From contig JABDAM010000003.1 of assembly GCA_013289145.1 (NCBI GenBank), positions 27,301 through 91,300 on the forward strand: a DNA stretch of 64,000 nucleotides. The letters run 5' to 3'. The notes under the pieces were generated by a model. That model was given only the letters and a program-made list of their open reading frames with translations. It did not search any database and was not told where the DNA came from. Positions 1 through 64,000 of the stretch are shown here, piece by piece. The stretch comes from Alphaproteobacteria bacterium. GTDB taxonomy: Bacteria > Pseudomonadota > Alphaproteobacteria > UBA11073. Position 1 is the first letter of the stretch, and each line of letters opens with the position of its first letter. A program made the position numbers and the translations under genes.

Positions 1-2798
1 TCGGTGTGACGACGACGAAATCATCGCCCGACCTAACCATGGTCGTGCATTTGAAATCGCCGAATGAACGGTATGACATGTTATACCTGCGCAATTACGC
101 GACCCTGAACGTCAAAGACCAATTGGCGAAAATTCCCGGTATCGGGCAGGTGGGTTTGTTCGGCTCAGGCGATTACGCGATGCGGATTTGGCTGAACCCG
201 GAAAAAATTGCGGGGCTGAATATGACGGCCGATGATGTCGTCGGCGCGATCCGCCGCCAGAATGTTCAGGTTGCCGCGGGCGTGATCGGTGGCCCGCCGT
301 ATGGCAAGGGCATTGAACTCCAGATGCCGGTGAATACGCAGGGGCGTTTGACGGATACGGAACAATTCGGCGAGATTATTATTAAGACCGATAAATCCGG
401 CGCCGTGACACGGCTCAAAGATGTGGCGCGGATTGAATTGGACGCGGCGCAATATGGGCTGCGTTCCTTGCTCGACAACAAACCTGCCGTCGCGATTCCG
501 ATTTTCCAGGAACCCGGTGCGAACGCTATTGCGATTTCCGACGCCGTCCACAAAACGATGGATGAGTTAAAGAAAAGCTTTCCTGAAGGCATCGATTATT
601 CCATCGTCTACGATCCGACGATTTTCGTGCGCGATTCCATTAAGGCGGTCATTGAAACCTTGCTCGAAGCAGTGGGTTTGGTTGTCCTGGTGGTGATTTT
701 ATTTTTGCAAACCTGGCGCGCGTCGATTATTCCGCTGCTCGCCGTGCCGGTGTCGATCATTGGAACATTCGCGATTATGCATATGTTTGGTTTTTCGATT
801 AACGCGCTCTCGCTGTTCGGTTTGGTGCTTGCCATCGGGATTGTGGTGGATGACGCGATTGTCGTCGTGGAGAACGTGGAACGAAACATCGAAAACGGCC
901 TGTCGCCGCACGACGCGACGGTACAGGCGATGAAAGAAGTCACGGGGCCGATTATCGCCATCGCGCTGGTGCTGTGCGCGGTGTTTTTGCCGATTGGGTT
1001 TATCAGCGGTTTGACGGGGGAGTTTTACCGCCAATTTGCTCTGACCATCGCTTTTTCTACGATCATTTCCGCCTTTAATTCTCTCACGCTTTCGCCCGCG
1101 CTGTCCGCGCTGTTGTTGCGTGACAAGCATGAAAACAAAGACTGGCTGATGCGCGCGATGGATAAGGTGTTTGGCGGGTTTTTTAACGGCTTTAATAAAT
1201 TTTTCCGTTCATCGTCGCATGCTTATTCTGGCGGCGTGCGCGGGACGCTCAAGCGCAAATCGATTTCGCTGATTGTTTATGCACTGCTGCTGGGCGGCAC
1301 GTATTTTATGTTCCAACTTGTGCCGCCGGGTTTCGTGCCGCTTCAGGATAAACAATATCTGATCGCTTTCGCGCAGTTGCCTTATGGTTCCACGCTCGAC
1401 CGGACGGAAAAAGTCATCCGCGAAATGTCGGATACGATTTTGAAAGAACCCGGCGTGCAAAACGCCGTCGCTTTTCCCGGCCTGTCGATTAACGGTTTTA
1501 TGAATTCATCCAGCGCGGGAATTGTTTTCGCCACACTCAAACCCTTTGAAGAGCGCACCAGCAAGGATCTCTACGGACCCGCCATTGCGAATAAACTGCA
1601 AATGAAATTCATGGGCATCAAGGATGCCTTTATCGCGATCTTCCCGCCGCCGCCCGTGATGGGGTTAGGCACCATCGGCGGTTTTAAACTGGAAATCGAA
1701 GACCGCGGCGACGCGGGCGATGCCGCGCTGAACGATGCGGTGAAAAAGGTGACTGAAGAAGCGGCGAAAGTGCCTGAACTGTCGCGCGTCTTTTCGGGTT
1801 ATGAAATCAACGTGCCGCAATTGTTCGTCGACCTTGACCGCACGCGCGCGATGCAACTGGGCGTGGATGTGCAGGATGTGTTTAATACGATGCAGGTTTA
1901 TCTGGGCTCGCTCTATATCAATGACTTCAACAAGTTCGGGCGCACGTATCAGGTCATCGCGCAGGCCGACAGCGATTTTCGCGGCCATCCGGATGATATT
2001 TTGAATCTGAAAACGCGGAATGCGTCGGGCGATATGGTGCCGCTTGGCTCTGTCGTGCGCGTGTCGGAAACCAACGGGCCAGAAGCGGCGATGCATTATA
2101 ACGCCTTCCGTTCCGCCGACATTAACGGCGGCCCGGCGCCCGGATTTTCTTCGGGGCAGGCGCAGGAAGCCATCACCAAATTGCTAAAGCGTGTGCTGCC
2201 GCCGGGCATGGATTTTGAATGGACGGAATTGACGTACCAGCAAATCCTGGCGGGGAACACGGCGACGCTCGTGTTTCCGCTTTGTGTGCTGCTCGTTTAC
2301 CTCGTGCTGGCCGCGCAGTATGAGAGTTTGTTTTTGCCCATCGCGATTATTCTGATCGTGCCGATGTGTTTGCTTTGCGCGATCACGGGCGTGTGGCTGA
2401 CGGGCGGAGACAATAATATCTTCACGCAGATTGCCTTTTTCGTCTTGATTGGATTGGCATGCAAGAACGCGATTTTGATCGTCGAATTCGCGCGTGAACT
2501 GGAACATCGCGGAATGAAAACCGTTGAGGCCGCTGTTGAGGCTGCGCATTTGCGGTTGCGTCCGATTTTGATGACGTCGCTTGCGTTCATCATGGGTGTT
2601 GTGCCGCTGGTGACCTCGCACGGCGCGGGGGCGGAGATGCGTCATGCGATTGGTGTTGCGGTTTTCGCGGGGATGCTGGGTGTGACATTCTTTGGTTTGT
2701 TCCTGACGCCGGTGTTTTTCGTGCTGATGCGCGCGGTGGAGAAAATGTTTGTCAAAACCGATCAACTCCATAGCAATCCGGATGAAGGGGCTGCGTAA
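1..2798 (+). CDS. RND (HAE1/AcrB-MexB-like) efflux pump inner-membrane subunit, 5'-truncated by the window edge
   Basis: ORF 6..2798 stays open back to base 1. It is a large multi-TM protein with AcrB-type segments (VVDDAIVVVENVER, ACKNAILIVEFA). The N-terminal region of a full-length AcrB is missing, so the start lies upstream of the window. Confidence 0.9.
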   Translation, partial: GVTTTKSSPDLTMVVHLKSPNERYDMLYLRNYATLNVKDQLAKIPGIGQVGLFGSGDYAMRIWLNPEKIAGLNMTADDVVGAIRRQNVQVAAGVIGGPPYGKGIELQMPVNTQGRLTDTEQFGEIIIKTDKSGAVTRLKDVARIELDAAQYGLRSLLDNKPAVAIPIFQEPGANAIAISDAVHKTMDELKKSFPEGIDYSIVYDPTIFVRDSIKAVIETLLEAVGLVVLVVILFLQTWRASIIPLLAVPVSIIGTFAIMHMFGFSINALSLFGLVLAIGIVVDDAIVVVENVERNIENGLSPHDATVQAMKEVTGPIIAIALVLCAVFLPIGFISGLTGEFYRQFALTIAFSTIISAFNSLTLSPALSALLLRDKHENKDWLMRAMDKVFGGFFNGFNKFFRSSSHAYSGGVRGTLKRKSISLIVYALLLGGTYFMFQLVPPGFVPLQDKQYLIAFAQLPYGSTLDRTEKVIREMSDTILKEPGVQNAVAFPGLSINGFMNSSSAGIVFATLKPFEERTSKDLYGPAIANKLQMKFMGIKDAFIAIFPPPPVMGLGTIGGFKLEIEDRGDAGDAALNDAVKKVTEEAAKVPELSRVFSGYEINVPQLFVDLDRTRAMQLGVDVQDVFNTMQVYLGSLYINDFNKFGRTYQVIAQADSDFRGHPDDILNLKTRNASGDMVPLGSVVRVSETNGPEAAMHYNAFRSADINGGPAPGFSSGQAQEAITKLLKRVLPPGMDFEWTELTYQQILAGNTATLVFPLCVLLVYLVLAAQYESLFLPIAIILIVPMCLLCAITGVWLTGGDNNIFTQIAFFVLIGLACKNAILIVEFARELEHRGMKTVEAAVEAAHLRLRPILMTSLAFIMGVVPLVTSHGAGAEMRHAIGVAVFAGMLGVTFFGLFLTPVFFVLMRAVEKMFVKTDQLHSNPDEGAA

Positions 2799-4357
2799 TG
2801 CGTAAACTTGTCTTGGCATTATTGTTGACCGCTGCGGCCTGCACCGCCGCGCCGGGGCCGCAGAATTCCAGCGTTCCCGCGCCTGCCGGGTGGTCGCAAA
2901 GCGTCGCGGACGCGGGTGGAAAAATCGATCACAACTGGTGGGCGCATTTTGCAGATCCGACGCTGGATAATTTAATGCGCGAAGCATTGGCAAATAACAA
3001 AACCCTGGCGATGGCGAAAGCGCGGATTGAGGAAGCGCGCGCCAACCGTGCGGCGACGCGCGCGCAATTGCTGCCGAATATTTATGCGACGGGGAATGCG
3101 ACGCGCAACAATCTGGGCGCCAATGGTTTGGGCACTACGCTTGGCATCGCGGAACTGGATGGCAATGCGTCGTGGGAGTTGGATTTGTTCGGCGCGAACC
3201 AGGCACGCGCCAGCGCCGCCAGTGCGATTGTGCAATCCGAAGAGGCCAACACGCACGCGATTACGGTTTCATTGCTGGCCGAAGTCGCGCGGAATTATTT
3301 TGATATGCGGAACGATGAACGCCAAATTGCAATCGCGCAAAAAAATCTGGCGGATGAGCAAAAAACTTATGACTTGACCAAGGCGCAATTTGAAGGCGCG
3401 ATGGCCAGCGATTTCGACGTTCAGCGCGCGGGCGCGCAGGTTTCAACGACGGCGGCGCAGATTCCGATGTTAAAGGCCGCTTATGCGGCGGCGCAGAACC
3501 GTTTGAATGTCTTGATGGGTTATGCGCCGGGGACGAAAAACGCGCTATTGGCCACACCGGAAAATGTCGCGCCGGTTGATCCGCATGTGGTCGTTGCGGC
3601 GCCCGCGGCGGTGCTGGCGAACCGGCCCGATGTGCGCGCGGCGGAGCGGCAGTTTGCGGCCTCTATCGCCAACCTGCGCGCGGCGGATCGGGATTTATTT
3701 CCGAAGATTAATTTGCTGGGGCTCTATGGATATCAATCGTCGAACCTTTTGAATGTCGCGCATCCTTGGAGTATTGCGGCGAACCTGACGCAGCCGATTT
3801 TGGATTTCGGCCGTCTGGAATCCGCGATTGATGTGGCGGATGCACAGCAAAAAGAGGCCTTTGCGAATTATCAGCAAACCGTGCTGTCGGCGTTGGAGGA
3901 TATGGAAAATGCTCTGACGAATTATCTACAGGAAACCGAGCGGAATAATTCGTTGCGCCGCGCGTTCGAACAGGATCACCGCGCGGAACAGCTGGCGCAT
4001 TTGCAATATCAGGATGGTGAGATTGCGCTGTTGGATGTGTTGGTGGCGGAGCAGAATGCATTGACGGCGGAATCCACGCTGGCCGCGTCGGATGCGGCGC
4101 TGCGCAAGGATTTGGTGGCGATTTATGCCGCCGCGGGTGGGGGATGGGATGCTGGCGCGGTGACGCCCGCGCCGCAACAGACGACGGTGATTTCGTCTGA
4201 AACCCCGCCAGCGAAAACGGAAATCTCAGCGGCAAAGGGAGATGCCGCCGCGCCGCCCGCGCAGGCTGTGGTGGCGCCCACCGCTCCGGCGGATAGTAAA
4301 CCGCGTGTTTCAACGCCCCATGTTTCCACCCATGGGCAAAGTGTGGTAATCGAATAG
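2798..4357 (+). CDS. Outer-membrane efflux lipoprotein (NodT/OprM family) with a low-complexity A/P/T-rich C-terminal tail
   Basis: 519 aa with signal plus lipobox LLLTAAAC and a TolC/OEP-like two-repeat body. Its ATG overlaps the TAA of the RND gene (TAATG), which implies an operon. Confidence 0.85.
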
Positions 4358-4359
4358 CC

Positions 4360-5184
4360 ATGAAAACCGTCACCGTCGGCGATGTTGGGATCGCGAATGA
4401 TAAACCTTTTACCCTGATCGCAGGGCCTTGCCAGATTGAGGGGCGGGAGCATTTGCGCGGCGTGGCGGCGGAACTGGTTTCGATTTGCCGCAAGCTTGGG
4501 ATTGGGCTGATTTTTAAAAGTTCCTTTGATAAGGCGAACCGGACTTCGGTTGCGGGCACGCGCGGGATTGGGATGGAGCAGGGATTGAACCTTCTCAAGG
4601 AGATACGGGACGAATTTAAAGTGCCGGTTTTAACGGACGTGCACGAACCCTGGCACTGCGCGGAAGCGGCGAAGTTTGTGGACGTGCTGCAAATCCCGGC
4701 GTTTTTGTGCCGCCAGACGGATTTGCTGATCGCGGCGGGGGAAACGGGCCGGGCGATTAATGTGAAAAAGGGGCAGTTTTTGGCGCCGTGGGATATGAAG
4801 AACGTGGCGGCGAAGATCGCCAGCACGGGGAATGAAAACATCCTGCTGTGCGAGCGCGGGGCGTCGTTTGGGTATAATACCCTGGTGTCGGACTTCCGCG
4901 CGCTGCCGATTATGGCGGAGACGGGTTATCCGGTAATCTTTGACGCGACCCATTCGGTGCAACAGCCGGGCGGGCAGGGCACGTCATCGGGCGGCGACCG
5001 GCGCTTTGTGCCGCCCCTGGCGCGCGCGGCGCTGGCGGTTGGTTGCGCGGGGCTGTTTATTGAAACCCACCCGGATCCGGACAATGCGCCGTCCGACGGG
5101 CCGAATATGGTGCCGCTGGCGGAGATGGAAGGGTTGCTCGGGCGGCTCCAGGCAATCGACCGGCTGCAAAAAACAGCCGCTTAG
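4360..5184 (+). CDS. kdsA: 3-deoxy-8-phosphooctulonate synthase
   Basis: 274 aa colinear with KdsA ([37 protein letters not shown]). It starts 2 nt after the previous stop. Confidence 0.9.
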
Positions 5185-5511
5185 AGCCAGCCCCAAATAG
5201 TGATTGCCCGGTACGGCCTGTATGAAAGGCTCCGGGGGCGGCGGGTCATCTCCCTGAACTCCGGACGCGATTCTCCCGCCCGAAAGGGCGATGAAAACTG
5301 GCAGAATGTGGAAGGTATGCGGCGGGTTTGGGCTATGTCATGGCAAAAGCTCTTTGGTTGTGTGGAGGGTTGGATATATCAATATAATCCTATATTGACC
5401 TTCTTGTCAAGGATTATTTTCCTGCAAAAAGTATTTTTTCGATTGCTTAAACACCGTCATTCCCGCGAAAGCGGAGACGGGTGGAAATTACGGTTTTGGC
5501 GCGCGGGCAAG

Positions 5512-5538
5512 AAAAAACGGCGGGGAATGCCCGCCGTT
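5512..5538 (-). terminator. Rho-independent terminator hairpin (acggcgggg-aat-gcccgccgt plus T-run on the minus strand)
   Basis: GC stem followed by a T-run on the minus strand, just downstream of the stop of ORF 5565..6260. It is a near-duplicate of the hairpin at 6324..6354. Confidence 0.7.
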
Positions 5539-5564
5539 ATCTTAAAAGTTAAAGCGACACAATT

Positions 5565-6260
5565 TCAGGTCGGCCACAGACCTCTCGCAGTGGCTACGAA
5601 ACCGCCGGGGACAGGGCCGACAGAGACTGGCGGCTTTGGTTTTTCCACCGATGGAGCGGTTTTGGGATCGAAAAACCCTTTGGCTTTCAACGCGGCGACG
5701 GCATTTTCATCTATCACCAAGGTATTGCCGTCGGATACTTTCAATGCGGCGGCGAAGAGGATGCCCGTGCGCAGGATATCGTCCAGAGATTCGGAAGTAT
5801 ATACAACGGGATTATCATGGTCCCATCTGGAAGATTCATGAATGGTTCCAGGCAAAAATGCTAATCGCGAAAATAAATCATAAAAGATTTCCCCTGTATC
5901 TTCATTCAAGGTGAGATAAGGCTGATGATCTGAATCAAATTCAGTTTCAAAGATCGTGGAGATTAAGGGGGAGTCCTCAGATACTGCAAAATGGAGGTAG
6001 TAAGTTGGAGATGTGATTATCTCGGAATCTCTTGAAAAGACGAAGTAAAGGTTTCCAGGATTTTCGGCCTCTTCGGGAGTTGGGTACATTACAACCCTGT
6101 AAAAAGTACTTTCATCTCCAACATCCGGATAAATTTCTTGCCAGGATTGAAATCTGCCGGCTGATTCGCCCGCAGCGTAAATCAGGCGGGCGGCTTCGAC
6201 GAATTGTTCACGTTTTTTGTTATCCGCCAGAAGTTCCTGGCCCATGGTTTCAATGATCAT
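5565..6260 (-). CDS. Hypothetical protein (orphan, AT-richer than its neighbours)
   Basis: The ORF track gives 5565..6416. I place the start at the internal ATG at 6260 (MIIETMGQ...) because GGAG lies about 7 nt upstream and the longer version would run through the terminator at 6324..6354. I recognise no motif. Confidence 0.5.
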   Translation of the reverse strand: MIIETMGQELLADNKKREQFVEAARLIYAAGESAGRFQSWQEIYPDVGDESTFYRVVMYPTPEEAENPGNLYFVFSRDSEIITSPTYYLHFAVSEDSPLISTIFETEFDSDHQPYLTLNEDTGEIFYDLFSRLAFLPGTIHESSRWDHDNPVVYTSESLDDILRTGILFAAALKVSDGNTLVIDENAVAALKAKGFFDPKTAPSVEKPKPPVSVGPVPGGFVATARGLWPT

Positions 6261-6323
6261 ATTATTCTCCGGTATTGATGAAATAACCGGGCGATGATAA
6301 CTGGGGCGATAAAGAACTGCAAA

Positions 6324-6354
6324 CAAAAAAACGGCGGGGGATGCCCGCCGTTTT
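6324..6354 (-). terminator. Rho-independent terminator downstream of the csp gene
   Basis: aaaaaaacggcgggggatgcccgccgtttt is a GC stem flanked by an A-run and a T-run, so it could work in both directions. A second hairpin, cctcccc-ctca-aggggagg, lies at 6403..6428. Confidence 0.7.
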
Positions 6355-6429
6355 GTTTTATATGTTGGGTTTTCACCCCACCCGAAACGCCTAGGGCGTT
6401 TCGACCTCCCCCTCAAGGGGAGGTTAATT

Positions 6430-7134
6430 TTACTGATTACCCGCGATGTCCACCGATACGGCTTCCAGGCCTTTTTCGGCCTGGCGGACCAGCATTTTGA
6501 TGGGGGTGCCGGGTTGCATGTCTTCGGGCATCAGGTTGCTGCGCGACAGGGCGGAGCGGTGAACGAAGATGTCGTTGCCGCCGCCTTCAGGCGCCGCGAA
6601 ACCGAAACCGCTTTGCGGTTTGAACCATTTCATCGTGCCTGTGATCTCACGCTCTGTGCCGTCTGGGATATAAGCCTGCGCCTGTTGCGGAGGTCCGCGG
6701 CGCGGGCCACGACCGCCACCGCCGCCAAAGCCGCCGTCACGGTCGCCGAAGTCTCTGCGTGGCGGACGGTCGCCAAAATCTCTGCGCGGACCGCGCGGGC
6801 CACGATCACCGCCGCGGTCGCCACCACCACGGCCACCAGCGCCGCCGCCGCGTTCATCGGCGGCATTCGGATCGCCGACGGAATGAATTTCTTTAATCGC
6901 GACAACCTGCTTACCACGCTGGGCGTCGCCGATTTCAACGGTTAATTCTGCGCCGGGATAGAGCGCCGGGTTGCCCGCGCGCGATACCGCAGAAGAATGG
7001 AGGAAGATATCCCGATCGGCACCAGCCTGGCTGACAAAGCCAAAACCCTTGATGGGATCAAACCATTTAAGGGTTACTTGTACCACTTCACCGCTGCCAG
7101 GCGTGGCAGCGAAACGATCCGCAAAACGATCCAA
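6430..7134 (-). CDS. Cold-shock-domain protein with two CSDs joined by an Arg/Gly-rich (RGG/DRGG) linker
   Basis: Two CSD cores are present (LKWFDPIKGFGFVSQ...DIFLH and MKWFKPQSGFGFAAPEGGGNDIFVH). They are separated by GGGAGGRGGGDRGGDRGPRGPRRDFGDRPPRRDFGDRDGGFGGGGGRGPRRGPP. Confidence 0.85.
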   Translation of the reverse strand: MDRFADRFAATPGSGEVVQVTLKWFDPIKGFGFVSQAGADRDIFLHSSAVSRAGNPALYPGAELTVEIGDAQRGKQVVAIKEIHSVGDPNAADERGGGAGGRGGGDRGGDRGPRGPRRDFGDRPPRRDFGDRDGGFGGGGGRGPRRGPPQQAQAYIPDGTEREITGTMKWFKPQSGFGFAAPEGGGNDIFVHRSALSRSNLMPEDMQPGTPIKMLVRQAEKGLEAVSVDIAGNQ

Positions 7135-7498
7135 TTGAATTACTCACTGTTAAAGTTATAACCCCCAAAATGGGAGGTTAATCCCTTTATACCACAATCG
7201 CCCAGGGGTTGAAAAGGGATTTTTTAGGGGGGTGGGGTGGCCCGGGCTGTAAAGGCGCGGCCCGTGCTGGGATTATATCCGGGTGTTCTTTACGATAGAG
7301 GGAAAGCCCGGCCAAATGATTTACGATTCTCCCCGTGCCAGCAGTGCGAATTTTAAGAATGTGATGGAGACTTATAAGGGCGTGTTTGAATGGGCGACTG
7401 CCTATCAAGCGTCGCCTGTTCCCAAGCCGCGCGCAATATTTCAGAATTTACAGTTTGGCGCTTCCTAGTTCTAAAGATTTAGAACTGTCGCGGGGCAA

Positions 7499-8344
7499 TC
7501 ACACCGCCGAATTATCCGGCGGCGCTTTCGGCACGCCGGGCGGGGTTGTGGTGGTGTTGATCGGATTTTCCAAAGACGGGATGTGAGCCGCGGTGGCGAT
7601 CTGGTTGGCCAGATCCGGGTTGGCGTCGATGGCGCACTGGCGGATGACGGCGCCGTCGGCTTCGGGCGCGGCGGCCAATAATGCCTGAGTCACCGCCATG
7701 GTTTGTGTTGGATTGGTGGCGATGGCGGCGTAGGTGATGCCTGCTGCCTGGTCGGGCGCGGCGGTGTAAACGGCCTTGGTCACTTTGTTCAAGGCTTCCT
7801 GGTTATTTGGATCGATGTTTTTGATCAGGTAAGCGAGGATCGCGGGCGCGGCCTGGGGATTGGCCTGGGTGGCTTTGGTCGCGGCGGCGGCGAGATCGTC
7901 AGGATCGGCGTTGGCGATGGTTTCGTCCATGCCCGCCTGCGTCATCATGCTGTTGACTTGCGTGCCCGTCACGTTCGCCGCGCCGCCCACTGCGGATTGG
8001 CAAAGGGATTGTTGCGGCGCGGGCGCGACCGGCGTGACGAAGGAAACCGGAATGGCTTTTTGGTTCACGGGGCAAATTTTCACCGCTGCGACCTGGGCCG
8101 GATGTTTGCGGCGCGCGTGAGCGAGTTTGGTCAGGCGGGTGGTTTTTTGGATTTGCGCGGTCTGTTTCGGTTTAATCCGCGCGCCCAAATGAATGTTGGG
8201 ATCGGTCACGCAGAGATCATCCGACGAGGCTTGCGCAGCGGCCCCCGCACCGGCGGCAACGTTTTGGGCGGAAGAAACGTTCGCGAAGAGAGGGGTTGCC
8301 GCCAATAGCGCCAGAATCAAAATGATACGTGAAAGATTTTTCAT
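7499..8344 (-). CDS. Hypothetical secreted protein (A/Q/T-rich)
   Basis: 281 aa with a clear signal peptide, MKNLSRIILILALLAATPLFANVSSAQ. I recognise no domain. Confidence 0.55.
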   Translation of the reverse strand: MKNLSRIILILALLAATPLFANVSSAQNVAAGAGAAAQASSDDLCVTDPNIHLGARIKPKQTAQIQKTTRLTKLAHARRKHPAQVAAVKICPVNQKAIPVSFVTPVAPAPQQSLCQSAVGGAANVTGTQVNSMMTQAGMDETIANADPDDLAAAATKATQANPQAAPAILAYLIKNIDPNNQEALNKVTKAVYTAAPDQAAGITYAAIATNPTQTMAVTQALLAAAPEADGAVIRQCAIDANPDLANQIATAAHIPSLENPINTTTTPPGVPKAPPDNSAV

Positions 8345-8432
8345 AACAGTTTATACCAAAGGTGAATACTTGCATGCAATAAAAAAGTGATGGGAATCGT
8401 GCTGTTGCCGCGTTTATTTTCGCTGCGGAAGC

Positions 8433-8789
8433 TTATCGCGGCAAGGGAACGCGTTCCACAGGCAGATAGCGGTGGCGGTGGCGGTGCAGCGCTTCAGCCA
8501 GAAATTCTTTGATCAGGGCGGTATAAGGTATATCCTCCACCATACCGATGGCGCGGATTTCATTCAGTAAAGGCCGCGGCAGACGCAGGGATACAACCTC
8601 CGTCGGCTGTGCGGTGCGGGGTGTAATGTGGATGCCGATGTCGGCGAGGGTAAGAGGTTTTGATAGGTCGGCAAAATCTGTCAGGTCAGTGTAATCGTAA
8701 TCTGTGATTTCCCGCAAAACTTCCTTCTTGGGTGCGCGCGACTTTTTGTGGGTGGGTTTAATGCCAGATTTTTTGCGACTTTTTTTCAT
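8433..8789 (-). CDS. brnA: BrnA-type antitoxin (RHH/CopG-like C-terminus)
   Basis: 118 aa lying immediately downstream of, and overlapping, a DUF497/BrnT gene. The C-terminal VSLRLPRPLLNEIRAIGMVEDIPYTALIKEFLAEAL matches the BrnA pattern. Confidence 0.7.
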   Translation of the reverse strand: MKKSRKKSGIKPTHKKSRAPKKEVLREITDYDYTDLTDFADLSKPLTLADIGIHITPRTAQPTEVVSLRLPRPLLNEIRAIGMVEDIPYTALIKEFLAEALHRHRHRYLPVERVPLPR

Positions 8790-9054
8790 CGTATAACTTC
8801 CTTTCTTTGCGCGATGCCGGACGAGCGGTTATCACGCGTATCTTGCCATTGCGCCGGGTGAAGCCGACCATCAGTAATCTGTTGTCGTTTGAGAAGCCCA
8901 GCATTCCAAACCGCTTTTCATGTGCGGAGTGAAGCATATCGGGATAGACGAGAAGATGGGGATCCGCAAAGGCGCTTTCGGCTTCGGCAGCGTTGACACC
9001 GTGCTTTTCCTCATTCTTCTGCCGGTTCCATTGGTCCCAGTCAAAGACAATCAT
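8758..9054 (-). CDS. brnT: BrnT (DUF497) ribonuclease toxin
   Basis: 98 aa reading FDWDQWNRQKNEEKHGVNAAEAESAF...IRVITARPASRKERKLY, which is the DUF497 signature. The toxin-first gene order is typical of BrnTA. Confidence 0.8.
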   Translation of the reverse strand: MIVFDWDQWNRQKNEEKHGVNAAEAESAFADPHLLVYPDMLHSAHEKRFGMLGFSNDNRLLMVGFTRRNGKIRVITARPASRKERKLYDEKKSQKIWH

Positions 9055-9209
9055 ATAATGTTATATCATACAATGACGTCGTGTCAAGCACTACATTGAG
9101 GGGTGAGGGCGAAGGTGATCAAGAATTTGCACCAGAATTACAGCAGATATGAAAAGGTAATGCAGCAAAATGGACAAAACAGCATAATTCTCAAGCTGTT
9201 TAAATAATT

Positions 9210-9905
9210 CTAGTTCGTTTCGCCGTCATCCGCCGCCGGGTCCGTTGGCGGGTGGTCGGGGTGGTCCAGGTATTGGTTGAATTTGATGCTCTCGCCGGGG
9301 ATTTCGTCCAGGGTGGCGAAGACGCGTTTCTGGCTGTCGGGCGGCATGGCGAGGTAGAGGTCGCGCAGGTCTTTCGGCGATGTGCCCCACAGATAGACGA
9401 TCTGGTCTTCCCAGTTGTCGCGCAGCGGTTGGGAGACTTGCTCCCAATGACGCGCGATCATCAACAGGCGCTGCATGACGAGGTTGCGTTCGTGCGGGCC
9501 TGTCATAAGAGACATCGTGAGCGCCTGGTCGAACAGCGCGCGGCGCGCGGGGTCGAAAATTTCACTCTCTAATGACAGTGCGAGGTAGTACCAATTGTAC
9601 GGATCGCCCGGCGAGATTTGCACCGCGCGGATGGCCGCGTTTTGCACGATCTCGCGCTGTTGGGTTTTGAGCGGCCCGGTGGTGAGGTACGCGGCGGCCA
9701 GCGCCTTTGCCGTTTCGGCTTGCGGCAAAATATTCATCGCGGATTCAAATTGCGCGGCGCGGGCGGCGGTGAGGTCGGGCGTGTGAACGTGATCCAGATT
9801 AACCGGCGCGGTGAGCCAGCCCGCCGCCATTTGCGGGATGGCGAAGATTAAAAGTATCAAGGCGAAAATTGCGAGTGTGATGCCTGCTGCGCGATGTGTG
9901 ATCAT
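9210..9905 (-). CDS. Hypothetical membrane-anchored protein in the polysaccharide-export cluster
   Basis: 231 aa with a single N-terminal TM helix (ITLAIFALILLIFAIPQMAAGW). It lies on the same strand directly downstream of wzc. Confidence 0.55.
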   Translation of the reverse strand: MITHRAAGITLAIFALILLIFAIPQMAAGWLTAPVNLDHVHTPDLTAARAAQFESAMNILPQAETAKALAAAYLTTGPLKTQQREIVQNAAIRAVQISPGDPYNWYYLALSLESEIFDPARRALFDQALTMSLMTGPHERNLVMQRLLMIARHWEQVSQPLRDNWEDQIVYLWGTSPKDLRDLYLAMPPDSQKRVFATLDEIPGESIKFNQYLDHPDHPPTDPAADDGETN

Positions 9906-9963
9906 TTAACCTCGCTGTGAAAAGTTAATCCTTCTCTCCCTGCAGGGAGAGGGGAATTGTTAC

Positions 9964-12198
9964 TTACGCCCCGCCGTCGGAATAATACTGGCTGTATTTA
10001 CGCCCGTAATAACCGCTGTCGGCATAACCATAACGCGCGTTCTTTTTCAAATTCACGCGCGTGAGCAAAATGCCGGCCAGGTTCGCGCCGCTGCTGGCGA
10101 GTTGTTTGACCGCCATCATCACCACGTCGCGCGGCGTTTCCGCCCAGCGCGTGAGGAAGAGGGTTTTATCCGCCAGTTGCGAAAGCACGCGCGCATCGGC
10201 GACGGCCAGGGCGGGCGGGCTGTCGATCACGACCAGATCATATTGCGTTTTCAAATGCGCGAGCAGGCGGCGCATGTTGTCCGACGCCAATAGATCTGCG
10301 GGGTTGGGCACAGAGCGGCCGGTGGTGATGACGTTGATTTTCGCGCGTTTATCGGTTTGCAAAACATCTTCGATTTTATGCGTGCCGAGGAGGATATCAA
10401 CCATGCCCATTTTGTTTTCGAGGCCCAGGCCGCGATGCACGTTCGGGCGGCGCAGATCGCAATCGATGATGATGATCTTTTGTCCCGACATCGCCGAAAG
10501 GCGCGCGAGGGAGAGCGTGAAGGACGTTTTGCCTTCGGACGGCATCGACGACGTGACTAAAACGGTTTTCGGCGGCGCGCCGGAATTGTCGGCAAGGAGC
10601 AGGGCGGTGCGCACCGTGCGCACGGCTTCGGCATAAACGGAGGTTGGTTTTTCCACGATAAAATTTTGCGGCAGCGCGGCAGGCGCGCCGGGCAAGGAAT
10701 TGAGTTCAGGGATCAGGCCGAGCGGCGAGAGGCCCGTCAATTGTTCCACCTGTTCCATCGAACGGAACCCGCGATCCAGATATTCCATCAGCAGCGCGAG
10801 CATGACGCCGAGCGCGAAGCCGATCAGCACGCTCATCGGCACCATAATTTTGGGTTTGGGGAAAACGGCTTCGGTAGGCAGGTTCGCGGTGGAGATCAGG
10901 CGCGCGTCGGCGGTTTGCAAATCTTCCTGCGACGAAGTTTGTTTGAAACGGTTCAGGAAAGTTTCAAACAGCGTGCGGTTGGCATCGGCTTCACGTTGCA
11001 GGGCGTGGAGTTTTACGTCCGCCGCGCCGAGCTGGCCCTGGCGGTTTTCCATTTGCGACAGGCTGCCGGACAGGGCGCCTTCGCGCGAACGGGCAACCTG
11101 CACATCATTGCGCAGGCCGGAAATGATGCGGTTGACCTCAACCTGGATATTCTGTTTCACATCCACCATCTGTGATTGGATTTTGATCATATCCGGGTGG
11201 CGGGGGCCGAGGCGCTGTGACAATTCCGCTTGTTTGGCGATGAGTTCACTTTCCTGTTCGCGGAGTTTCTGGATCAGCGGCGATTGCAAAACTTCATTCG
11301 TCGCGGCGAGATTTTCGTTGCTGCCCGCGGCCTGGACTTGGCGGAGTTTTGCTTCCATTTCGGCGCGCTGGGTGCGGGCCATGATTAATTGTGTGTTCAG
11401 TTCAGATAATTGTTCAGCGGATAGGGTGGCGTCTTTGCCTTGCACCAGGCCGGATGCGGCGCGGTATTGTTCAACGGCGGCTTCGGAATCGGAAACTTTT
11501 TTGCGCAGTTCAGCGAGGCGGTCGTTCAGCCATGCGGTGGCGCGCTGGGTCGCTTCGTACTTATCTTCAAGCTGCGCGGTGAGGTAGCTGTCGATCAGCG
11601 TCGCGGCGACGTTGCGCGCGGTGACCGGATTTTCGCTGCGGAATGCGATGGTGATGACGCGCGAATTGCGCACCGCGCTGATATCCACATTTTTCAGAAA
11701 TTCATCAATCGCGCGCTGTTTTTGCACTTCGGCTTGCGATGCGGGGTCCGCAGGTTCCTTGCTGCCCAGGCTGCCCGCGAAATCCTTGATCGCCTTCATC
11801 GGGCTGGCAGGGCGCAGCGCGGCATTGAATTCCGCGTTTTGCCAGAGGTTGAGTTTGTTAATGACGGTTTCCGCCAGTTTGCGTGAACGCAGGATTTCAA
11901 TTTCGCTGCGCACGGATTCCTGGTCGGCGGGCATGCCTTGCATCACGGATTCCACGTCGACGACATGGTTTTGACGCGCATCGATCATGATTTGCGCGGA
12001 TGATTCATACACGGATTTAATTTGGAAAATCGTGAGCAGCGTGATTGCCACGACCAGTCCGGTCACTGCCAGAATGATATGGCGCTGGCGGTTCAGGATA
12101 TTGATGAACTGGTTGATGTCGACCGTGTCATAAGCGGTTTTTTCAACGCGCTGGCGGAGGCGTTCAACAGCCGTTAAGGGATGAAAATTGTCGGTCAT
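9964..12198 (-). CDS. Polysaccharide co-polymerase / tyrosine autokinase (Wzc/ExoP/GumC family)
   Basis: 744 aa with a Wzz-type N-terminal domain and long coiled coil. It carries Walker A SEGKTS, Walker A' IIIDCDLRRP, Walker B VVIDSPP and a Tyr-rich tail RYGYADSGYYGRKYSQYYSD. Confidence 0.9.
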   Translation of the reverse strand: MTDNFHPLTAVERLRQRVEKTAYDTVDINQFINILNRQRHIILAVTGLVVAITLLTIFQIKSVYESSAQIMIDARQNHVVDVESVMQGMPADQESVRSEIEILRSRKLAETVINKLNLWQNAEFNAALRPASPMKAIKDFAGSLGSKEPADPASQAEVQKQRAIDEFLKNVDISAVRNSRVITIAFRSENPVTARNVAATLIDSYLTAQLEDKYEATQRATAWLNDRLAELRKKVSDSEAAVEQYRAASGLVQGKDATLSAEQLSELNTQLIMARTQRAEMEAKLRQVQAAGSNENLAATNEVLQSPLIQKLREQESELIAKQAELSQRLGPRHPDMIKIQSQMVDVKQNIQVEVNRIISGLRNDVQVARSREGALSGSLSQMENRQGQLGAADVKLHALQREADANRTLFETFLNRFKQTSSQEDLQTADARLISTANLPTEAVFPKPKIMVPMSVLIGFALGVMLALLMEYLDRGFRSMEQVEQLTGLSPLGLIPELNSLPGAPAALPQNFIVEKPTSVYAEAVRTVRTALLLADNSGAPPKTVLVTSSMPSEGKTSFTLSLARLSAMSGQKIIIIDCDLRRPNVHRGLGLENKMGMVDILLGTHKIEDVLQTDKRAKINVITTGRSVPNPADLLASDNMRRLLAHLKTQYDLVVIDSPPALAVADARVLSQLADKTLFLTRWAETPRDVVMMAVKQLASSGANLAGILLTRVNLKKNARYGYADSGYYGRKYSQYYSDGGA

Positions 12199-12200
12199 GG

Positions 12201-12806
12201 TTAAAATAATCTTTCTTGTACTTCAATCGTATCGCCAGGGAGAACATAAGTGTTCGGCTCGGCCGGTTGTTTGGTGCGCATGGGGTCGTTCGCGCGGATG
12301 ATTTTCATGTTGTCTTCGTCGGCGCGGTAGGAATAGCCGCCCGCCATGGCGACGGCGTTAATCACCTTCATGCCCTCAACATAGGGGTATTGGTTGGGGC
12401 GGTTGACTTCGCCCAGGATGAAGAAAGGGCGGTAGTTTATGACTTGCACGCTGACGCGCGGGTTGACGATGTAGCCTTGCGACAGATGCTGCGCGATGGA
12501 ATTTTGCAATTCGGGCATTGTCAGGCCGCCCGCCATCACGTTGCCGATGAGGGGCAGGGAGATCATGCCCGTGCCGTCGACTTTGTAATCGCCGGTCATG
12601 TTGGTTTCGTCGAACACCGTCACGCGCAGATTGTCGCCGGAGCCAAGGCGGTAGACGGCCATGGTGGGCTGATAATCCTGCTGCATTGTTGGGGGCTGTA
12701 TCACGGCCTGCGGCGCAGCGGCGGGCGGCGATGAATGGCCGCAAGCCGCCAGGGCTAAAAACGCGAGCGCCATGGCGAAACGATGGATTTTTGCGGTGAA
12801 AGTCAT
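12201..12806 (-). CDS. Polysaccharide export outer-membrane lipoprotein (Wza/GumB family)
   Basis: Poly_export-type motif YRLGSGDNLRVTVF followed by an SLBB-like C-terminus. The start is set at MTFTAKIHRFAMALAFLALAACG (lipobox); the ORF track extends to 12833. Confidence 0.85.
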   Translation of the reverse strand: MTFTAKIHRFAMALAFLALAACGHSSPPAAAPQAVIQPPTMQQDYQPTMAVYRLGSGDNLRVTVFDETNMTGDYKVDGTGMISLPLIGNVMAGGLTMPELQNSIAQHLSQGYIVNPRVSVQVINYRPFFILGEVNRPNQYPYVEGMKVINAVAMAGGYSYRADEDNMKIIRANDPMRTKQPAEPNTYVLPGDTIEVQERLF

Positions 12807-12877
12807 AAGGTGTCCTGCGCATGTATATAACAAGGGAAAGGCGCAAGTAAAAAGAAAAAAGTGATGTGGTTGTCATC

Positions 12878-12997
12878 TGTCATCCCGGCCGTAGCGCGCA
12901 AGCGCGAAGAGCCGGGATCCCATGAAGGATAATATCTGACCGTCAGGAGATCCCGGATAGCAGCTGCGCTAAGCTCCGCTAGCTTCCGGGATGACAG
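12878..12997. repeat. Nested palindromic element of the GTCAYCCCGG family (copy 1)
   Basis: The termini ctgtcatcccgg (12878..12889) and ccgggatgacag (12986..12997) are inverted repeats. Each half contains its own hairpin (atcccggc...gccgggat and atcccgga...tccgggat). Confidence 0.75.
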
Positions 12998-13000
12998 TTG

Positions 13001-14476
13001 CTACAACGCCGCCTTCACGCCCACCAGGAATCTGTTCTGCGTATAGCTGTTCACCGTCTGGTTGGAATCGCGGTCGACGTAGTCATAGTTCGCATAAAGG
13101 TTGAAATGGCTGTTGACCAGATATTTCAAGCCGCCGCCGACGACGTAGACGTTGTCTTTGCGGCCGATGCCTTGGAATTCATCGCGGTCATAACCGGCCT
13201 CGGTCGTCAGGAGCCAGTTGCGGCGCAGTTCGTGATCCCAATCCATCCGGAAACGCGATTCCACATAGCTGGATGAACCGGCGATGATCGTCTCCTCCAC
13301 AGCGCGGCCGACGTTGATGGTCAGCGTGTCAATCTGGGTGAAGTTCCAGTAACCGTTCATGCCAAAGCCGACGCCGCTGTAATCTTTATAGAGCGAGGAA
13401 TCGTAATTCTGATGCAGGTATCCGGCATAGATATCGCCAAATATCTTACCCGTCACATCCGCGCGCAAACCGCCGAAGATGTTATAGCCGTCGGAGTCGC
13501 GGTAAACGCCGTCAAAAATGTCGCGGTGATCGTAACTGCGGACGTTGTAAGAGCTTTGAAAGTAAACATCTTCCGTCGGCGTGAGTTCGTAGGCGACGCG
13601 GCCCGTGATGGAATTGTCCATCCGGTTGCGGTCGGAGTTGATCGCGCGGCCGCCGCCGCTGATCAGGTCGCCGTTATTATAGCTGAAATTCTGGTTGCTG
13701 TAGATCGCGTCCAATTTAATGCGGTTGAATTCGTGGAACGCTTCGGCCTGGAGCGTGCGGACCTGGAACACGACGGGTTTGGTCTGTTCAAAGACGCTGT
13801 TGGGGCTGTTTGGATCGCTGCGGTCTTCGTGTTCTTGCGCATAGGAAACCAAACCGGCCAGGCGTGTGTGGCGCGTGATGTCCAGGCGGCCATCCGATTG
13901 CAACAGGTAATCGGAATAATTTTCGTGGCTGTGGCTGGCGTAAATGCCCTCGGCATCGGCGGCCAGAAAGTTCAAGGCATGCTGGTGCCAGTTGGAACGC
14001 AGCGCGAGGCGCGGTTCGACGACGGTCGTCCAGTCGCTGGTTTTGTGGTTGTGCACGGCGTAAATGTTGTCGTTAAACAATTCGTTCAGCGAGATATCAG
14101 GCAAAAGGCGGAACGAGCCCAGGCGGGTGCCCTGAGGCGTATATTCCGGGTGATTGCGCTGCGTTACCGTCATGCCGCGCGCGGCGGCCTGGTCGGGCTG
14201 GACGTCCAGCGTGGCGTCGGTTCCGGTTCCGGCGGTGATTTCCTGGCCGGTTCCCGCGATGGTTTCAGGGCCTTCGTCCACCGCGGCGGTGGCGGGGTTG
14301 TTAGCGGGCGCAGGCGCGGTGGCGGTGGCCGGGTTATCCGTTGGCATGGGGGCCGCCATATCCTGTGCTTGCATGGGGCCGTTTAGATTGGTGGCTTCCT
14401 GTGCCCAGGCGGCGGAGGCCGAGCCCAAAATCAAAACCGTTGCCAAAACCGAAATGCTGAATACCGAAGTTTTCAT
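13001..14476 (-). CDS. Putative outer-membrane beta-barrel protein associated with the polysaccharide export cluster
   Basis: 491 aa with signal peptide MKTSVFSISVLATVLILGSASAWA. The body has alternating aromatic/polar beta-strand-like sequence rich in Y, N, D and G, and the gene is adjacent to wza/wzc. Confidence 0.6.
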   Translation of the reverse strand: MKTSVFSISVLATVLILGSASAAWAQEATNLNGPMQAQDMAAPMPTDNPATATAPAPANNPATAAVDEGPETIAGTGQEITAGTGTDATLDVQPDQAAARGMTVTQRNHPEYTPQGTRLGSFRLLPDISLNELFNDNIYAVHNHKTSDWTTVVEPRLALRSNWHQHALNFLAADAEGIYASHSHENYSDYLLQSDGRLDITRHTRLAGLVSYAQEHEDRSDPNSPNSVFEQTKPVVFQVRTLQAEAFHEFNRIKLDAIYSNQNFSYNNGDLISGGGRAINSDRNRMDNSITGRVAYELTPTEDVYFQSSYNVRSYDHRDIFDGVYRDSDGYNIFGGLRADVTGKIFGDIYAGYLHQNYDSSLYKDYSGVGFGMNGYWNFTQIDTLTINVGRAVEETIIAGSSSYVESRFRMDWDHELRRNWLLTTEAGYDRDEFQGIGRKDNVYVVGGGLKYLVNSHFNLYANYDYVDRDSNQTVNSYTQNRFLVGVKAAL

Positions 14477-14619
14477 GTTGTGTGTCCCCCCAAGAGAATT
14501 AGAGAATTAAAGGTAATTTTGTTATCAGCGGGGTTATAAGGCAACAAGTTGTAACAGCAATATGAATACAGAATCCATACCCCTGTGGGATTTTTGCCGC
14601 GCGGGAGTTTATGGAATCC

Positions 14620-15357
14620 TTACGCGGTGTGCAGGAAATGGCGCTGATTGCCATAGAGGACTGCGCAGGTCAGGCGGCCTGTGCCGTAGGCGCCCGTGTC
14701 GATGCCGATGCGGTTGGGCCGGACTTCGGGCAGGGGGGAAATCGTATGGCCGTGGACGATGACTTTTTCGAATAGTTTGTCTGAGCCCAGGAATTTGTCG
14801 CGGATCCACAGCAGGTCGGCGGATTTTTGTTTATTGATCGGTTTGTCGGGGTCGATGCCCGCGTGGGTGAAAAAGTAATCTCCGACTGTTCGGCCAAGTG
14901 GGCAGGAATTGAGGAATTTCAGATATTTGCCCTGTAGCTTTAAGTGTAGTTGTTCAGCCAAATGTTTGAAGGTTTCCGGTTTCGGCCGCGGCGATGATAC
15001 GCGCAGTCCGAAAGACAATAGGGTTTCATAGGCGCCGCATTCCATCCAGGCTTGTCCCGCCGACGGGGTTGCCAGGAATTTCAGCAGCATATCTTCATGG
15101 TTGCCCTTAAGGCAGGTGAGGTGGAAGTTCGGATGATTAAACCCGATCAGCCAGTCTAGTGTTTGGCGGCTATATAGGCCGCGATCCATATAATCGCCCA
15201 GGAAGATCAGTTCTTTTTGCGGCTCCGGCGCGGTAGCCGCGTCAGCTTCGATTCGCGCGAAGAGTTTTATCAGCAAATCATGCCGTCCGTGGACGTCACC
15301 CACGGCGTAAATGCAGACGCCATCCGGTACGCGGGCTTTTTGCAGGGTAATGGGCAT
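14620..15357 (-). CDS. Metallophosphoesterase, PPP-family Ser/Thr phosphatase (PrpA/ApaH-like)
   Basis: 245 aa carrying the PPP motifs GDVHGR, GDYMDRG and GNHE in canonical order. Confidence 0.85.
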   Translation of the reverse strand: MPITLQKARVPDGVCIYAVGDVHGRHDLLIKLFARIEADAATAPEPQKELIFLGDYMDRGLYSRQTLDWLIGFNHPNFHLTCLKGNHEDMLLKFLATPSAGQAWMECGAYETLLSFGLRVSSPRPKPETFKHLAEQLHLKLQGKYLKFLNSCPLGRTVGDYFFTHAGIDPDKPINKQKSADLLWIRDKFLGSDKLFEKVIVHGHTISPLPEVRPNRIGIDTGAYGTGRLTCAVLYGNQRHFLHTA

Positions 15358-15494
15358 GAATGGAGGATATCAGGTTTTAGGGGGGAAACTCAATTATCCA
15401 GGGTGCAACTATTTAAATTGCTTGCAAAACGGACAATGGATGTTTTACGGTTGCCCATAACCACCTTATTTAAACCTAATTTAGGAGAATTTTG

Positions 15495-16637
15495 ATGTTG
15501 GAGAATAGAGAACTTAAGCGCGCCGCGGACCAATTTGCCGAAGTATCAGGGCAGCCAAAAGATAACTTGAATTTTATACATACGACTGAAGGCAGATATC
15601 TTCTCGTTTTTCTGCCGAATGATGGCGAGCCCCGTATGCTGGGAGCTGTTCATTGGCACAATTTAGGCTGTTCAATTAATGGCCATAGGATTGATGATGA
15701 ATATTTTGAAGGCGATCAAGGTTTGAATCGAACCTCGCGCGGAAAAGCATTGAAAGTGTTTTTTGAATTATGCGCCCAAAAAATAACAGATCAAACAGTA
15801 TACGTTCCCTCTCTGCTCGAAAATCCTTATGAATGGGATAATGTTTACCTGGATGCTTTTAATGTGGTGAAGAGCTCCCGCCTTGCAAATGCAATTGATC
15901 GCTTCGCTGAAATATCAGGTTTAGCAAAGGAAAACATCCACTTTATCCATAAATTTTACGGTGGCGGCTACTACGATCTTCATGTTGCACAGCCCGACGG
16001 ATCCTTTGTTAAGCTGGGTGAGGTTTATCAATCTGTGCTGTGTTGTTCCATGAATGGGGATAATGAATTTGACCGTTATCTGGCCGATGGAGGGGTTGGT
16101 AATAACGCCCGCGGTCGTGCGTTGGATGCATTCTTTAAATTATGTGCTGCAAAAATAACAGATCCGGGTATCAAAGTTAATAGTTTGCTTGGAAATTCTG
16201 AAATGTGGTCTTCAGAGTATCTGGAGGCTGCTATGCCTACGCAGGCTGAAGCGCGGGAAGCGTGGGAACAGTTGCAATCTGGTGCGCCACGGCTGGTCAA
16301 TAACGATGGCTCTTTGGTTGGAGGCGATCCGCAGAACTTTTTAGGAAGATCCATTGAGGATAACAAAATGGTTATTTACAAATGGGTGCAGGCAGTGGGC
16401 GGAACGCTAACGGCGATCGGCGCGAATAAATTTGAAGCGGGCTTATGGGGAGCAAAAACAAAGGCGGACGAAATTAATTTCAACCGTGCAGGCGCTATGC
16501 AGCGCAGGCTGGGTTTTGTGACGCCCTCTGCCTTGCGCGCGGAAATGCATGTTCCTGACGCCGACCAGTTGAATAAAAAAGCTTTCCGCCAGGCACAATA
16601 CCGGGCCGCCGCTGCAATCTGCGCTTACCCTGGATAA
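15495..16637 (+). CDS. Hypothetical protein with an internal tandem domain duplication
   Basis: The ATG at 15495 lies 7 nt after AGGAG. Two colinear repeats of roughly 115 aa are present (FAEVSGQPKDNLNFIH...RGKALKVFFELCAQKITD and FAEISGLAKENIHFIH...RGRALDAFFKLCAAKITD). The gene is AT-richer than its flanks. Confidence 0.6.
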   Translation: MLENRELKRAADQFAEVSGQPKDNLNFIHTTEGRYLLVFLPNDGEPRMLGAVHWHNLGCSINGHRIDDEYFEGDQGLNRTSRGKALKVFFELCAQKITDQTVYVPSLLENPYEWDNVYLDAFNVVKSSRLANAIDRFAEISGLAKENIHFIHKFYGGGYYDLHVAQPDGSFVKLGEVYQSVLCCSMNGDNEFDRYLADGGVGNNARGRALDAFFKLCAAKITDPGIKVNSLLGNSEMWSSEYLEAAMPTQAEAREAWEQLQSGAPRLVNNDGSLVGGDPQNFLGRSIEDNKMVIYKWVQAVGGTLTAIGANKFEAGLWGAKTKADEINFNRAGAMQRRLGFVTPSALRAEMHVPDADQLNKKAFRQAQYRAAAAICAYPG

Positions 16638-16650
16638 GTTAAGGTTTGCT

Positions 16651-16875
16651 TTACCGCTTACTGCCAGCGGCAATCGCCATGATTTCTTCGCTGTTCACCA
16701 GGTTGAAACCTTCGCCGCCGTTTAGGGCAGGTTCATAGTGCGTGGGGGATTTTTTGCGTTTGACCAGGCGCGGGCCGGCGCCTTTGAATTTTACGGGCCA
16801 CCCGCCGTCATCCAGCAACTCTTTCCGGGTCTCGGCGGCGGCTTCCAGCAGTTTTTTAGCGCGTTTTGGACTCAT
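16651..16875 (-). CDS. Small hypothetical protein (74 aa, Lys-rich)
   Basis: Open frame on the same strand as the nrd/TA genes. I recognise no motif. Confidence 0.35.
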   Translation of the reverse strand: MSPKRAKKLLEAAAETRKELLDDGGWPVKFKGAGPRLVKRKKSPTHYEPALNGGEGFNLVNSEEIMAIAAGSKR

Positions 16876-16975
16876 GGTGACTCAGTTCTCTACTCTTTTA
16901 TTCTACCTGGGGAATGTGACGGTTCTGTGACGCACGAGTAAAGGTTTAAGAAAAAAGCCGCTTAAATGGGCTATT

Positions 16976-17344
16976 TTATAGCTTGCTCGGCGGGTAGTCC
17001 TGCATCAGCTCCCGGATTCTGCCGCGCAAAGGCAAAAGAACGTCAATAGCGAAATTCCACGCCATCTGCACATTGATATGAAAATATTCATGAATAAATT
17101 CATTGCGCGTATCCACCAAATCAAGCCATGGAATATCAGAAGCAATTTGATCGATTTGATGGTTGCGGAGCAAATGCCGGCTAGCTTCGCCGATGACTTC
17201 GATGGTTTTAATAAAGGCCAGCCGACGTTCGATGCTATTTTCAATTTCTTGCCGTCCGTCGCGGGTCAGCATTTCCAGCCAGCTTAATGCTGCGTCGACG
17301 TCAAACAACCAGTTGAATATTTGCCGCTGCGATGATTTTTTCAT
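16976..17344 (-). CDS. hepT: HepT-type HEPN toxin (DUF86)
   Basis: 122 aa with the Rx4HxY motif (RNEFIHEY) and IEVIGEA. It overlaps the upstream MNT gene by 4 nt. Confidence 0.8.
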   Translation of the reverse strand: MKKSSQRQIFNWLFDVDAALSWLEMLTRDGRQEIENSIERRLAFIKTIEVIGEASRHLLRNHQIDQIASDIPWLDLVDTRNEFIHEYFHINVQMAWNFAIDVLLPLRGRIRELMQDYPPSKL

Positions 17345-17661
17345 ATGGCGGTGATGTCGTCCGCGATTTCATCCTGAATGCGGATCAGGCTGGGCGGGCT
17401 GGCCAGATCGACTTGGCGGCCGAGAAAAGTTTGTAATGCGCGTTTAAGGCGCACCAAATCCAGATAGGAACGGTCGGGGGCAAAGTCGGCAATCATATCG
17501 ATATCGCTGTCTGGGGTTTCTTCGCCACGCGCGACAGAGCCGAAGACGCGCAGATTGCTGGCGCCATATTGTGCCGCAAGTTCCGTAATTTCATCTCGGC
17601 GGGTTTTGATTTGCTCAAGCAGCATGAGCTTAATTATATCAAAGCTTGCCGCAAAAGCCAA
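17341..17661 (-). CDS. mntA: MNT-type nucleotidyltransferase antitoxin
   Basis: GS-x10-DxD motif FGSVARGEETPDSDIDM. The start is ambiguous: a TTG at 17661 lies 10 nt after the nrdB stop, and an ATG lies at 17625. Confidence 0.8.
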   Translation of the reverse strand: MAFAASFDIIKLMLLEQIKTRRDEITELAAQYGASNLRVFGSVARGEETPDSDIDMIADFAPDRSYLDLVRLKRALQTFLGRQVDLASPPSLIRIQDEIADDITAI

Positions 17662-17671
17662 GCAATCTGAC

Positions 17672-18679
17672 TTACGCCGCCTTGCCCGCGCCCGTCGCGT
17701 TAAACGCGGTGGTTTCGAACGCCTCTTCCCACGTCCCGGTCGTTGCCGCGCGGGAATATTCCGTTGCGCGGTTTTCGAAGAAGTTGGTATGTTCGATCGC
17801 GTTCAGCATCACATCCATCCACGGCAGCGGGTTGTCGCCGACGCCGTATTTCGGTTGCAGGCCGAGTTGCATCAGGCGGCGGTCGCCGATGTAGCGGATG
17901 TAGTTTTTGACTTCCTGCGCCGTCAGGCCTTCGATGCCGCCCATTTGAAAGGCGAGGTCGATAAAGGCGTCTTCGTGATGGATGATGGTGTCGCAGGCAT
18001 CATAGATTTCTTGGTGCATTTTCGGCGTCCAGACTTCCGGGTTTTCGGAAATGAAGGTGCGGAGCAGGCGGATGACCGACAGGGTGTGCAAGGTTTCATC
18101 GCGCACGGACCAGGAAACGATTTGCCCCATGCCTTTCATTTTATTGAAACGCGGGAAGTTCATGAGGATCGCAAATGACGCGAACAATTGCAGACCTTCG
18201 GTGAAGGCGCCGAACACCGCCATCGTGCGCACGATGTCTTCTTTCGATTCCATGTTGAAGCCTTGCATGTAATCGTATTTATCCTTCATCTCTTTATATT
18301 TAAGGAAAGCGGAATATTCGATTTCGGGCATGCCGATGGTGTCGAGCAGGTGAGAGTAGGCCGCGATATGCACCGTTTCGATATTCGAGAAAGCGACGAG
18401 CATCATTTTGACCTCGGTCGGCTCGAACACGCGCGAGTAATGTTTCATGTAACAGTTGTTGACCTCAACATCCGCCTGGGTGAAGAAGCGGAAAATTTGA
18501 GTCAGCAGGTTGCGTTCGCTGTCGGTGATTTTATTTTTCCAATCTTTCACGTCGTCCGCCATGGGGACTTCTTCCGGCAGCCAGTGCAGGCGCTGCTGCG
18601 TCAGCCAGGCTTCGTAGGCCCAGGGGTAGTTGAAGGGTTTATAGACGGGATTGGGGGTGAGTAGGCTGTGGGTGGTCAT
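17672..18679 (-). CDS. nrdB: Ribonucleotide-diphosphate reductase beta subunit (class I R2)
   Basis: 335 aa with a ferritin-like R2 fold and an ExxH...Y segment (IETVHIAAYSH). The start lies 3 nt after the stop of the upstream HEPN gene. Confidence 0.9.
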   Translation of the reverse strand: MTTHSLLTPNPVYKPFNYPWAYEAWLTQQRLHWLPEEVPMADDVKDWKNKITDSERNLLTQIFRFFTQADVEVNNCYMKHYSRVFEPTEVKMMLVAFSNIETVHIAAYSHLLDTIGMPEIEYSAFLKYKEMKDKYDYMQGFNMESKEDIVRTMAVFGAFTEGLQLFASFAILMNFPRFNKMKGMGQIVSWSVRDETLHTLSVIRLLRTFISENPEVWTPKMHQEIYDACDTIIHHEDAFIDLAFQMGGIEGLTAQEVKNYIRYIGDRRLMQLGLQPKYGVGDNPLPWMDVMLNAIEHTNFFENRATEYSRAATTGTWEEAFETTAFNATGAGKAA

Positions 18680-18682
18680 GGT

Positions 18683-19105
18683 TTAATTCCGTTTGTTGAG
18701 TTGTTGAACTTTTTGTTTGAGAAGCTGATAGCCTGCATTTAGCAGGGTTGAATAGTCTTTCTCAATATGTTGGCTAATTTTTTCTAAATCAGGCGGGGAG
18801 TATTCATGTGCTAGCGTATTTCGGTCACTGTGCATTTCAAACCAGCCTTCGCTTTTAGGAAGAAGGCCATTTGTCATGCCAATTTCCAAAGTCTCTTTGG
18901 GGAAATTGCTTTTAGGTTCGTCCAGGTAAGCAATAATAAGCCTAGTCAACTGCCGTGTCATTTCATAGGCAAGACGAAAGCGGCTGGCTAATGCTTCGCG
19001 GTATAATTTGTTTTCGCGTTCTGCTTCAATCGCATTCAAATCCTGAATGGCGGCTGTCAGGTCTGTGAAAACTTCATTAATCAGTTCAAGGCGTTCAGCG
19101 GACAT
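18683..19105 (-). CDS. HEPN nucleotidyltransferase-substrate-binding protein (HI0074-like), putative toxin
   Basis: Rx4HxY motif RNTLAHEY. The ATG at 19105 is preceded by GGGAGAG; the ORF track's TTG start is at 19129. It overlaps the MNT gene upstream. Confidence 0.75.
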   Translation of the reverse strand: MSAERLELINEVFTDLTAAIQDLNAIEAERENKLYREALASRFRLAYEMTRQLTRLIIAYLDEPKSNFPKETLEIGMTNGLLPKSEGWFEMHSDRNTLAHEYSPPDLEKISQHIEKDYSTLLNAGYQLLKQKVQQLNKRN

Positions 19106-19427
19106 AAAGCGCTCTCCCTTCTTTTTCAATTATTTTTCTTAAAGCTGGGCGCGCGTGCGCCAGATTAACGCAGTCGATTTTCGCCAGCTTATCTGACGCA
19201 TTCACAATATCCGTCAGTTTCCGCCATATGACGTGATCTGCGGTTGAATCCATTTCAAAGGCCAAATCCACATCCGAAAATTTATGAATTTTTCCAGTTG
19301 CATAGGAGCCAAATAAAACAATTTTCATAATTTGCGGAAAAACCAGTGCTAGATTACGCACAATCTCCCGCAGCCAGGGCTCAAGCCCTTCGTCGTTAAT
19401 CGTAATGGTGCGGGTTTCGGTGAGCAT
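19095..19427 (-). CDS. Nucleotidyltransferase (HI0073/MNT-like), putative antitoxin
   Basis: 110 aa with the motif LFGSYATGKIHKFSDVDLAFE. Confidence 0.75.
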   Translation of the reverse strand: MLTETRTITINDEGLEPWLREIVRNLALVFPQIMKIVLFGSYATGKIHKFSDVDLAFEMDSTADHVIWRKLTDIVNASDKLAKIDCVNLAHARPALRKIIEKEGRALYVR

Positions 19428-19467
19428 GGTTAATTTCTAGGTTAAGCCTATATAGTCTTTCTCTATT

Positions 19468-19568
19468 TGTCACCCCGGCCTTGTGCCGGGGTCTGTCTCG
19501 ACGTTAGGGCGATGCTTCAGAATGTGTGATTGCGGCGCCGCAGACCCCGGCACAAGGCCGGGGTGACA
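19468..19568. repeat. Nested palindromic element of the GTCAYCCCGG family (copy 2)
   Basis: tgtcaccccggccttgtgccggggtctg (19468..19495) is a perfect inverted repeat of cagaccccggcacaaggccggggtgaca (19541..19568). Each arm is itself a hairpin (ccccggc...gccgggg). Confidence 0.85.
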
Positions 19569-19574
19569 GACCTT

Positions 19575-21572
19575 TTATTGACACGCCAGACACTCCTCAT
19601 AATCATTCGCGCTATTCCCGTTCGCCGCAACCGGGGACATATCCAGCGGCAAACGCGGTTCGCGTTCGAGATCGAGTTCGGGCACCTTGCCATCCGCTTC
19701 GCCGGGGATTTGGTCGACCATGGCTTTTTTCAGTTGGGTGGAGGCGGCGGAGGATTCGGCGCGCTGGACGGACAGGGATCGGCAGTAATACAAAGACTTC
19801 ACGCCTTTTTTCCAGGCCAGCATGTGGATCTGGTGCAGATCTTTTTTATGCACGTTGCCGGGGAGGAAAATGTTCAGCGATTGCGCCTGGCAAATGTAAG
19901 GCGTGCGGTCGCCGGCGTGTTCGATCAACCAACGCTGGTCGAGTTCAAAGGCGGTTTTGAAAACAGCTTTTTCATCGGCGGTCAGGAAGTCGAGGTGTTG
20001 GACGGAGCCGCCGGTTACCGTGATGCTGCTCCAAATCTCCGGCGTGTTCTGGCCTTTTTCGGTGAGGAGTTTATCCAGATACGTGTTACGCACTTCAAAT
20101 GAACCGGACAGGGTTTTGTGCGTGAAGACATTCGCCGCGATGGGCTCGATGCCGGGTGATGTGCCGCCGGTGATGATGGAGATGGACGCCGTCGGCGCGA
20201 TTGCCATTTTATTTGAAAAGCGTTCCATGATGCCGTAGTCCGCCGCATCCGGGCAGGCGCCGCGTTCGTGCGCGAGTTTCACGCTGGCCTCATCCGCCTG
20301 GCGTTTGATTTGTTTGAACATGCGCTGGTTCCAGACCTTCGCCATCACGGATTCCATCGGGATGTTCATCGCCTGCAAAAACGAATGGAAACCCATGACG
20401 CCGAGGCCGATCGAACGTTCGCGCATCGCGGAATATTTCGCGCGCGCCATGCTGTCGGGCGCTTTTTTAATGAAGTCGGACAGGACGTTGTCGAGGAAGC
20501 GGCAGCAGTCTTCGACAATCGTCGGATGGTTTTGCCATTCCAGGAATTTTTCCAGGTTCAATGACGACAGGCAGCAAACCGCGGTGCGTTGCTGGCCGTA
20601 TTGGTCCGTGCCGGTGGGCAGCGTGATTTCGCAGCAGAGGTTTGACGTTTTCACCGTCAGTCCCGCGAGTTTGTGGTGCTCGGGAATCGCGCGGTTGACG
20701 TGGTCGATGTATAAAATATACGGCTCACCCGTTTCAACGCGGGCGGTGAGGATGCGGATCCACAATGCGCGCGCGGAAACGCGTTCGCGCACGGCGCCGT
20801 CCTTGGGCGATACCAATGCCCATTCCTGATCGTTTTCAACGGCGCGCATGAAGGCGTCGGTGACGACAACGCCGTGGTGCAGGTTGAGGGATTTGCGGTT
20901 CGGATCGCCGCCGGTTGGCCGCCTGATTTCGATGAATTCTTCGATTTCTGGATGCGAAATTGGCAGGTAAACCGCCGCGCTGCCGCGACGTAATGAGCCT
21001 TGTGAAATCGCCAATGTCTGGCTGTCCATGACTTTAATAAACGGAACGATGCCGGAAGTTTTCCCGGTGCCTTTCACGCCTTCGCCGATGCCGCGCAGGT
21101 TGCCCCAGTAGGAACCAATCCCGCCGCCCTTGGCCGCCAGCCAGACGTTTTCGTTCCACAGGCCGACGATGCCGTCCAGGCTGTCGTTTGCTTCGTTCAG
21201 GAAGCATGAAATCGGCAAGCCGCGATCGGTGCCGCCGTTGGATAGAACAGGCGTTGCGGGCATGAACCATAATTTGGAAATGTAATCATACATACGCTGC
21301 GCATGGGCGCTGTCATCCGCGTAATACATCGCGACGCGCGCGAAGATGTCCTGGAACGATTCCTCGCCCGGCAAAATGTAACGGTCGGCGAGCGTCGCGC
21401 GGCCGAAATCGGTGAGCAAATTGTTGCGCTCATGATCCACGCGGACTTTGGTGCCGCGTTCCACCTGTACCATATCGAACATTGCCATTTTCCCCTTTGC
21501 TTCAGGTCGCGGTGGCGGTCTGTCGCCGGCCGTTTCGCGCCCTGAGCCCTTGATTGCTGTTTCGGTCTTCAT
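19575..21572 (-). CDS. nrdA: Ribonucleotide-diphosphate reductase alpha subunit (class I R1)
   Basis: R1 catalytic-core motifs are present (SNLCCEI, PTASIS) together with the C-terminal Cys pair CLAC. The start is set at MKTETAIKG (ATG at 21572, GAGG upstream); the ORF track extends to 21623. Confidence 0.9.
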   Translation of the reverse strand: MKTETAIKGSGRETAGDRPPPRPEAKGKMAMFDMVQVERGTKVRVDHERNNLLTDFGRATLADRYILPGEESFQDIFARVAMYYADDSAHAQRMYDYISKLWFMPATPVLSNGGTDRGLPISCFLNEANDSLDGIVGLWNENVWLAAKGGGIGSYWGNLRGIGEGVKGTGKTSGIVPFIKVMDSQTLAISQGSLRRGSAAVYLPISHPEIEEFIEIRRPTGGDPNRKSLNLHHGVVVTDAFMRAVENDQEWALVSPKDGAVRERVSARALWIRILTARVETGEPYILYIDHVNRAIPEHHKLAGLTVKTSNLCCEITLPTGTDQYGQQRTAVCCLSSLNLEKFLEWQNHPTIVEDCCRFLDNVLSDFIKKAPDSMARAKYSAMRERSIGLGVMGFHSFLQAMNIPMESVMAKVWNQRMFKQIKRQADEASVKLAHERGACPDAADYGIMERFSNKMAIAPTASISIITGGTSPGIEPIAANVFTHKTLSGSFEVRNTYLDKLLTEKGQNTPEIWSSITVTGGSVQHLDFLTADEKAVFKTAFELDQRWLIEHAGDRTPYICQAQSLNIFLPGNVHKKDLHQIHMLAWKKGVKSLYYCRSLSVQRAESSAASTQLKKAMVDQIPGEADGKVPELDLEREPRLPLDMSPVAANGNSANDYEECLACQ

Positions 21573-21852
21573 CGCCGGACCTCGTTGCGAACGGTTCTCA
21601 AGTTGGTGAGTCGCGAACCACAAGATCTGGTGTGCTTGTTCTTTATGGATACCACATGATGCGGAGTCGCCAATAAGAACATATTACTATTTCGTAAGGT
21701 TTCCATGCCCCTGATTCCCCGATTCACGCCAGAGCATGCCTGAAGTTGGCACGGACTGTGCGCGTGAAATGCTTTTTCGCCTAGCCTGAAATATATTTTT
21801 TTTCGTCCTACTAGACAAGGAAAGAATCGGATTTTGTTCTGTTTTTGTTTCT

Positions 21853-21896
21853 TTTAGGGGGCCGCCTAAAAATTTCCTCCCCCCTCCAGGGGGAGC
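21853..21896 (-). terminator. Hairpin pair / terminator downstream of ORF 21908..22444
   Basis: Hairpins tttagg-gggccg-cctaaa and cctcccc-cctcca-ggggag are followed by T-runs on the minus strand. They separate the orphan gene from the nrdA promoter region. Confidence 0.5.
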
Positions 21897-21907
21897 ATGC
21901 TCTTTTT

Positions 21908-22444
21908 TTAGCGGGGTATGTGAGGGACTTCCTGTGGTTTTTGAGCCGCAGAGATTTGAATCCTGCCTTTGGAATCAGTGGTCAGTTTTTTCGCCTTAAT
22001 CCATTCCGCAACTTTTTCCGCAAAGGCTCCTTGCGGTTCTTGGGGATTATCACTCGTGCGGACTTCGCGGACTTGTTCCAAAGTCATCCCTTTTACCATC
22101 GCGCCGAAAATCCGGTTTCGTTGTGGATGATCGCCTTCTTTGGGTCTGGGGTCACCAGCATCCTCTTTGCTGCCTAAAAGATAATCAGCCAGAGTTATCC
22201 AAAGGCGGGTATTTTCGACGTTTAATGCCGCAACTCTTTGTCCTGGTGTTTTTGAATTTAGATATTCAACGATCGCATTCGCATAAGTTTCAGAGTTCAA
22301 ATTTTTCTTTCCATCAGGATCGCCGGCCAAAGTGCGAAAGAGAACGTTGAAAGAGATCTGCCCAGAAGGGCCGCATTTTGACGTAATTTGATGCGTCGCC
22401 AAATATCCGGCCATAAGGCTGGAACAACGTTTTAATATGCCCAT
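21908..22444 (-). CDS. Hypothetical protein (orphan)
   Basis: 178-aa open frame, AT-richer than its neighbours, with its own downstream hairpins. I recognise no motif. Confidence 0.5.
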   Translation of the reverse strand: MGILKRCSSLMAGYLATHQITSKCGPSGQISFNVLFRTLAGDPDGKKNLNSETYANAIVEYLNSKTPGQRVAALNVENTRLWITLADYLLGSKEDAGDPRPKEGDHPQRNRIFGAMVKGMTLEQVREVRTSDNPQEPQGAFAEKVAEWIKAKKLTTDSKGRIQISAAQKPQEVPHIPR

Positions 22445-22534
22445 GATTTGCCCCTTTTGCTTTTTAATATCAAAGGAACGCTATCACACTTTTGCTTGAA
22501 AAACAACGTTTTTCTGGGGCAACCGGCGCGGGTG

Positions 22535-23191
22535 TTAATGCTTTTGCGCGGGCGGCGTGCTGTCGGCCAGGTGGAATTCGGCGGAGATGTCGAGTTTTAC
22601 CTCGTCGCCCAAACCTGGTAAAAAGCCCGTCATGCCGAAATCGGAACGTTTGATTGCGCCCGTCGCGGTAAAGCCCATGGTTTGCGCGTTGATCATCGGC
22701 ATCACGCCGCCGCCGACGAAATGGACATCCAGGGTGACGGGTTTCGTCACGCCGTGAATCGTCAGATCGCCCGTCATGGTGCCGTGGTCGGTGCCGAGAG
22801 CGGTCAGGGTTTTGCTGGCAAACGTAATGTCGGGGTATTTCGCCGCGTCAAAAAATTCGAGGCTTTGCAAATGGCCGACGAGTTTTTCGCTATTCACCGC
22901 GACGCTGGCGACTTTAATAGTGACGTTGAGTTTGGATGTTTCAATCGCCTTGGGATGGAAAATCATCTGGCCGGAAATGTCGTTAAACCCGCCCGCGTAA
23001 TTGCTGAAGCCCATGTGGTTGATGAAAAAAATCGTATGCGCGTGGCTGGTGTCCAGATTGTAAATGCCTTCTGGCATCTGGCGCGGATCGTGGATGGTGC
23101 CCGCGACGGGTAGTTCCGCTGCCATGGCGGGGCCAAAATTAGATAGGGTGATGAAAAGGGCGGTGGCGGCGGGGAGAGAGGTGAGGCGCAT
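22535..23191 (-). CDS. YceI-family periplasmic polyisoprenoid-binding protein
   Basis: YceI-like YNLDTSHAHTIFFINHMGFSNYAGGF...LTIHGVTKPVTL. The start is set at MRLTSLPAATALFITLSNFGPAMA (signal peptide); the ORF track extends to 23257. Confidence 0.8.
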   Translation of the reverse strand: MRLTSLPAATALFITLSNFGPAMAAELPVAGTIHDPRQMPEGIYNLDTSHAHTIFFINHMGFSNYAGGFNDISGQMIFHPKAIETSKLNVTIKVASVAVNSEKLVGHLQSLEFFDAAKYPDITFASKTLTALGTDHGTMTGDLTIHGVTKPVTLDVHFVGGGVMPMINAQTMGFTATGAIKRSDFGMTGFLPGLGDEVKLDISAEFHLADSTPPAQKH

Positions 23192-23360
23192 GAGGAGGTC
23201 CGGGGCTGGGTGGTGAGGAAGATATAGCACGTTCCTGTCGTCCGACCAGTCTGTCATCCCGGCCCATGGTTTTCACCAAAGGGAGACGTAAAAAACTTGC
23301 TTTTTATTGGGGTTATTAGATAAAAAAGGAACTGAGTAATATTTTCAGGAGACATTATAT

Positions 23361-24179
23361 ATGAGCTTTAGAGACTGGCGCCGCAGGGCGGCTGCGCATT
23401 TTCGCCGCAAGGATACGGAACTGCTGGGTTATGAAGATCTTTCAAATTATTCCGGATTTGATTGGAGCACTGCACAGCCCCAAAAGTTGAAAAATCCAAA
23501 ATATGATGCGCTGTTTGGAAAATTAATGAATAACCAACTGGATGAAGAAGCTCGCGCAATCATAGATAATATGATCCATGATTATACTAATATTGACTAT
23601 AAGACGCCCGATGAAAAGATTATTCCCTGGGCAAGATTGCAAACTCAAATGTTTAAATTTGCTGCCAAAGACTGGCCGCAAGAGGTGCGAACTTATAAAT
23701 TAACACTGGAAAGTTTGACGCTTGAAAAGCCGATAAGGGTGAAGGAGAAAAAAGCATTTCCAGTCGTGCTGGATATTGAAGGTTTTACCTATGATACAGA
23801 AGAGTTGGAGCAAACCTGGGGCGTTAAGCAGGCAAGGCGTAAAGGGGCAGAGGAAAGCCTTGCCGGGGGTAAAGACAAAATGTTGGCAGAAGGTAATCTG
23901 GGTGGTTTGTCGTTTTGGGAAGGCGTGCGGCCTTCAAGTGAATCTGAAGAGCGGATTGCCAGATTTGAGAGAGAAATTGATAAAACCCAAATTTTTCTGA
24001 TTCCGTCCGGGGCGGTTATTTTACGTATGCAACTAACCGCAAACGATGCCGCGCCGAACCCGTATCAACAAAATTTCTATCTCATCCGCGAGCCGGAGTA
24101 TCTGGAGCCGTTTTTCGGCGTTGCGCCGCAGCCGGTTGTGCCCAAGGGGCCCGTGGTAGCGCCGCCGGTGCCGGTTTAG
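23361..24179 (+). CDS. Hypothetical protein, paralog A of a tandem pair
   Basis: 272 aa, colinear with ORF 24326..25135 (RRAAAHFRRKDTELLGYEDLSNY and LEPFFGVAPQPVVPKGPVVAPPVPV). AGGAG lies upstream of the start. Confidence 0.65.
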   Translation: MSFRDWRRRAAAHFRRKDTELLGYEDLSNYSGFDWSTAQPQKLKNPKYDALFGKLMNNQLDEEARAIIDNMIHDYTNIDYKTPDEKIIPWARLQTQMFKFAAKDWPQEVRTYKLTLESLTLEKPIRVKEKKAFPVVLDIEGFTYDTEELEQTWGVKQARRKGAEESLAGGKDKMLAEGNLGGLSFWEGVRPSSESEERIARFEREIDKTQIFLIPSGAVILRMQLTANDAAPNPYQQNFYLIREPEYLEPFFGVAPQPVVPKGPVVAPPVPV

Positions 24180-24325
24180 CGGCTAGGCCGAACGCACCAT
24201 TTTTTCTGGTTGGAGCTTGCCTCGCGAAGCCCTGGGTTGGGGGCAACGTAGCATCCCAAAAAACTTGCTTTTTGCCCGGGCTGTTTGGTAAAAGTACGCA
24301 ATCATACTTAACAGGAGGTTATCAC

Positions 24326-25135
24326 ATGGGCTCTAGAGATTTGAATCATAAACGGGCTGCGCGTTTTCGCCGTGAAGATACAGAGCTTGTCGGATTCGAC
24401 GGGTTGGCAAACTATTTTGACTGGAACGGCGCGGATGTCGTGACATTTAAGGACGCACAGCATGCAAAAGTTTTTCAACAATTGGTCGGTAATAATTGGA
24501 GTTTTGAGGACGAGGATGCGTCTGCCGATTTAGATAAAATATCAAGTCAAACGATTGATGAAGATATCCTTGAAAGCGCCAAAATAGCAGTGGAATTCTT
24601 TCTGGGCGCATCAGACGAATGGCCTGAAGAGGCAAAAAAATATACACTTACACTAGATAAAATCGTAATCGATAATCCGATTAGAATTAAATGGGCGTAT
24701 AAAGGCAATATGACAAATCTGAATATTAAAGGTTTTATTTCTGACGAAGAAAGCATTGAAATGACTTGGGAAGATAAAATGGCCAGACGTAAACACCAAG
24801 AGAAAACATCAGATGAGGCCAAGGATGAATCATTGATGGCAGGTAACTTAAGACATTTATCCTCTCTTGAAAAAGTTTTCCCCAGTGACGAAAAAGATGA
24901 ACGCGTTGAAGGATTCCGCAGGGAATTTGCTGTTTCCAAAATATATTTCGTCACATCGGACGCGCACATTCTGCGATTGCGTTTGCGGGGGCCTGACAAT
25001 GCGCCGAAGTCCTATGAACGCAACATCTATTTCATCCGCGATCCGGAACAATTGGAGCCGTTTTTTGGCGTTGCGCCGCAGCCGGTTGCGCCCAGCGGGC
25101 CGGTTGTAACGCCACCTCCGCCGGTGCCGGTTTAA
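24326..25135 (+). CDS. Hypothetical protein, paralog B of a tandem pair
   Basis: The start is set at MGSRDLNHKRAARFRREDTELVGFDGLANY (AGGAGG upstream); the ORF track starts at 24272. The C-terminus LEPFFGVAPQPVAPSGPVVTPPPPVPV matches paralog A. Confidence 0.65.
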   Translation: MGSRDLNHKRAARFRREDTELVGFDGLANYFDWNGADVVTFKDAQHAKVFQQLVGNNWSFEDEDASADLDKISSQTIDEDILESAKIAVEFFLGASDEWPEEAKKYTLTLDKIVIDNPIRIKWAYKGNMTNLNIKGFISDEESIEMTWEDKMARRKHQEKTSDEAKDESLMAGNLRHLSSLEKVFPSDEKDERVEGFRREFAVSKIYFVTSDAHILRLRLRGPDNAPKSYERNIYFIRDPEQLEPFFGVAPQPVAPSGPVVTPPPPVPV

Positions 25136-25196
25136 TAGCTAGGCAGAGCGCACCATCTTTTCCGGCTGGATGAGGCGGCCGGATTTTGCGGGGTCG

Positions 25197-25538
25197 CTAA
25201 TCACCCAAATGATCCGGCCAATGCATCGCCGTGTGCAAAATACGGATGATGCGGATGCCGCCGTCGATTTGCCGGTATAAAATGCGGTGGCCGTGCGCGT
25301 TGCGGCGCTTGCGGAATTTGGCGATATAGATGCGGATGCCGGGATGGCCGGTGGCGGGTTTGCCAAGGTGCGGGTCGTTGGCCAATTCCGCAAAGATATT
25401 ATCCAGGAACGCCATATAGCGTTCGGCCTGAATTTTACCCCACATGCGGGCGGTGGTTTTATCAATGGCCGTGAATTCTGCTGCCGCGGCGGGCGAAAAA
25501 TCGATTAATGCGCCGTTTCGGCAATCATGCTCCGCCAT
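25197..25538 (-). CDS. parE: RelE/ParE-family toxin
   Basis: 113 aa with a ParE-like pattern (IDFSPAAAAEF..I......GKIQAERYMAFLDNIF..LANDPHLGKP....PGIRIY......HRILYRQIDGGIRIIRILH). It overlaps the upstream antitoxin gene. Confidence 0.7.
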   Translation of the reverse strand: MAEHDCRNGALIDFSPAAAAEFTAIDKTTARMWGKIQAERYMAFLDNIFAELANDPHLGKPATGHPGIRIYIAKFRKRRNAHGHRILYRQIDGGIRIIRILHTAMHWPDHLGD

Positions 25539-25693
25539 GACGAGCTTTCCCGGTTTTTGCGGGCGAAGGCTTTGACCTCTTCCCAGGTGTAAAACACGCC
25601 GGATTTTTCGGACTCTAATCCCTCCAATAACGCTGCCTCTTCATCGGGGCTGAGGGTATAGGTTTCTTCTTCAGTTTGACGGTCTTTGGGCAT
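25505..25693 (-). CDS. Putative antitoxin partner of the ParE-type toxin
   Basis: 62 aa starting at MPKDRQTEEETYTLSPDEEAALLEGLES... (ATG at 25693). It is preceded by an extended -10 and a palindromic operator. The family assignment is uncertain. Confidence 0.55.
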   Translation of the reverse strand: MPKDRQTEEETYTLSPDEEAALLEGLESEKSGVFYTWEEVKAFARKNRESSSWRSMIAETAH

Positions 25694-25705
25694 GGCTGTT
25701 CCTCT

Positions 25706-25724
25706 GTTTGCTATTATAACAAAC
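25706..25724 (-). promoter_or_regulatory. Candidate TA promoter/operator: near-perfect 19-bp palindrome overlapping an extended -10
   Basis: gtttgctattataacaaac is palindromic apart from one arm position. On the minus strand it reads TGTTATAAT (TGnTATAAT) about 12 nt upstream of the antitoxin ATG. Confidence 0.5.
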
Positions 25725-25745
25725 TTTTTTGTCAAAAGCCAGCGG

Positions 25746-27134
25746 TTACGCCGATCGCACCATCTTTTCCGGCTGGATAAGATCATCGAATTTCGCGGGG
25801 TCGATGAGGTTGAGTTCGGCGGCGGCTTCTTTCAGGGTGATGTCTTTTTTGTGCGCGAGTTTGGCGATTTTGGCGGCGTTGTCGTAGCCGACGTGAGGGT
25901 TCAGCGCCGTCACCAGCATCAAACTTTCGCGCAGGAGTTTTTGGATGCGCGGTTCGTTGGGCAAAATCCCGACGACGCAATTTTCTGTGAAGCTGCGCGC
26001 GGCGTCGGCGAGCAGGCGGATGGATTGCAACACATTATATATGATGACGGGTTTGAAGACATTGAGTTCGAAATGCCCCGTCGCGCCGGCCATGGTGACG
26101 GCGACGTTGTTGCCCATGACTTGCGCGCAAACCATTGTCAGCGCCTCGGATTGCGTCGGGTTCACTTTGCCGGGCATGATGGATGATCCGGGTTCATTTT
26201 CGGGCAGGAGAATTTCGCCGATCCCGCAACGCGGACCGGAGCCGAGCATGCGGACATCGTTCGCGATTTTCATGAGTGAGCAGGCGACGGTGTTGAGTTC
26301 GCCCGATGCCTCCACCAACGCATCATGCGCGGCGAGGGCTTCGAATTTATTCGGCGCGGTGACGAAGGGCAGTTTGGTGATTTCCGCGGTTTGTTTCGCG
26401 AATTCTTCCGCAAACCCTTTTTTTGCGTTTAATCCCGTGCCGACGGCGGTGCCGCCTTGCGCGAGTTCCAGCAAACGCGGCAAAGGCGTTTTCACGCGCG
26501 CGATGCCGTATTCGATTTGTTTGGCGTAACCGCCGAATTCCTGGCCGAGCGTGAGCGGCACGGCATCCTGCAAATGCGTGCGGCCGATTTTGATGATGCG
26601 GTCGAATTCTTTTGCCTTCGCGTCGAGGGCTTTATGCAAACCTTCGAGCGCGGGGATCAGGGCATGCGTGATTTGTTCCACGGCGGCGATATGCATCGCG
26701 GTGGGGAAACTGTCGTTCGATGATTGGCCGCGATTGACGTGGTCGTTCGGGTGCACGGTTTTTTCGCCCGGCTGGCCGCCCAAAATTTGCATGGCGCGGT
26801 TGGCGATGACTTCATTCGCATTCATGTTGGTCTGCGTGCCGGAGCCGGTTTGCCAGACGACCAGCGGAAAATGATCGTCGAGTTTACCCGCCGCGACTTC
26901 ATCCGCCGCCGCGACGATTGCGTTGCCGAGTTTTTCATCGAGTTCGCCGAGTTTCATATTCGCGAGCGCGCTGGCTTTTTTTTGAATCCCGAATGCGCGG
27001 ATCAAAGGCAATGGCATGCGCTGATCCCCGATTTTAAAATTCTCCCGCGACCGCTGGGTTTGCGCGCCCCACAGTTTGTCGGCGGGGACCTCAACCGGGC
27101 CCATGGTGTCGTGTTCGATGCGGATGTTGGTCAT
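25746..27134 (-). CDS. fumC: Class II fumarate hydratase
   Basis: 462 aa with the signature [16 protein letters not shown] and full-length colinearity with FumC. Confidence 0.95.
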
Positions 27135-27190
27135 GCGGATTCCTTTTGCTATGGCGCTTTCATAGCAAATTCACCTGGAATGACTAGCCT

Positions 27191-27661
27191 TTATGGCTGT
27201 AGGTCGCGGTTAGGGAGTGAACCAAACAGTATGTTATGCATTTGTGCAGCAGCAGCCCTGAGGTATTCATGCCCCCCGCGATCTATTAGCGCGGTAAGGA
27301 TTTCCTGTATTTTGGGCCGGTCTTTATCTTTCCAAAAGTGTCCGCGGAATTTGTCTTGATCGTTCGTAAGCCAGCTATATATCGCAAAGCATGTTTTAGA
27401 ATCCGGATCCGTGCCGAGCCGAGTGACGATTTCAGCGTCCATTTCCAGGGAAGCATACCCGATCAATCGAAAGCAGGCTGTTCTGTTGTCCGAATGTTCG
27501 CCATCCAGAAGGGCGCGGATAAATTGCTCTCGTTCTTCTGACGTTAATTGATCGGATTTATCGCGGAATGAATCGATTGCTCCTTGCCGCGTGAAGCGTT
27601 CCACGGAATGCGATTGCTCGATCAGGTCTTGTAATAGCGCAGATGGGCGAGGGATGGTCAT
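27191..27661 (-). CDS. Hypothetical protein
   Basis: 156 aa. It starts 2 nt after the stop of the upstream ORF 27664..28422, so the two probably form an operon. I recognise no motif. Confidence 0.5.
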   Translation of the reverse strand: MTIPRPSALLQDLIEQSHSVERFTRQGAIDSFRDKSDQLTSEEREQFIRALLDGEHSDNRTACFRLIGYASLEMDAEIVTRLGTDPDSKTCFAIYSWLTNDQDKFRGHFWKDKDRPKIQEILTALIDRGGHEYLRAAAAQMHNILFGSLPNRDLQP

Positions 27662-27663
27662 AT

Positions 27664-28422
27664 TCAGGCGCGCGGGGCCAGCGCGGCGGGTTGGTGTTTC
27701 GCGGGCACAAAGCGCGGTTGCCGCTGCATGGACCAGGCGGACATGTTTTGCTGGAATTTATAGTAATGATCGAAATCGGGAATTTGATACTCGCTGTCCA
27801 GGCAAAAACCGATGGTCGTCATTTTGCCGCTTTTGCAATCGAAAACCATTTGAACGGATGTGGCGGGCGCATCCTCGCCCGCCGGAAGATCGAGGTTTAT
27901 GCCCTTTAGGCTTTTTTGAGAATATGCCAGATGGCTGAGGCTGGTTTTGATATTCCTGTCTCTCATCAGGTTACACAGATAACTTTGAAAATGATCGATG
28001 CCGGTGAAGGGGGAAAATTTTTTCAGGCTTGCTGTGCCCGGATAGGGGCCGGCGAGTTTTTTTCCTTTAAACAATTCTTCAAACGCAGTCTGGAATTTTC
28101 CGGTTTGAGAGGCGTTTAAAGTTTCCCGGAAATTCAAAGCCGGAACACAGGATGTAATGAAATCCACAGTGACAAAAGGCGCTTCCTTTGAGTGCTCGCT
28201 GATGGTGACCGTCAGGTGATTTGCTTTTTGTTCTGAAAAAACCGTCGAAAAAGACAGCTTGGAAATGGAATAGCCCGCATCTTTCCAGGCGGGTTGGGTA
28301 AGCATGGTTTTGATAATCCCCAGCGCGTCGGGGGCGGATATGGCGGTTGGGCTGTTAGCCTGCGCGCCCGCCATCGCGGCGGCGGCAGAGAGCGCAAGAG
28401 CGGCGGAAAGTCTGGATCGCAT
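27664..28422 (-). CDS. Hypothetical secreted protein
   Basis: 252 aa with signal peptide MRSRLSAALALSAAAAMAGAQA. Confidence 0.55.
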   Translation of the reverse strand: MRSRLSAALALSAAAAMAGAQANSPTAISAPDALGIIKTMLTQPAWKDAGYSISKLSFSTVFSEQKANHLTVTISEHSKEAPFVTVDFITSCVPALNFRETLNASQTGKFQTAFEELFKGKKLAGPYPGTASLKKFSPFTGIDHFQSYLCNLMRDRNIKTSLSHLAYSQKSLKGINLDLPAGEDAPATSVQMVFDCKSGKMTTIGFCLDSEYQIPDFDHYYKFQQNMSAWSMQRQPRFVPAKHQPAALAPRA

Positions 28423-28528
28423 GGGTTATTTCCTTAATTTTCCCCTGATCTTACAGAGCGCGGCGTGGCGAGGTCAAGTTTTTTTGAGGGCTGGCGGGGA
28501 GTGAAAATAATCCATCCGCAAACCCTGA

Positions 28529-28546
28529 ATGTCATACGCCTGTCAT
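28529..28546 (+). promoter_or_regulatory. Candidate Pho box (PhoB binding site)
   Basis: aTGTCAT-acgc-CTGTCAT: two 7-bp direct repeats with a 4-bp spacer. It lies 8 nt upstream of a GATACT -10-like hexamer and about 60 nt upstream of the ATG at 28606. Confidence 0.45.
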
Positions 28547-28605
28547 ATTCGCTTGATACTCTGAAGCATGAGATTTCATAAACTCATTTATTTAAAGAGG
28601 ATATC

Positions 28606-29124
28606 ATGGCAAAAGCCGCTAAAAAGGATTTGAAAACAGCTAAAACTTCGGCTGATGCGCGCTCCGCGCGCCGGGCCAATACCCGCGAACGGGCGGAGCG
28701 GGCAACGCGCAAGATGGCGGCGCGGGAGCCGGTGGTTGAAACGCAGTCGCTGCGGCCGACGCGGGATATAGAGGGTTTGCAGAAAATCGCGCGTTTGATG
28801 AGCGGGCTGTCGCTGCGCGCGGCCAATGCTTATGCGGATGCGCGGATGGGCGAAGGCGACAAATATGTCCGCATCGCCGCCGCCGGATATCGTGAAGCCA
28901 TGGGAATTTTCGATGAAATTATTAAGGCCAATCGCGTCTTGAAGGAAGCCGAGCGCGAGCATTTAATAACAGTCATGAATGGCATCAAATTACTGCACGT
29001 GCGCATCCAGGATTATAACGTCGCCTGCAAGGATGAAGCATGGCGCCGCGAACACCAGGAAGAATGGAACCCGCACCCGCTGGGCGAGGATAAGCAGGGG
29101 TTTTTTGCGAAGGAACGGTTTTAG
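28606..29124 (+). CDS. Hypothetical protein (basic N-terminus)
   Basis: 172 aa with AGAGGA upstream of the ATG. The stop codon abuts the octamer-array repeat. Confidence 0.55.
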   Translation: MAKAAKKDLKTAKTSADARSARRANTRERAERATRKMAAREPVVETQSLRPTRDIEGLQKIARLMSGLSLRAANAYADARMGEGDKYVRIAAAGYREAMGIFDEIIKANRVLKEAEREHLITVMNGIKLLHVRIQDYNVACKDEAWRREHQEEWNPHPLGEDKQGFFAKERF

Positions 29125-29240
29125 TAGACGAGCGGACGAGCAGACGAGCGGACGAGAATAAAAAATTTCGTATGAGAGATTCATTTCATACATAAACCGC
29201 CAGAAAATCTCGTCTACGCGTCCGCTCGTCCGCTCGTCTG
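29125..29240. repeat. Inverted octamer-array element (copy A, intergenic/3'-terminal)
   Basis: The left arm is tagacgag-cggacgag-cagacgag-cggacgag (29125..29156). The right arm is ctcgtcta-cgcgtccg-ctcgtccg-ctcgtctg (29209..29240). The spacer is 52 bp. Confidence 0.85.
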
Positions 29241-30146
29241 CTGGATCGCCTCATCCAGTTTGTGATCCTCAATCCCCGCCGGTTCCTGGTGCAAAATGAT
29301 TTGCGCGGTGGGGTAGCGGCGGCGCAGGGCGTCTTCGAGCATTTCGGTGATGTGGTGGGCGTCGTGCAATGTCAGGTCGCCGGGCATTTCGACGTGGGCG
29401 TCGATGAAAACGTCGGGGCCAGACTGGCGCGTGCGGAGGTCGTGCATGCCGGAGACGCCGTGGTGCGCCAGGATGATTTCGGAAATGATGTGGCGGTCTT
29501 CGTCTTTCATTTCCTTGTCCATCAATTGCTCTGCCGCGCCGCGCGCGAGCTTCCAGGCGGAGAATAAAATATAAAATGAAATCAGCATCGACGCCGCGCC
29601 GTCGAACCGGTCAAAGCCCATGCCGGATATCAGTAGGGAAATAATCACGACGATGTTGACCAGCATATCGTTCATGTAATGCAGAAAATCCGCCTTGATC
29701 GACATGCTGTGCGTGCGGTCGACGACGCGGTGCTGGTAGATCAGCAATGCTAAAATCAGCACACTGGAAATAACCATGATGGTGATGCCGATAGGGGTCG
29801 ATTCCACCGGCTCGGGGGAGAGCAGGCGGGAAAAGGATTGAATTAGAAAATAAATTCCAGATCCCGCGACGAATGCCGCCTGCCCCAGGGTGACGAGCGG
29901 TTCAGCCTTGCCATGGCCCCAGCGGTGGTTTTTATCCGGCGCGCGGTGCGCGACGCGCAGGGCGTAAAAAGCCGTCGCGGCGGCGATGGCATCGCCGACG
30001 GATTCCAGCATGGATGCCAGCATCACGAGCGCATTGGTCTGAAAATAGGCGTACAATTGCAGTGCAATAATCGTCAGGCCCACGGCCAGGCTGACCAGGG
30101 CGGCTTTTTGGGTTTGGTGTCCGCGTTCGCGGTGGGAGAGGGACAT
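29214..30146 (-). CDS. Cation diffusion facilitator (CDF) family metal efflux transporter
   Basis: 310 aa with six TM helices and a C-terminal cytoplasmic domain (CzcD/FieF-like). The last residues QQTSGRADA and the stop codon are encoded by the repeat arm. Confidence 0.85.
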   Translation of the reverse strand: MSLSHRERGHQTQKAALVSLAVGLTIIALQLYAYFQTNALVMLASMLESVGDAIAAATAFYALRVAHRAPDKNHRWGHGKAEPLVTLGQAAFVAGSGIYFLIQSFSRLLSPEPVESTPIGITIMVISSVLILALLIYQHRVVDRTHSMSIKADFLHYMNDMLVNIVVIISLLISGMGFDRFDGAASMLISFYILFSAWKLARGAAEQLMDKEMKDEDRHIISEIILAHHGVSGMHDLRTRQSGPDVFIDAHVEMPGDLTLHDAHHITEMLEDALRRRYPTAQIILHQEPAGIEDHKLDEAIQQTSGRADA

Positions 30147-30270
30147 GGGAACTAGGGATGAGGAGTTATAGGGGCTAGGAAAAATACGTTATTTAGATCC
30201 TGGTTCCTAGCCCTGATATGGAAATAAAATCTAAAATTTTCTATTTCATGAAAGTGCAATGCAATCCCAT

Positions 30271-30855
30271 TTAAGGATATAACCGCATTTGCTGCCACTC
30301 GCCGTTTTCGCGCGTGTAAAGCATCCGTTCGTGCAAACGGTGCGGGCGTTGTTGCCAGAATTCGATGCGGTGGGGGATGATTAGATATCCACCCCAATAG
30401 GGCGGGCGCGGAATGGCTTGATCAGTGAATTTGTTTTTTATCTGATGAAATTCAGTCGTTAATTTTATGCCGCTTTCCAATGGCCGCGATTGCTGCGACG
30501 CCCATGCGCCGATTTGGGAATCGCGGTGGCGGGTGTGGAAATAGGCATCATCTTCGGCGGCGGGGAGTTTTTGCACGGTGCCTTCGGCGCGCACTTGGCG
30601 GCTGAGAGATTTCCAGTGAAAGCACACCGCCGCGTGCGGATGGGCGGCGAGATCATGCCCCTTGTTGCTTTCCATATTCGTGAAAAAACGCAAACCGGCG
30701 GCGTCAAAGCCCTTGCATAAAACAATCCGCACATGCGGCGCGCCATTGACGTCGACGGTCGCCAGGCTCATCGCGTTTGGATCATTCGGTTCGTGCATTT
30801 CCGCTTCGGCAAACCAGGCAGCGAATTGCGGGACAGGATCGCAATTAAATTCCAT
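30271..30855 (-). CDS. pdxH: Pyridoxamine 5'-phosphate oxidase
   Basis: 194 aa with the C-terminus RIEFWQQRPHRLHERMLYTRENGEWQQMRLYP, typical of PdxH. Confidence 0.9.
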   Translation of the reverse strand: MEFNCDPVPQFAAWFAEAEMHEPNDPNAMSLATVDVNGAPHVRIVLCKGFDAAGLRFFTNMESNKGHDLAAHPHAAVCFHWKSLSRQVRAEGTVQKLPAAEDDAYFHTRHRDSQIGAWASQQSRPLESGIKLTTEFHQIKNKFTDQAIPRPPYWGGYLIIPHRIEFWQQRPHRLHERMLYTRENGEWQQMRLYP

Positions 30856-30965
30856 AATGTTTTTTACGCAAAATTTATCATTAAGGCAATTTAACTAGAT
30901 TAATTCCCTGCTTGTGTCATGGTCGCAATTATGGAATCTTTACTGGCATGAACAGGAGTAAACCA

Positions 30966-31442
30966 ATGAAAAAATTTGTTGCAGCTTTTATGGCGGTTTC
31001 GATCATGGCTTTGACGGCTTGCCAGACGACCCAGGATTGGGGTCCGAAACAGGGCGTGGGCACGGTGGCGGGCGCTATCGGCGGCGGTCTGCTCGGCTCA
31101 CAAATCGGGGGCGGCAGCGGCAAATTGTGGGCGACGGGCGCGGGTGCGGTTTTGGGCGCTTTGGTGGGTTCGGAAATCGGCAAATCTTTGGATAACGCGG
31201 ACAAGGCCGAAATGGCGCGCGCGAATTCCGAGGCAAACAATGCGCCGCTGGGCCAGGCGATCCGTTGGAACAACCCGGAAAGCGGGAATTACGGCACAGT
31301 CACGCCGATCCGCGACGGTTCGACGGGTTCGGGCCAATATTGCCGCGAATACCAGCAAACCATCACTGTCGGCGGCCAGACCAAGCAAGCCTATGGCACA
31401 GCCTGCCGCCAGCCTGATGGCCAGTGGAGAGTGGTGCAGTAA
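30966..31442 (+). CDS. Outer-membrane lipoprotein, glycine-zipper / 17-kDa surface-antigen family
   Basis: Start at MKKFVAAFMAVSIMALTAC (lipobox). It has a glycine zipper (GAIGGGLLGSQIGGGSG...GALVGSEIG) and a C-terminal segment YCREYQQTITVGGQ...CRQPDGQWRVV. Confidence 0.8.
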   Translation: MKKFVAAFMAVSIMALTACQTTQDWGPKQGVGTVAGAIGGGLLGSQIGGGSGKLWATGAGAVLGALVGSEIGKSLDNADKAEMARANSEANNAPLGQAIRWNNPESGNYGTVTPIRDGSTGSGQYCREYQQTITVGGQTKQAYGTACRQPDGQWRVVQ

Positions 31443-31460
31443 GCTTACTTGCACGAAATT

Positions 31461-31486
31461 AAAAAGCCGCCTTTGGGCGGCTTTTT
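31461..31486. terminator. Bidirectional rho-independent terminator
   Basis: aaaaagccgcctttgggcggcttttt is a perfect GC stem with an A-run and a T-run. It sits between convergent genes. Confidence 0.8.
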
Positions 31487-32321
31487 ACATGGCTAATTTA
31501 TTTTGGTTCGTTACAGGCAACATTCTCTGCCCGCAATTCACACCGGCGCGGGTGATGGCGGCATAAAAGGGATGGGTTGGATTGTCATCTAGGCAGTGTT
31601 TATGCATCACAGCAACCATTTCACTTGTCAGCCAGAGTTTTGCCTGCGGCGCAGACCCTTGCATAGGTTGAACGCCATGTTTTTTAACTGAATGGGAATG
31701 TATCACAACAAATTTCGCAAACATATCGTCCAAGCCTCTTGGCTTCCATAGAAAATCCTTGCGCTGTTTGCCTTTCCACGCTTTTTTGGGGATGAAGGCC
31801 AGCGCGGGATCGTCCTGAGGTTGTTCCGGCGCTTTCAATATATCGTTCAAATGCCGTTGGCAGGTGCTGCCGGACAGATACTGTATCGCGGTATTGTCTT
31901 TGCTATGCATGCCGTATCTTTGTAAAGTCTGCATGCATTTCATGATGGGATTAAATCGCAGCTGGCTAATATATTCAGGATGCCTAGCTTGCAAATCCGT
32001 CAGCAGCTGCACTGCTTGCACCGCATGTCCGATAACCATTGTGTTACGTTCTTCGGGCGTTACCTTTCGGCCTTTTCCTTCTGATAATTTTATGAGTGCC
32101 GCTATGTGCTTTTTAAGCTGCGGCAGAGTGCTGACCTTAAAACGCGCTATCGTCTCGTATTGCGCCCGGTACAGCTGCCATTCGGTGTGGATCTCTTGGC
32201 GGACGGTTTCGCATTCCTTTCGGACCGCGCCTAAGAATTGCTCCACCGTGGCATAGCGCGGCCCATGCAGAGGGATGATGCCGCTGCCGTCAGATTGGGA
32301 TGCTGCGCGTCTCGGTTTCAT
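31485..32321 (-). CDS. Hypothetical protein (orphan)
   Basis: 278-aa open frame, AT-richer than its flanks. I recognise no motif. Confidence 0.5.
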   Translation of the reverse strand: MKPRRAASQSDGSGIIPLHGPRYATVEQFLGAVRKECETVRQEIHTEWQLYRAQYETIARFKVSTLPQLKKHIAALIKLSEGKGRKVTPEERNTMVIGHAVQAVQLLTDLQARHPEYISQLRFNPIMKCMQTLQRYGMHSKDNTAIQYLSGSTCQRHLNDILKAPEQPQDDPALAFIPKKAWKGKQRKDFLWKPRGLDDMFAKFVVIHSHSVKKHGVQPMQGSAPQAKLWLTSEMVAVMHKHCLDDNPTHPFYAAITRAGVNCGQRMLPVTNQNKLAM

Positions 32322-32393
32322 GCGGAAAAGCGATTGTAATCTGCCGACTATAGCATTAAAACAGTGCGACTAATAGAAATTTGTGGAGGCTAT

Positions 32394-33257
32394 ATGACAT
32401 CGGCAGCTATGCTGGCACCCGAACCGACCATCGCGCAAGGCACCCTGATGAAGGGCAAGCGCGGGCTGATTATGGGGGTGGCAAATGACCGCTCAATCGC
32501 TTGGGGGATCGCCCAGGCTTGCCACGCGCAGGGGGCGGAACTGGCTTTTACTTATCAGGGCGAAGCGTTGCACAAACGTGTGACGCCGCTGGCCGAAAGC
32601 GTCGGCGCGCAGCATATCATTGAGTGCGACGTCACCAATATGCCGAGTGTGGAGGCGACCTTTGCCGCTCTTAAAAAAGATTGGGGCACGCTGGATTTTA
32701 TCGTGCACGCGATTGCCTATTCGGACAAGAATGAACTGGACGGGCGTTATGTTGATACGACACGGGATAATTTCCTCAAGACCATGGATATTTCGGTTTA
32801 TTCCTTTACCGCCGTGGCCAAATATGCGGCGGAGCTGATGCCGAATGGCGGTTCGATGCTGACGCTGACTTATTACGGCGCGGAGCAAGTCATGCCGCAT
32901 TACAACGTGATGGGCGTGGCCAAGGCGGCGCTGGAGGCCAGCGTGCGTTATCTGGCGGCGGACCTGGGGCGCGATCAAATCCGCGTGAATGCGATTTCCG
33001 CGGGGCCGATTAAGACACTGGCGGCGTCCGGGATTGGTGATTTCCGCCATATTTTGAAATGGAATGAATTGAATGCGCCGTTGCAGCGTAATACGACCAC
33101 TGCGGAATGCGGCGGCGCGGCGGTTTATCTGTTGTCGGACTTGGGAACGGGCACGACGGGCGAGGTTCTGCATGTCGACAGCGGTTATCATACCGTCGGT
33201 ATGTTGAATGTCGAGAACATCAGCAAAACGGCGGAGTTATTAGCCGGGATGAAGTAG
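32394..33257 (+). CDS. fabI: Enoyl-[acyl-carrier-protein] reductase (NADH)
   Basis: LMKGKRGLIMGVANDRSIAWGIA plus the Y-x6-K segment (HYNVMGVAKAALE). The ATG at 32394 is chosen; the ORF track starts at 32364. Confidence 0.9.
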   Translation: MTSAAMLAPEPTIAQGTLMKGKRGLIMGVANDRSIAWGIAQACHAQGAELAFTYQGEALHKRVTPLAESVGAQHIIECDVTNMPSVEATFAALKKDWGTLDFIVHAIAYSDKNELDGRYVDTTRDNFLKTMDISVYSFTAVAKYAAELMPNGGSMLTLTYYGAEQVMPHYNVMGVAKAALEASVRYLAADLGRDQIRVNAISAGPIKTLAASGIGDFRHILKWNELNAPLQRNTTTAECGGAAVYLLSDLGTGTTGEVLHVDSGYHTVGMLNVENISKTAELLAGMK

Positions 33258-33267
33258 TCTCAGCTTC

Positions 33268-34038
33268 TTACGGGCTGGGGCCGCCGCGTCCGCCCTTATA
33301 ACCGCTGCGTCCTTGGCGGGATCCTTGAGTGGATTTCCCAGAACCGCTTCCTTGATTTTTTGCGTCATAGGCTGCTTTGCGTTGCGCCACATGATCCGCT
33401 TTAGGATCGATTTCTTCCGGTTTCCAGTTCTTATCTTCAGTTTTAATTCTTGAAGTTTTTCCCATTTCCTCAATCGCAGTAGGGTGATGTGTATGTGAGG
33501 CAGCTCGTTCAGCTTTTGCTTTTTCTCGTGCCGCTGTATCCTGATCGATCTGTTGTTTGGTAATCGCCGCTTGTTCAGCAGAAACACCCGCATCTTTATG
33601 TGCTGCAAGCATGACGTCCGTAACGATACTTCCGATTTCATTCCAGGGGCGCGGTTGCTCTCCATAAATACTTCTGATTGGGTTATGCATGACGCTGGTC
33701 GCGTGTTTGTCGGAGGTTAATCCGTCGCTTGCCTTAGGCAGTTTGGACCATCCGTGCAGCAGCTTTTGTATAACCTGAATAAACTTAGGTAAGTTTTGAA
33801 AATTGCCTATCTGGTTGTAATCGCTGGGCGATTGGATGTCGAATGTATACATTCTGGGTTCATCCGCCGTGGAAATTCTTAACCACCATATATTGTTTTC
33901 ATAAGGCAGTGAAACCCAGGCAATGCTTCGATTATTGAAGGCCGGGGTGGCTGGGTTATTGGGATCCGGCGTAACCCGCAAATCTTCGCCATTAATCTTC
34001 ATGGTGGCGGGGAAGAAAGAATTTATTTGTTGAGACAT
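33268..34038 (-). CDS. Hypothetical protein (orphan) with a Lys/Gly-rich C-terminal tail
   Basis: 256-aa open frame, AT-richer than its flanks. The tail reads KNQGSGSGKSTQGSRQGRSGYKGGRGGPSP. Confidence 0.5.
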   Translation of the reverse strand: MSQQINSFFPATMKINGEDLRVTPDPNNPATPAFNNRSIAWVSLPYENNIWWLRISTADEPRMYTFDIQSPSDYNQIGNFQNLPKFIQVIQKLLHGWSKLPKASDGLTSDKHATSVMHNPIRSIYGEQPRPWNEIGSIVTDVMLAAHKDAGVSAEQAAITKQQIDQDTAAREKAKAERAASHTHHPTAIEEMGKTSRIKTEDKNWKPEEIDPKADHVAQRKAAYDAKNQGSGSGKSTQGSRQGRSGYKGGRGGPSP

Positions 34039-34152
34039 AAAGTTACCCTTTCATTTATCATTAAGCCCTTGCACTTTAATGACCCTGAATAATCAAAGTC
34101 AAGTTTTTTATGCGGGGATTGCGGGGGGGTGGGGGCTTTGGTAAGGGGATAT

Positions 34153-35217
34153 ATGGTTAATTCCTTTGGCACACTCTTTCGTTTCACGACCTGGGGCGAG
34201 AGCCACGGTCCCGCAATCGGCGTGGTGGTGGATGGCTGCCCGTCTTTGATTGATCTGGCCGAGGCAGATATCCAGCCCTTTATGGACCGGCGTAAACCCG
34301 GCCAGTCGCGGTTTGTGACGCAGCGGCGCGAGGCGGATGAGGTGCGGATTTTGTCCGGCGTCTATCAGGGCAAAACGACGGGGCATCCGATTTCGCTGTT
34401 GATTGAAAATGTTGATGCGAAATCGAAAGATTACTCGGAGATTGAAAATAAATTCCGGCCTGGGCATGCGGATTATACGTACCAGATGAAATACGGCATC
34501 CGCGATCCGCGCGGCGGCGGGCGTTCGTCGGCGCGGGAGACGGCTTGCCGCGTCGCGGCGGGCGCGGTGGCGCGGAAGGTATTGGGCGCGGGCGTCCAGG
34601 TGCGTGGCGCGGTGGTGCAGATTGGGCCACATAAAATCAACCGCGCGAATTGGAATTGGGATGAAGTGGATAACAATCCGTTTTTTACGCCCGATGCGGT
34701 GATGGTGCCGGTGTTTGAAAATTTTCTGGATGAGACTCGCAAGGCAGGGCAGAGCGCGGGCGCGGTGATTGAAGTCGTCGCGAGCGGTGTGCCCGTAGGC
34801 TGGGGCGAGCCGGTTTACGGCAAACTGTCCGCGCGCCTGGCCGATGCGATGATGAGCATCAATGCGGTAAAGGCGGTCGAAATCGGCGATGGATTTGATG
34901 TGGTGGAATTAACCGGCCAGCAAAATGCGGATGAGATGAGAGGCGGACAGGGCGGCGCGGAATTTCAATCTAATCATGCAGGTGGAATTTTAGGCGGCAT
35001 TTCCACAGGCCAGGACATCGTCGTGCGTTTCGCCGTGAAGCCGACGAGTTCTATTCTGACACCCGTGCAAACGATTGATATTCACGGCAACAATACCGAA
35101 ATCCAAACCAAAGGGCGGCATGATCCCTGCGTCGGCATCCGCGCCGTGCCGGTGGGTGAGGCGATGATGGCCTGTGTTCTGGCCGATGCAATGATGATCG
35201 CGCGGGCGAAAAAATAA
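34153..35217 (+). CDS. aroC: Chorismate synthase
   Basis: [23 protein letters not shown]... with full-length AroC colinearity. The ORF track starts at 34129. Confidence 0.95.
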
Positions 35218-35757
35218 ATGACGTTCACACTGCCGCCGTTTAATTTTGCGCAGTTGTTGGGTTTTATCGCCATGGCGCTGCAAATCTGGTCGGTGTCGTT
35301 TAAATCCGACCGGCGGTTGAATATTATTTGGATGGTCAGCAATGCATTTTGGCTGGCGCATTTTTATCTGCTCGGCGCGCATGCGGGGGCAATTAATGTG
35401 TTTATCAATTTTTGCCGCTGCGCGACCTATGTGGTGCGGGACTGGCGCGCGACGCCGCATTCCAAAACGATTTTTTTGGTGCTGATCGCGGCTTATACGC
35501 TGTCCGCGCCTTTTACGATTCATACTTGGGTGGATGTTTTGCCGCTGCTGTCGTCTTATGCCATTACGGTCGCGTTTTTTGTTTTTTCCGGCATTCAGGG
35601 GCGCCTGATTTTAATGATCGGCAATATCGGCTGGTTGATTTATGCGTTGCTGCACGGTTCCTATGGCGGCGTCTTTACCAATATCACCGTGATCGCGCTG
35701 GGCCTGATGACGGTGGCGCGGATGCGCGCGGATCAGGTTAAAACGGCTGCGCGCTGA
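35218..35757 (+). CDS. Inner-membrane protein, possibly YgjV-like
   Basis: 179 aa with about six hydrophobic helices. It starts immediately after the aroC stop. The family assignment is tentative. Confidence 0.5.
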   Translation: MTFTLPPFNFAQLLGFIAMALQIWSVSFKSDRRLNIIWMVSNAFWLAHFYLLGAHAGAINVFINFCRCATYVVRDWRATPHSKTIFLVLIAAYTLSAPFTIHTWVDVLPLLSSYAITVAFFVFSGIQGRLILMIGNIGWLIYALLHGSYGGVFTNITVIALGLMTVARMRADQVKTAAR

Positions 35758-35763
35758 ATTCCC

Positions 35764-36768
35764 CTAGCCGAATAACAGTTCCGGCAGTCGCGCATCCAGC
35801 GCAGGTTTTTTAAACATCTCTTTTGCGATGCTTTCATTGGGATCGAAAACCAGGCCGCGGCTTTGGAATTTGAATTTGCTCGCGCGGCCTGTTTTCCAAT
35901 CAGCGTCCTTTGGCCAGACCTGTTCAACTAAAATGATGCCGCCGTTGGGTGGGTTGTCCATGGTCAGCCATCGTTCCGCCGTTCCTCCGGTTAAAGCCAT
36001 ATCCAAGGCCCGGCCGGTCGTGCCATGGCACGGGATAATGACATTGCCGTAGCCATGCTCCAGAACCGCGCGGAAAATTGTGGGCAGGGAGTCGTTACGC
36101 TGGCGCCGCGTAACGCCATAAGCGGATTCACCATGCGCATTTTGCGCGTAAAATTTATTGTCTGAGTTCATTAGAATTTGCCATGCATGATGTGCGTGGG
36201 GATCGATTTTTGCATATTCCTTCTCAGATATGCCGTCCCAAATACCAAAGGTTTGTTCCGCCAAACTCAGGATTTCTTTATGCGCGACTTCAAAGCCGCT
36301 CGCCCGCAGGCTTTGATACATTTCATGCGCCGTATGACGCGCGCGCCGGTAAGGGCTATGCGCGATCAGAATGGGCGGCATATGCTTTTTATAAGCACGG
36401 GCAAGTTCAGGATCATTACCGCATAATGTCAAAACTTCTTGATTAAGTTTTTGCGTCAAATAATGGGCTGAGACTTGCACCTGCTGAAGGCCGAGTTCGG
36501 TTAAGGGCAGGCCGGGGTCGCCGTATTTTTCCAATTTCTCTTTTCCTCGTTTGGCCTCTTCCGGATCATCAAAATTAACGTTTCCTGCGGACTTACCGTG
36601 GCGTTCAATCCAAACGCGCAGGGGTTGCGGGCCGCTTTGGCCGCAAGCAACATCCAAAACGCGCTCAAATTGAGGATCAAAGATATGTTGAGGATTAGGA
36701 TGTAGAGATTTTTGCAGATTATGAAGACCTCCATAATAAAGATCCTGGGCAATGCGGCGTAATGACAT
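35764..36768 (-). CDS. Histidine phosphatase superfamily protein (phosphoglycerate-mutase-like)
   Basis: 334 aa with the RHG motif (IERHGKSAGN) and a distal His segment (IIPCHGTTGRAL). Confidence 0.7.
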   Translation of the reverse strand: MSLRRIAQDLYYGGLHNLQKSLHPNPQHIFDPQFERVLDVACGQSGPQPLRVWIERHGKSAGNVNFDDPEEAKRGKEKLEKYGDPGLPLTELGLQQVQVSAHYLTQKLNQEVLTLCGNDPELARAYKKHMPPILIAHSPYRRARHTAHEMYQSLRASGFEVAHKEILSLAEQTFGIWDGISEKEYAKIDPHAHHAWQILMNSDNKFYAQNAHGESAYGVTRRQRNDSLPTIFRAVLEHGYGNVIIPCHGTTGRALDMALTGGTAERWLTMDNPPNGGIILVEQVWPKDADWKTGRASKFKFQSRGLVFDPNESIAKEMFKKPALDARLPELLFG

Positions 36769-36951
36769 TTAAATTTCTCCTGATGCGGCGAGGCTACCAT
36801 AGGTCATCGCGGAAAAGCCACTTTTTTGTGGCCTGTTGGCGTTTAAAATTTTAGCAAAGCTTAACTTAATTCAGCCGGATCGGTTACGTTTCCGCAATCC
36901 CGGGCGCGTAAGATTAAGGGATATTAGAATTTTAAGAACGTTGGGGACAGA

Positions 36952-37335
36952 ATGCGTATAATTTCGTTGCAGAACATCGTTTTGCTGAGCTTTTTCATGG
37001 CGCTGCACGGCAATATCATGGATCATTTGCCGCAGCCGTTGTTGCAGATGCTGGGCAAGGGTGAGGCTGTCGCGATGTCGGAAAAATTTGACATGGGCGC
37101 CATGCTGGAAAAAATGCGCGCCGAAGAAGAAACCGCCATAGCGGCGCAGATGCAGACTATTCCCGGTATGACGCCTCAAGCTCAGTCCTTTAACTTTGCT
37201 GAAGGACAGCAGCGTGGGAATAATTTTATGATCCAATTCCCGGTTAACCCGAGCGCCATGACGCCGGAAAACCAAGTCGAAGTAAAAGAATTATTGGCAC
37301 AGGCCATCAGCGGCTATGTGCAATCCAGTATGTAG
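36952..37335 (+). CDS. Hypothetical protein
   Basis: 127-aa open frame followed by a strong terminator. The start is uncertain, with internal Met candidates. Confidence 0.4.
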   Translation: MRIISLQNIVLLSFFMALHGNIMDHLPQPLLQMLGKGEAVAMSEKFDMGAMLEKMRAEEETAIAAQMQTIPGMTPQAQSFNFAEGQQRGNNFMIQFPVNPSAMTPENQVEVKELLAQAISGYVQSSM

Positions 37336-37368
37336 TTTCGTTCCTCCGCAAAAACTCTATAAAAAATT

Positions 37369-37402
37369 GGGGGCGCCTATCGCTAGGCGCCCCGATTTTT
37401 TT
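37369..37402. terminator. Bidirectional rho-independent terminator
   Basis: ggggcgcct-atcgct-aggcgcccc is flanked by an A-run and a T-run. It sits between convergent genes. Confidence 0.8.
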
Positions 37403-37417
37403 CAACTGACGATTAAA

Positions 37418-37987
37418 TTATCGTGCAGCAGGTGCGGCAGGCGCAGCAGGTGTTGAACCGGCAGGCATTTTGCTGTTGTTTGCAGGCGCGCTAGCAGGCA
37501 TTGGAGCCGTTGCAGGCGTTGTTGCGTTAGGCGCAGAGGCTACCGTAGGTGCCGGTGTCGCAGCAGGCGCAGGCTCAGCATTCGGTGCGGAAGCCATTGC
37601 AGGCGCAGACGGCGCGTTTGGAGCGGTTGGCGCAGACGTGTTGTTGTTAGATGCGGCAGTCATCGCGTTATTGCTGGCAGGAGACGCAGCAGATGCAGCG
37701 GTCGTGCTGGACGGCGTGTTAGGGCCAGTGGTCGTCAGCGTGTTTTGCTTTTCGATGCTGGTCAAAGTCGTAGCGCCGATGCCGGGAACGTTTTTCAAGT
37801 CGCTAGCCGATTGGAAAGGGCCGTGTTGATTGCGGTAAGCAACGATTGCTTGCGCTTTTGCAGGGCCGATGCCGTTCAGCTGTTGCAGCTGTTCAGGTGT
37901 CGCCGTGTTGATATTAACCGTAGCAGCCATAGCTGCGCCCGCGGTCAGCATTACTGCTGCAACCAGGGCAAGTGCGAATTTACGCAT
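37418..37987 (-). CDS. comEA: ComEA-like helix-hairpin-helix DNA-binding protein with a long A/P/S/N-rich tail
   Basis: A signal peptide is followed by VNINTATPEQLQQLNGIGPAKAQAIVAYRNQHGPFQSASDLKNVPGIGATTL (a tandem HhH). The C-terminal ~110 aa are low complexity. Confidence 0.8.
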   Translation of the reverse strand: MRKFALALVAAVMLTAGAAMAATVNINTATPEQLQQLNGIGPAKAQAIVAYRNQHGPFQSASDLKNVPGIGATTLTSIEKQNTLTTTGPNTPSSTTAASAASPASNNAMTAASNNNTSAPTAPNAPSAPAMASAPNAEPAPAATPAPTVASAPNATTPATAPMPASAPANNSKMPAGSTPAAPAAPAAR

Positions 37988-38113
37988 GAGATTCTCCCGT
38001 AGAAGTTTTGATGCGGCGGAATGCCGCGTCCTTGGGCGTAATAAAACACAAATTATGGCAATGGCAAGTGGGGTAGGGGGTTAAATTGTGGTAATGGGGA
38101 TTTGATCTGGTAT

Positions 38114-38557
38114 TCAGATCAAGCGCACAAAGTAGTTTTGAACAGACGCAAAATCGTAATAGTAACCCTGCCATCCGGCGCGTTTTGCCGTTGCGCTCAA
38201 TGCTTTTCTTGCTTTGAATATTTCAGGTTTCTGAAGGTCTGAGGGCAGATAGTAAACGGCAATTTCCTTTCCGTTTATCAAAACCAAAAATAACGGAAAA
38301 TATATTCCTGCCGCCATCCTTTCGGATTGCGGCTTCCAGGCCGCGGATAAAACCCGTTTGGGCGGTTTTTGAATGTCTTTGACGTTTTGTGTTTTGACTT
38401 GCGCCAAATAGCCGCAGAAATCACATATAATATCAGCGCATTTGAAATTGGGCGGCAGCAATTTTAATGTTTGCGAACGTTTGCACCTGGGACAGGCGCA
38501 TTTTTTTGCAATGAGCTGTTCCCCTCGTTTCCCCAGTTCTTGTTTGGCTGTTGCCAT
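38114..38557 (-). CDS. Hypothetical Cys4 zinc-ribbon protein, possibly a PD-(D/E)xK-like nuclease
   Basis: 147 aa with GKRGEQLIA, then CxxC-x19-CxxC (CPRCKRS...CDFCGY), then ADIICD...AQVK, which resembles a D...(E/Q)xK motif. Confidence 0.45.
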   Translation of the reverse strand: MATAKQELGKRGEQLIAKKCACPRCKRSQTLKLLPPNFKCADIICDFCGYLAQVKTQNVKDIQKPPKRVLSAAWKPQSERMAAGIYFPLFLVLINGKEIAVYYLPSDLQKPEIFKARKALSATAKRAGWQGYYYDFASVQNYFVRLI

Positions 38558-38669
38558 TTAACACTCCGAACGTGTGCATATTCATTAAATGCCCGGTGGG
38601 GGCTTTGCCAAGGTATTGATTTGTAATAAATTAGGCAAATCACTTATCTCGAAGAACCCGAGGAACCCC

Positions 38670-41372
38670 ATGGCTGTTAATACTCCGCATCACGATACTT
38701 TGGCGACACGATCGACTTTGGAGGTCGGCGGGAAAAAGTACGCTTATTACTCATTGGAAAAGGCGGCGGAGGCTTTGGGCGATATTTCGCGCCTGCCGTT
38801 TTCGATGAAGGTTTTACTGGAATGCCTGTTGCGGACCGAGGACGGCGTGGCGGTGCAGCAAAAGGATATCCGCGCGCTGGCGGCCTGGCTGAAGGAGCGC
38901 CGCAGCGACGATGAAATTCAATTCACGCCCGCGCGCGTGTTGATGCAGCACTTTACGGGTGTGCCCGCCGTGGCGGATTTGGCCGCGATGCGCGATGGCA
39001 TTACGAAATTGGGCGGCAAGGCTTCGCAAATCAATCCGCTGGTGGCCGTTGATCTGGTCATCGACCATTCGGTGATGGTGGATGAATTCGGCTCGCCGCG
39101 CGCGTTTGAACGCAATGTGGATATCGAATTCGAACGCAATGGCGAGCGTTATGAATTCCTGCGCTGGGGCCAGAATGCCTTTAAAAACTTCCGCGTCGTG
39201 CCGCCGGGCACGGGGATTTGCCACCAGGTGAATTTGGAATATCTGGCGCAGACCGTCTGGACGCGCGAGGAAGAGGGCGGCGATATCGTAGCATATCCTG
39301 ATACGCTGGTGGGCACCGACAGCCATACGACAATGCTAAATGGCCTGGCTGTGTTGGGCTGGGGCGTCGGCGGGATTGAGGCTGAGGCCGCGATGCTCGG
39401 CCAACCGACATCGATGTTAATTCCAGAGGTGATCGGATTCAAATTGCATGGTTCGCTGCGCGAAGGCGTGACGGCGACGGATTTGGTTTTGACGGTCACG
39501 GAAATGCTGCGCAAAAAAGGCGTGGTGGGTAAGTTTGTGGAATTTTACGGCGCGGGATTATCGAACCTGTCGCTTGCAGACCGCGCGACGATTGCGAATA
39601 TGGCGCCGGAATATGGCGCGACGTGCGGTTTCTTCCCGATTGATGCGGAAACCATTCGTTATCTGTCCTTCACCGGCCGCGATCCGCATCGCGTGGCGCT
39701 GGTTGAGGCTTATGCGAAACGTCAAGGTTTGTGGCGTTATGATACCGATGCCGATCCGGAATTTACGGATACGCTGGAACTGGATTTGGGTAATGTGAAA
39801 TCCTCCGTCGCCGGCCCGCGCCGTCCGCAAGACCGCGTGGAATTGGAAAACGTCGCCGCCGCGTTTGAAAAGGAAATGCCGACCCTGGGCGTAACGCCGG
39901 AGGTGCGCGAGAAAACCGTCGCGGTTGAAGGCACGGGATATAATATCAAACACGGCGACGTCGTCATCGCGGCGATTACATCATGCACCAATACTTCAAA
40001 CCCATCCGTGATGATCGCGGCGGGATTGGTCGCGAAAAATGCGGCGGCGAAGGGATTGAAAGTTAAACCGTGGGTGAAAACTTCACTTGCGCCCGGATCG
40101 CAAGTCGTGACGGATTATTTAAATCAGGCGGGTTTGACGGAGCCGTTAAACCAGCTTGGGTTCAATCTGGTGGGTTATGGCTGCACGACCTGCATCGGCA
40201 ATTCCGGCCCGCTGCCGGATCACATTTCCAAGGCGGTTGAGGCGGGCGATTTATGTGTCGCTTCCGTCCTGTCCGGCAATCGAAATTTCGAAGGCCGCGT
40301 CCAGCAACAGGTGAAGGCAAATTATCTGACATCGCCGCCGCTCGTTGTCGCATACGCGCTGGCGGGTTCGGTGCTGGTGGATTTGACGAGCGCGCCGCTG
40401 GGCAGCGACGGCAAAGGCAATCCGGTTTACCTGAAGGACATCTGGCCGACGAATGAAGAAATTCTGAATGCCATGACACAAAGCCTGACGCCGGAAATGT
40501 TCAAATCGCGTTACAGCAATGTGTTTGTCGGGCCGAAACAGTGGCAGACTTTACCGACGGCGAAAGGTGAGACTTACAGCTGGGTTGAAAAATCCACTTA
40601 CGTCAAACAGCCGCCGTTTTTTGAAGATATCGCGAATACCAATACCAATGCGGCGGCGGACATCACCGGCGCGCGGGCGCTCGCGATTTTGGGCGACAGC
40701 GTGACGACCGATCATATTTCCCCGGCGGGCAATATCAAAAAATCCAGCCCGGCGGGTGAGTATTTGATTGCGCACGGCGTTGAGCCGATTGATTTCAACT
40801 CTTACGGCGCGCGGCGCGGGAACCATGAAGTGATGATGCGCGGGACGTTCGCGAACATCCGCATCAAAAACGAAATGGTGCCGGGCGTTGAAGGCGGCGT
40901 GACTAAATACCTGCCGACCGGCGAACAAATGGCGATTTACGATGCCGCGATGAAATATCAGGCAGACGGCACGCCGCTGCTCATCATCGCGGGCAAAGAA
41001 TACGGCACGGGTTCATCGCGCGACTGGGCGGCGAAGGGGACAAAGTTGCTGGGCGCGCGCGCAGTGATTGCGGAAAGCTTTGAACGGATTCACCGCTCCA
41101 ACCTCGTCGGCATGGGCGTTTTGCCGCTGCAATTCCCCGACGGCGTCACGCGTAAAACGTTGGAACTGCAAGGTGATGAAACTTTCGCGCTGACCGGCAT
41201 TTCCGCGGGGATTAAACCGAAGATGAAAGTCAACCTGGAAATCCGCCGCGCCACCGGCCAAACGGAAACCGTGCCGCTGATCTGCCGCATTGATACGCTG
41301 AACGAGGTTGGATATTACCTGTCGGGCGGTATTTTGACCTTCGTTTTGCGCCACATGGCGAAGCGGGCATAA
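38670..41372 (+). CDS. acnA: Aconitate hydratase A
   Basis: The start is set at [11 protein letters not shown]; the ORF track starts at 38589. Fe-S ligand motifs are present ([18 protein letters not shown]), with full-length AcnA colinearity. Confidence 0.95.
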
Positions 41373-41430
41373 AAAGCAAGAAAAGACTCGCTTTTTACCG
41401 CGGGGACAATTATAGACGTTTTTCTGGTGC

Positions 41431-41505
41431 GCCGGCTTAGCACAGTGGTAGTGCAGCGGTTTTGTAAACCGAAGGTCGCGGGTTCAAATCCTGCAGCCGG
41501 CACCA
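41431..41505 (+). tRNA. tRNA-Thr (anticodon TGT)
   Basis: I folded the cloverleaf by hand. The acceptor gccggct pairs with agccggc, the D-arm is gcac/gtgc, the anticodon stem is gcggt/accga with loop ttTGTaa, the T-arm is gcggg-ttcaaat-cctgc, and CCA is encoded. Confidence 0.9.
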
Positions 41506-41526
41506 TTCTTTCCGAACGCAGCCAGG

Positions 41527-41820
41527 TTAAGCGCCCTTTTTCTTTTTCACGCCGAAATATTTTTCCAGCACCAGTTTATACCCCTGGTGTGGCTCATCAT
41601 TCAAAAACCGCGCGACGCGCGTAACCGTGGTGGTGGAGGTGCCGATTTTCGCCGCGATGTCGCGGTAAGACAGTTCGCCTGCATTCAATAACTGCGCCGC
41701 CGTCCAGCGCGCTTCGAATTCACGGATTTCCGCAGGGGTGCAGAGGTCGCGCAAAAACCGGCTGACTTCATCCGGCGTTTTAAGCGAGGCGATGGCGGCG
41801 GCTAAATCAATCATGTCCAT
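41527..41820 (-). CDS. TrpR-like YerC/YecD-family DNA-binding protein
   Basis: 97 aa starting at MDMIDLAAAIASLKTPDEVSRFLRDLCTPAEI...SYRDIAAKIGTSTTTVTRVARFL. The longer ORF-track version (to 42240) runs antisense into pdhA. Confidence 0.7.
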   Translation of the reverse strand: MDMIDLAAAIASLKTPDEVSRFLRDLCTPAEIREFEARWTAAQLLNAGELSYRDIAAKIGTSTTTVTRVARFLNDEPHQGYKLVLEKYFGVKKKKGA

Positions 41821-41998
41821 GCATACTAGCACGATAATACGAAGCCTGGCAAGGTTTGCCGCTGGATGGCTCCGAGTTTGCACGCTCTTCGCATCTGCAC
41901 AGACAGGGTGCAGCAACGGCTTGCGCGGCGCAGCGGATTGGCCTATTTCATCGCAAGAATTAGCAGCCCATTTTGGGGCCATGTTCGGGCGGGAGTAA

Positions 41999-43018
41999 AT
42001 GGTGAGCAAAACAAAATCCGAAGAGCAAAAACTGCGCGGCTCCGGCGATAACAGCAAACTTTCCGTCTCCGAAATCCTGAAAATGTACGAAGATATGCTG
42101 CTCATCCGGCGGTTTGAGGAGCGGGCGGGACAGTTGTACGGCATGGGCCTGATCGGCGGTTTTTGCCATTTATATATCGGCCAGGAAGCCGTGGTGGTGG
42201 GCATCCAATCCGCGCAAAAGCCGGAAGACAGCGTAATCACCGCCTACCGCGATCATGGCCACATGCTCGCCTGCGGTATGGAGCCGGGTGGCGTCATGGC
42301 GGAGTTGACGGGGCGTATAGGCGGACTGTCAAAGGGCAAGGGTGGTTCGATGCACATGTTCAGCCGCGAGAAAAAGTTTTACGGCGGCCATGGCATCGTC
42401 GGCGCGCAGATTCCCATCGGCGCTGGTTTAGGTTTTGCTCATAAGTATTTGAAAGATGGTGGGGTTAACATCGCCTATATGGGTGACGGCGCGTCCAACC
42501 AGGGGCAGGTGTATGAGGCCTTTAACATGGCGGCACTGTGGAAGCTGCCGGTCGTATTCGTGATTGAAAACAACCAGTATGGCATGGGCACATCGGTCGC
42601 GCGCCACGCGGCGGGGGAATTGTATAAACGCGGCGCGGGTTACGACATTCCCGGCGAACGCATTGACGGCATGGATGTTCTGGCCGTGCGCAAAGCCGCG
42701 ATGGATGCATTGGAACACGCACGCAGCGGCAAAGGTCCGGTGCTGCTCGAAATGATGACCTATCGTTACCGTGGCCATTCCATGTCTGATCCGGCGAAAT
42801 ACCGGACAAAGGAAGAATTGGATCACGTCCGCGAAGAGCGTGATCCGATTGAGCGTTTGAAAGGCCAGTTGCTGCGCGATTACGGCGTGAAGGAAACGGA
42901 CCTGGCACCCATCGAAGAACGCGTGAAAGAAGAATGCCTGCGCGCGGTTGAGTTTTCCAAAGAGTCCCCTGAACCCGATCCGTCTGAATTGTGGACGGAT
43001 GTTTTGGTGGAGGCATAA
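41999..43018 (+). CDS. pdhA: Pyruvate dehydrogenase E1 component alpha subunit
   Basis: 339 aa with a ThDP-binding region (GDGASNQG...NN), colinear with PdhA. Confidence 0.95.
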   Translation: MVSKTKSEEQKLRGSGDNSKLSVSEILKMYEDMLLIRRFEERAGQLYGMGLIGGFCHLYIGQEAVVVGIQSAQKPEDSVITAYRDHGHMLACGMEPGGVMAELTGRIGGLSKGKGGSMHMFSREKKFYGGHGIVGAQIPIGAGLGFAHKYLKDGGVNIAYMGDGASNQGQVYEAFNMAALWKLPVVFVIENNQYGMGTSVARHAAGELYKRGAGYDIPGERIDGMDVLAVRKAAMDALEHARSGKGPVLLEMMTYRYRGHSMSDPAKYRTKEELDHVREERDPIERLKGQLLRDYGVKETDLAPIEERVKEECLRAVEFSKESPEPDPSELWTDVLVEA

Positions 43019-44434
43019 ATGGCGATTGATATTCTAATGCCCGCTTTATCGCCTACGATGACCGAGGGCAAAATCGCCCGTTGGTTGGTGAAGGAGGGCG
43101 ACGCGATTAAATCCGGCAAAGTCCTATGCGAAATCGAAACCGATAAAGCCACGATGGAAGTTGAGGCGGTGGATGAGGGTACGCTGTTAAAAATCGTCGT
43201 GCCGGAAGGCGCGGAAGGTGTTGCGGTGAATAGTGTGATCGCGGCGCTGGGCGCGAAGGGCGAAGTATACGAGCAGACGAGCAGACGAGCAGACGAGCAG
43301 ACGAGAAAAAGTACTGATGCCGTCGCGAATGCCCCTGTTATTGATCCGGGGTGTATTCCTGGAATGTCGCCCGCCAACCAAACGCAACAAATCTCGTCTG
43401 CTCGTCTGCTCGTCTGCTCGTCTGCTGATGAGGAAAAATTCTATTCTGGCGGCACGAAAACCATGACCGTGCGCGAAGCGCTCCGCGAAGCCATGTCCGA
43501 AGAAATGCGCCGCGACCCGACCGTGTTTTTAATGGGTGAAGAAGTCGCGGAATATAACGGCGCGTACAAAGTGTCGCAGGGCATGCTGGATGAATTCGGC
43601 CCAGAGCGCGTGATTGATACGCCGATTACCGAAATGGGTTTCGCGGGTCTGGGCGTTGGTGCGGCGTTTGGCGGCCTGAAACCCATTGTTGAATTTATGA
43701 CAATGAACTTTTCGATGCAGGCGATTGACCACATCGTGAATTCCGCCGCCAAGACATTATATATGTCCGGCGGCCAGATGGGTTGCCCGATTGTTTTTCG
43801 TGGTCCCAACGGCGCGGCGGCGCGCGTGGGTGCGCAGCACAGCCAATGTTTCGCGTCCTGGTACGCGCATATTCCAGGCCTGTATGTGCTGGCGCCGTGG
43901 AACGCGGCGGACGCGAAAGGCCTGATGAAGGCCGCGATCCGCAATCCAAACCCCGTCGTGTTTTTGGAAAACGAAATCATGTATGGCCAGTCGTTCGAAG
44001 TGCCGGTGCATGATGATTTCGTCCTGCCCATCGGCCGCGCGAAAATTGAACGCGCGGGCAAGGATGTCACCATCGTCGCTTACGCCATCATGGTGGGCAA
44101 GGCGTTGCAGGCGGCGGAAGAATTATGGAAACTCGGCATCGATGCGGAGGTGATTAACCTGCGCTCCATACGTCCGCTCGACGTTGAAACCATCGCCGCG
44201 AGTGTGCGCAAAACCAACCGCCTGGTGAGCGTTGAAGAAAGCTGGCCGTTTGCCGGCATCGGCTCCGAAATGGCGGCCTTGATGATGGAGCATTGTTTTG
44301 ATGATCTCGACGCGCCGATTGCGCGCGTATGTCATAAGGATGTGCCGTTGCCCTATGCCGCGAACCTGGAAAAACTCGCCTTGCCGCAGATTGAAGATAT
44401 CGTCGCGGCCGCGCGGGGAGTTTGCAACCGATGA
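43019..44434 (+). CDS. pdhB: Pyruvate dehydrogenase E1 beta subunit with an N-terminal lipoyl domain
   Basis: A lipoyl domain ([14 protein letters not shown]) is followed by a linker and then the E1-beta core ([15 protein letters not shown]...). The linker is encoded by the octamer-array repeat. Confidence 0.95.
43267..43427. repeat. Inverted octamer-array element (copy B, in frame inside pdhB)
   Basis: Four perfect cagacgag units (43274..43305) face four perfect ctcgtctg units (43393..43424) across an 87-bp spacer. This is a 32-bp perfect inverted repeat. Confidence 0.9.
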
Positions 44435-45756
44435 GCATCGAAATTTTAATGCCCGCCCTGTCGCCGACGATGACGGAGGGGAAACTCGCGCGCTGGCTGG
44501 TAAAGGAAGGCGACGAAATTAAATCCGGAAAAGTTTTGTGCGAAATTGAAACCGACAAAGCGACCATGGAAGTTGAGGCGGTGGATGAGGGGACATTATT
44601 AAAAATCGTCGTGCCGGAAGGCAGTGAAGGCGTTGCGGTGAATTCAGTGATTGCGGCATTGGGCAAGGCTGGAGAAAAGTACGAAGCTAAGCAGACGAGC
44701 GGACGAGCAGACGAGCAGACGAGCAAGCCTGCAGCTGCATTAACACCACTTTCAAATATTTCCGCCCAATCATCGCAAGCACTATCACAAGATTTCGTCT
44801 ACTCGTCTGCTCGTCTGCTCGTCACTAACCAAGGCCGCATCGCTGCGTCACCCGTCGCAAAACGCATCGCGCAGGAACGCGGCGTGAATTTATACGCCGT
44901 CATCGGTACGGGCCCGAACGGGCGGATTGTGAAGGAAGACGTGTTGAACGCGGTTCAGCAGACGAGCAGACGAGCAGACGAGCAGACCAGTGCAACAAAA
45001 TTGCCTACGCCAGCGCAAGCGATTCCTGCCGCTGCCGCAGGGCCGAACGCGAAACAACTCGCAGATTTGCTTGGCCAGAAATATACCGAAGTTAAAAATT
45101 CGCCCGTCCGCAAAATCATCGCCAAACGCCTGACGGAATCCAAACAAACAGTGCCGCATTTTTATCTGACGGTGGATTGTGAACTCGATGCGCTCCTGGC
45201 CGCGCGCAAAGCGTTGAATGAAAAAGAAAACGCCAAGATTTCCGTCAACGACGCGATCATCAAGGCGGTCGCCCTGGCACTGCGCGAAGTGCCCGCCGCC
45301 AACGCCGCCTGGACGGAAGAGGCGATTTTGAAATATACCGATGTGGATATTTCTGTGGCGGTCGCCACGGCGGACGGTTTGGTCACGCCGATTATAAAAG
45401 GCGCGGACGGCAAAAGCCTGGTGCAAATCTCAACCGAAATGCGCGACTTGGCCGCCCGCGCGCGCGACAATAAATTAAAACCCACCGAATTCCAGGGCGG
45501 CGGATTTACGATTTCCAACCTCGGCATGTTCGGCATCAAAAATTTCGCGGCCATCATCAACCCGCCGCAGGGTTGCATCCTGGCCGTCGGTGCTGGCGTG
45601 AAAAGCGCGGTGGTAAAGGATGATAAACTTGCGATTGCAACGGTGATGAACGTGACGCTATCAGTCGATCACCGCGTGGTGGACGGCGCCGTGGGCGCGG
45701 AATTTTTGGCGGCGTTTAAGAAATTGATTGAAGCACCGTCAGTGTGGGTTAAATAA
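44431..45756 (+). CDS. pdhC: Pyruvate dehydrogenase E2 (dihydrolipoamide acetyltransferase)
   Basis: The ATG overlaps the pdhB TGA (ATGA). It has a lipoyl domain, a PSBD ([16 protein letters not shown]) and a catalytic domain ([10 protein letters not shown]). Confidence 0.95.
44692..44823. repeat. Inverted octamer-array element (copy C, in frame inside pdhC linker 1)
   Basis: The left arm is cagacgag-cggacgag-cagacgag-cagacgag (44692..44723). The right arm is ttcgtcta-ctcgtctg-ctcgtctg-ctcgtc (44794..44823). Confidence 0.9.
44959..44990 (+). repeat. Solo octamer array (copy D, in frame inside pdhC linker 2)
   Basis: Three perfect cagacgag units plus cagaccag. No inverted partner lies nearby. 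Confidence 0.8.
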
Positions 45757-46010
45757 TGACCAACTTTAATTTCTTTCCTCGCAGAAATCAAAAAGGGATA
45801 ACGCCTTTGGTGCAAATTAGAGTTACTGATCCGGATTTCTGTTCAGACGCTAGAATTCATGACAAAACCGGAAATGTTTGTCCTAATCTGGTGGCCGCAA
45901 CTTATTCTCCGAATGAAACACGGATTGTTTGCAGCCGCGGGGATTGCGATAATTGGACGCAAAATGGCGGAATTATAGGGTATTCCAGCCATCATAAACT
46001 AACGAGTTAA
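45756..46010 (+). CDS. Small hypothetical protein (84 aa, four Cys) wedged between pdhC and lpdA
   Basis: The ATG overlaps the pdhC TAA (TAATG). The ORF is AT-richer than the operon around it and ends 3 nt before lpdA. Confidence 0.45.
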   Translation: MTNFNFFPRRNQKGITPLVQIRVTDPDFCSDARIHDKTGNVCPNLVAATYSPNETRIVCSRGDCDNWTQNGGIIGYSSHHKLTS

Positions 46011-46013
46011 TCA

Positions 46014-47411
46014 ATGACACAATCATTCGATATCATCATTATCGGCGGCGGGCCGGGTGGTTATGTCGCCGCGATCCGTGCCGCGCAGCTCGGCAAAAAT
46101 GTCGCGCTGGTTGAGGCGAAACATCTGGGCGGGATTTGTTTGAACTGGGGATGCATTCCGACGAAGGCTTTGTTGAAATCGTCTGAATTATATTACACGC
46201 TGCAAAAACTGGATCAGTATGGATTGGAAGCGAAAAATACTGCGTTTGATTTGACGAAGATCGTCAAACGTTCGCGCGATGTGGCTGGGCAACTGGTTGC
46301 GGGTATCAAACATTTGATGAAGAAAAACAAGGTCACAGTGTTTGACGGTTTCGCGCGTCTGGCGGGCGGCGGGAAAGTCGATATCGCGCTGAATGACGGC
46401 AACAAAAATCAGATTTCCGCGCCGCACATCATCCTCGCCACTGGCGCGCGGCCGCGCGTGCTGCCGGGCATTGAACCGGACGGGAAATTGATCTGGACAT
46501 CGAAAGAGGCGATGGTGCCCGAAACCATGCCGAAATCGCTGCTCGTCATCGGTTCCGGCGCGATTGGGATTGAGTTTGCGAGTTTTTACCGCAGCCTGGG
46601 CGCGGATGTGACGGTCATTGAAATCATGGACCGCGTTTTGCCCGTTGAAGACGAAGAAATTTCCGCCATGGCGCGCAAGGCCTTTGAAAAACAGGGGATG
46701 AAAATCATCACGGGCGCGAAGGTTGCCAAATTAGAAAAAGGCAAAGACAGCGTCACCGCGCATATCGAGGCGGGCGGCAAAACCGAAACCGTCACCTTCG
46801 ACCGCGTCATTTCCGCTGTCGGCATCACGGGCAATACGGAAAATATCGGTCTGGAAAACACGCGCGTGCAGATTGATCGCGGCCATATCGTCACGAACCC
46901 CTGGTGCGAAACGCATGAAGCGGGCGTTTACGCCATCGGCGATGTCACCGCGCCGCCGTGGCTGGCGCATAAGGCGTCGCACGAAGGCATTATTTGTGTT
47001 GAGAAAATTTTCGGCGTGCCGGGCGTGCATCCGCTGGATGTGAAAAAAATTCCGGGTTGCACATACTGTCACCCACAGGTGGCGAGTATCGGCCTGACCG
47101 AAGCCAAAGCGAAAGAATCTGGCCGCGCGGTGAAAGTCGGCAAGTTTCCATTTATCGGCAACGGCAAAGCCATCGCGCTGGGCGAGGCGGAAGGTTTGAT
47201 TAAAACTATCTTCGACGCCACCACGGGCGAATTGCTCGGCGCGCATATGATCGGCACGGAAGTGACGGAACTCATCCAAGGCTACGCCGTCGCGAAAACG
47301 GGCGAATTGGTTGAAACCGACCTGATGCATACCGTCTTCCCACACCCGACGCTCTCCGAAATGTTGCATGAAAGTGTTCTTGCGGCTTACGGTAAAGCTA
47401 TTCATTTCTAA
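46014..47411 (+). CDS. lpdA: Dihydrolipoyl dehydrogenase (E3)
   Basis: 465 aa with the FAD motif IIIIGGGPGG and the redox disulfide GGICLNWGCIPTK. Confidence 0.95.
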   Translation: MTQSFDIIIIGGGPGGYVAAIRAAQLGKNVALVEAKHLGGICLNWGCIPTKALLKSSELYYTLQKLDQYGLEAKNTAFDLTKIVKRSRDVAGQLVAGIKHLMKKNKVTVFDGFARLAGGGKVDIALNDGNKNQISAPHIILATGARPRVLPGIEPDGKLIWTSKEAMVPETMPKSLLVIGSGAIGIEFASFYRSLGADVTVIEIMDRVLPVEDEEISAMARKAFEKQGMKIITGAKVAKLEKGKDSVTAHIEAGGKTETVTFDRVISAVGITGNTENIGLENTRVQIDRGHIVTNPWCETHEAGVYAIGDVTAPPWLAHKASHEGIICVEKIFGVPGVHPLDVKKIPGCTYCHPQVASIGLTEAKAKESGRAVKVGKFPFIGNGKAIALGEAEGLIKTIFDATTGELLGAHMIGTEVTELIQGYAVAKTGELVETDLMHTVFPHPTLSEMLHESVLAAYGKAIHF

Positions 47412-47422
47412 GAAAGGCTAAA

Positions 47423-47857
47423 ATGCCAAATTTGTGGATCTGTTATGCGGTTATTTCCGCTTTGGCCTTGACGGGATATAACCTGGCGTTTCGCTTGGCG
47501 GGAAATATTCCGGTATTGATGTTTTTGGCGATTGCGAATGGTGTTGGTTTATTGATTTACGCTATATCATTGCTCTTTAACAAATCACAAATGGCCATAG
47601 TGCCTGATGGCAAAACATTGGTACTGGCAGTAATTGTTGGCCTGATGATCGCGGCATCGGAAATTGCTTTATTTTTGATGATGAAGAGTAGCGAAAACGG
47701 GCTCAGCATCGGTATACCGTTGATGAATATTGTTTCTCTGCTGGTAACGGCACTGGTCGGATGGCTGGCTTTTCGTGAGCAATTGTCGTGGCAAGGTGGC
47801 CTGGGTATCGCATTTGGCTTGATTTCCGTGTGGCTGCTCACATATAAAAGTAGCTAA
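47423..47857 (+). CDS. Small DMT-superfamily (EamA-like) membrane protein
   Basis: 144 aa with four to five TM helices, lying between lpdA and lipA. Confidence 0.55.
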
Positions 47858-48798
47858 TGGAAACGATTGCTAAACTCCGCCATCCCGAAAAGGCGCACCG
47901 GCCGGATCAGGTTACGACGGCCAAGCGGCCGGATTGGATCCGCGTGAAGGCGCCAACGTCCGCGCAGTATCATGCGACAAAAGAAACGGTGAAGAATTTA
48001 AAGCTGCACACGGTATGCGAAGAGGCGGGGTGCCCGAATATCGGCGAATGCTGGACGCAAAAACATGCGACCTTTATGATTATGGGTGATACCTGCACGC
48101 GCGCGTGCAGTTTTTGCAATGTGAAAACCGGAAAGCCCGAGGCGCTCGACCCGCTAGAGCCGCTGCGCGTTGCGACTGGCACAATGGAACTGGGTTTGAA
48201 ACACGTTGTGATCACGTCGGTGGATCGCGATGACTTGGCCGATGGCGGCGCGGAGCATTTTGCGCAGGTGATTTTGAAAACCCGCGAGAAAAATCCTGAA
48301 ACGACGATTGAGATTCTGACGCCTGATTTCAAACATAAACCCGGCGCGGCGCCGGTGATCGCGCGGGCACGGCCGGATGTGTTTAATCACAACCTGGAAA
48401 CCGTGCCGCGTTTGTATCTGACGATCCGCCCCGGCGCGCGGTATTTCACGTCGCTGCGGCTATTGCAGGAAGTGAAGGAAGTCGATCCGACAATCTTCAC
48501 CAAATCCGGCCTGATGGTCGGCCTCGGCGAAACCAAGGAAGAAGTTTTGCAAGTCATGGACGACCTGCGCGCGGCGGATGTGGATTTCCTTACCATCGGC
48601 CAATACCTGCAACCCACGCCGAAACATGCGCGCGTAGAGCGTTACGTAACACCCGAAGAATTCGCCGAATACGAAAAATTTGCCCGCGCGAAAGGGTTTT
48701 TGATGGTTTCTGCGACGCCGCTTACGCGGTCGTCATACCACGCGGGGGATGATTTTCAAAAACTCCGCGCCGCGCGCGAGGCGCATTTAGGCCGCTAA
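47857..48798 (+). CDS. lipA: Lipoyl synthase
   Basis: It carries the Cys clusters [12 protein letters not shown] and CTRACSFC (radical SAM). Confidence 0.95.
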
Positions 48799-49596
48799 AC
48801 CTTTATATCTTTTGTGGTATTTTTTGCCGACGCGCTGATCCTGTACCCATTTGCGACGCTGTGGCTTCAAATCCGGCGGTAATTTTTTGCCCAGCATATT
48901 TTTATCGGCTGTTTTGTTTTTGTCATAAGCCCCATGTTTCTCTTGCAGTGCTGCGGAAAAATCATCGAGGGATTGATAGATTTCCCATTCATTTTGATAA
49001 CGAATAATATTCTGTTGCTCTTTTTCGCGCCGCTTCGTGATCACATTATCTTTCAGATATAGATTGTTAATCTTCACAATTTCAACCTTATAATCCCGCC
49101 CCATTTCTTTCGAAAGCAAGCCAAACAAATGATTTGAAATAATATTAATACGCTCCGCCTGGTAATCGGGGGCGATAATTAAAAAGCGGTTGCCGTCCAA
49201 TTTGCCTTTGCGGACAGAGTCGACAATTTCAAAAATATCCCCAATCGTATCACGCGACCAATCCAGTTCTACGATATCCTGTGCCGGAACGACGCGTTGT
49301 TTGCGGGATAAATATAATCGGCCCGCTTTGGCATAAGTGTAAGGGCCTTTGTCGCCAGGCGATAAGCCGCCCGTGCAAATAACTTTCTCAGCAAAACCGC
49401 GTTGATAGGCATAGGCCGCCGCATCCGCCATATCACAACCCCAGGCAGATGGCATGCCCATTCTGTCCGCGCCCGCTCCGGGCACAACGACATAATCATA
49501 ATCAGCTTTACGAACTTTGTTGCCGCGAAAATGCGTATAAAGCGACCACTGACGCTCTGTATGTAATATATCCTTCATAATATCGGTTTTAATCAT
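48787..49596 (-). CDS. DUF218/YdcF-like protein
   Basis: 269 aa with the pattern YVVVPGAG...[13 protein letters not shown]...RDTIGD...[13 protein letters not shown], resembling DUF218. It is AT-rich and has a Lys-rich tail. Confidence 0.5.
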
Positions 49597-49654
49597 GCCT
49601 TTATTATCACTAAAATTTTAGACAAAAGCAAATGAATAATATATGACAGTCGGT

Positions 49655-50086
49655 ATGCCTGCGCATCGTGAACGGAAAATTTTGCCTTATACTGCCGCGC
49701 AGATATATGCGCTGGTGCGCGATGTGGAGCGGTATCCGGAGTTTTTGCCCTGGTGTTTGGGATGCCGGATTATTGAGGAGAAGGATGATTATCTGTTGGC
49801 GGATATGGTGGTGGGTTATAAAATTTTCTGCGAGAAATTCCGGTCGCAAGTGACGTTTATACAAGACCGCGAAATCCATGTGGAATACCTGGACGGCCCA
49901 TTGCGGCATTTAAAAAATGATTGGGTTTTTTCAGGTGCTGGGGCTGGGCGATGCGCTATCGACTTTCACATCGACTTTGAATTTCACAGCCGGATGCTCC
50001 AGGCCGTCGCGGAAACATTTTTCAACCGCGCGCTTGGGCGTATGATGGATGCGTTTGAGGAGCGGGCAAGGCAGCTTTATAATTAA
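49655..50086 (+). CDS. ratA: SRPBCC-family RatA/COQ10-like protein
   Basis: MPAHRERKILPYTAAQIYALVRDVERYPEFLPWC matches the RatA/COQ10 pattern. The ORF track starts at 49643. Confidence 0.8.
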   Translation: MPAHRERKILPYTAAQIYALVRDVERYPEFLPWCLGCRIIEEKDDYLLADMVVGYKIFCEKFRSQVTFIQDREIHVEYLDGPLRHLKNDWVFSGAGAGRCAIDFHIDFEFHSRMLQAVAETFFNRALGRMMDAFEERARQLYN

Positions 50087-50091
50087 ATGAA

Positions 50092-50595
50092 CTACGATTG
50101 CGCCGGGCTGAATTTTAATAAGCAATTCAGAGCCGTTTCAACAACCTGTTGACGGACATCGTTGCGCTCGCCTGGGAAGTGTTTTTCTATGATTTTAATG
50201 TTGGGGCTGCTTCCCGCTTTGCGACGCGCCACGGAAATATAAACCAGTCCATCTTTATCCGGTGATACGCCGGACGGGCCGGCGTAGCCTGTGACTGCGA
50301 CGCCAACGGCAATATCGGGCATGGATTTTAACAGTCCCAAAACCATAGCTTCCGCGCATTGGCTGCTTACGGCTGTATATTGTTCCAAAATATCCGACGG
50401 TACGCCTAGGAATTGTTTTTTCGCTTCATCACAATAAACCACATGCCCGCCATGCAATACGTTCGAAGCGCCCGGAATATCCGCAATTGTCGCGCTGATT
50501 AATCCTGCCGTCAGGGATTCTGCCGTGCCGATTTTTTCTCCGGCGGAAGTGTAACGCTTTACAATTTCGGCTGCTTTTTCGTTCGTTGATGTCAT
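50092..50595 (-). CDS. CinA C-terminal-domain protein (PncC-like nicotinamide-nucleotide amidohydrolase), copy 1
   Basis: TAESLTAGLISATIADIPGAS...TGYAGP. The start is set at MTSTNEKAAEIV; the ORF track extends to 50658. Confidence 0.8.
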   Translation of the reverse strand: MTSTNEKAAEIVKRYTSAGEKIGTAESLTAGLISATIADIPGASNVLHGGHVVYCDEAKKQFLGVPSDILEQYTAVSSQCAEAMVLGLLKSMPDIAVGVAVTGYAGPSGVSPDKDGLVYISVARRKAGSSPNIKIIEKHFPGERNDVRQQVVETALNCLLKFSPAQS

Positions 50596-50676
50596 TATAA
50601 ATAATGCCTGAGCTCGATAATTAACCGGACTATATCCAATTTGGACGACCGAATGCAAGAATTTTAACAGAACAGC

Positions 50677-51165
50677 CTATAAAAAACTTAATAGCTTATT
50701 CATTGCGGCATCGGCGGCGAGGTGCTGCACCGCTTCGCGGTCGCCGCCAAAGAAATGTTGGGTGACTGCGGGTTCGCCATCGCGTCGTGCGGCGGCAATA
50801 TAAAGCAGCCCGACAGGTTTGGCGGGCGTTCCGCCCGACGGGCCCGCAATGCCGGTGATTGCAACCGCGGTTTGTACGGTGGGCGGGCAGGCGGCGAGGA
50901 GGCCGCGTACCATCGCCTCGGCACATTCAGCGCTGACGGCGCCATGGGTTTCAAGGACCGTGGCGGGCACGGCCAGCAAATCCATTTTTGATTGATTGGA
51001 ATAGGTGATTAGGCCGCGCTCCAAAACCGCTGAAGCGCCGGGTATGGCGGTGACCAGGGAACACACCAGCCCGCCCGTGCAGGATTCCGCGACAGCAATC
51101 ATCTCCCCGCGTGAGGTGAATTGATCGACGATGGCTTGCGCTTTGGCTTTCAGGTTGGGGAGCAT
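50677..51165 (-). CDS. CinA C-terminal-domain protein (PncC-like), copy 2
   Basis: VAESCTGGLVCSLVTAIPGAS...TGIAGP, 162 aa. Confidence 0.8.
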   Translation of the reverse strand: MLPNLKAKAQAIVDQFTSRGEMIAVAESCTGGLVCSLVTAIPGASAVLERGLITYSNQSKMDLLAVPATVLETHGAVSAECAEAMVRGLLAACPPTVQTAVAITGIAGPSGGTPAKPVGLLYIAAARRDGEPAVTQHFFGGDREAVQHLAADAAMNKLLSFL

Positions 51166-51170
51166 TGTAA

Positions 51171-51318
51171 CGTCACCCCGGCGAAGGCCGGGGCCCAGAC
51201 TTTAATCTTTAATGCCCATCTTTTTTAAAAGCAACTTAAAGAAGGGTAATAAAAAACAGGGCCAAACTTTGGCCCTGTTTAATTTTACTCTGGGCCCCGG
51301 CCTTCGCCGGGGGTGACG
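51171..51318. repeat. Nested palindromic element of the GTCAYCCCGG family (copy 3), with an internal terminator
   Basis: cgtcaccccggcgaaggccggggcccaga (51171..51199) is inverted with respect to tctgggccccggccttcgccgggggtgacg (51289..51318). The centre carries aaaaaacagggccaaactttggccctgttt. Confidence 0.85.
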
Positions 51319-51324
51319 GGATTG

Positions 51325-52380
51325 TTACGCTGCTTCGGTTTGGTCGTCGTTCGCGGCAGTTGTGGAAACCTTGCTGCGGACAAGAATATTATGCAGCTTT
51401 TCAACCGCTTTTTCCTGCTCGATTTTGTCGATTGCGGCAACTTCGCGCGCCAGGCGTTCCAGGGCGTTCTGGAAGATCTGACGTTCGCTGTAAGACTGGT
51501 CGCCCGATTCCGCATTACGGCGCAGGTCGCGCAGGACCTCGGCAATTGCTACCGGATCGCCTGAGTTGATCTTTTGCTCATATTCTTGTGCACGGCGGCT
51601 CCACATCACGCGGCGGACGCGTGGGCGGCCCTTCATCGTTTCGAAGACGTTTTTCATCGTCTCTTTGGATGATAGCTGGCGCAGGCCCGAACCCGTCGCG
51701 CGGGCAACAGGCACACGCAGCGTCATACGTTCATGGTCAAAGGCGATACGGAACAGTTTCACTTCCTGGCCGCCGATGGTATGGGCTTCAACACCGTCCA
51801 CCTTGCCGACGCCGTGGGCGGGGTAAACCACCATATCGCCAGCTTTGAAAGCGGGTTTGTCGGCAGTTTTTGCCTCTTTTGGCTGCGGCGCTGGCACGGA
51901 TTGATTCGCAGCGACTGGAGCAGGGGAGTTTGCATTTGCCGCATTCAGCGCAACCGTCGCGCGCAGCGCAGCCATAGCGGCAGACTGAACACCTACGCTG
52001 GCCACAGCGGTTTTATTCGCGTTTGCGATTTTTACCAGGGTGCGCGCCATCTTTTTATCCATTTTGGTCGGCTTTTTGCGCGATTTAGATACTTTCGGCG
52101 CTTTAACTTCCGGTTGGGCCGGGGCAGCTGTGGTTTTTGCTGCTGGTTTAACAGCTTTAGGGGCGGGCGCAGCCTTTTTCGCAGCCGGTTTTACAGTTTT
52201 TGCCGGGGTGACGGGCTTTTTCACCGCTTTAACGGGTTTTTTAGGCATAACTTTTGCCGCAGGTTTTTTTACCGGCTTTGAAACTTTCACCGTGGCTTTT
52301 TTGTTTTTCAGTGCCTTGGTATCCTTTTTTGACTTATTGGATTTGGTTTTCGTTGTCTTTGCTTTGCTTTTCGTCGCCAT
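51325..52380 (-). CDS. carD: CarD/CdnL-family RNA-polymerase-binding regulator with a histone-H1-like Lys/Ala/Pro-rich N-terminal extension
   Basis: The C-terminal half reads FKAGDMVVYPAHGVGKVDGVE... (CarD_CdnL_TRCF domain). The N-terminal ~180 aa are KKPxxK/AAKK repeats. The ATG at 52380 has GGAG upstream. Confidence 0.85.
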   Translation of the reverse strand: MATKSKAKTTKTKSNKSKKDTKALKNKKATVKVSKPVKKPAAKVMPKKPVKAVKKPVTPAKTVKPAAKKAAPAPKAVKPAAKTTAAPAQPEVKAPKVSKSRKKPTKMDKKMARTLVKIANANKTAVASVGVQSAAMAALRATVALNAANANSPAPVAANQSVPAPQPKEAKTADKPAFKAGDMVVYPAHGVGKVDGVEAHTIGGQEVKLFRIAFDHERMTLRVPVARATGSGLRQLSSKETMKNVFETMKGRPRVRRVMWSRRAQEYEQKINSGDPVAIAEVLRDLRRNAESGDQSYSERQIFQNALERLAREVAAIDKIEQEKAVEKLHNILVRSKVSTTAANDDQTEAA

Positions 52381-52669
52381 CAAGGTCTCCAGGGGTTGAA
52401 CCAGTTATAAGCTATCGCCAGTCGTCAATTATCCTCATGCTGTGCGCGAGGTTCGCGTGACAACATATTGAAATAACGACATTTTTGGGATCGGGACGAA
52501 TCCCTTCCAAACTCTTGCGATAATTAATAGATATCACAGATTTTGCCCTTTTTCAAATAAAGTTTATACTTTCATAAAACTTTAATCTTATTTTAACTAA
52601 TTTTCACGCGTTTGAAGTTTATGGATCCTGCCTATGGGGGTGACAGGTCGGCCAGCAGGTACTGTCACT

Positions 52670-52685
52670 TGGCATGTCGCTTGCA
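52670..52685 (+). promoter_or_regulatory. Candidate sigma54 (-24/-12) promoter for fliK-flgD-flgE
   Basis: TGGCAT-gtcgc-TTGCA has exact GG-N10-GC spacing. It lies about 40 nt upstream of the fliK ATG. Confidence 0.55.
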
Positions 52686-52724
52686 AGATAGAACCGTTCA
52701 TTTCTCCCCTTGCAAGGATATTCC

Positions 52725-54281
52725 ATGGTTGTCGCTGTCGCCCCCGCAAGTTCCGCACAATCCGCCGGTACTGTATCATTTTACCCCTCCGCCACGGCCA
52801 AACCCGGCCAGGCAGGGCAGGATAACCCGTTTCAGGAATTATTGGCTCTTTTGGCGGATTTGAATTCCGGCCAGCCTTTGTCTGGCTCAGATTTGCAAAA
52901 ACTGTCCCAGTTAGAGGATAATAACCCTGCGGTTGACCCAAACGCGGCGCAGTCGTCAAAGAATAGTAATCTGGCCCTTGCATTGAACGTGGATCAGAAT
53001 AGCGCGGATGCTAATGCAACTGATGGCGCAAACGGTGATCTGACGGCGGCGCAAATTTCCATGCTGGCGGCCTTGCTGCAACAAAACCCGCAATTACAGG
53101 TTTTATTTTCCGGCAATGTTGATTTGAAATCTTTGAGCGGGGCGGTAAATGCCTTGGTGAACGGCCAGACGGATTTGGCTCAGTTCAACCTGCCGCAAAG
53201 CGCGCAGAATATTTTACAGCCAATGGCCAATCAGCAGCCGGGTGAATTAACAGCGATGCAAAAATTGCTGGCGGATATGCAAAACAGCAATCAGCTTGAT
53301 CAAAATCAGTTGAATGATCTGATGGCGCTTGCAAAGCAAATGAATTTGCAACAGGTGGTTTCGGACAATGCCGGCAATCCGCCCGTCATTGCGACAGTAA
53401 AAATTGTAACCGCACCGGCGCAGCCGACCAGCAGCAATACCGCAGTATCGCAATTGAAACAGATTGCGGATGAGCGTGATGCGCTGGAAAATAATGATCT
53501 TTCCACGCGCAACCATGTGGCCCAGTCATCAACGGCGAACGGTCAGCACAAATCGACCAATAGCGATAATCAGGGGCAGGCAGATAACGCCGGTGATACA
53601 GATAAAACGGCGCCTGCCGTAGTAAATAAAGCACTGAACGGTGATTTTGCTCAGGCCGCGCAAAAAACCGTTGGCAATGCAGCGCCGATTGCGGTGATGG
53701 TTGATCCGCTTGCTGCCGCGCAAATCGCAACGAATAACAATGCCGCCCAGGCCGCGAGTGCCGACGCCACTACACAAACGGCGCAGGTGAATGCTATTAC
53801 GGCTGCTGCGGCTCAAACTTATAATAACTTACAGTCCGCTGTGATACCTGCCGGTATTCCGCCGGCGGTGATGCAGGCGGCCATTCAGATTCAACAAAAT
53901 GCGCAAAACGAGAACAATAATTTTATCGTCCAATTATATCCCGAGGAATTGGGGCAAATTCAAGTCAACATGAAATTTGAAGGCAATCGCGTCACGGCAA
54001 AAATTTCCGCTGACAAGCAAGAAACTTTGGATTTGATGAAGCAAGATTCCGGCATACTGCATAAAGCGTTGCAGGATGCCGGTTTGCAAACCGACTCCGG
54101 CACATTGGAATTTTCTTTGTCAAACAGCGGGCAAAATTTGGCGCAGCAAAAAACAAATAACAACGACAGTGGATTTGGCACGATGCTTGCAAATAATAAT
54201 TCAGAAGAAAACATTACGGCCGCAGCGGCCCCGGTTTATCAAGCCATCCTGGCACCCGGACGCGTCGACGTAAAGTTGTAG
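52725..54281 (+). CDS. fliK: Flagellar hook-length control protein
   Basis: A Gln/Asn/Ala-rich body is followed by a C-terminal Flg_hook-type domain (LYPEELGQIQVNMKFEGNRVTAKISADKQETLDLM). The ATG at 52725 has AAGGA upstream. Confidence 0.8.
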   Translation: MVVAVAPASSAQSAGTVSFYPSATAKPGQAGQDNPFQELLALLADLNSGQPLSGSDLQKLSQLEDNNPAVDPNAAQSSKNSNLALALNVDQNSADANATDGANGDLTAAQISMLAALLQQNPQLQVLFSGNVDLKSLSGAVNALVNGQTDLAQFNLPQSAQNILQPMANQQPGELTAMQKLLADMQNSNQLDQNQLNDLMALAKQMNLQQVVSDNAGNPPVIATVKIVTAPAQPTSSNTAVSQLKQIADERDALENNDLSTRNHVAQSSTANGQHKSTNSDNQGQADNAGDTDKTAPAVVNKALNGDFAQAAQKTVGNAAPIAVMVDPLAAAQIATNNNAAQAASADATTQTAQVNAITAAAAQTYNNLQSAVIPAGIPPAVMQAAIQIQQNAQNENNNFIVQLYPEELGQIQVNMKFEGNRVTAKISADKQETLDLMKQDSGILHKALQDAGLQTDSGTLEFSLSNSGQNLAQQKTNNNDSGFGTMLANNNSEENITAAAAPVYQAILAPGRVDVKL

Positions 54282-54290
54282 GAGGGATCA

Positions 54291-54971
54291 ATGTCTATCA
54301 GCGCCTATCAAAGCAGTCTGGTCGCCAGCTCAACCACAGGCTCTGCGATGCAGAGTTTGAGCGGAAACCAAAACACGTTTCTGCAATTGCTAACGACACA
54401 GCTGAAAAACCAGGATCCTCTCGCGCCTACGGACACAAATACTTTCACCCAACAGCTGGTGGAATACAGCCAGGTTGAGCAGCAGATCGATACTAACAGC
54501 AAGCTGGACGGCATGACTAAGCTCCTCGGCAATACGCAAATTCAAGGCGCGCTGGCTACGGTTGGTTCCTTTGTGCAATACGCGGGCAGCTCGTTCAACT
54601 ATACTGGCAGCGGCAATTACACGATGGATTATAACCTGCCCAGCGCGGCTGCTTCGGCCACGCTTACGATCACCGATGCAAATGGCAACGAAATTTACAC
54701 GACTGCTGCGCCAAGCACAGCCTTGAGTTCCGGCGACAATGCTTTTGTCTGGAATGGCCAAACCGACCAAGGACTCACGGCGGCGGCGGGCACCTACAAT
54801 ATCGCGGTCACGGCAAAAGATTCCGCGGGCAATTCGATCACGCCGACGACCTCCGTATGGGGTCAGGTCACGCAGGTTCAGGCAACCAATTCGGATGTGG
54901 ATCTGATCCTCAGTGGCGGCAATTCCATTCCGTTCAACAGTGTTTCCAGTATCTCACCAACCCTCAACTAA
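54291..54971 (+). CDS. flgD: Flagellar hook assembly (capping) protein
   Basis: FLQLLTTQLKNQDPLAPTD is the FlgD signature. Confidence 0.9.
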   Translation: MSISAYQSSLVASSTTGSAMQSLSGNQNTFLQLLTTQLKNQDPLAPTDTNTFTQQLVEYSQVEQQIDTNSKLDGMTKLLGNTQIQGALATVGSFVQYAGSSFNYTGSGNYTMDYNLPSAAASATLTITDANGNEIYTTAAPSTALSSGDNAFVWNGQTDQGLTAAAGTYNIAVTAKDSAGNSITPTTSVWGQVTQVQATNSDVDLILSGGNSIPFNSVSSISPTLN

Positions 54972-55015
54972 AACCCATAACCACCAACCCTTAACATTAC
55001 CTCAGGAGCAGTACC

Positions 55016-56296
55016 ATGTCACTATTCGGATCACTCTTTACCGCGGTCTCGGGCCTTTCGGCACAAAGCTATGCCATGGGCGCGATTTCAAACAACATCG
55101 CCAACGTGAATACGATTGGTTACAAAGATATCTCGACCAAATTTTCATCACTGGTGACAAACGGCGGCGCCAACACGGGCGCCTACTCATCGGGCGGCGT
55201 CTTGGCGAATACGCAAACGAATGTAAGCCAGCAGGGCACATTGGCGCAAACGCAAAACCCGACCGATCTCGCGATTTCCGGCAACGGTTTCTTTGTGGTG
55301 CGTCCTCAGCCCAATTCCGGTTCACCGGTTTACTACACGCGCTCAGGTTCATTTACGCAGGATGATAACGGCTTCTTGCGTAATACGGCCGGCATGGTGC
55401 TCTACGGATGGCCGCTGGACTCTGCGGGTAATATTCCGGCCGCGAATTCTGACTTGACGTCATTGCAACCGGTTAACGTATCTTTCCTGGGCGGCCAGAC
55501 GAAGCCGACCAGTACGGGGACGCTGTCAATCAACGTCGACTCTGGTACGGCAACGGCGGGTACTTTTACGCGGAACATGACGGTTTACGACTCGCTTGGC
55601 GCGCCGCAAACGCTGGCGATGACCTTTACTAAGACCTCAACCAACAACGCATGGACGATGAGCGTGAAAGACGGCGCAGGCAACAACCTTTTGCCGGTCA
55701 ATACGGGCCACACGCCGAATGATAATACGGTTGACGTGACGTTCAATTCGGACGGTACCATCCATCAGGTGGGTGCGACAGCGGGTGCGAAGACGCTGAC
55801 GGTTGCCGGTACGGCCGGGACCGGAATTGTTTGGGGCAACGGTTCAACCGCTCAAAGCATCAAATTAGATCTGTCGGCCGTCACGCAATACGCGGCTTCC
55901 AGTAACGTGATCAGCATCACGCAGGACGGCGCGGCGTTGGGCTTGCGGACGGGTGTCGCCATCGACTCTAGCGGAGTTGTATCGGCAACCTTCAGTAACG
56001 GCACGCAGGCAAAGATTTACCAACTGCCGATTGCGACTTTCTCTAATCCGGATGGTTTGTCGGAAGTGACCGGAAACGCTTATACCGTGACGTCGAATTC
56101 AGGTGATTACAACCTTCGTATAACGGGCGCGTCGGGTGCGGGCACCATCGGTTCTTCGCAGCTGGAACAATCCACGGTGGATTTGGCGGCGGAATTCTCG
56201 AACATGATTGTGACGCAGCGCGCATATACGGCGAATACCAAAGTGATCAGTACGGCCGACCAAATGCTGCAAGCGCTGACGAATATTATCCAATAA
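55016..56296 (+). CDS. flgE: Flagellar hook protein
   Basis: N-terminal MSLFGSLFTAVSGLSAQSYAMGAISNNIANVNTIGYK and C-terminal LEQSTVDLAAEFSNMIVTQRAYTANTK. Confidence 0.95.
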   Translation: MSLFGSLFTAVSGLSAQSYAMGAISNNIANVNTIGYKDISTKFSSLVTNGGANTGAYSSGGVLANTQTNVSQQGTLAQTQNPTDLAISGNGFFVVRPQPNSGSPVYYTRSGSFTQDDNGFLRNTAGMVLYGWPLDSAGNIPAANSDLTSLQPVNVSFLGGQTKPTSTGTLSINVDSGTATAGTFTRNMTVYDSLGAPQTLAMTFTKTSTNNAWTMSVKDGAGNNLLPVNTGHTPNDNTVDVTFNSDGTIHQVGATAGAKTLTVAGTAGTGIVWGNGSTAQSIKLDLSAVTQYAASSNVISITQDGAALGLRTGVAIDSSGVVSATFSNGTQAKIYQLPIATFSNPDGLSEVTGNAYTVTSNSGDYNLRITGASGAGTIGSSQLEQSTVDLAAEFSNMIVTQRAYTANTKVISTADQMLQALTNIIQ

Positions 56297-56325
56297 GTTT
56301 TCCCCCAACAGGCCTAGAACAGGCC

Positions 56326-56370
56326 GCAATAAAAAGGCGCCCTGCAGTACGCGGGGCGTTTTTTTATTGC
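56326..56370 (+). terminator. Terminator after flgE
   Basis: The outer stem gcaataaaaa pairs with tttttattgc. An inner GC stem cgccc/gggcg is followed by a T-run. Confidence 0.6.
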
Positions 56371-56477
56371 TTCCTAATAATTATGCTAAATCACCAGTCT
56401 ATTCAGATTTCATTAACATTCTGAATTTATTCTGATATAGTTAGAATCTAGCATCGGCATATAGGAGAACCCTCGCC

Positions 56478-56867
56478 ATGACTTATAATGCTTATACCAA
56501 AGCGCAGAATACAGGTGCCGCTGCATCACCGCGTGATTTGGAATATCGCTTGCTGGGCGCCGTGACGGCGGCCCTCCTTGAAGCAGATGAAACAGGAATA
56601 GTAATCAAGCGCGTTGATGCCGTGTGCTGGAACAGAGATGTCTGGGCGGCATTCCGGCGTGATTTAAATCACCCCCACAATGCGTTGCCGCAAAATATCA
56701 AGGATGATTTGATTGATCTTGCGAAATGGGTGGACCGCGAGACTTTCCGTATTCTGAGCGGTGAGACAATCAAGATGGACGGTCTGATCGAAGTGAACAA
56801 AAATATTATGAACGGCCTAAAACCTCCGGCCACGCGGAGCCCGGAGGCTCCATTGGTTCAGAGCTGA
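56478..56867 (+). CDS. flaF: Flagellar biosynthesis regulator FlaF
   Basis: 129 aa with AYTKAQ...SPRDLEYRLLGAVTAAL, typical of alphaproteobacterial FlaF, and in a flagellar gene context. Confidence 0.7.
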   Translation: MTYNAYTKAQNTGAAASPRDLEYRLLGAVTAALLEADETGIVIKRVDAVCWNRDVWAAFRRDLNHPHNALPQNIKDDLIDLAKWVDRETFRILSGETIKMDGLIEVNKNIMNGLKPPATRSPEAPLVQS

Positions 56868-56956
56868 CCATTAACGCTTTAGCAAGGTTTAAAGGCGATA
56901 ATATAAGGTGACGCGGTCAGAAAAGCTGCAGAAGATGCTTGAAAGGCTTTAAAATA

Positions 56957-59422
56957 ATGTCATCGGCCAGTAACATTAATCTTCCGACTGTTCCCGGTTT
57001 ATCGGGACTGGGGAATTTGCCGGTGAATGCTGCGTGGCAGATCATCAATAAAAAAGGCGAAGCAGCCGAAACCGCCGCCGTGGCAGCCAGCCAGCAAGTA
57101 AAAACAGCAAAACTCGCTTTTGACAACGCGGTTAAGAACGACACCACGGTCAATCAATTTATGAAAGATACGAATGCGCTGAATTATTTGCTGACGGCCT
57201 ATGGCCTGGGCAGCGCAGCCAGCCAAATGGGGGTCATCAAAAAGGTTTTAACCCAGGACCCCAATGCGAAAACCTCTCTTGCAAATCAATTGGCCGATCC
57301 GCGCTGGAAACAGTTGGCGCAGGATACGGACTTTTTCGATAACGGCCTGAGTAAGCTGAAAAGCAGCAACGTTACCGATACTTTCACCACAACCACAAGC
57401 GGCAAGAATTATCTTCAGGTTTTTCAGTTGGATTCCACAGGCAATCCGACCGGCAGCCTTTACGCCAACAGTTTCAATCTCAGTGTTTCATCCACAGGCA
57501 CGCTCACAACGTCTGAGGGTTATGCATTGGCCGGTATTCCTTATGACAATCGCGGCCAGCTGACGGCATCCACCCTGAACGCCAGCCAGACGGTGACTGA
57601 CAGCAAAGGCTTACAGGAAACGATTACGCAAAATCTGACGCAAAACAGCGACGGCACCTATAACTGGGAAATCAACGATGCCAATGGGCATGCATTGTAC
57701 AGCCAGGATAATGTCGCGGTTACATTTGATGCCAATGGCAATATTCAAACCGTTAACGGCACATCCGCCAGCAGTCAGAATATCACCCTAAAGTGGCCGG
57801 GCAATAGCGGTACAACCACCCAAAATTTTGATATGACGCAACTGACCAACAGTTATCAAAGTTCTGATTTGCAGGTCGTCAATGTGAATTCTTTGGCAAA
57901 TAAATCCACGCCGACGCAGAACATCACACCTTTTGTCAGCCTCAGCGCATCGCAAGGGGTGGATGGCACCACAAGTTACAGCACTACCAATCTGGTGAAT
58001 ACGGACACAACGAATTCAGACGGCTCGACGGCGCAAACGGTTGTCAAGCAAACCTTTACGAAAAACGGCGATGGCACATGGGATTGGAAGATTACCGACC
58101 CCAGCGGTAATATTTTATCCGACCAGCCCAATGCGGCTTTAACGTTTAATACAGACGGCAGCATTAATACTATCAATGGCGGCGATCCATCCAACCAGAA
58201 CGTTACACTCACCTGGCCTGACAGTGGCACAACGACCCAAAATTTTAACCTGACCAGCACTTTTAACCGGTCGGATTTTTCGCAAAGCGTCAGCGTCGTG
58301 GATAACAGCGGTACAGCCCATACGCTGCAATTGAATTACAGCAAAATCAACGATGCCAACGATCAATGGCGAGTGACTGTGGTGGATCCCAGCTTTAATA
58401 TCAATTACGGCAGCGTTGCTTTTGGTTTTGACAGTAACGGTAATATCTCCGGCGTGGGCACCTATGACGCTAACACGGGTAAAATTTCCCAAAGCGACGG
58501 TCAGAGCAATGCGACTATTCAGCAACTGAACATCAATTGGGGCGGGGCGGGCGGTATTTCCAACCTCAATCTGAATTTTAATAATATTACTTCCAGTGGT
58601 TCCGTCAGCACGCAAATTCAGAAAACGCAAACTGATAGTGTTGCGCTCGGCGCGCGCAAGGCAGTGAATGTTGATAATAACGGCGTTGTTTCCGCAACCT
58701 ATGCCAATGCCAGCGGCACGGGAACGACGACGGTTAATCTTTACCGCCTGGCAGTGAATAATTTCAGCAGTTCAGGCAATTTGACAAAATTCGGCTCGAC
58801 AAATTATTTCTCCGCCAACGGTAATACCAGCAAAGATACCATTCTGCCGACGGGCTCTCCCATCAATACAGGCGGCAACATTGTTTACGATAGCAACAAC
58901 AAGCAAGTTAATGCTTTTGGCGGTGCCTTGTCGGGCACGCCGAAGACGACTTCCACAGTAACAACATTGCAAACGATCGATAATAAATATGTTCAGGATA
59001 TTTATCAGGAAGTTTTAGGCCAGCAAAACCAAAACCTGCGCTATGCGCAATATTTCAAAGACAATATCGGTACGATTAAAAACGTTGATCAGCTTTTATC
59101 CAACCAGGCCATGGCGCTGGTGGTGCAAACCGTGGGCGGTTTGCCGAACGGTATTTATTCGCAATCATTAACAGCGCAGGAAAACGCATTCAGCAAAGCC
59201 ATCAATTTCAAAAAGCTTTCCGATCCGAATTACGTCAACAATTATATCAACCAATTCCTGGCTGTTTCCGTCGCGAACGGCACCGGCGGCGGCAGCACGA
59301 CGCTGGGCTGGCAGGCTTCCTTGCTCGGCGGCGGCAGTGGCCCTGATGATAGCGGCAATTACAGCGTTGATACGAGCGGCTTGCAAAGCCTGATCGGCAG
59401 CAGCCTGAATACTACCGCGTAA
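56957..59422 (+). CDS. Large flagellar-cluster protein: DUF1217-type N- and C-terminal modules flanking FlgE-like repeats
   Basis: DUF1217-like ends (NALNYLLTAYGLG; C-terminal LRYAQYFKDNIGTIKNVDQLLSNQAMALVVQTVGGL). The central ~500 aa hold repeated modules and a segment highly similar to the FlgE in this window. Confidence 0.7.
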   Translation: MSSASNINLPTVPGLSGLGNLPVNAAWQIINKKGEAAETAAVAASQQVKTAKLAFDNAVKNDTTVNQFMKDTNALNYLLTAYGLGSAASQMGVIKKVLTQDPNAKTSLANQLADPRWKQLAQDTDFFDNGLSKLKSSNVTDTFTTTTSGKNYLQVFQLDSTGNPTGSLYANSFNLSVSSTGTLTTSEGYALAGIPYDNRGQLTASTLNASQTVTDSKGLQETITQNLTQNSDGTYNWEINDANGHALYSQDNVAVTFDANGNIQTVNGTSASSQNITLKWPGNSGTTTQNFDMTQLTNSYQSSDLQVVNVNSLANKSTPTQNITPFVSLSASQGVDGTTSYSTTNLVNTDTTNSDGSTAQTVVKQTFTKNGDGTWDWKITDPSGNILSDQPNAALTFNTDGSINTINGGDPSNQNVTLTWPDSGTTTQNFNLTSTFNRSDFSQSVSVVDNSGTAHTLQLNYSKINDANDQWRVTVVDPSFNINYGSVAFGFDSNGNISGVGTYDANTGKISQSDGQSNATIQQLNINWGGAGGISNLNLNFNNITSSGSVSTQIQKTQTDSVALGARKAVNVDNNGVVSATYANASGTGTTTVNLYRLAVNNFSSSGNLTKFGSTNYFSANGNTSKDTILPTGSPINTGGNIVYDSNNKQVNAFGGALSGTPKTTSTVTTLQTIDNKYVQDIYQEVLGQQNQNLRYAQYFKDNIGTIKNVDQLLSNQAMALVVQTVGGLPNGIYSQSLTAQENAFSKAINFKKLSDPNYVNNYINQFLAVSVANGTGGGSTTLGWQASLLGGGSGPDDSGNYSVDTSGLQSLIGSSLNTTA

Positions 59423-59463
59423 TAAAGTCAACTTTGTCCGCGATTTTTTAAACTCTTCCGCCC

Positions 59464-59706
59464 TTGGCATCTGATGCGCGGAGGATGAATATCGTGGTGG
59501 AGCAGGGCGGGGAGCTTTACAGCCTCATCGTCGATAATGTGGGTGAGGTTATGGCCGTTTCCAGCAAAAATTTTGAACGCAATTCCGGCACGTTGGACGC
59601 GCGGTTTCGCCAGGTTTCCGCCGGAATTTACCGCCTTGAAGACCGCCTGATGGTCATTTTGGATGTGGCGAAATTATTGCGCTTTGACTTGGCGGAAGCG
59701 GCGTAG
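59464..59706 (+). pseudogene. cheW: CheW-like domain fragment (C-terminal half only)
   Basis: The 80-aa ORF aligns only to the C-terminal half of a CheW domain (IVVEQGGELYSLIVDNVGEVMAV...DRLMVILDVAKLL). No N-terminal half and no cheA lie upstream. Confidence 0.6.
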
Positions 59707-59744
59707 TGCAGTATGATCGGCGCGCACTAGAACAGTGAGGTTTC

Positions 59745-60113
59745 ATGTCAGTCTGTTTGCTCGTGGATGACAGCCGCGTAATTCGCAAAGTCGCCCGCCG
59801 TATCATTGAAGAATTGGGTTTCACGTGTGAGGAAGCCGAGGATGGTCAGCAAGCGCTCGATTTTTGCAAAAAACAATTCCCGCGCGTGATCATGCTGGAT
59901 TGGAATATGCCCGTCATGGACGGCTTGACGTTTTTAAAGGAATTGCGCGCATTGCCCGGCGGTGATGAACCCATCGTGATTTTTTGCACAACCGAAAATG
60001 AAATGGATAAAATTCAGGAAGCCATCATGGCGGGCGCGAACGAATACATCATGAAACCGTTTGATGCCGAAATCGTGTCCGGCAAATTTTCCCAAGTCGG
60101 CTTGATCGATTAA
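59745..60113 (+). CDS. cheY: Chemotaxis response regulator CheY
   Basis: 122-aa receiver domain (LLVDDSRVIRK, MLDWNMPVMDG, and a conserved K in IMKPF). Confidence 0.9.
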   Translation: MSVCLLVDDSRVIRKVARRIIEELGFTCEEAEDGQQALDFCKKQFPRVIMLDWNMPVMDGLTFLKELRALPGGDEPIVIFCTTENEMDKIQEAIMAGANEYIMKPFDAEIVSGKFSQVGLID

Positions 60114-60117
60114 TTAA

Positions 60118-60885
60118 ATGGCGGCTGCGGAAAATCAAAACCCCGACCATTACCGCGTCATGGTGGTGGATGACAGCGTGGTCATCCGCGGCACCGTGCG
60201 GCGTTTTTTGGACGCGCAACCGGGCATCCGCGTGGTCAGCTATCATCCCAACGGTGAAGAAGCTGTAAAGGCCGCCACCAGCGGGCCGCCTGTGGATGTG
60301 ATCGTGCTGGATATTCAAATGCCGGTGATGGACGGCATCACGGCTTTGCCGCTGCTCCTCAAGGCGCAACCTGAAGTCAAAGTTTTGATCTCCTCCACGT
60401 TGACCCAGCGTAATGCGGATATCAGCATCGATTGCCTGCAAAAAGGCGCAGCGGATTACATCCCTAAACCCGAGAGCGCCGCAACGGGCGGCGGCGGCGG
60501 GCCGGTGCTGGAAGAGTTTTTTCAAGATATGCACCATAAAGTTCTGGCGCTAGGCGCTGCTGCGCGGCAGTCGCGTAAATTACCGCCATTGCAGATTACA
60601 CCGGCCGCCACTCCCGTGGGCGCACCTTCGGCGCAGCATATTATACGCCAAACCGGCGTTGCCGTATTTGAAGCCGCCAACGGAGATGTGGCGGAAGGCC
60701 GCAAATTATACGTTGCGCCCGGCGGTTATCATATGCTGGCGGAGCGCAAAGGCTTGGAAACCGTTTTACGGCTGGATCAGTCGCCCCCCGAAAATTTTTG
60801 CCGCCCGGCTGTGGCGGGGGTATGCAGCGCCGTTTTGCCGCTTGAACAAATCGGTCCAGAGGTTTTAAGATTGGCGGGAAGATGA
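60118..60885 (+). CDS. cheB: Degenerate CheB-like protein: intact receiver domain, truncated and probably inactive methylesterase domain
   Basis: The receiver looks normal (MVVDDSVVIRG, VLDIQMPVMDG). The GASTGG nucleophile motif reads AATGGGGGP. The protein jumps from ENFCRPAV to the extreme C-terminus (VLPLEQIG), which skips the GMGxDG region. Confidence 0.7.
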   Translation: MAAAENQNPDHYRVMVVDDSVVIRGTVRRFLDAQPGIRVVSYHPNGEEAVKAATSGPPVDVIVLDIQMPVMDGITALPLLLKAQPEVKVLISSTLTQRNADISIDCLQKGAADYIPKPESAATGGGGGPVLEEFFQDMHHKVLALGAAARQSRKLPPLQITPAATPVGAPSAQHIIRQTGVAVFEAANGDVAEGRKLYVAPGGYHMLAERKGLETVLRLDQSPPENFCRPAVAGVCSAVLPLEQIGPEVLRLAGR

Positions 60886-61751
60886 CGCTGCGCTCCGACG
60901 ACTTCCAATTTCTTGCCAACCTGCTGAAACAACAGTCGGGACTGGTTATTAGTGAAGAGAAAGTTTATTTGCTGGAATCCCGCCTGGGGCCCATCGCGCG
61001 TAAGTTTAATTTGAATTCAATTGAAGACATCGTCGCGCGTTTGCGCAGCACGCATGATGCGAAATTATCAGAAGCCGTCATCGAAAGCATGACGACGAAT
61101 GAAAGCTCATTTTTCCGTGACGCCAAACCGTTCGATCAATTTAAAAATATCGTGCTGCCGATATTGCTGGAACAAAACGCGGCGAAAAAATCTTTCCGGA
61201 TTTGGTCCGCGGCGTCCTCTAGCGGACAGGAAGCCTATTCGCTCGCGATGGTGCTGAAGGAACAAGGCGCGAAACTCGCCGGATGGAATATTGAGATTAT
61301 CGGCACGGACCTCTCGCGCGAAATGGTGGAGCGTGCAAAGGACGGCACCTATACGCAATTCGAAGTGCAGCGCGGTTTGCCCATTCAAATGCTGATGAAA
61401 TATTTCAAACAGGAAGGCGAAAAGTGGCGCGTTTCCGAGGATATCCGCAAGATGGTGACGTACCGCACGTTTAATCTGCTCAGCGATTTTACGTCGCTGG
61501 GCGTGTTTGACGTGATTTTCTGCCGCAATGTTTTGATTTATTTCGACACGCCGACCAAAACGCGGATTTTGGAAAATATGGTGCGGCAATTGCCGCCGCA
61601 CGGCGTGGTCTTTTTAGGCGGCGCGGAAACGGTTTTGGGAATTACGGAAAAACTTAAACCCATGCCGGATCAGCGCGGCATTTATGCCCTGAATGTGAAC
61701 AAGCCGGCGGGTGTTACCGTTGCCCCGCCGTTGCAGGCAGCGCGGGTTTAG
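60882..61751 (+). CDS. cheR: Chemotaxis protein methyltransferase
   Basis: 289 aa with the SAM-binding IWSAASSSGQEAYSLAM. The ATG overlaps the cheB TGA. Confidence 0.9.
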   Translation: MTLRSDDFQFLANLLKQQSGLVISEEKVYLLESRLGPIARKFNLNSIEDIVARLRSTHDAKLSEAVIESMTTNESSFFRDAKPFDQFKNIVLPILLEQNAAKKSFRIWSAASSSGQEAYSLAMVLKEQGAKLAGWNIEIIGTDLSREMVERAKDGTYTQFEVQRGLPIQMLMKYFKQEGEKWRVSEDIRKMVTYRTFNLLSDFTSLGVFDVIFCRNVLIYFDTPTKTRILENMVRQLPPHGVVFLGGAETVLGITEKLKPMPDQRGIYALNVNKPAGVTVAPPLQAARV

Positions 61752-62718
61752 TCTCATTTTTGATTTTGCGCCAAGCTATGACGTTTTTTTGATGCGCTTC
61801 ATAAGTCGCGGCAAAATTATGGCCGCCTAAACCGTTCGCCACAAAATACAGGTAATCATTTTTCTCCGGCGTAAGCGCGGCGAGGAGCGATGCGCGCCCG
61901 GGATTGTTAATCGGCGTCGGCGGCAGGCCGTCGTTCAGGTAAGTATTATAGGGATTTGCCGTTTGCAGATCGGCGAGCGTCAGCGCGCGGCCGAGATTGC
62001 CGGAACCGTCGCTGGCGCCGTATGCCACCGTCGGGTCGGCTTCCAGCCGCATCGGTTTTGCGAGGCGATTAAGGTAAACGGCCGCAACGCGCGCGCGTTC
62101 TTCGGATTTCGGCGTTTCGGCCTCAATAATACTGGCGAGTTTCAGCCAATCATCCGTGGTTTTCAGCGGATAATCCGCCGCGCGCCGGGGCCACGTCGCG
62201 GCAATAAAATCCGCCATTTTCTTTTTCATGCGGGACAGGATTTCTTCGCGCTTATCGCCGCGCGTGAAGGTATAGGTATCGGGCATCAATGTACCTTCGG
62301 CGGGAATTTCTGTAACGTCGCCCATTAAAAATGTGTTTTGATTTAATGCCGAAACGATCTGCTTGCTCGTCCAGCCTTCGGGAAAGGTGATTTTACGGAC
62401 CAGAATTTCTCCGCGCGCGAATTTTTGCACGACATGCCACAGCGAAATCTGCGGCGTGAATTCATATTCGCCCGCTTTGATTTTATTTTTATTTCCGGTG
62501 ACGGCGATCAGCGCCGCGAATTCATATTCATTGCCGATAACATTCGCATTTTTCAACGCTGCGGCGGTTTGCAATAAACCCGTATGCGGCTCAATGACGA
62601 CATCAGCCGGTTGCGTCAGCGGGCCCTTGCCGACCAATGATAAGCCGAACAGAACGCCGCCGCCGCCGAAGAGGAGGGGGATGATGAGGGTGAAGAGAAG
62701 GAATAATCTTTGATTCAT
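61714..62718 (-). CDS. mltG: Endolytic murein transglycosylase (YceG-like)
   Basis: 334 aa with an N-terminal TM helix and a YceG core (ASIIEAETPKSEERARVAAVYLNRL, YNTYLNDGLPPTPINNPG). Confidence 0.9.
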   Translation of the reverse strand: MNQRLFLLFTLIIPLLFGGGGVLFGLSLVGKGPLTQPADVVIEPHTGLLQTAAALKNANVIGNEYEFAALIAVTGNKNKIKAGEYEFTPQISLWHVVQKFARGEILVRKITFPEGWTSKQIVSALNQNTFLMGDVTEIPAEGTLMPDTYTFTRGDKREEILSRMKKKMADFIAATWPRRAADYPLKTTDDWLKLASIIEAETPKSEERARVAAVYLNRLAKPMRLEADPTVAYGASDGSGNLGRALTLADLQTANPYNTYLNDGLPPTPINNPGRASLLAALTPEKNDYLYFVANGLGGHNFAATYEAHQKNVIAWRKIKNETKPALPATAGQR

Positions 62719-62767
62719 AAGCTTATTATATCGTCGTTGCTTTGCTGTGCTCGCAATGACGAGGAAG

Positions 62768-64000
62768 TTAAACCGCCTTGAACACCAGCGACGCGTTCGT
62801 GCCGCCGAAGCCGAAGGAGTTTGACAGCGCGATATTCACTTTTTTCTCCTGCGCCTTGAGCGGCGTGAGGTTAATGTCACGGCAGCTTTCAGACGGATTG
62901 TGCAAATTCAACGTCGGCGGGCAAACGCCGTCGCGGATGGCGAGGATGGAGAAAATCGCCTCGGCCGCGCCCGCCGCGCCAAGCAGATGGCCGATGGCGG
63001 ATTTGGTGGAGGATACATTGACCTTATCCACCGCGCTGCCCAACAATCTTTTCACCGCGCCGATTTCAATCTCATCCCCCAGCGGTGTCGAGGTGCCGTG
63101 CGCGTTGATGTAATCGACATCATCCGGGTTAATCTTCGCGCGGCGCAAGGCGTTTTGCATGGAGCGGAAACCGCCGCTGCCTTCAGGATGCGGGGCGGTG
63201 ATGTGATAGGCGTCGCCCGACATGCCGTAGCCGATGATTTCCGCATAAATTTTTGCGCCGCGTTTTTTGGCGTGTTCATATTCTTCCAGAACCACCACGC
63301 CCGCGCCTTCGCCCATCACGAAACCGTCGCGGCCTTCGTCATAAGGGCGCGATGCCTCGGTCGGGCGGTCGTTGTATCCAGTCGAGAGCGCGCGCGCCGC
63401 CGCGAAACCGGCGATGCCCAGGCGGTTGATGGCGGCTTCGGAACCGCCGGCCACCATCACATCCGCATCGTCCAGCATAATCAAACGCGCCGCGTCGCCG
63501 ATTGCGTGCGCGCCGGTTGAGCAGGCGGTGACGACCGCGTGGTTGGGGCCGCGAAAATCGTGCTTGATGGAAACCTGGCCGGAAATCAGGTTGATTAACG
63601 ACGCAGGAATAAAGAACGGCGAAACGCGCCGCGGGCCTTTTTCGGTCAGGACTTGGGAGGTTTCAAAAATCTCGCCGAGGCCGCCGATGCCGGAGCCGAT
63701 TAAAACGCCGGTGCGATTTTTGGCTTCGTCGTCCGTGGGCGCGTAACCGGAATCACGAATGGCCTCATCCGCCGCGGCAATGCCGAAGTGGATGAAGGTA
63801 TCGTTTTTGCGCTGATCCTTGGGCGGCAGGGTATCATCCACATTGAATTCGCCCGCGCCCGTACCGCGTTGCACGATCCCGCCGATTTGCGCGGCCAGAT
63901 CGCTGACATCGAAATGTTCAATACGGCAAATGCCCGACTCGCCCGCCACTAGGCGGCGCCAGGTATATTCGGCGCCGTTGCCCAGGGGCGAGAGCAGGCC
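62768..64000 (-). CDS. fabF: Beta-ketoacyl-ACP synthase II, 5' end beyond the window
   Basis: ACSTGAHAIGDA, HGTSTPLGD and NSFGFGGTNASLVF are present. The frame stays open through base 64000 (...GLLSPLGNGAEYTWRRLVAGESG). Confidence 0.95.
   Translation of the reverse strand, partial: GLLSPLGNGAEYTWRRLVAGESGICRIEHFDVSDLAAQIGGIVQRGTGAGEFNVDDTLPPKDQRKNDTFIHFGIAAADEAIRDSGYAPTDDEAKNRTGVLIGSGIGGLGEIFETSQVLTEKGPRRVSPFFIPASLINLISGQVSIKHDFRGPNHAVVTACSTGAHAIGDAARLIMLDDADVMVAGGSEAAINRLGIAGFAAARALSTGYNDRPTEASRPYDEGRDGFVMGEGAGVVVLEEYEHAKKRGAKIYAEIIGYGMSGDAYHITAPHPEGSGGFRSMQNALRRAKINPDDVDYINAHGTSTPLGDEIEIGAVKRLLGSAVDKVNVSSTKSAIGHLLGAAGAAEAIFSILAIRDGVCPPTLNLHNPSESCRDINLTPLKAQEKKVNIALSNSFGFGGTNASLVFKAV

What the first reader, a model, noticed from the sequence alone, without database searches (positions are those of the whole stretch)
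16976..19427. Two MNT/HEPN toxin-antitoxin modules spliced into the nrdA-nrdB operon
The minus-strand order is nrdA, palindromic element, MNT (HI0073-like), HEPN (HI0074-like, RNTLAHEY), nrdB, MNT (GSx10DxD), HepT (RNEFIHEY). Spacing is extremely tight. The HEPN stop and the nrdB ATG are 3 nt apart (TAA-acc-ATG), and the second MNT's earliest start lies 10 nt after the nrdB stop. No terminator is visible between any of these genes. nrdB translation therefore probably depends on transcription, and possibly translational coupling, through a toxin gene. Both TA pairs look AT-richer than nrdAB, so they are probably acquired. Embedding RNase-type toxins in the essential dNTP-supply operon could stabilise the selfish modules. 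It could also link HEPN RNase activity to RNR expression, for example during phage attack or replication stress. I do not know this as a described arrangement.
Basis: partly seen in the sequence, partly recalled or inferred. Interest (0 to 1): 0.65.

Follow-up and report, generated by a model that had tools for sequence, protein, structure and literature searches.

The report
Toxin-antitoxin genes inside ribonucleotide reductase operon
A small toxin-antitoxin gene pair (an RNase and the enzyme that switches it off) sits between the two genes of the essential DNA-precursor enzyme in this soil bacterium. Four related lineages keep a pair there, directly in front of the second gene, whereas a second pair just downstream is a recent, self-contained add-on.

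Summary
On the minus strand the order is nrdA, a 101-nt perfect-arm palindrome, MNT1, HEPN1, nrdB, MNT2, HepT2. Both pairs meet the published sequence definition of class I (type VII) HEPN/MNT toxin-antitoxin modules: the right Pfam families plus the GSX10DXD and RX4HXY motifs.

The two pairs have different histories.

**Pair 1 (MNT1-HEPN1)** is not a one-off. The same mnt-hepn-nrdB unit occurs in three other uncultured alphaproteobacterial lineages, 0-17 nt upstream of nrdB. In two of them it lies 21-22 nt after nrdA. Catalytic motifs are invariant, and dN/dS is 0.07-0.09 between the window and its closest carrier. Several close relatives have only a 49-51-nt nrdA-nrdB spacer; others hold unrelated small cargo there. 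Pair 1 shows no convincing promoter or terminator of its own, so it most likely rides on the nrd transcript. In the window, nrdB's Shine-Dalgarno has decayed (GGAG to GGAA) and the HEPN stop lies 3 nt before the nrdB ATG.

**Pair 2 (MNT2-HepT2)** is seen only in the window. It has a strong sigma-70-like promoter and was inserted between the nrdB stop and its old terminator.

The palindrome is also seen only in the window.

No RNA data exist, so co-transcription, translational coupling and toxicity remain inferences.

The parts
21573..21818 (-). nrdA promoter-like site and conserved 5' leader, the only conserved regulatory region of the operon. It includes an NrdR-box-like palindrome ACACCAGATCTTGTGG at 21633..21618.
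   Evidence: TTGTCT-17-TATATT at 21818..21790. The promoter and long leader blocks are conserved in 9 related lineages. The NrdR-box resemblance rests on my own knowledge of the consensus and was not tested.
19575..21572 (-). nrdA, class I ribonucleotide reductase alpha subunit. No ATP-cone was detected.
   Evidence: NCBIfam NF006577 scores 1005 bits against a cut-off of 620. Pfam finds Ribonuc_red_lgN and lgC only. The start at ATG 21572 is inferred from the N-termini of relatives.
19468..19568 (.). 101-nt palindromic element inside the 147-nt nrdA-MNT1 spacer (19428-19574). It is an insertion seen only in the window.
   Evidence: 28-nt arms are 100% complementary. The RNA fold is -80.6 kcal/mol, z = -9.5. 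It is single-copy in the window. It is absent from L086 and L089, whose spacers are 21-22 nt. There is no real Rfam family match.
19095..19427 (-). MNT1, a minimal nucleotidyltransferase and putative MntA-type antitoxin. The GSx10DxD motif is G40 S41...D52 V53 D54. There is no Shine-Dalgarno.
   Evidence: Pfam PF18765 and PF01909. The nearest PDB match is S. oneidensis MntA 5YEP at E = 2.6e-6. Homologues are 93%, 68% and 50% identical in L086, L089 and L098 at the same position.
18683..19105 (-). HEPN1, an HI0074/NTase_sub_bind-type HEPN protein and putative RNase toxin. The RX4HXY motif is R95 N96 T L A H100 E Y102. A strong SD (AAGGGAG) lies inside the MNT1 3' end.
   Evidence: PF08780 scores 49.7 bits and PF01934 scores 31.3 bits. 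R95, N96, H100, E101, Y102, S103, P105 and D106 are invariant in four lineages. dN/dS is 0.065 against L086.
18677..18696 (-). HEPN1-nrdB junction: ...ACGGAATTAAaccATG. It holds a decayed SD (GGAA), then the HEPN1 stop TAA, 3 nt, and the nrdB ATG, all in the same frame.
   Evidence: Sequence. The homologous positions read GGAG in L089, L094 and L098, and AAGG...TAAATG in L086.
17672..18679 (-). nrdB, class I RNR beta subunit.
   Evidence: NCBIfam NF007186 scores 572 bits against a cut-off of 237. Pfam PF00268.
17633..17661 (-). Sigma-70-like promoter of cassette 2 (TTGGCT-17-TGaTATAAT). The MNT2 ATG lies 7 nt after the -10 box, so the mRNA is probably leaderless or nearly so. A palindrome GCTCATGCTGCTTGAGC spans the start codon.
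   Evidence: One search finds a 10/12 match plus TG. A match this good occurs in 0.05% of 49-nt windows of the 64-kb window and in 0.05% of shuffles.
17341..17625 (-). MNT2, the antitoxin-type nucleotidyltransferase of cassette 2 (GS..DID).
   Evidence: PF01909 scores 40.3 bits. PADLOC PDC-S09 matches at 2e-29 over residues 3-91 of the 94-aa form. The gene caller also chose ATG 17625.
16976..17344 (-). HepT2, a DUF86/HepT-like HEPN RNase toxin of cassette 2 (RNEFIHEY).
   Evidence: PF01934 scores 42 bits against a cut-off of 23.5. It is distantly related (25-29% identity) to plasmid DUF86 genes that lie next to NTase genes.
16939..16961 (-). Remnant of the ancestral nrdB rho-independent terminator (3' arm plus T-run, GCGGCTTTTTTCTTAAACCTTTA), now downstream of HepT2.
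   Evidence: It aligns with L086's ...CGCGGGCGTTTTTTTCTTAAACCTTTA, which there follows nrdB directly.

Best explanation
These are two independent class I (type VII-like) HEPN/MNT toxin-antitoxin modules with different histories.

**Pair 1 (MNT1-HEPN1).** This is an old insertion into the nrdA-nrdB spacer of a small clade of uncultured soil and rhizosphere alphaproteobacteria. It has become a fixed internal part of the nrd transcription unit.
- It lacks a convincing promoter, terminator or antitoxin SD of its own.
- It is transcribed by read-through from the conserved nrdA promoter and leader.
- It now carries the translation-initiation region of nrdB in, or just after, its 3' end. In the window (and in L086) nrdB translation is therefore probably helped by ribosomes terminating on hepn.
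- Inferred from the family, not shown here: MNT1 uses ATP to AMPylate Tyr102 of HEPN1 next to the RX4H RNase site and keeps it silent. If MNT activity or supply fails, free HEPN1 cleaves RNA and stops growth.
- Its position makes loss costly, because only a precise excision keeps nrdB expressed. Because the antitoxin acts catalytically, the pair can tolerate lacking its own autoregulated promoter.

**Pair 2 (MNT2-HepT2).** This is a recent insertion seen only in the window. It has its own sigma-70-type promoter and landed between the nrdB stop codon and its terminator. It is a conventional free-standing TA/defence cassette that additionally receives read-through from nrdB.

**The palindrome.** The 101-nt palindrome is a third insertion, also seen only in the window. 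As an RNA hairpin it probably attenuates or processes the nrdA-to-mnt transcript.
For: **Shown directly.**
- Family and motif membership of both pairs, judged by the definition in PMC7641770.
- Ancestral state: nrdA-49..51 nt-nrdB with a strong SD and no TA in L082, L084, L085 and L096.
- The same mnt-hepn-nrdB unit occurs in L086/87/88/91 (hepn-nrdB gap 0 nt), L089/90/92 (17 nt) and L098 (14 nt). nrdA lies 21-22 nt upstream in the first two groups.
- The window, L086 and L089 form a clade on NrdA+NrdB (NJ bootstrap 0.82).
- dN/dS for the window against L086 is 0.087 for mnt and 0.065 for hepn, at dS 0.39 and 0.68.
- Catalytic residues are invariant in four lineages.
- There is no sense-strand terminator-like site between nrdA and nrdB in L086 or L089. 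Promoter-like hits there are not above shuffle expectation and are not positionally conserved.
- The promoter and leader are conserved only upstream of nrdA.
- The SD decayed from GGAG to GGAA, and the stop and start lie 3 nt apart.
- Pair 2 is absent from all relatives, has a promoter-like site with p of about 5e-4, and is followed by the terminator remnant.
- The palindrome is absent from sister lineages and folds at -80.6 kcal/mol.

**Inferred.** Co-transcription, termination-reinitiation coupling, AMPylation, toxicity, and the entrenchment argument.
Against: - No transcript data exist for any lineage.
- AT-rich hepn contains promoter-like hexamers in every lineage: window 18961..18933 at 10/12, L086 at 9/12, and L089 at 10/12 at a different place. 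An internal nrdB promoter therefore cannot be excluded.
- A weak 8/12 promoter-like TTGCCT-18-TATGTT overlaps the nrdA stop in L086 and L089 (seen by eye).
- The cassette phylogeny is incongruent with the host genes. HEPN is 92% identical between the window and L086 but only 39% between the window and L089, although NrdA/NrdB are about 95% identical. Simple vertical descent is therefore insufficient.
- In L098 the gene upstream of mnt is not nrdA.
- The NCBIfam HepT/MntA equivalog models score below their cut-offs.
- The HEPN1 structure model is low-confidence (pLDDT 58).
Confidence: 0.6

Rival explanations
1. **Functional co-option.** The nrdB-linked MNT/HEPN subfamily is no longer a selfish TA. 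Instead it acts as a regulator of RNR supply. For example, HEPN could cleave the nrd mRNA or other RNAs when the nucleotide pool is wrong, with MNT acting as an ATP-dependent (or dATP-sensitive) switch. That would give an ATP-cone-less RNR a feedback loop.
For: - The mnt-hepn-nrdB linkage is conserved in four lineages under strong purifying selection.
- In L098 the linkage to nrdB persists even though the upstream gene is not nrdA.
- Neither NrdA nor NrdB shows an ATP-cone domain.
- The pair has no promoter of its own and sits under the nrd leader, which carries an NrdR-box-like palindrome.
- MNT enzymes use ATP (PMC7641770).
Against: - Close relatives with 88-93% identical RNR subunits lack the pair, or carry unrelated orphan genes in the same spacer. 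RNR function therefore does not need it.
- The cassette keeps a foreign composition (GC3 40-46% against 72-74%).
- HEPN diverges to 34-39% identity among hosts whose NrdB is 88-95% identical. That pattern fits conflict or defence genes rather than housekeeping regulators.
- There is no experimental support of any kind.
Confidence: 0.12
2. **Hot-spot model.** The spacer upstream of nrdB is a recurrent integration or recombination site. Related but distinct MNT/HEPN cassettes were acquired or swapped several times, rather than inherited from a single insertion.
For: - The same spacer holds at least five states among close relatives: empty, about 163 nt, a 125-aa orphan, a 137-aa membrane ORF, or MNT/HEPN.
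- Ten of 61 more distant alphaproteobacterial loci have 1.1-4 kb of unrelated genes between nrdA and nrdB.
- The cassettes in L089 and L098 are far more diverged than their flanks. The cassette tree also disagrees with the NrdAB tree.
Against: - The left junction is alignable between L086 and L089 (AGCATCGGCATATGTTAAACC against AGCATAGACATATGTTACCACC).
- The first 57 nt of mnt are nearly identical in three lineages.
- The carriers form a clade.
- No recombinase, repeats or att-like sites flank the cassette.
- This rival is partly compatible with the best explanation, since alleles could be replaced inside conserved flanks.
Confidence: 0.2
3. **Independent units.** Each module and nrdB has its own promoter and the tight spacing is incidental. 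The palindrome terminates or processes nrdA transcripts, promoters inside hepn drive nrdB, and there is no meaningful coupling.
For: - Promoter-like hexamers lie inside hepn in all three lineages.
- A very stable hairpin follows nrdA in the window.
- Pair 2 clearly has its own promoter-like site.
- Many alphaproteobacteria tolerate unrelated genes between nrdA and nrdB.
Against: - The internal promoter-like sites are not positionally conserved and are not more frequent than in shuffles.
- The hairpin has no U-tract and is absent from sister lineages.
- In L086 the hepn stop and the nrdB start abut.
- The conserved regulatory leader exists only upstream of nrdA.
Confidence: 0.15

Closest known systems
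Type VII HepT/MntA (class I HEPN/MNT) toxin-antitoxin systems, e.g. Shewanella oneidensis SO_3166/SO_3165 (PMC7641770)
   Same: The MNT gene lies upstream and overlaps the HEPN gene. MNT carries GSX10DXD and HEPN carries RX4HXY. The Pfam pairs are PF01909 with PF01934 or PF08780. MNT1's best PDB match is SoMntA 5YEP.
   Different: - Pair 1 has no promoter of its own and sits inside a housekeeping operon, directly in front of an essential gene.
- MNT1 is 110 aa, against 139 aa for SoMntA, and has a conserved 13-19-aa N-terminal extension.
- The NCBIfam equivalog scores are below cut-off.
- Toxicity and AMPylation were not tested.
HI0073/HI0074 nucleotidyltransferase / substrate-binding pair of Haemophilus influenzae (PDB 1NO5; TIGR01987)
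   Same: HEPN1's best Pfam family is NTase_sub_bind, the HI0074 family. MNT1 matches HI0073 (1NO5) at E = 4.5e-4.
   Different: TIGR01987 scores 35.8 bits, below its 55.8 cut-off. Sequence identity to plasmid-borne HI0074 proteins is only about 27%.
relA-mazE-mazF-mazG operon of E. coli (own knowledge: Aizenman et al. 1996; Gross et al. 2006)
   Same: A chromosomal TA pair embedded in an operon with nucleotide and stress-metabolism genes and transcribed together with them.
   Different: mazEF is a type II system with its own autoregulated promoter, and it lies downstream of relA, not between two subunits of one essential enzyme. No translational coupling to an essential gene is known there.
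Mobile elements that target RNR genes: homing endonucleases, introns and inteins, e.g. mobE between nrdA and nrdB of T4-like phages (abstract of PMC3045599; the mobE detail is my own knowledge)
   Same: Selfish cargo lodged in or between nrdA and nrdB and kept there because the flanking genes are indispensable.
   Different: The cargo here is a TA pair, not a nuclease-driven homing element. The host is a bacterial chromosome. No homing mechanism or target-site repeats were seen.

Membership tests
Class I HEPN/MNT (type VII HepT/MntA) TA module, as defined in PMC7641770 | Neighbouring genes, with MNT upstream of HEPN | tested here: met
   The MNT1/HEPN1 genes overlap by 11 nt. The MNT2/HepT2 genes share an ATGA overlap.
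Class I HEPN/MNT (type VII HepT/MntA) TA module, as defined in PMC7641770 | Toxin belongs to PF01934 or PF08780 and carries RX4HXY | tested here: met
   HEPN1: PF08780 at 49.7 bits (cut-off 31.8), motif RNTLAHEY. HepT2: PF01934 at 42 bits (cut-off 23.5), motif RNEFIHEY. The motif is invariant in four lineages.
Class I HEPN/MNT (type VII HepT/MntA) TA module, as defined in PMC7641770 | Antitoxin belongs to PF01909 and carries GSX10DXD | tested here: met
   MNT1 scores 38.7 bits and MNT2 40.3 bits against a cut-off of 21. The motifs are GSYATGKIHKFSDVD and GSVARGEETPDSDID.
Class I HEPN/MNT (type VII HepT/MntA) TA module, as defined in PMC7641770 | NCBIfam equivalog models NF047751 (HepT) and NF047752 (MntA) reached at the curated cut-off | tested here: not met
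   MNT1 scores 51.3 and MNT2 40.1 against a cut-off of 60. HEPN1 scores 26.7 against 60. HepT2 has no hit. These are divergent members, so the family-level assignment rests on Pfam plus motifs.
Class I HEPN/MNT (type VII HepT/MntA) TA module, as defined in PMC7641770 | HEPN is toxic (RNase) and is neutralised by MNT-catalysed AMPylation of the motif tyrosine | not testable with these tools
   This needs expression, toxicity and mass-spectrometry assays.
Canonical free-standing TA operon | Own promoter immediately upstream of the antitoxin gene | tested here: inconclusive
   - Pair 2 has a 10/12 + TG promoter-like site in its 46-nt upstream spacer.
- Pair 1 has no site reaching 9/12 upstream of mnt in the window, L086 or L089.
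- L086 and L089 do have an 8/12 match overlapping the nrdA stop (seen by eye).
HI0074 family (TIGR01987) | Score at or above the curated cut-off | tested here: not met
   HEPN1 scores 35.8 bits against a cut-off of 55.8.
Class I ribonucleotide reductase nrdAB operon | NrdA and NrdB equivalog models reached, with the genes adjacent and co-oriented | tested here: met
   NF006577 scores 1005 against 620 and NF007186 scores 572 against 237. The ancestral spacing of 49-51 nt is seen in relatives.
Repeated palindromic elements (REP/BIME or MITE), considered for the 101-nt palindrome | Multiple copies in the genome and/or target-site duplications | tested here: not met
   Only this one copy occurs in 64 kb. 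No flanking direct repeat was seen. There is only a loose resemblance to a hairpin downstream of nrdB in L089. The rest of the genome was not available.

The most novel reading that the evidence does not exclude
A distinct MNT/HEPN subfamily, marked by the N-terminal motif M-x-TETRTITI-D-x-GLE-x-WL, may have been co-opted as a built-in governor of nrdB and RNR expression in bacteria whose class I RNR lacks an ATP-cone. MNT would read the adenine-nucleotide state, and HEPN would act on the operon's own mRNA or on global RNA. dNTP supply and growth arrest would then be wired together, for example during phage infection or replication stress.
Probability: 0.1. Interest if true: 0.8.

Novelty: new variant of a known kind. 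Interest (0 to 1): 0.5.

Why it matters

Here a pair has lost, or never had, autonomous expression signals. It sits inside an essential two-subunit enzyme operon and has taken over the translation-start region of the downstream essential gene. It has been kept under purifying selection in several lineages while its sequence turns over quickly.

That makes it a clean natural case of 'entrenchment by position' for a selfish or defence module. It also offers a testable model for how enzymatic (type VII) antitoxins allow TA modules to be expressed from a host promoter.

If the link to RNR turned out to be functional, it would connect RNase toxins to dNTP supply.

The practical annotation point is that the two pairs should not be treated as one system.

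Tried and rejected
- **RNA evidence.** Three searches for sequencing runs (two of them restricted to RNA) found only DNA runs and no RNA run for the window, L086 or L089. Co-transcription therefore could not be tested.
- **HEPN1 homologue search by shared words.** This returned only HEPN1 itself. The MNT1 search was what uncovered the sister loci.
- **GTDB species representatives.** Among the 80 loci kept from the nrdB scan (best NrdB match 83%), none has MNT/HEPN by tblastn. They do show that nrdA-nrdB gaps of 1-4 kb carrying unrelated genes are common.
- **Metagenome scan with the MNT alignment.** This added only one new contig.
- **TA remnants in TA-less relatives.** None was found (tblastn). 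Loss by decay is therefore not supported for those lineages.
- **Rfam.** The only hits are spurious microRNA-hairpin matches on the palindrome.
- **attC/integron or MITE reading of the palindrome.** I rejected this for lack of core sites, extra copies or target duplications (and by eye).
- **Internal promoter at 18961..18933 as the nrdB promoter.** It is weakened in L086 and absent at that position in L089, so I treat it as chance but do not exclude it.
- **AlphaFold model of HEPN1.** The single-sequence model has pLDDT 57.8 and is too poor for a fold search, so none was run.
- **P0003 and P0012 (long NrdB-like proteins).** I suspected HEPN-NrdB fusions. They are internal duplications or misassemblies.
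- **Literature.** No paper describes HEPN/MNT in or next to nrd genes.


Full report
**1. What is in the sequence**

- nrdA 19575-21572. The likely start is ATG 21572, judged from the N-termini of relatives.
- A 147-nt spacer.
- MNT1 19095-19427.
- HEPN1 18683-19105. Its ATG has a strong AAGGGAG Shine-Dalgarno and overlaps MNT1 by 11 nt.
- nrdB 17672-18679.
- MNT2 17341-17625.
- HepT2 16976-17344, with an ATGA overlap onto MNT2.

Pfam places MNT1 and MNT2 in NTP_transf_2/Polbeta, HEPN1 in NTase_sub_bind (49.7 bits) and HepT-like (31.3), and HepT2 in HepT-like (42 bits). All are above the gathering scores. NrdA and NrdB pass the NCBIfam equivalog cut-offs by a wide margin. The NCBIfam HepT/MntA equivalogs and TIGR01987 are hit only below cut-off.

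Both MNTs carry GSX10DXD and both HEPNs carry RX4HXY. Yao et al. define class I HEPN/MNT (type VII) pairs by exactly these motifs in neighbouring PF01909 and PF01934/PF08780 genes. They showed that the tyrosine is the AMPylation site (PMC7641770).

The nearest solved structures are S. oneidensis MntA (5YEP, E = 2.6e-6) for MNT1, and TTHA0048 and a 'HEPN toxin' (8XDJ) for HEPN1.

The HEPN1 stop and the nrdB start read TAA-acc-ATG, in the same frame. GC3 is 72/74% for nrdA/nrdB, 46/40% for MNT1/HEPN1 and 59/54% for MNT2/HepT2.

**2. Two corrections to the anatomy**

First, the 46-nt spacer between the nrdB stop and the MNT2 ATG contains TTGGCT-17-TATAAT with an extended -10 TG.
- A site this good is found in 0.05% of 49-nt windows of the 64-kb sequence and in 0.05% of shuffles of the spacer.
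- The ATG lies 7 nt after the -10 box, so the mRNA is probably leaderless or nearly so.
- A palindrome, GCTCATGCTGCTTGAGC, spans the start codon.
- The PADLOC PDC-S09 profile aligns from residue 3 of the 94-aa form, and the public gene call also uses ATG 17625. The TTG 10 nt after nrdB is therefore unlikely to be the start.

Second, the 'palindromic element' has 28-nt perfect arms (19468-19495 and 19541-19568). As RNA it folds at -80.6 kcal/mol, z = -9.5. It has no U-tract, is single-copy in the window and matches no real Rfam family.

**3. Relatives without the modules**

The organism is an uncultured alphaproteobacterium. The best GTDB NrdB match is 83% identical. The window itself is held by one soil-metagenome DNA run.

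A search of the large protein collection gave NrdB relatives at 86-92% identity, and their contigs were fetched.
- L082, L084, L085 and L096 share the surrounding synteny. They have nrdA-49..51 nt-nrdB with a strong SD (AGGAG) and no TA.
- L093 has a spacer of about 163 nt.
- L083 has a 125-aa orphan ORF in the spacer.
- L094 has a 137-aa membrane ORF plus a small ORF in the spacer.
- None of these carries remnants of MNT/HEPN.

Among the 80 more distant alphaproteobacterial loci kept from the genome scan, 61 have nrdA upstream of nrdB, with a median gap of 213 nt. Ten of them have 1.1-4 kb of unrelated genes in between.

The nrdA-nrdB spacer therefore accepts cargo repeatedly, and both pairs in the window are acquisitions.

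**4. Pair 1 is conserved elsewhere**

The MNT1 search returned two clusters, P0122 (93% identical) and P0123 (67%). Their contigs show the same arrangement.

| Lineage | Assemblies | nrdA-mnt gap | hepn-nrdB gap |
|---|---|---|---|
| Window | 1 | 147 nt (with palindrome) | 3 nt |
| L086/L087/L088/L091 | 4 independent | 21 nt | 0 nt (TAAATG) |
| L089/L090/L092 | 2 | 22 nt | 17 nt (with SD GGAG) |
| L098 (1.2-kb contig) | 1 | 5 nt, but the upstream gene is not nrdA | 14 nt (with SD GGAG) |

A full HMMER search of 1.84 billion representatives with the MNT alignment found only a handful of close relatives. One of them, P0124, lies on the L098 contig. There mnt-hepn again sits just upstream of nrdB (87-89% identical to the clade), while the gene 5 nt upstream of mnt is a lysine-rich protein, not nrdA.

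The conserved unit is therefore mnt-hepn-nrdB.

In the HEPN alignment, R95, N96, H100, E101, Y102, S103, P105 and D106 are invariant. In the MNT alignment, G40, S41, S51, D52 and D54 are invariant.

Between the window and L086:

| Gene | dN/dS | dS |
|---|---|---|
| mnt | 0.087 | 0.39 |
| hepn | 0.065 | 0.68 |
| nrdA | 0.052 | 0.87 |
| nrdB | 0.046 | 1.16 |

The pair is a functional gene pair that has been retained over substantial divergence, not a fresh or decaying insertion.

On concatenated NrdA+NrdB, the three nrdA-linked carriers form a clade (NJ bootstrap 0.82) inside the group of TA-less relatives.

**5. Cassette history is not simple**

HEPN is 92% identical between the window and L086, but only 39% between either of them and L089, and 34-38% to L098. 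MNT is 93%, 64-68% and 50-57% identical respectively. Yet the flanking NrdA/NrdB are 92-96% identical among the three carriers.

The first 19 codons of mnt (MLTETRTITINDEGLEPWL) are identical at the protein level and nearly identical at the DNA level in three lineages. They are recognisable in L098. This stretch lies outside the Pfam NTase domain.

Two explanations remain open, and I could not decide between them.
- The cassette evolves very fast outside a constrained N-terminus.
- Alleles have been exchanged by recombination within conserved flanks.

Both patterns are typical of conflict or defence loci rather than housekeeping genes.

**6. Expression signals**

A promoter-like site (TTGTCT-17-TATATT) and a leader of about 250 nt are strongly conserved upstream of nrdA in nine lineages. 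The leader includes an NrdR-box-like palindrome.

Nothing comparable exists upstream of nrdB in the TA-less relatives, which have only a 50-nt spacer. nrdAB is therefore ancestrally one transcription unit.

In L086 and L089 there is no sense-strand terminator-like site between nrdA and nrdB. Promoter-like hits are not more frequent than in shuffles and are not positionally conserved. L086 has a clear rho-independent terminator right after nrdB.

mnt lacks any SD in all lineages, whereas hepn has a strong one.

The sequence just upstream of the nrdB ATG is homologous across lineages:
- L089: CAACAACGGAGAAAAATATG
- L094: ...CTAAGGAGAAAAATATG
- Window: CAACAAACGGAATTAAACCATG

In the window the SD has decayed to GGAA, and the hepn reading frame now runs through it to a TAA 3 nt before the ATG. 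In L086 the stop and start abut.

My inference is that pair 1 is transcribed from the nrd promoter, and that in the window and L086 nrdB initiation is assisted by ribosomes terminating on hepn. A catalytic antitoxin makes such promoter-less embedding plausible, because neutralisation does not depend on a stoichiometric excess of a labile antitoxin. That last step is my reasoning from PMC7641770, not a result.

**7. Pair 2 and the palindrome are seen only in the window**

The sequence after HepT2, GCGGCTTTTTTCTTAAACCTTTA..., aligns with the 3' arm and T-run of the L086 nrdB terminator. It also aligns with the conserved promoter region of the next gene, orf74.

Cassette 2 was therefore inserted between the nrdB stop and its terminator. 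It brought its own promoter and now receives read-through from nrdB.

It is only 25-29% identical to plasmid-borne DUF86 genes.

The palindrome, with about 25 nt of flank, is an insertion relative to the 21-22-nt nrdA-mnt spacers of L086 and L089. Its effect on the transcript (attenuation, RNase III processing or stabilisation of nrdA mRNA) is unknown.

**8. Comparison with what is known, and verdict**

The proteins are divergent members of the class I HEPN/MNT (type VII) family. They meet every sequence-level defining feature but not the NCBIfam equivalog cut-offs. Activity is untested.

What is unusual is the context of pair 1.
- It is a promoter-less TA pair.
- It is fixed between the two subunit genes of an essential enzyme.
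- It is conserved in four lineages.
- It overlaps the translation-start region of the downstream essential gene.

Full-text searches found no description of HEPN/MNT in or beside nrd genes. Two precedents are related. RNR genes are known targets of homing endonucleases, introns and inteins (abstract of PMC3045599). TA pairs embedded in host operons also exist, such as relA-mazEF-mazG (own knowledge).

I therefore rate this as a new variant of a known kind, of moderate interest.

The most novel reading not excluded is a functional link between this MNT/HEPN subfamily and RNR control in an ATP-cone-less RNR. I give it about 10%.

Noticed in passing
L098:1-1238: In a fourth, more divergent lineage, mnt-hepn sits 14 nt upstream of nrdB. 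The gene ending 5 nt upstream of mnt is a lysine-rich protein, not nrdA. The linkage is therefore to nrdB rather than to the nrdA-nrdB pair as such.
   Followed up: partly
window 21573-21818 (minus strand): The nrdA promoter-like site and a leader of about 250 nt are strongly conserved in nine lineages. The leader includes an NrdR-box-like palindrome ACACCAGATCTTGTGG (21633..21618). The likely nrdA start is ATG 21572, not the TTG at 21623 or the ATG at 21488.
   Followed up: partly
window 19371-19427 (first 19 codons of MNT1): The N-terminal peptide MLTETRTITINDEGLEPWL is invariant in three lineages and nearly so in a fourth, while the rest of MNT drops to 50-68% identity. It lies outside the Pfam NTase domain. 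The relatives P0125 and P0126 have whole extra domains N-terminal to it.
   Followed up: partly
window 15492-16637 (plus strand): An AT-rich (41-43% GC) 381-aa orphan ORF made of two similar halves, with no Pfam, NCBIfam or PADLOC hit. It lies in the variable region downstream of nrdB, where relatives carry other orphan genes of 276-305 aa or an MscS channel.
   Followed up: no
L083:6597-6974; L094:2407-3066; L093:2427-2589: The same nrdA-nrdB spacer holds different cargo in close relatives: a 125-aa orphan ORF, an AT-rich insert of about 660 nt with a 137-aa membrane ORF, and a non-coding spacer of about 163 nt. None resembles MNT/HEPN.
   Followed up: partly
L086:6960-7000 and L089:6960-7000: A weak (8/12) promoter-like TTGCCT-18-TATGTT overlaps the nrdA stop codon and ends 5-6 nt before the SD-less mnt ATG. 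This hints at a possible leaderless mnt transcript. It is absent in the window and in L098. I saw it by eye, and it is below the scan threshold.
   Followed up: no
window 16651-16875 (minus strand): A small conserved neighbour gene (orf74, MSPKRAKKLLE...) has its own conserved promoter-like region (GTCACA...TAGAAT). Homologous regions follow nrdB in L086 and L083. It has no family hit.
   Followed up: no
L081:1-140 (Logan contig of the window's own sample): The public Logan assembly of the same sample breaks exactly at the first arm of the palindrome. The inverted repeat therefore disrupts short-read assembly, and similar elements may be under-represented in assemblies.
   Followed up: no

Follow-up and report, generated by a model that had tools for sequence, protein, structure and literature searches.

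Displaced copies of the fumC 3' end beside variable cassettes in an alphaproteobacterium: a locus that looks like recombination scarring

Introduction

How do toxin–antitoxin (TA) pairs on the chromosome and lineage-specific orphan genes come to lie in tight gaps beside core genes? Such arrivals can rarely be followed, as in most cases nothing is left to show them. A 64-kb stretch of DNA from an uncultured alphaproteobacterial lineage (hereafter, the window) raises this question at fumC, where copies of the 3' end of the gene are interspersed with accessory genes. A first-pass annotation had read the arrangement as an integration hot spot without a visible integrase, entered by elements that each bring a replacement fumC 3' end, and had named tandem duplication as an alternative for the two displaced copies. 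Here we ask which process best accounts for these copies, by comparing the window with the contigs or runs L162, L164, L165, L166, L168, X2 and X4.

Results

The 3' end of fumC occurs three times in the window, always on the minus strand and in the orientation of fumC itself (Table 1), and each copy encodes QPEKMVRSA followed by a stop codon. The three copies are real: a repeat finder gathered the tails into one family, in agreement with a degenerate codon pattern for QPEKMVRSA and stop, which matched exactly three sites with 0 mismatches and had 0 matches in 100 shuffles. No match to the fumC tail is expected by chance. The layout given in the first-pass annotation, with the ParE/antitoxin pair between the live end and copy 2 and paralog B between copies 2 and 3, proved right, as did the distinction it drew between the TAG stops of the displaced copies and the TAA stop of the live end. 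The extent that it gave for copy 2, roughly 57 nt, is corrected here to 58 nt.

Table 1. Features of the fumC locus, with positions in the window
Feature	Position	Strand	Remarks
yceI-like gene	22535..23257	-	Left flank of the variable interval; Pfam YceI 1.5e-43
Paralog A promoter motif	23290..23325	+	AAAAAACTTGCTTTTT; repeat shared with paralog B
Paralog A, 272 aa	23361..24179	+	44% identical to paralog B; convergent on copy 3, 3 nt between stops
Displaced fumC tail, copy 3	24183-24215	-	33 nt; TAG stop
Spacer, 41 nt	24216..24256		Between copy 3 and paralog B promoter; read as holding the second-event junction
Paralog B promoter motif	24257..24293	+	CAAAAAACTTGCTTTTTGCC; repeat of 23290-23325
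Paralog B, orphan, 269 aa	24326..25135	+	AT-rich body; ORF with AGGAGG ribosome-binding site; convergent on copy 2, 3 nt between stops
Displaced fumC tail, copy 2	25139-25196	-	58 nt; TAG stop; one base past the ParE stop codon (25197-25199)
Hairpin (8 bp) and UUUU in copy 2	25161..25187	+	Paralog B strand; RNA fold z = -1.76; absent from live end
ParE-family toxin, 113 aa	25197..25538	-	Pfam ParE_toxin (PF05016) 1.5e-15
Putative antitoxin, 62 aa	25505..25693	-	Overlaps the ParE start by 34 nt
TA promoter region	25694..25745	-	Right after the fumC stop; extended -10 element TGTTATAAT, as read from the sequence
Live fumC end	25746-25803	-	Last 58 nt of fumC; TAA stop
fumC, class II fumarate hydratase, 462 aa	25746..27134	-	Intact; Pfam Lyase_1 (8e-118), FumaraseC_C

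Copy 2 differs from the live end at 12 of 57 coding nucleotides. Copy 3 differs from copy 2 at 6/33 positions, and all five differences that remain when the boundary codon is left out fall at third codon positions. The inner ends lie at different points, codon -19 for copy 2 (at the ParE stop) and codon -11 for copy 3. Past 24215 the similarity ceases to be significant (shuffle p = 0.64), and the 41-nt spacer that begins there shows no significant resemblance to fumC, the ParE end or the sequence upstream of paralog A. The live end and copy 2 of the window and the live end of L162 have in common, without a single difference, a 23-nt core, ATCCAGCCGGAAAAGATGGTGCG, with more variable sequence on either side; copy 3 has three mismatches to this core. 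A 40-aa ORF (24183-24305) also ends in copy 3. Copy 2 recurs in independent samples, L162 and the moss run X2. Copy 3 is known only from the source sample, from the window and a 1,076-nt Logan contig of the same run; this sample, the sole source of copy 3 and of the tandem paralogs, has an amplification-like coverage bias. The nearest public relatives of the fumC product are 79% identical at the amino acid level, and none of 159 fumC loci of other taxa carried the tail of the window or a comparable downstream duplicate of its own tail.

The cargo next to the live end has the make-up of a putative type II ParDE-like module, a toxin with a small, co-oriented and overlapping antitoxin gene upstream. 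The toxin matches solved ParE structures (7r5a, 8c24 and 3kxe in the PDB, down to 1.8e-6); the antitoxin had no Pfam, NCBIfam or PDB match. Position and overlap of the two genes are conserved in L162, L165, L166 and L168. The promoter region, which is identical to that of L162 at 46 of 52 positions, was missed by a simple sigma-70 scan because there is no -35 element at the right spacing. The insert is minimal, running for 549 nt from the promoter to the ParE stop, with the fumC stop and the ParE stop as its ends, and it is flanked by 58-nt direct repeats (25139-25196 and 25746-25803). The other insert is equally spare, a single gene with its promoter. L162 shows the same repeat-flanked arrangement, over 49 nt at 96% identity. 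Like other chromosomal modules of this type, which move horizontally as minimal cassettes, the pair combines ParE, a small overlapping upstream antitoxin and a promoter of its own, just after a housekeeping gene; unlike the usual ones, it has a visible footprint of arrival, the 58-nt repeat, and three cores at one orthologous site. The same ParE family is present in at least four unrelated contexts without a flanking duplication, and three more TA pairs in the window, in similar positions, lack such repeats.

Paralog B had no family match in Pfam, NCBIfam, PADLOC or PHROGs, and a search of 1.84 billion representative proteins recovered nothing beyond paralogs A and B; its AF2 model has a pLDDT of 40. 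With a convergent paralog ending 3 nt away from each displaced copy, paralog and tail make up a repeated unit with a shared promoter motif (at 23290 and 24258). A paralog-type motif is also found in X4, which has no TA pair, with a 20/20 match 695 nt from the fumC end. The two units in the window are colinear (promoter motif, CDS, 3-nt spacer, tail), but their divergence is very uneven, where a plain tandem duplication would have left it uniform. For the two paralogs, dS reaches saturation over the body yet stands at 0.16-0.28 in their final 23-37 codons and the tail, and GC3 rises from 0.38-0.43 in the body to 0.68-0.73 in the final 37 codons.

Empty and occupied sites among related strains, on which the first-pass annotation had proposed to check its reading, were indeed found. 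The window, L162 and X2 are occupied by a TA pair, and X4 and L164 are empty. L162 (fumC dS 0.25) and the moss metagenome X2 carry the same ParE/antitoxin insert, with a 58-nt tail at the same junction (L162:1009-1066 is the orthologue of copy 2). Past this displaced tail, L162 carries not the paralog but another AT-rich orphan gene, g4. X4, a soil relative whose fumC is ~90% identical at the DNA level, has one cassette of ~700 nt with a paralog-type promoter. Three unrelated AT-rich orphan genes adjoin the fumC tail in different genomes, and three very different TA cores occupy one orthologous site in the window, L162 and X2. The fumC 3' flank is a strain-variable spot.

Divergence across the locus is mosaic, with the TA core and the bodies of the paralogs saturated or high at synonymous sites and the flanks at a dS of ~0.2. 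Between the window and L162, dS is 0.25 for fumC and 1.5 for the antitoxin; within ParE it is 1.28 over the N-terminal 68 codons and 0.28 over the C-terminal 45. Copy 2 differs between the two genomes at 10/57 positions, spread over all codon positions and including a change of M to I in L162. Such a spread points to neutral drift and fits the dS of 0.25. The comparison among the three copies within the window has a different character: in the last 10 codons all of the substitutions, at least eight, are synonymous and at the third position (P = 0.0002 under pure neutrality; ~0.003 when the null takes one copy to be dead and one to be live). This is the pattern expected if the copies diverged while they were live fumC ends.

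The last 10 nt of the tail (third base of Arg, Ser, Ala and stop) come in three types, which follow the adjacent cassette. TCG GCG TAA adjoins the TA pair in the window and in L162, and X2 has no listed difference there. AGT GCC TAA adjoins g4 in L162 and resembles the live AGT GCG TGA of L164, and TCN GCC TAG adjoins both paralogs in the window. The last 10 nt of X4 match neither type of the window. The serine codon has switched family (TCG/AGT) between orthologous displaced copies, and the AGT state is common to the live end in L164. These tail differences fit the earlier suggestion that each insertion brings a replacement 3' end, and it is this part of that proposal that we retain. Over the first 15 codons, the live end and copy 2 were nearly identical when the window and L162 split (6/57 and 12/57 differences now). 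For a live end of donor type, the types of the last 10 nt differ, yet no breakpoint within fumC could be mapped, full-length close relatives being lacking.

Copy 2 of the window contains a hairpin followed by UUUU, created by changes specific to the window, TTC GAC GAC to TCC GGC CGC (four clustered changes). The patch is absent from L162 and, judging from the mismatch count, probably from X2. The hairpin may terminate transcription of paralog B; a simple terminator scan called no terminator at copy 2 or at copy 3, and copy 3 has no stable fold (z = +1.16). Finally, no integrase, recombinase or transposase domain (Phage_integrase, Resolvase, rve, DDE) was found in any ORF of at least ~90 aa in the 64 kb, in line with the earlier remark that no integrase was visible.

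Discussion

The reading that we prefer, with a probability of roughly 45%, is that homology-anchored recombination has displaced the fumC end step by step, at a locus that varies among strains. It draws on the presence of fumC 3' fragments downstream of the intact live gene, in the same orientation and each beside cargo of its own, together with the TA-empty relatives X4 and L164, the mosaic divergence and the absence of recombinase genes from the window. The fragments vary in length (codon -19 versus codon -11), and unequal inner boundaries of 58 and 33 nt are what independent illegitimate joins would yield.

According to this model, the slot after fumC would hold one fast-evolving, AT-rich orphan gene convergent on fumC, and would have gained new DNA twice, with no loss of resident sequence and with the old fumC end moved downstream each time. 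We infer a one-sided homologous mechanism, in which DNA from a related strain, comprising the 3' part of its fumC and the cargo downstream, would pair by homology with the resident fumC on one side and be joined illegitimately on the other, inside the resident fumC and a few codons before its stop. As the incoming fragment supplies a complete new end, fumC would stay intact, its live end now being of donor origin, and the last resident codons would remain behind the cargo as a dead fragment. In the order that seems to us most plausible, paralog B and its promoter would have arrived first, pushing 33 nt (copy 3) and paralog A downstream; the ParE/antitoxin pair would have followed shortly before the window and L162 diverged, and would have cut off 58 nt (copy 2) from the gene. 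The displaced copies would then have drifted neutrally, with copy 2 of the window later gaining its hairpin, while homologous recombination in the 23-nt core and in other conserved flanks would have kept swapping the cargo (g4 in L162, and the three TA cores).

Several points count against displacement. A local duplication at the insertion of the TA pair accounts equally well for copy 2. The model needs a donor with a TA pair directly after fumC, and no such genome, free of a displaced tail, was found. It would take chance to place both illegitimate joins no more than 60 nt from the fumC stop, unless selection removes those that fall further upstream or these went unsampled. Copy 3 and the tandem paralogs come from one sample only. 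Finally, measured rates of homology-facilitated illegitimate recombination (de Vries and Wackernagel 2002, PMC122324; Prudhomme et al. 2002, PMC122325) have always been low (PMC5361080).

Might the locus instead have arisen within a single genome, with no foreign fumC ends at all? We regard this as possible, if rather doubtful. An old tandem duplication of promoter, paralog and at least 33 nt of the fumC end would have been followed by gene conversion of the 3' 150 nt, and the TA pair would have entered separately with a 58-nt target duplication, for example through staggered-break repair or template switching. The colinear paralog units agree with such a history, as do the GCC TAG common to copies 2 and 3, the close similarity of the live end and copy 2 at the split from L162 with neutral drift of copy 2 since then (10/57; dS 0.25), and the failure to find mobility genes; a conversion tract would also explain why dS is 0.16-0.28 in the 3' module of the paralogs and saturated in the body. 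A tandem duplication that included the fumC terminus, as the first-pass annotation had allowed, could indeed have produced copy 3, but the very uneven divergence across the unit means that it would need the later conversion. That copy 3 differs from the others at third codon positions only (5/5 or 6/6; p ~0.01-0.03 under a generous null) is unexpected of a dead copy, and neither the switch between TCN and AGT serine codons in orthologous displaced copies, with AGT being the live state elsewhere, nor the covariation of the last 10 nt with the neighbouring cassette sits well with a purely local origin. The single cassette of X4 indicates that the duplication would not be old in the lineage as a whole, and we know of no mechanism for a clean 58-nt target duplication around a 549-nt insert.

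A site-specific element, as first proposed for this locus, was not borne out by the window, given the want of a recombinase, the minimal inserts and the unequal inner boundaries. In its most general form, the fumC tail would be an attachment site for integrase-less cassettes that carry a fumC-like attP end, accrete in tandem and depend on a tyrosine or serine recombinase whose gene lies in another part of the genome or on a helper element. We consider this improbable, even though the 58-nt direct repeats tightly enclose a compact insert ending at the fumC and ParE stops, the invariant 23-nt core between variable flanks recalls a crossover core with its arms, both occupied and empty sites are found in relatives, and fumC survives intact. 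A single fixed site would not be expected to give inner boundaries of 58 nt in one event and 33 nt in the other. Moreover, the repeat has no apparent inverted recombinase-binding arms and does not resemble a dif site (11/28 matches to the E. coli dif consensus), the assembled contigs of the relevant runs contained no excision joints across the repeats, and flanking duplications are missing both from the other contexts of this ParE family and from the other three TA pairs of the window. The narrower proposal that the last 58 nt of fumC with the 23-nt core are a dedicated site, at which an outside recombinase loads and unloads such cassettes, each with a replacement fumC end, seems to us slightly less probable again. 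Least of all do we expect the displaced copies to have been kept for a function of their own, be it as 3' end or terminator elements of the convergent paralogs or as short translated ORFs. Their position 3 nt from the paralog stops, the hairpin with UUUU on the paralog strand of copy 2 and the perfect conservation of QPEKMVRSA within the window would suit such a role, against which stand the drift of copy 2 at all codon positions, the M to I change in L162, the restriction of the hairpin to the window, the unstable fold of copy 3 and the negative terminator scan at both copies. The small ORFs are unsupported and overlap a promoter or, in another frame, ParE.

Displacement has parallels at rhs, cdi and T6SS effector loci, where displaced C-termini and orphan arrays (Jackson et al. 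2009, PMC2935791; Kirchberger et al. 2017, PMC5361080) are the proposed products of homology-facilitated illegitimate recombination; a homology anchor with an illegitimate end, moving old 3' ends downstream, is the route put forward for arrays of T6SS effectors and Rhs (PMC5361080). Those arrays and the fumC locus alike have an intact gene followed by same-orientation fragments of its own 3' end, variable in length and each with different cargo, which differs among related strains; no dedicated recombinase is apparent, homology would be anchored in a conserved part of the gene, and in both settings the mechanism is deduced. The fumC locus departs from them in that the gene encodes a housekeeping enzyme of the TCA cycle, whose end peptide does not vary from copy to copy. 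Its fragments, at 33 and 58 nt, are tiny and are no re-usable toxin tips, and the cargo is a TA pair and orphan genes in place of toxin tips with immunity genes.

ICESt1/ICESt3 and CIMEs occupy the 3' end of fda in Streptococcus thermophilus (PMC3234194, PMC7563491). There, as at fumC, direct repeats of the gene's 3' end flank the insert, a replacement end keeps the gene intact, tandem arrays of repeats can build up, and some members lack an integrase; tycheposons share these features. Hackl et al. reportedly described, in 2023, tycheposon cargo satellites at tRNA genes. The fumC locus is unlike all these elements in its unequal repeats and in that no integrase was found within 64 kb, and its inserts, at 0.55 and ~0.96 kb, are far below the known members in size.

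The locus reveals no new molecular machine, and looks like recombination scarring, not like a new kind of mobile element. Its value lies in the traces that it keeps: dated, nested gene-end fragments, occupied and empty relatives, and three TA cores. It offers a natural test case for whether cassettes spread through recombination anchored in core genes or through dedicated recombinases, and for how fast a ParE/antitoxin interface turns over in nature. Annotators may take from it that short, intact-looking gene-end fragments beside accessory genes are scars, not genes. Were the attachment-site reading true, this uncultured alphaproteobacterial lineage would have an integron-like or tycheposon-like cassette system anchored at a protein gene with a housekeeping role.

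Displacement calls for a route, such as competence, conjugation or transduction, by which related DNA can enter the cell; a ComEA-like HHH_3 protein (37418-37987) and a pair of CinA paralogs, all encoded in the window, hint weakly at such uptake.

Three copies of the fumC 3' end in the yceI-fumC interval

The first-pass annotation described three copies of the fumC 3' end, and these proved to be genuine. A repeat finder groups the live end (the last 58 nt of intact fumC) and the two displaced tails, copies 2 and 3, into one family, and a degenerate codon pattern for QPEKMVRSA-stop has exactly three matches, with no mismatches and none in 100 shuffles. Neither this tail nor a comparable downstream duplicate of the gene's own tail was present at any of 159 fumC loci from other taxa, which, together with the shuffles, rules out a chance or low-complexity match. 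An assembly artefact is ruled out for copy 2 by its presence in two relatives (contig L162 and sequencing run X2). It is unlikely for copy 3, seen in one sample only, since a repeat-mediated chimera is hard to reconcile with the divergence of the copies and with sequence past copy 3 that is not fumC-like.

Coordinates of the interval between yceI and fumC and of the other toxin-antitoxin (TA) pairs in the window
Feature	Position	Strand	Remarks
fumC	25746-27134	-	intact, 462 aa; Lyase_1 and FumaraseC_C domains
TA promoter region, 52 nt	25694-25745	-	extended -10 TGTTATAAT
Antitoxin-like ORF, 62 aa	25505-25693	-	
ParE-family toxin	25197-25538	-	Pfam 1.5e-15; PDB ParE matches
Copy 2 of fumC end, 58 nt	25139-25196	-	starts one base past ParE stop
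Paralog B, convergent orphan gene	24326-25135	+	stop codon three bases from copy 2 stop
Paralog B promoter motif	24257-24293	+	
Spacer, 41 nt	24216-24256		no origin assigned
Copy 3 of fumC end, 33 nt	24183-24215	-	
Paralog A	23361-24179	+	stop codon three bases from copy 3
Paralog A promoter motif	from 23290		same as that of paralog B
yceI-like gene	22535-23257		divergent
BrnT/BrnA pair	BrnT 8758-9054, BrnA 8433-8789		further type II TA pair
MNT/HepT pair	16976-17661		of this MNT/HepT pair and the next, one is wedged between nrdA and nrdB
MNT/HepT pair	18683-19427		of this MNT/HepT pair and the last, one directly follows nrdB

Neither a longer copy 3 nor a ParE remnant beside it could be recognised, there being no significant similarity beyond 24215 (p = 0.64). 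The displaced copies therefore differ in their inner boundary, which lies at codon -19 in copy 2 and at codon -11 in copy 3. In X4, another relative, the stretch ahead of the promoter motif was rejected as a homologue of the spacer (p = 0.07, out of register). A dif/Xer site was likewise rejected, since tail plus junction match only 11 of the 28 positions of the E. coli dif consensus. Among the titles and abstracts retrieved, none was relevant to fumC as an attachment site.

Relatives carry different cassettes after fumC

Synteny was compared at 160 fumC loci from GTDB genomes and JGI metagenomes. The closest fumC among the matches listed in two large scans was 79% identical in amino acids, and none of the 160 listed loci, all at or below this value, had the paralogs, ParE or yceI near fumC. 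Close relatives, absent among the matches listed in these scans, were recovered by protein searches with ParE and with fumC fragments; exact-protein look-ups for yceI and paralog A returned no record.

The ParE search led to L162, a contig of 1,876 nt from sample ERZ12293633 in which the fumC 3' part has a dS of 0.25 to that of the window. It carries the same promoter, an antitoxin and a ParE, and its junction is as in the window: the ParE stop, a single C and a displaced fumC tail (L162:1009-1066). Beyond this tail, the place of paralog B is taken by g4, an unrelated AT-rich orphan gene. A moss-metagenome contig of 634 nt (X2/X3) shares the arrangement of fumC tail, TA pair and displaced tail, with a TA core of 232 nt that cannot be aligned to the window. 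The 2,360-nt contig X4, from a different soil run (fumC about 90% identical in DNA), has no TA pair; the promoter motif of paralog B recurs there, with a 20/20 match, only 695 nt from the end of fumC, leaving space for one cassette. In L164 (JGI 3300045490), the last 104 amino acids of fumC are 84% identical (dS about 2) and the QPEKMVRSA tail is present, followed, with neither TA pair nor displaced copy, by hairpin repeats and a third unrelated AT-rich orphan gene. GC-rich hairpins (CCTCCCCC...GGGGGAGG) comparable to the hairpin units after nrdA in the window flank the orphan genes of L162 and L164. Thus the presence/absence polymorphism that the first-pass annotation had called for among related strains does exist, with the TA pair in the window, L162 and X2/X3 and none in X4 or L164, and the stretch after fumC is a strain-variable slot.

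The TA core and the paralogs have uneven divergence

Between the window and L162, dS is 0.25-0.28 for the promoter and for the ends of fumC and ParE (45 codons in the latter), but reaches 1.5 in the antitoxin and 1.3 in the first 68 ParE codons. The divergent core takes in the antitoxin together with the initial two thirds of ParE (25343-25693 against L162:515-870). X2 holds a third core, so that three differing TA cores occupy one orthologous site. The core is exchanged, or diversifies, far faster than its flanks, a pattern also seen in the paralogs.

Paralogs A and B share 44% protein identity. Synonymous sites are saturated across the first 226 aligned codons, yet dS is 0.16 and 0.28 over the last 23 and 37 codons, and GC3, which is about 0.4 in the body, rises to about 0.7 in the last part. 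The block of high identity extends beyond the 3-nt spacer and takes in the fumC tail. The unit is not explained by a plain duplication that then decayed uniformly.

Paralogs A and B, g4 and orf168 had no match in Pfam, NCBIfam, PADLOC or PHROGs. Paralog B found no relatives in a search of 5.8 billion clusters, and a two-paralog profile, run exhaustively over 1.84 billion representatives, recovered only the paralogs themselves and one spurious repeat protein. The sole trace of the family outside the source sample is a 166-nt contig of the X2 moss metagenome, aligned at 25002-25038 and matching the 3' part of paralog B at 84% identity. An AF2 model of paralog B was uninformative (pLDDT 40).

Age and type of the fumC tails

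Live end and copy 2 differ at 12 of 57 positions in the window and at 6 of 57 in L162, which dates the TA event to around the split of the two or slightly earlier. To judge from these counts, the two ends must have been nearly identical over their first 15 codons when that event took place. Between copies 2 and 3, 6 of 33 positions differ, which is close to the distance seen in the paralog 3' module, so that the event or conversion relating units A and B is of similar age.

There are signs that the tails were formerly live ends belonging to different alleles. All of the at least 8 substitutions in the last 10 codons of the three window copies are third-position and synonymous (P = 0.0002 if all sites are free, about 0.003 with one constrained and one free copy). 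In their last 10 nt, the tails fall into three types that follow their neighbours. CGR TCG GCG TAA adjoins the TA pair in the window and L162 (X2 has no listed difference there), CGY TCN GCC TAG adjoins both paralogs in the window, and CGG AGT GCC TAA adjoins g4 in L162 and resembles the live end of L164, CGG AGT GCG TGA. The serine is retained despite the switch of codon family, and the last 10 nt of X4 align with neither type from the window. These types fit sequence that came with the neighbouring cassette from another strain.

Origin of the displaced ends

Among single mechanisms, the most economical is one in which recombination anchored within the gene displaces the fumC end; we assign it a probability of roughly 0.45. 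Related DNA carrying a fumC 3' part and cargo would pair with the resident gene and be joined illegitimately a few codons ahead of the resident stop, so that the old end would come to lie behind the cargo; later cargo swaps would proceed by ordinary homologous exchange in the conserved flanks. The crossovers may be placed within a 23-nt core, ATCCAGCCGGAAAAGATGGTGCG, that is identical in the live end and copy 2 of the window and in the live end of L162. Such displacement accounts for fragments of unequal length and a gene that stays intact, for selection-filtered differences and cassette-following end types, and for the lack of a recombinase. The same mechanism has been proposed for Rhs and T6SS effector arrays (PMC5361080). 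Compared with known displacement and accretion scars, the fumC pattern is a small-scale variant: here the gene is a housekeeping one with an end that does not itself vary, and a minimal TA pair plus orphan genes make up the cargo. The displacement reading has weak points in that live end and copy 2 were near-identical at the TA event, that the donor needs a TA pair already beside fumC and that both joins lie within 60 nt of the stop. A history that is purely local, in which an old tandem duplication underwent gene conversion and the TA pair was inserted duplicatively, is somewhat unlikely.

The att-like integration proposed by the first-pass annotation, with cassettes bringing replacement ends, would need a site served in trans and seems distinctly improbable. 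Its remark that no integrase is visible holds: among all ORFs of at least about 90 aa in the 64 kb, none encodes an integrase, resolvase or transposase. Flanking gene-end duplications were found neither at the other three of the four TA pairs in the window nor at ParE homologues from four further genomic contexts. That the displaced copies have a present function is more doubtful still. Copy 2 differs between the window and L162 at 10 of 57 positions, spread 2, 4 and 4 over the codon positions, which matches neutral drift at the background dS of 0.25. Four clustered changes in copy 2 of the window (25161-25187; TTC GAC GAC to TCC GGC CGC) are absent from L162 and, by mismatch count, probably from X2. 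On the strand of paralog B they give rise to an 8-bp hairpin with UUUU after it, which may be a newly arisen terminator. The locus does not point to a new mechanism; it is useful as a natural record of cassette entry into core-gene gaps.

Other features of the window

The window is core chromosome, with genes for efflux, DAHP synthase, polysaccharide export, nrdAB, fumC, aconitase, pyruvate dehydrogenase, lipoyl synthase, flagellar functions and chemotaxis. Several further AT-rich orphans (GC 0.45-0.52) matching no family, among them 21908-22444, 27191-28422 and 28606-29124, are scattered between the core genes and occur to either side of the yceI-fumC interval as well. A ComEA-like HHH_3 protein (37418-37987) and two tandem CinA paralogs (50092-51165) weakly hint at a capacity for DNA uptake; a DpnI-like protein of the Dam-replacing family is encoded at 38114-38557.

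The octamer GACGAGCA/GACGAGCG occurs in inverted arrays that form long intergenic hairpins (29120-29243, 43261-43427, 44679-44828 and 44954-45010) and extend into the 3' ends of flanking ORFs, such as the cation-efflux gene ending ...TSGRADA; they are possibly bidirectional terminators. Just after nrdA (19468-19573), a 27-nt hairpin unit, GTCACCCCGGCCTTGTGCCGGGGTCTG, is present in two inverted copies that resemble REP or MITE elements. In the source-run Logan contigs, whose depths along the window are 224, 274, 163, 35 and 16, a 53-nt unitig (depth 76) links 23451 to the reverse strand of 24497 through 7 nt of microhomology (aattatt; segments 23422-23451 and 24468-24497). Amplification bias together with an inverted chimera is the probable cause, rather than a real inversion or structural polymorphism. 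Finally, a direct repeat of 248 nt with 81% identity (43025-43272 and 44437-44684) represents the lipoyl domains encoded by the E1-beta and E2 genes in a 2-oxoacid (likely pyruvate) dehydrogenase cluster.

What the first reader, a model, noticed from the sequence alone, without database searches (positions are those of the whole stretch)
29125..29240. Intergenic copy of the octamer-array element supplies stop codons and a hairpin for two convergent genes
Four octamer units on each side are separated by a 52-bp spacer that has its own small hairpin (gtatga...tcatac). The plus-strand ORF ends with TAG at 29122..29124, immediately followed by the variant unit TAGACGAG. The minus-strand CDF transporter reads through the right arm (QQTSGRADA) and stops on the TAG created by another TAGACGAG variant (cta at 29214..29216). 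The element has thus remodelled the C-terminus of a transporter and could act as a bidirectional terminator. This non-pdh copy is what makes the repeat look like a dispersed family rather than a pdh-specific feature.
Basis: seen in the sequence. Interest (0 to 1): 0.7.

Follow-up and report, generated by a model that had tools for sequence, protein, structure and literature searches.

The report
Octamer-armed palindromic repeat between convergent genes
A 116-base hairpin whose two arms are each four copies of the 8-base word CAGACGAG sits between two convergent genes of an uncultured alphaproteobacterium. It belongs to a small dispersed family of selfish-looking palindromic repeats, and its sequence turnover has lengthened the tail of a metal transporter by five amino acids.

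Summary
Window 29125-29240 holds four YRGACGAG octamers, a 52-nt spacer and four inverted octamers, and it folds at -70 kcal/mol.

It is a member of a dispersed family:
- Three more arrays lie in frame in the pdhB and pdhC linkers of this window.
- Three inverted-array loci lie in a second, more distant alphaproteobacterial genome. Two are intergenic and one is in frame in a Sua5/TsaC-like gene.

The copy at this site is old. A syntenic relative (CDF 86% identical) has a degenerate 4+4 octamer hairpin at the same boundaries. A more distant relative has the two genes overlapping by 4 nt with no hairpin.

In the syntenic relative the transporter (CDF) stops at the native TAA, inside the right arm. 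In the window the units are regularised to CRGACGAG and that stop is gone. Translation therefore runs on to a TAG in the innermost unit, giving the tail QTSGRADA.

The plus-strand gene's TAG lies just outside the first octamer unit and is conserved in the syntenic relative.

No U-tract follows the hairpin on either strand, so a terminator role is unproven.

The best reading is a REP/RPE-like palindromic repeat with an unusual foldback architecture (tandem-octamer arms, variable loops). Interest is moderate.

The parts
29123..29156 (+). Left arm: AG plus four octamers (TAGACGAG CGGACGAG CAGACGAG CGGACGAG). It starts directly after, and pairs 2 nt into, the TAG stop of the plus-strand gene.
29157..29208 (.). 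52-nt A+T-rich spacer (the loop). It begins AATAAAAAA, like the 8-nt loop TAAAAAAA of the syntenic relative. The remaining ~44 nt are absent from the relative.
29170..29191 (.). Small inner inverted repeat GTATGA(GA)...(TT)TCATAC. On the minus strand it is followed by a T6 run. It is weak and not significant against shuffles.
29209..29242 (-). Right arm: four octamers read on the minus strand (CAGACGAG CGGACGAG CGGACGCG TAGACGAG), preceded by AG (CT on the plus strand).
29217..29240 (-). Arm-encoded C-terminal tail of the CDF transporter: CAG ACG AGC GGA CGA GCG GAC GCG = QTSGRADA.
29214..29216 (-). CDF stop codon TAG, supplied by the innermost TAGACGAG variant unit of the right arm.
29214..30146 (-). 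CDF / FieF-like cation efflux gene (Cation_efflux plus ZT_dimer domains), 310 aa.
28606..29124 (+). Conserved 172-aa gene of unknown function, convergent with the CDF gene. Orthologues are 172 aa in L001 and 168 aa in L134. Its stop is TAG at 29122-29124.
43266..43426 (+). Family member in frame in the pdhB (E1 beta) lipoyl linker. It has a 5-unit left arm, an 87-nt spacer that encodes the natively conserved [13 protein letters not shown] core, and a 4-unit right arm.
44692..44823 (+). Family member in frame in pdhC (E2) linker 1. It has a 4-unit left arm, a 70-nt spacer and a ~3.75-unit right arm. The right arm replaces the conserved native PVMMRE.
44959..44990 (+). Solo forward array (4 units, no inverted partner) in frame in pdhC linker 2. 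It is orthologous to a (CAGACCAG)4 array in relative L128.

Best explanation
The segment is one copy of a small family of palindromic ('foldback') DNA repeats found in a clade of uncultured Alphaproteobacteria. Each member has two inverted arrays of 3-5 copies of the octamer CAGACGAG (variants CGGACGAG and TAGACGAG). The arrays flank a loop that differs between copies and ranges from 14 to 87 nt among the GACGAG-type copies, and is 8 nt in the degenerate L001 copy.

I read the family as a REP/MITE/RPE-like genomic passenger and not a gene-specific regulatory device. A pure (CAGACGAG)n array has no stop codon in any of the six frames. It can therefore sit in permissive coding segments (PDH linkers, a Sua5 surface loop) as well as between genes.

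Shown for this copy:
- A hairpin with 4+4 octamer arms arose between two abutting convergent genes, before the window lineage split from relative L001.
- The right arm overlaps the last codons of the CDF gene.

Inferred for this copy:
- In the window lineage the arm units were later regularised to the CRGACGAG type by concerted evolution.
- That regularisation erased the native TAA, so translation continues five codons further to a TAG in the innermost unit.
- At the RNA level, the ~32-bp stem at the 3' end of both convergent transcripts most plausibly acts like a REP hairpin. It would be a barrier to 3' exonucleases and perhaps a roadblock to read-through. It is unlikely to be a canonical intrinsic terminator.

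The means of spread is unknown. It could be a trans-acting enzyme or recombination and template switching.
For: - Exact structure and significance.
- Other copies in the window are in frame in pdhB and pdhC.
- A genome-collection scan found inverted octamer pairs only in OZ251979.1. L022 lies downstream of dnaK with a 65-nt loop. L033 lies downstream of a ligase with a 14-nt loop. L089 is in frame in a Sua5/TsaC-like gene. All but L089 have strong fold z-scores.
- The Sua5 copy is a net insertion of about 19 aa relative to solved Sua5 homologues. This fits insertion as a unit.
- History of the site:
  - L134 has overlapping convergent genes and no hairpin.
  - L131 ends GAG GCG AAG AAT TAA with no hairpin.
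  - L001 has 4+4 degenerate octamers with its TAA at the native position.
  - The window has regular units and a tail extended by five codons.
- Concerted evolution:
  - Unit position 5 is C in 8 of 8 units in the window but in 1 of 8 in L001.
  - The E2 linker-2 array is (CAGACGAG)3 plus CAGACCAG in the window and (CAGACCAG)4 in L128.
- The array is open in all six frames.
- Relatives carry other palindromic families in frame in the same PDH linkers. These linkers are therefore landing pads, as described for Rickettsia RPEs (PMC10969869).
- No Rfam family matches.
Against: - No target-site duplication is visible at any copy.
- The loops are unrelated in sequence.
- In pdhB and pdhC the arms flank or overwrite conserved native sequence with little or no net length gain. 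A simple cut-and-paste element would not do this.
- No transposase or RAYT was found among the 20 window ORFs scanned.
- Known copy number is low: 4 loci in 64 kb here and at least 3 in OZ251979.1.
- Only two further hairpins turned up in the metagenome scan, and one of them is clearly a different element.
- No expression data exist, so any RNA-level role is inference.
Confidence: 0.55

Rival explanations
1. The hairpin is a functional bidirectional transcription terminator, or 3'-end processing signal, that has been kept by selection between the convergent CDF gene and the 172-aa gene.
For: - The stem is very stable on both strands.
- It lies exactly between two convergent stop codons.
- A hairpin has been retained at the same boundaries in a relative at 86% protein identity.
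- On the minus strand, the loop contains a small hairpin followed by T6.
Against: - No U-tract follows the large stem on either strand. The scan finds no terminator-like site there, although that scan only covers loops of 3-8 nt.
- The loop is 52 nt.
- The inner hairpin is no better than shuffles on the CDF strand.
- Relatives manage with overlapping or abutting convergent genes and no hairpin.
- The same structure sits inside essential coding regions.
Confidence: 0.2
2. The arrays are not mobile. They arise in situ by slippage from local CAGAC-like words. The inverted partner is then created by intrastrand template switching (quasi-palindrome correction), and gene conversion between loci keeps the units alike.
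For: - The arms replace native sequence without a net gain in length.
- Relatives have CAGAC/CAGAA-like words where the arrays start. Examples are L122 CAGACCGA in E2 linker 2, P0127 YQQTK in pdhB, and L131 GCGAAGAA at the CDF end.
- A solo array exists.
- Unit changes occur in concert.
Against: - The same octamer occurs at unrelated loci in two genomes whose pdhB proteins are only 75% identical. Local birth does not predict this.
- The Sua5 copy is a net insertion.
- The evidence for microhomology rests on 5-nt words and could be chance.
Confidence: 0.15
3. The octamer arrays are binding or recombination sites for a sequence-specific protein. Examples would be inverted sites that allow inversion of the enclosed segment, or a structural or regulatory DNA- or RNA-binding protein.
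For: - The octamer is conserved across divergent genomes, while the loops are free to vary.
- The geometry of inverted arrays around a variable segment resembles invertase sites.
Against: - No recombinase lies nearby among the ORFs scanned.
- The copies inside essential genes would yield nonsense linkers if inverted.
- No inverted-spacer allele was seen in relatives.
- The arms vary in unit number and type.
Confidence: 0.07
4. Assembly artefact or chance repeat.
For: None beyond the general risk that repeats pose in metagenome assemblies.
Against: - An independent assembly is identical over 8.9 kb.
- Homologous structures occur in other samples and genomes.
- Zero matches are expected in shuffles.
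Confidence: 0.01

Closest known systems
Rickettsia palindromic elements (RPEs)
   Same: - Alphaproteobacterial palindromic repeats of about 100-150 bp.
- They occur both between genes and in frame inside unrelated, often essential, protein-coding genes at structurally permissive sites (PMC10969869).
- Here that pattern is seen in pdhB, pdhC and a Sua5-like gene.
   Different: - RPE families have a conserved full-length sequence that encodes a conserved peptide.
- Here only the arms are conserved, they are tandem octamers, and the loops are unrelated.
- Sequence similarity to RPEs was not tested.
- The host genomes are not Rickettsia (G+C 50-53%; the pdhB homologues that carry a source name are Reyranella or Niveispirillum, at about 70% identity).
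REP / REPIN / BIME elements (with RAYT transposases)
   Same: - Inverted doublets that form long hairpins.
- Typically found at the 3' ends of genes and between convergent genes.
- Vertically persistent, with no target-site duplication.
- Thought to stabilise mRNA 3' ends (PMC3337134 and PMC3116915, listed).
   Different: - Each REP is itself a short imperfect palindrome, whereas the octamer arrays are not.
- REPINs have conserved spacers and hundreds of copies, are extragenic, and are accompanied by a RAYT gene.
- None of these features was found here.
Bacterial MITEs (Correia, ERIC, BOX/RUP/SPRITE)
   Same: - Small non-autonomous repeats with terminal inverted repeats.
- Their transcripts are strongly folded.
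- They occasionally give in-frame fusions and terminator-like effects (PMC10969869).
   Different: - MITEs have target-site duplications and a conserved internal sequence derived from a parent IS.
- Neither feature is seen here.
Rho-independent (intrinsic) terminators, including bidirectional ones
   Same: A G+C-rich stem located between convergent genes.
   Different: - No 3' U-tract on either strand.
- A stem of about 32 bp and a 52-nt loop, against the usual 5-15 bp stem and 3-8 nt loop.
Eukaryotic Foldback (FB) transposons (from my own knowledge; not tested)
   Same: The architecture matches: long inverted arms built from short tandem subrepeats, enclosing a variable middle segment.
   Different: They are eukaryotic and kilobase-scale, with no evidence of relatedness. 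This is an analogy of form only.

Membership tests
Intrinsic (Rho-independent) terminator | Stable G+C-rich stem-loop | tested here: met
   -70.2 and -65.5 kcal/mol, z = -9.7 and -8.7. The stem and loop are far larger than is typical.
Intrinsic (Rho-independent) terminator | Run of U immediately 3' of the stem, on each transcribed strand | tested here: not met
   The 3' flank is GCTGGATCGCC on the plus strand and CTAAAACCGTT on the minus strand. The scan reports no site at the element, although that scan only covers loops of 3-8 nt.
REP / REPIN | Two inverted repeat units separated by a spacer and forming a long hairpin | tested here: met
REP / REPIN | Each unit is itself a short imperfect palindrome | tested here: not met
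   The arms are direct tandem octamers with no internal dyad symmetry.
REP / REPIN | Extragenic location and high copy number | tested here: not met
   Three of the four window loci and one of the three OZ251979.1 loci lie inside coding sequence. Only a few copies were found. Whole genomes could not be read.
REP / REPIN | A cognate RAYT (Y1 transposase) gene in the genome | not testable with these tools
   None was found among the 20 window ORFs scanned. The rest of the genome is not available.
MITE | Terminal inverted repeats | tested here: met
   32-40 nt inverted arms
MITE | Target-site duplication flanking the element | tested here: not met
   The flanks of the copies read show no direct repeats. 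The only constant is the partial unit AG...CT, which is part of the palindrome.
MITE | Conserved internal sequence shared by the copies | tested here: not met
   The loops are 8, 14, 14, 52, 65, 70 and 87 nt long and unrelated in sequence. The pdhB loop is native linker sequence.
Rickettsia palindromic elements | Palindromic repeat inserted in frame into unrelated protein-coding genes at permissive sites | tested here: met
   PDH linkers and a Sua5 loop with about 19 extra residues relative to solved structures
Rickettsia palindromic elements | Sequence similarity to one of the described RPE families, and a conserved encoded peptide over the whole element | not tested
   No RPE library was on hand, and Rfam gave nothing. 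Only the arm-encoded peptides (QTSRRADE and LVCSSARL) recur.

The most novel reading that the evidence does not exclude
The octamer-armed palindromes are a previously undescribed kind of bacterial foldback element. Their arms are installed on both sides of pre-existing sequence and are then kept uniform across loci. The agent would be an unknown, octamer-specific, non-cut-and-paste mechanism, such as hairpin- or microhomology-primed templated synthesis or conversion. This would explain three things at once: why the arms overwrite conserved native linker residues without adding length, why unit types switch in concert, and why the same 8-mer is shared by genomes that are otherwise only about 50-75% identical at the protein level.
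Probability: 0.15. Interest if true: 0.75.

Novelty: new variant of a known kind. Interest (0 to 1): 0.45.

Why it matters
- **Precedent outside Rickettsia.** If the family is what it appears to be, it extends the 'selfish palindromes inside protein-coding genes' phenomenon, best known from Rickettsia RPEs, to another uncultured alphaproteobacterial clade.
- **New architecture.** The arms are tandem octamers that are open in all six reading frames. That property makes tolerance of coding sequence almost automatic.
- **A dated example.** The intergenic copy shows how turnover within such a repeat can rewrite a protein terminus. The native stop was lost and five residues were gained.
- **Annotation.** Arm-encoded peptides (QTSRRADE and LVCSSARL) and terminal extensions in MAG proteins of this clade come from repeats and are not functional motifs.
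- **Mechanism.** The arms overwrite conserved native sequence. If confirmed, this would point to a mechanism of repeat spread that differs from transposition.

Tried and rejected
- **Rfam.** The whole window at gathering thresholds and the element at E <= 10 gave only a tRNA elsewhere and sub-threshold noise.
- **Literature.** A full-text search for the array sequence found one unrelated oligonucleotide hit.
- **Genome-collection scan for three-unit arrays.** Nearly all were single tandem arrays in unrelated phyla (Streptomyces, Bacteroidales, myxobacteria and others). I treat those as unrelated simple octanucleotide repeats or coding repeats.
- **Metagenome scan for inverted pairs.** It gave two loci. 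L129 is a different long inverted repeat in a Bacteroidota-like contig. L130 is a similar octamer hairpin in a G+C-rich organism of unknown relation.
- **Peptide search.** A synthetic arm-encoded repeat recovered only short spurious ORFs and missed the window's own pdhB.
- **Search for a transposase or RAYT.** A Pfam scan of 20 window ORFs found none.
- **Residual hairpins in the pdhB linkers of relatives.** None was found (z = -0.9 to +0.8). The idea that the relatives carry decayed arms is therefore not supported.
- **Protein-level selection for a QTSRRADE linker.** Rejected because the reverse arms encode hydrophobic, Cys-containing LVCSSARL, and because intergenic copies exist.

Full report
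**1. The observation**

Window 29125-29240 reads as follows:
- TAGACGAG CGGACGAG CAGACGAG CGGACGAG
- a 52-nt A+T-rich spacer (29157-29208)
- CTCGTCTA CGCGTCCG CTCGTCCG CTCGTCTG

The last block is the reverse complement of four more units. Seven of the eight units fit YRGACGAG, and the eighth is CGGACGCG.

The repeat finder reports 35-nt arms at 86% complementarity. These include an extra AG/CT pair at the outer ends. Two-unit arrays with one mismatch allowed occur 21 times in the window against 0.01 expected, all at four loci. A three-unit search with three mismatches adds no further locus.

The plus-strand ORF 28606-29124 stops at TAG 29122-29124. The minus-strand gene 29214-30146 ends QQTSGRADA, with its TAG read from cta at 29214-29216. 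That gene is a Cation_efflux plus ZT_dimer transporter; the plus-strand ORF has no Pfam match.

As RNA the segment folds into one long stem, at -70.2 kcal/mol on the plus strand (z = -9.7) and -65.5 kcal/mol on the minus strand (z = -8.7). The inner GTATGA/TCATAC pairing exists, but it is weak and not clearly better than shuffles.

An independent Logan assembly of another run is identical over 8.9 kb, including the element. The structure is therefore not an assembly artefact.

**2. The family in this window**

| Locus | Position | Structure | Encoded peptide |
|---|---|---|---|
| 43266-43426 | pdhB, linker after the N-terminal lipoyl domain | 5-unit left arm, 87-nt spacer, 4-unit right arm | [11 protein letters not shown] ... 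[11 protein letters not shown] |
| 44692-44823 | pdhC, first linker | 4-unit left arm, 70-nt spacer, ~3.75-unit right arm | |
| 44959-44990 | pdhC, second linker | solo forward array | |

All three are in frame. The three spacers are unrelated to each other and to the 52-nt spacer of the intergenic copy.

A pure (CAGACGAG)n array contains no stop codon in any of the six frames. It gives the same cyclic peptide whatever the frame: QTSRRADE forward and LVCSSARL reverse. The TAGACGAG variant introduces a stop.

**3. The family elsewhere**

I scanned 185,579 species-representative genomes for three consecutive units. Almost all are single tandem arrays in unrelated phyla.

The only inverted pairs are in one genome, OZ251979.1. 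This is a 1.93-Mb alphaproteobacterial MAG chromosome whose CDF is 47% and whose pdhB is 75% identical to the window's.

| Locus | Context | Structure |
|---|---|---|
| L022 | downstream of dnaK | 4+4 units, 65-nt loop |
| L033 | downstream of a DNA ligase gene | 3+3 units, 14-nt loop |
| L089 | in frame in a Sua5/TsaC-like gene | left arm of CTGAGGAG units, right arm of CAGACGAG units |

L022 and L033 fold strongly (z = -11.8 and -7.9), while L089 folds weakly. Against solved Sua5 structures, the L089 protein has about 19 extra residues exactly at the element. That copy is therefore a net insertion.

A metagenome scan for inverted pairs found only two more hairpins. One is a different element. 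The other (L130) is a similar octamer hairpin in a G+C-rich organism. Rfam and a literature search for the sequence gave nothing.

The family appears small and clade-restricted.

**4. History of the intergenic copy**

CDF homologues were collected and aligned. The closest are 305 aa and end IEQKS, IEAKN or IGQN. None of the 18 others has TSGRADA. Their DNA was fetched and the junctions compared.

| Locus | CDF identity | Junction |
|---|---|---|
| L134 | 63% | The orthologous convergent genes overlap by 4 nt; no hairpin. |
| L131 | 86% | Different neighbouring gene; CDF ends GAG GCG AAG AAT TAA; no hairpin. |
| L001 | 86%, fully syntenic | TAG, then a 4+4 octamer hairpin with the same boundaries as in the window. 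|

The L001 hairpin reads CTGAGGAG CGGAAGAG CTGACGGG CAGAAGAG, then TAAAAAAA, then CTCTTCAG CTCCTCCG CCCTTTAG CTCTTCTG. It has four units per arm and an 8-nt loop. It still folds (-35 kcal/mol, z about -4 to -5). Its CDF ends GAG CAG AAG AGC TAA, at the native stop position, inside the right arm.

Shown:
- The hairpin arose after the split from the L134 lineage and before the split of the window from L001.
- From the start it overlapped the last codons of the CDF gene.
- In the window the corresponding unit reads CGGACGAG, with no TAA, and the ORF continues to the TAG of the innermost unit. This adds five residues.

Inferred:
- The change came about through concerted regularisation of the units. 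Position 5 is C in 8 of 8 window units but in only 1 of 8 L001 units.
- A second array shows the same behaviour. The E2 linker-2 array is (CAGACGAG)3 plus CAGACCAG in the window and (CAGACCAG)4 in relative L128.

The plus-strand gene keeps a native-looking C-terminus (FFAKERF, FFATKERF, FFARESY). Its TAG is the same in L001 and lies just outside the first unit. At most its AG could be element-derived.

**5. What the hairpin does**

No U-tract follows the large stem in either direction, and the loop is 52 nt. The consensus scan finds no terminator there, although that scan only covers loops of 3-8 nt.

On the CDF strand the loop holds a small stem followed by U6. That stem is no better than shuffled sequence, and the segment is missing from L001. 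Relatives function with abutting or overlapping convergent genes.

I therefore rate a dedicated bidirectional intrinsic terminator as possible but unsupported. A REP-like effect is the more conservative inference: a 3' hairpin that blocks exonucleases and perhaps impedes read-through. No transcript data are available.

**6. What kind of element it is**

The closest functional analogy is the Rickettsia palindromic elements. These are alphaproteobacterial palindromes that sit in frame in many unrelated genes (PMC10969869, read).

The PDH linkers of this clade are landing pads for several palindrome families:
- L122 carries a GTCACCCCGGC...GCCGGGG hairpin pair in frame in its E2 linker.
- L128 carries a long palindrome (its pdhB linker segment folds at -115.6 kcal/mol) in both its pdhB and pdhC linkers.

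The octamer family fails several defining tests of the known classes:
- It has no target-site duplication and no conserved interior, so it is not a typical MITE.
- Its arms are not self-palindromic, it is not extragenic, and no RAYT was seen, so it is not a REPIN.
- It has no U-tract, so it is not an intrinsic terminator.

Its form (inverted arms made of tandem subrepeats around a variable middle) resembles eukaryotic Foldback elements. That is an analogy drawn from my own knowledge.

**7. Unexplained**

In pdhB the spacer encodes [13 protein letters not shown]. This motif is conserved in six relatives that have no arms and no residual hairpin.

The linkers are hardly longer than in relatives: 52 against 41-49 aa in pdhB, and 44 against 43 aa in pdhC linker 1. 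The pdhC right arm replaces the conserved native PVMMRE.

The arms therefore flank or overwrite native sequence and do not arrive together with their spacer. Simple transposition does not predict this.

Array starts also coincide with native CAGAC/CAGAA-like words in relatives. This hints at microhomology-primed conversion or template switching, but the words are short.

This is the basis of the more novel reading, to which I give 0.15.

**8. Verdict**

The object is a new variant of a known kind (REP/RPE-like palindromic repeats). The intergenic copy is ordinary in its likely role. It is informative about how repeat turnover rewrote a protein terminus, and the family has an unusual architecture and mode of occupation. 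Interest is 0.45.

Noticed in passing
window 19466-19570 and 51176-51312 (possibly also 12874-13000); L001 4118-4218; L033 2194-2278; L122 about 11634-11770: A second palindromic repeat family. It consists of nested hairpin pairs built on (GTCA)CCCCGGC-N4-6-GCCGGGG(TCTG), arranged as inverted doublets with 25-85 nt between them, much like REPINs. It occurs in the window, in relatives and in OZ251979.1. In L122 it sits in frame in the E2 linker, where it encodes NPVTPAKAGAQ...LDPGFHRDDG.
   Followed up: partly
L128 357-1775 (pdhB linker) and 2131-2937 (pdhC linker 1): A third palindromic element (CCTCCCCCTTGAGGGGGGAGG...CTCCCCCCTCAAGGGGGAG). The pdhB linker segment containing it folds at -115.6 kcal/mol. 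It is in frame in both PDH linkers of a relative at 86% identity, and encodes LPLEGGGG...SSPLKGEQ.
   Followed up: partly
window 43019-43260 versus 44431-44672: The lipoyl domains of pdhB (an E1 beta with an N-terminal lipoyl domain) and pdhC are about 92% identical in protein and about 83% in DNA. The octamer left arms sit at equivalent positions just after them. This suggests duplication or gene conversion between the two genes.
   Followed up: partly
L064, L109, L110, L034, L052, L021 (Bacteroidales/Prolixibacteraceae), L036 (Treponema), L111, L117 and others: Long simple tandem arrays of (CGGACGAG)n, (CGGACAAG)n or (CAGACGAG)n occur in many unrelated bacteria. They are mostly unpaired and are probably ordinary octanucleotide VNTRs unrelated to the inverted family.
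   Followed up: no
window 16976-17661 and 18683-19427; 25197-25538: Two HepT-like RNase and nucleotidyltransferase (MNT) toxin-antitoxin-type gene pairs. There is also a ParE-toxin-like gene, identified from the Pfam annotation of L127.
   Followed up: no
window 5565-6416, 15492-16637, 21908-22444, 23361-24179, 24272-25135, 27191-28422, 33268-34038, 48787-49596: A set of ORFs with no Pfam match, most with a low third-position G+C (0.42-0.50, against about 0.65-0.75 for housekeeping genes). They may be recently acquired or fast-evolving genes.
   Followed up: no
L126 11380-12222 and L128 1772-2134: In OZ251979.1, a 280-aa ORF of unknown function lies between pdhB and pdhC. In relative L128, a 120-aa ORF that looks membrane-associated lies there. 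Both are absent from the window's operon.
   Followed up: no
L129 390-630: A Bacteroidota-like contig carries a ~110-nt-arm inverted repeat built from TAGACAAG/CAGACGAG-like words, upstream of a BlaI/BlaR-type gene pair. It is a different element that was caught by the pattern.
   Followed up: no
window 38114-38557: A truncated-looking DpnI-like (Dam-replacing family) ORF of 147 aa, next to a long gene at 38589-41372.
   Followed up: no
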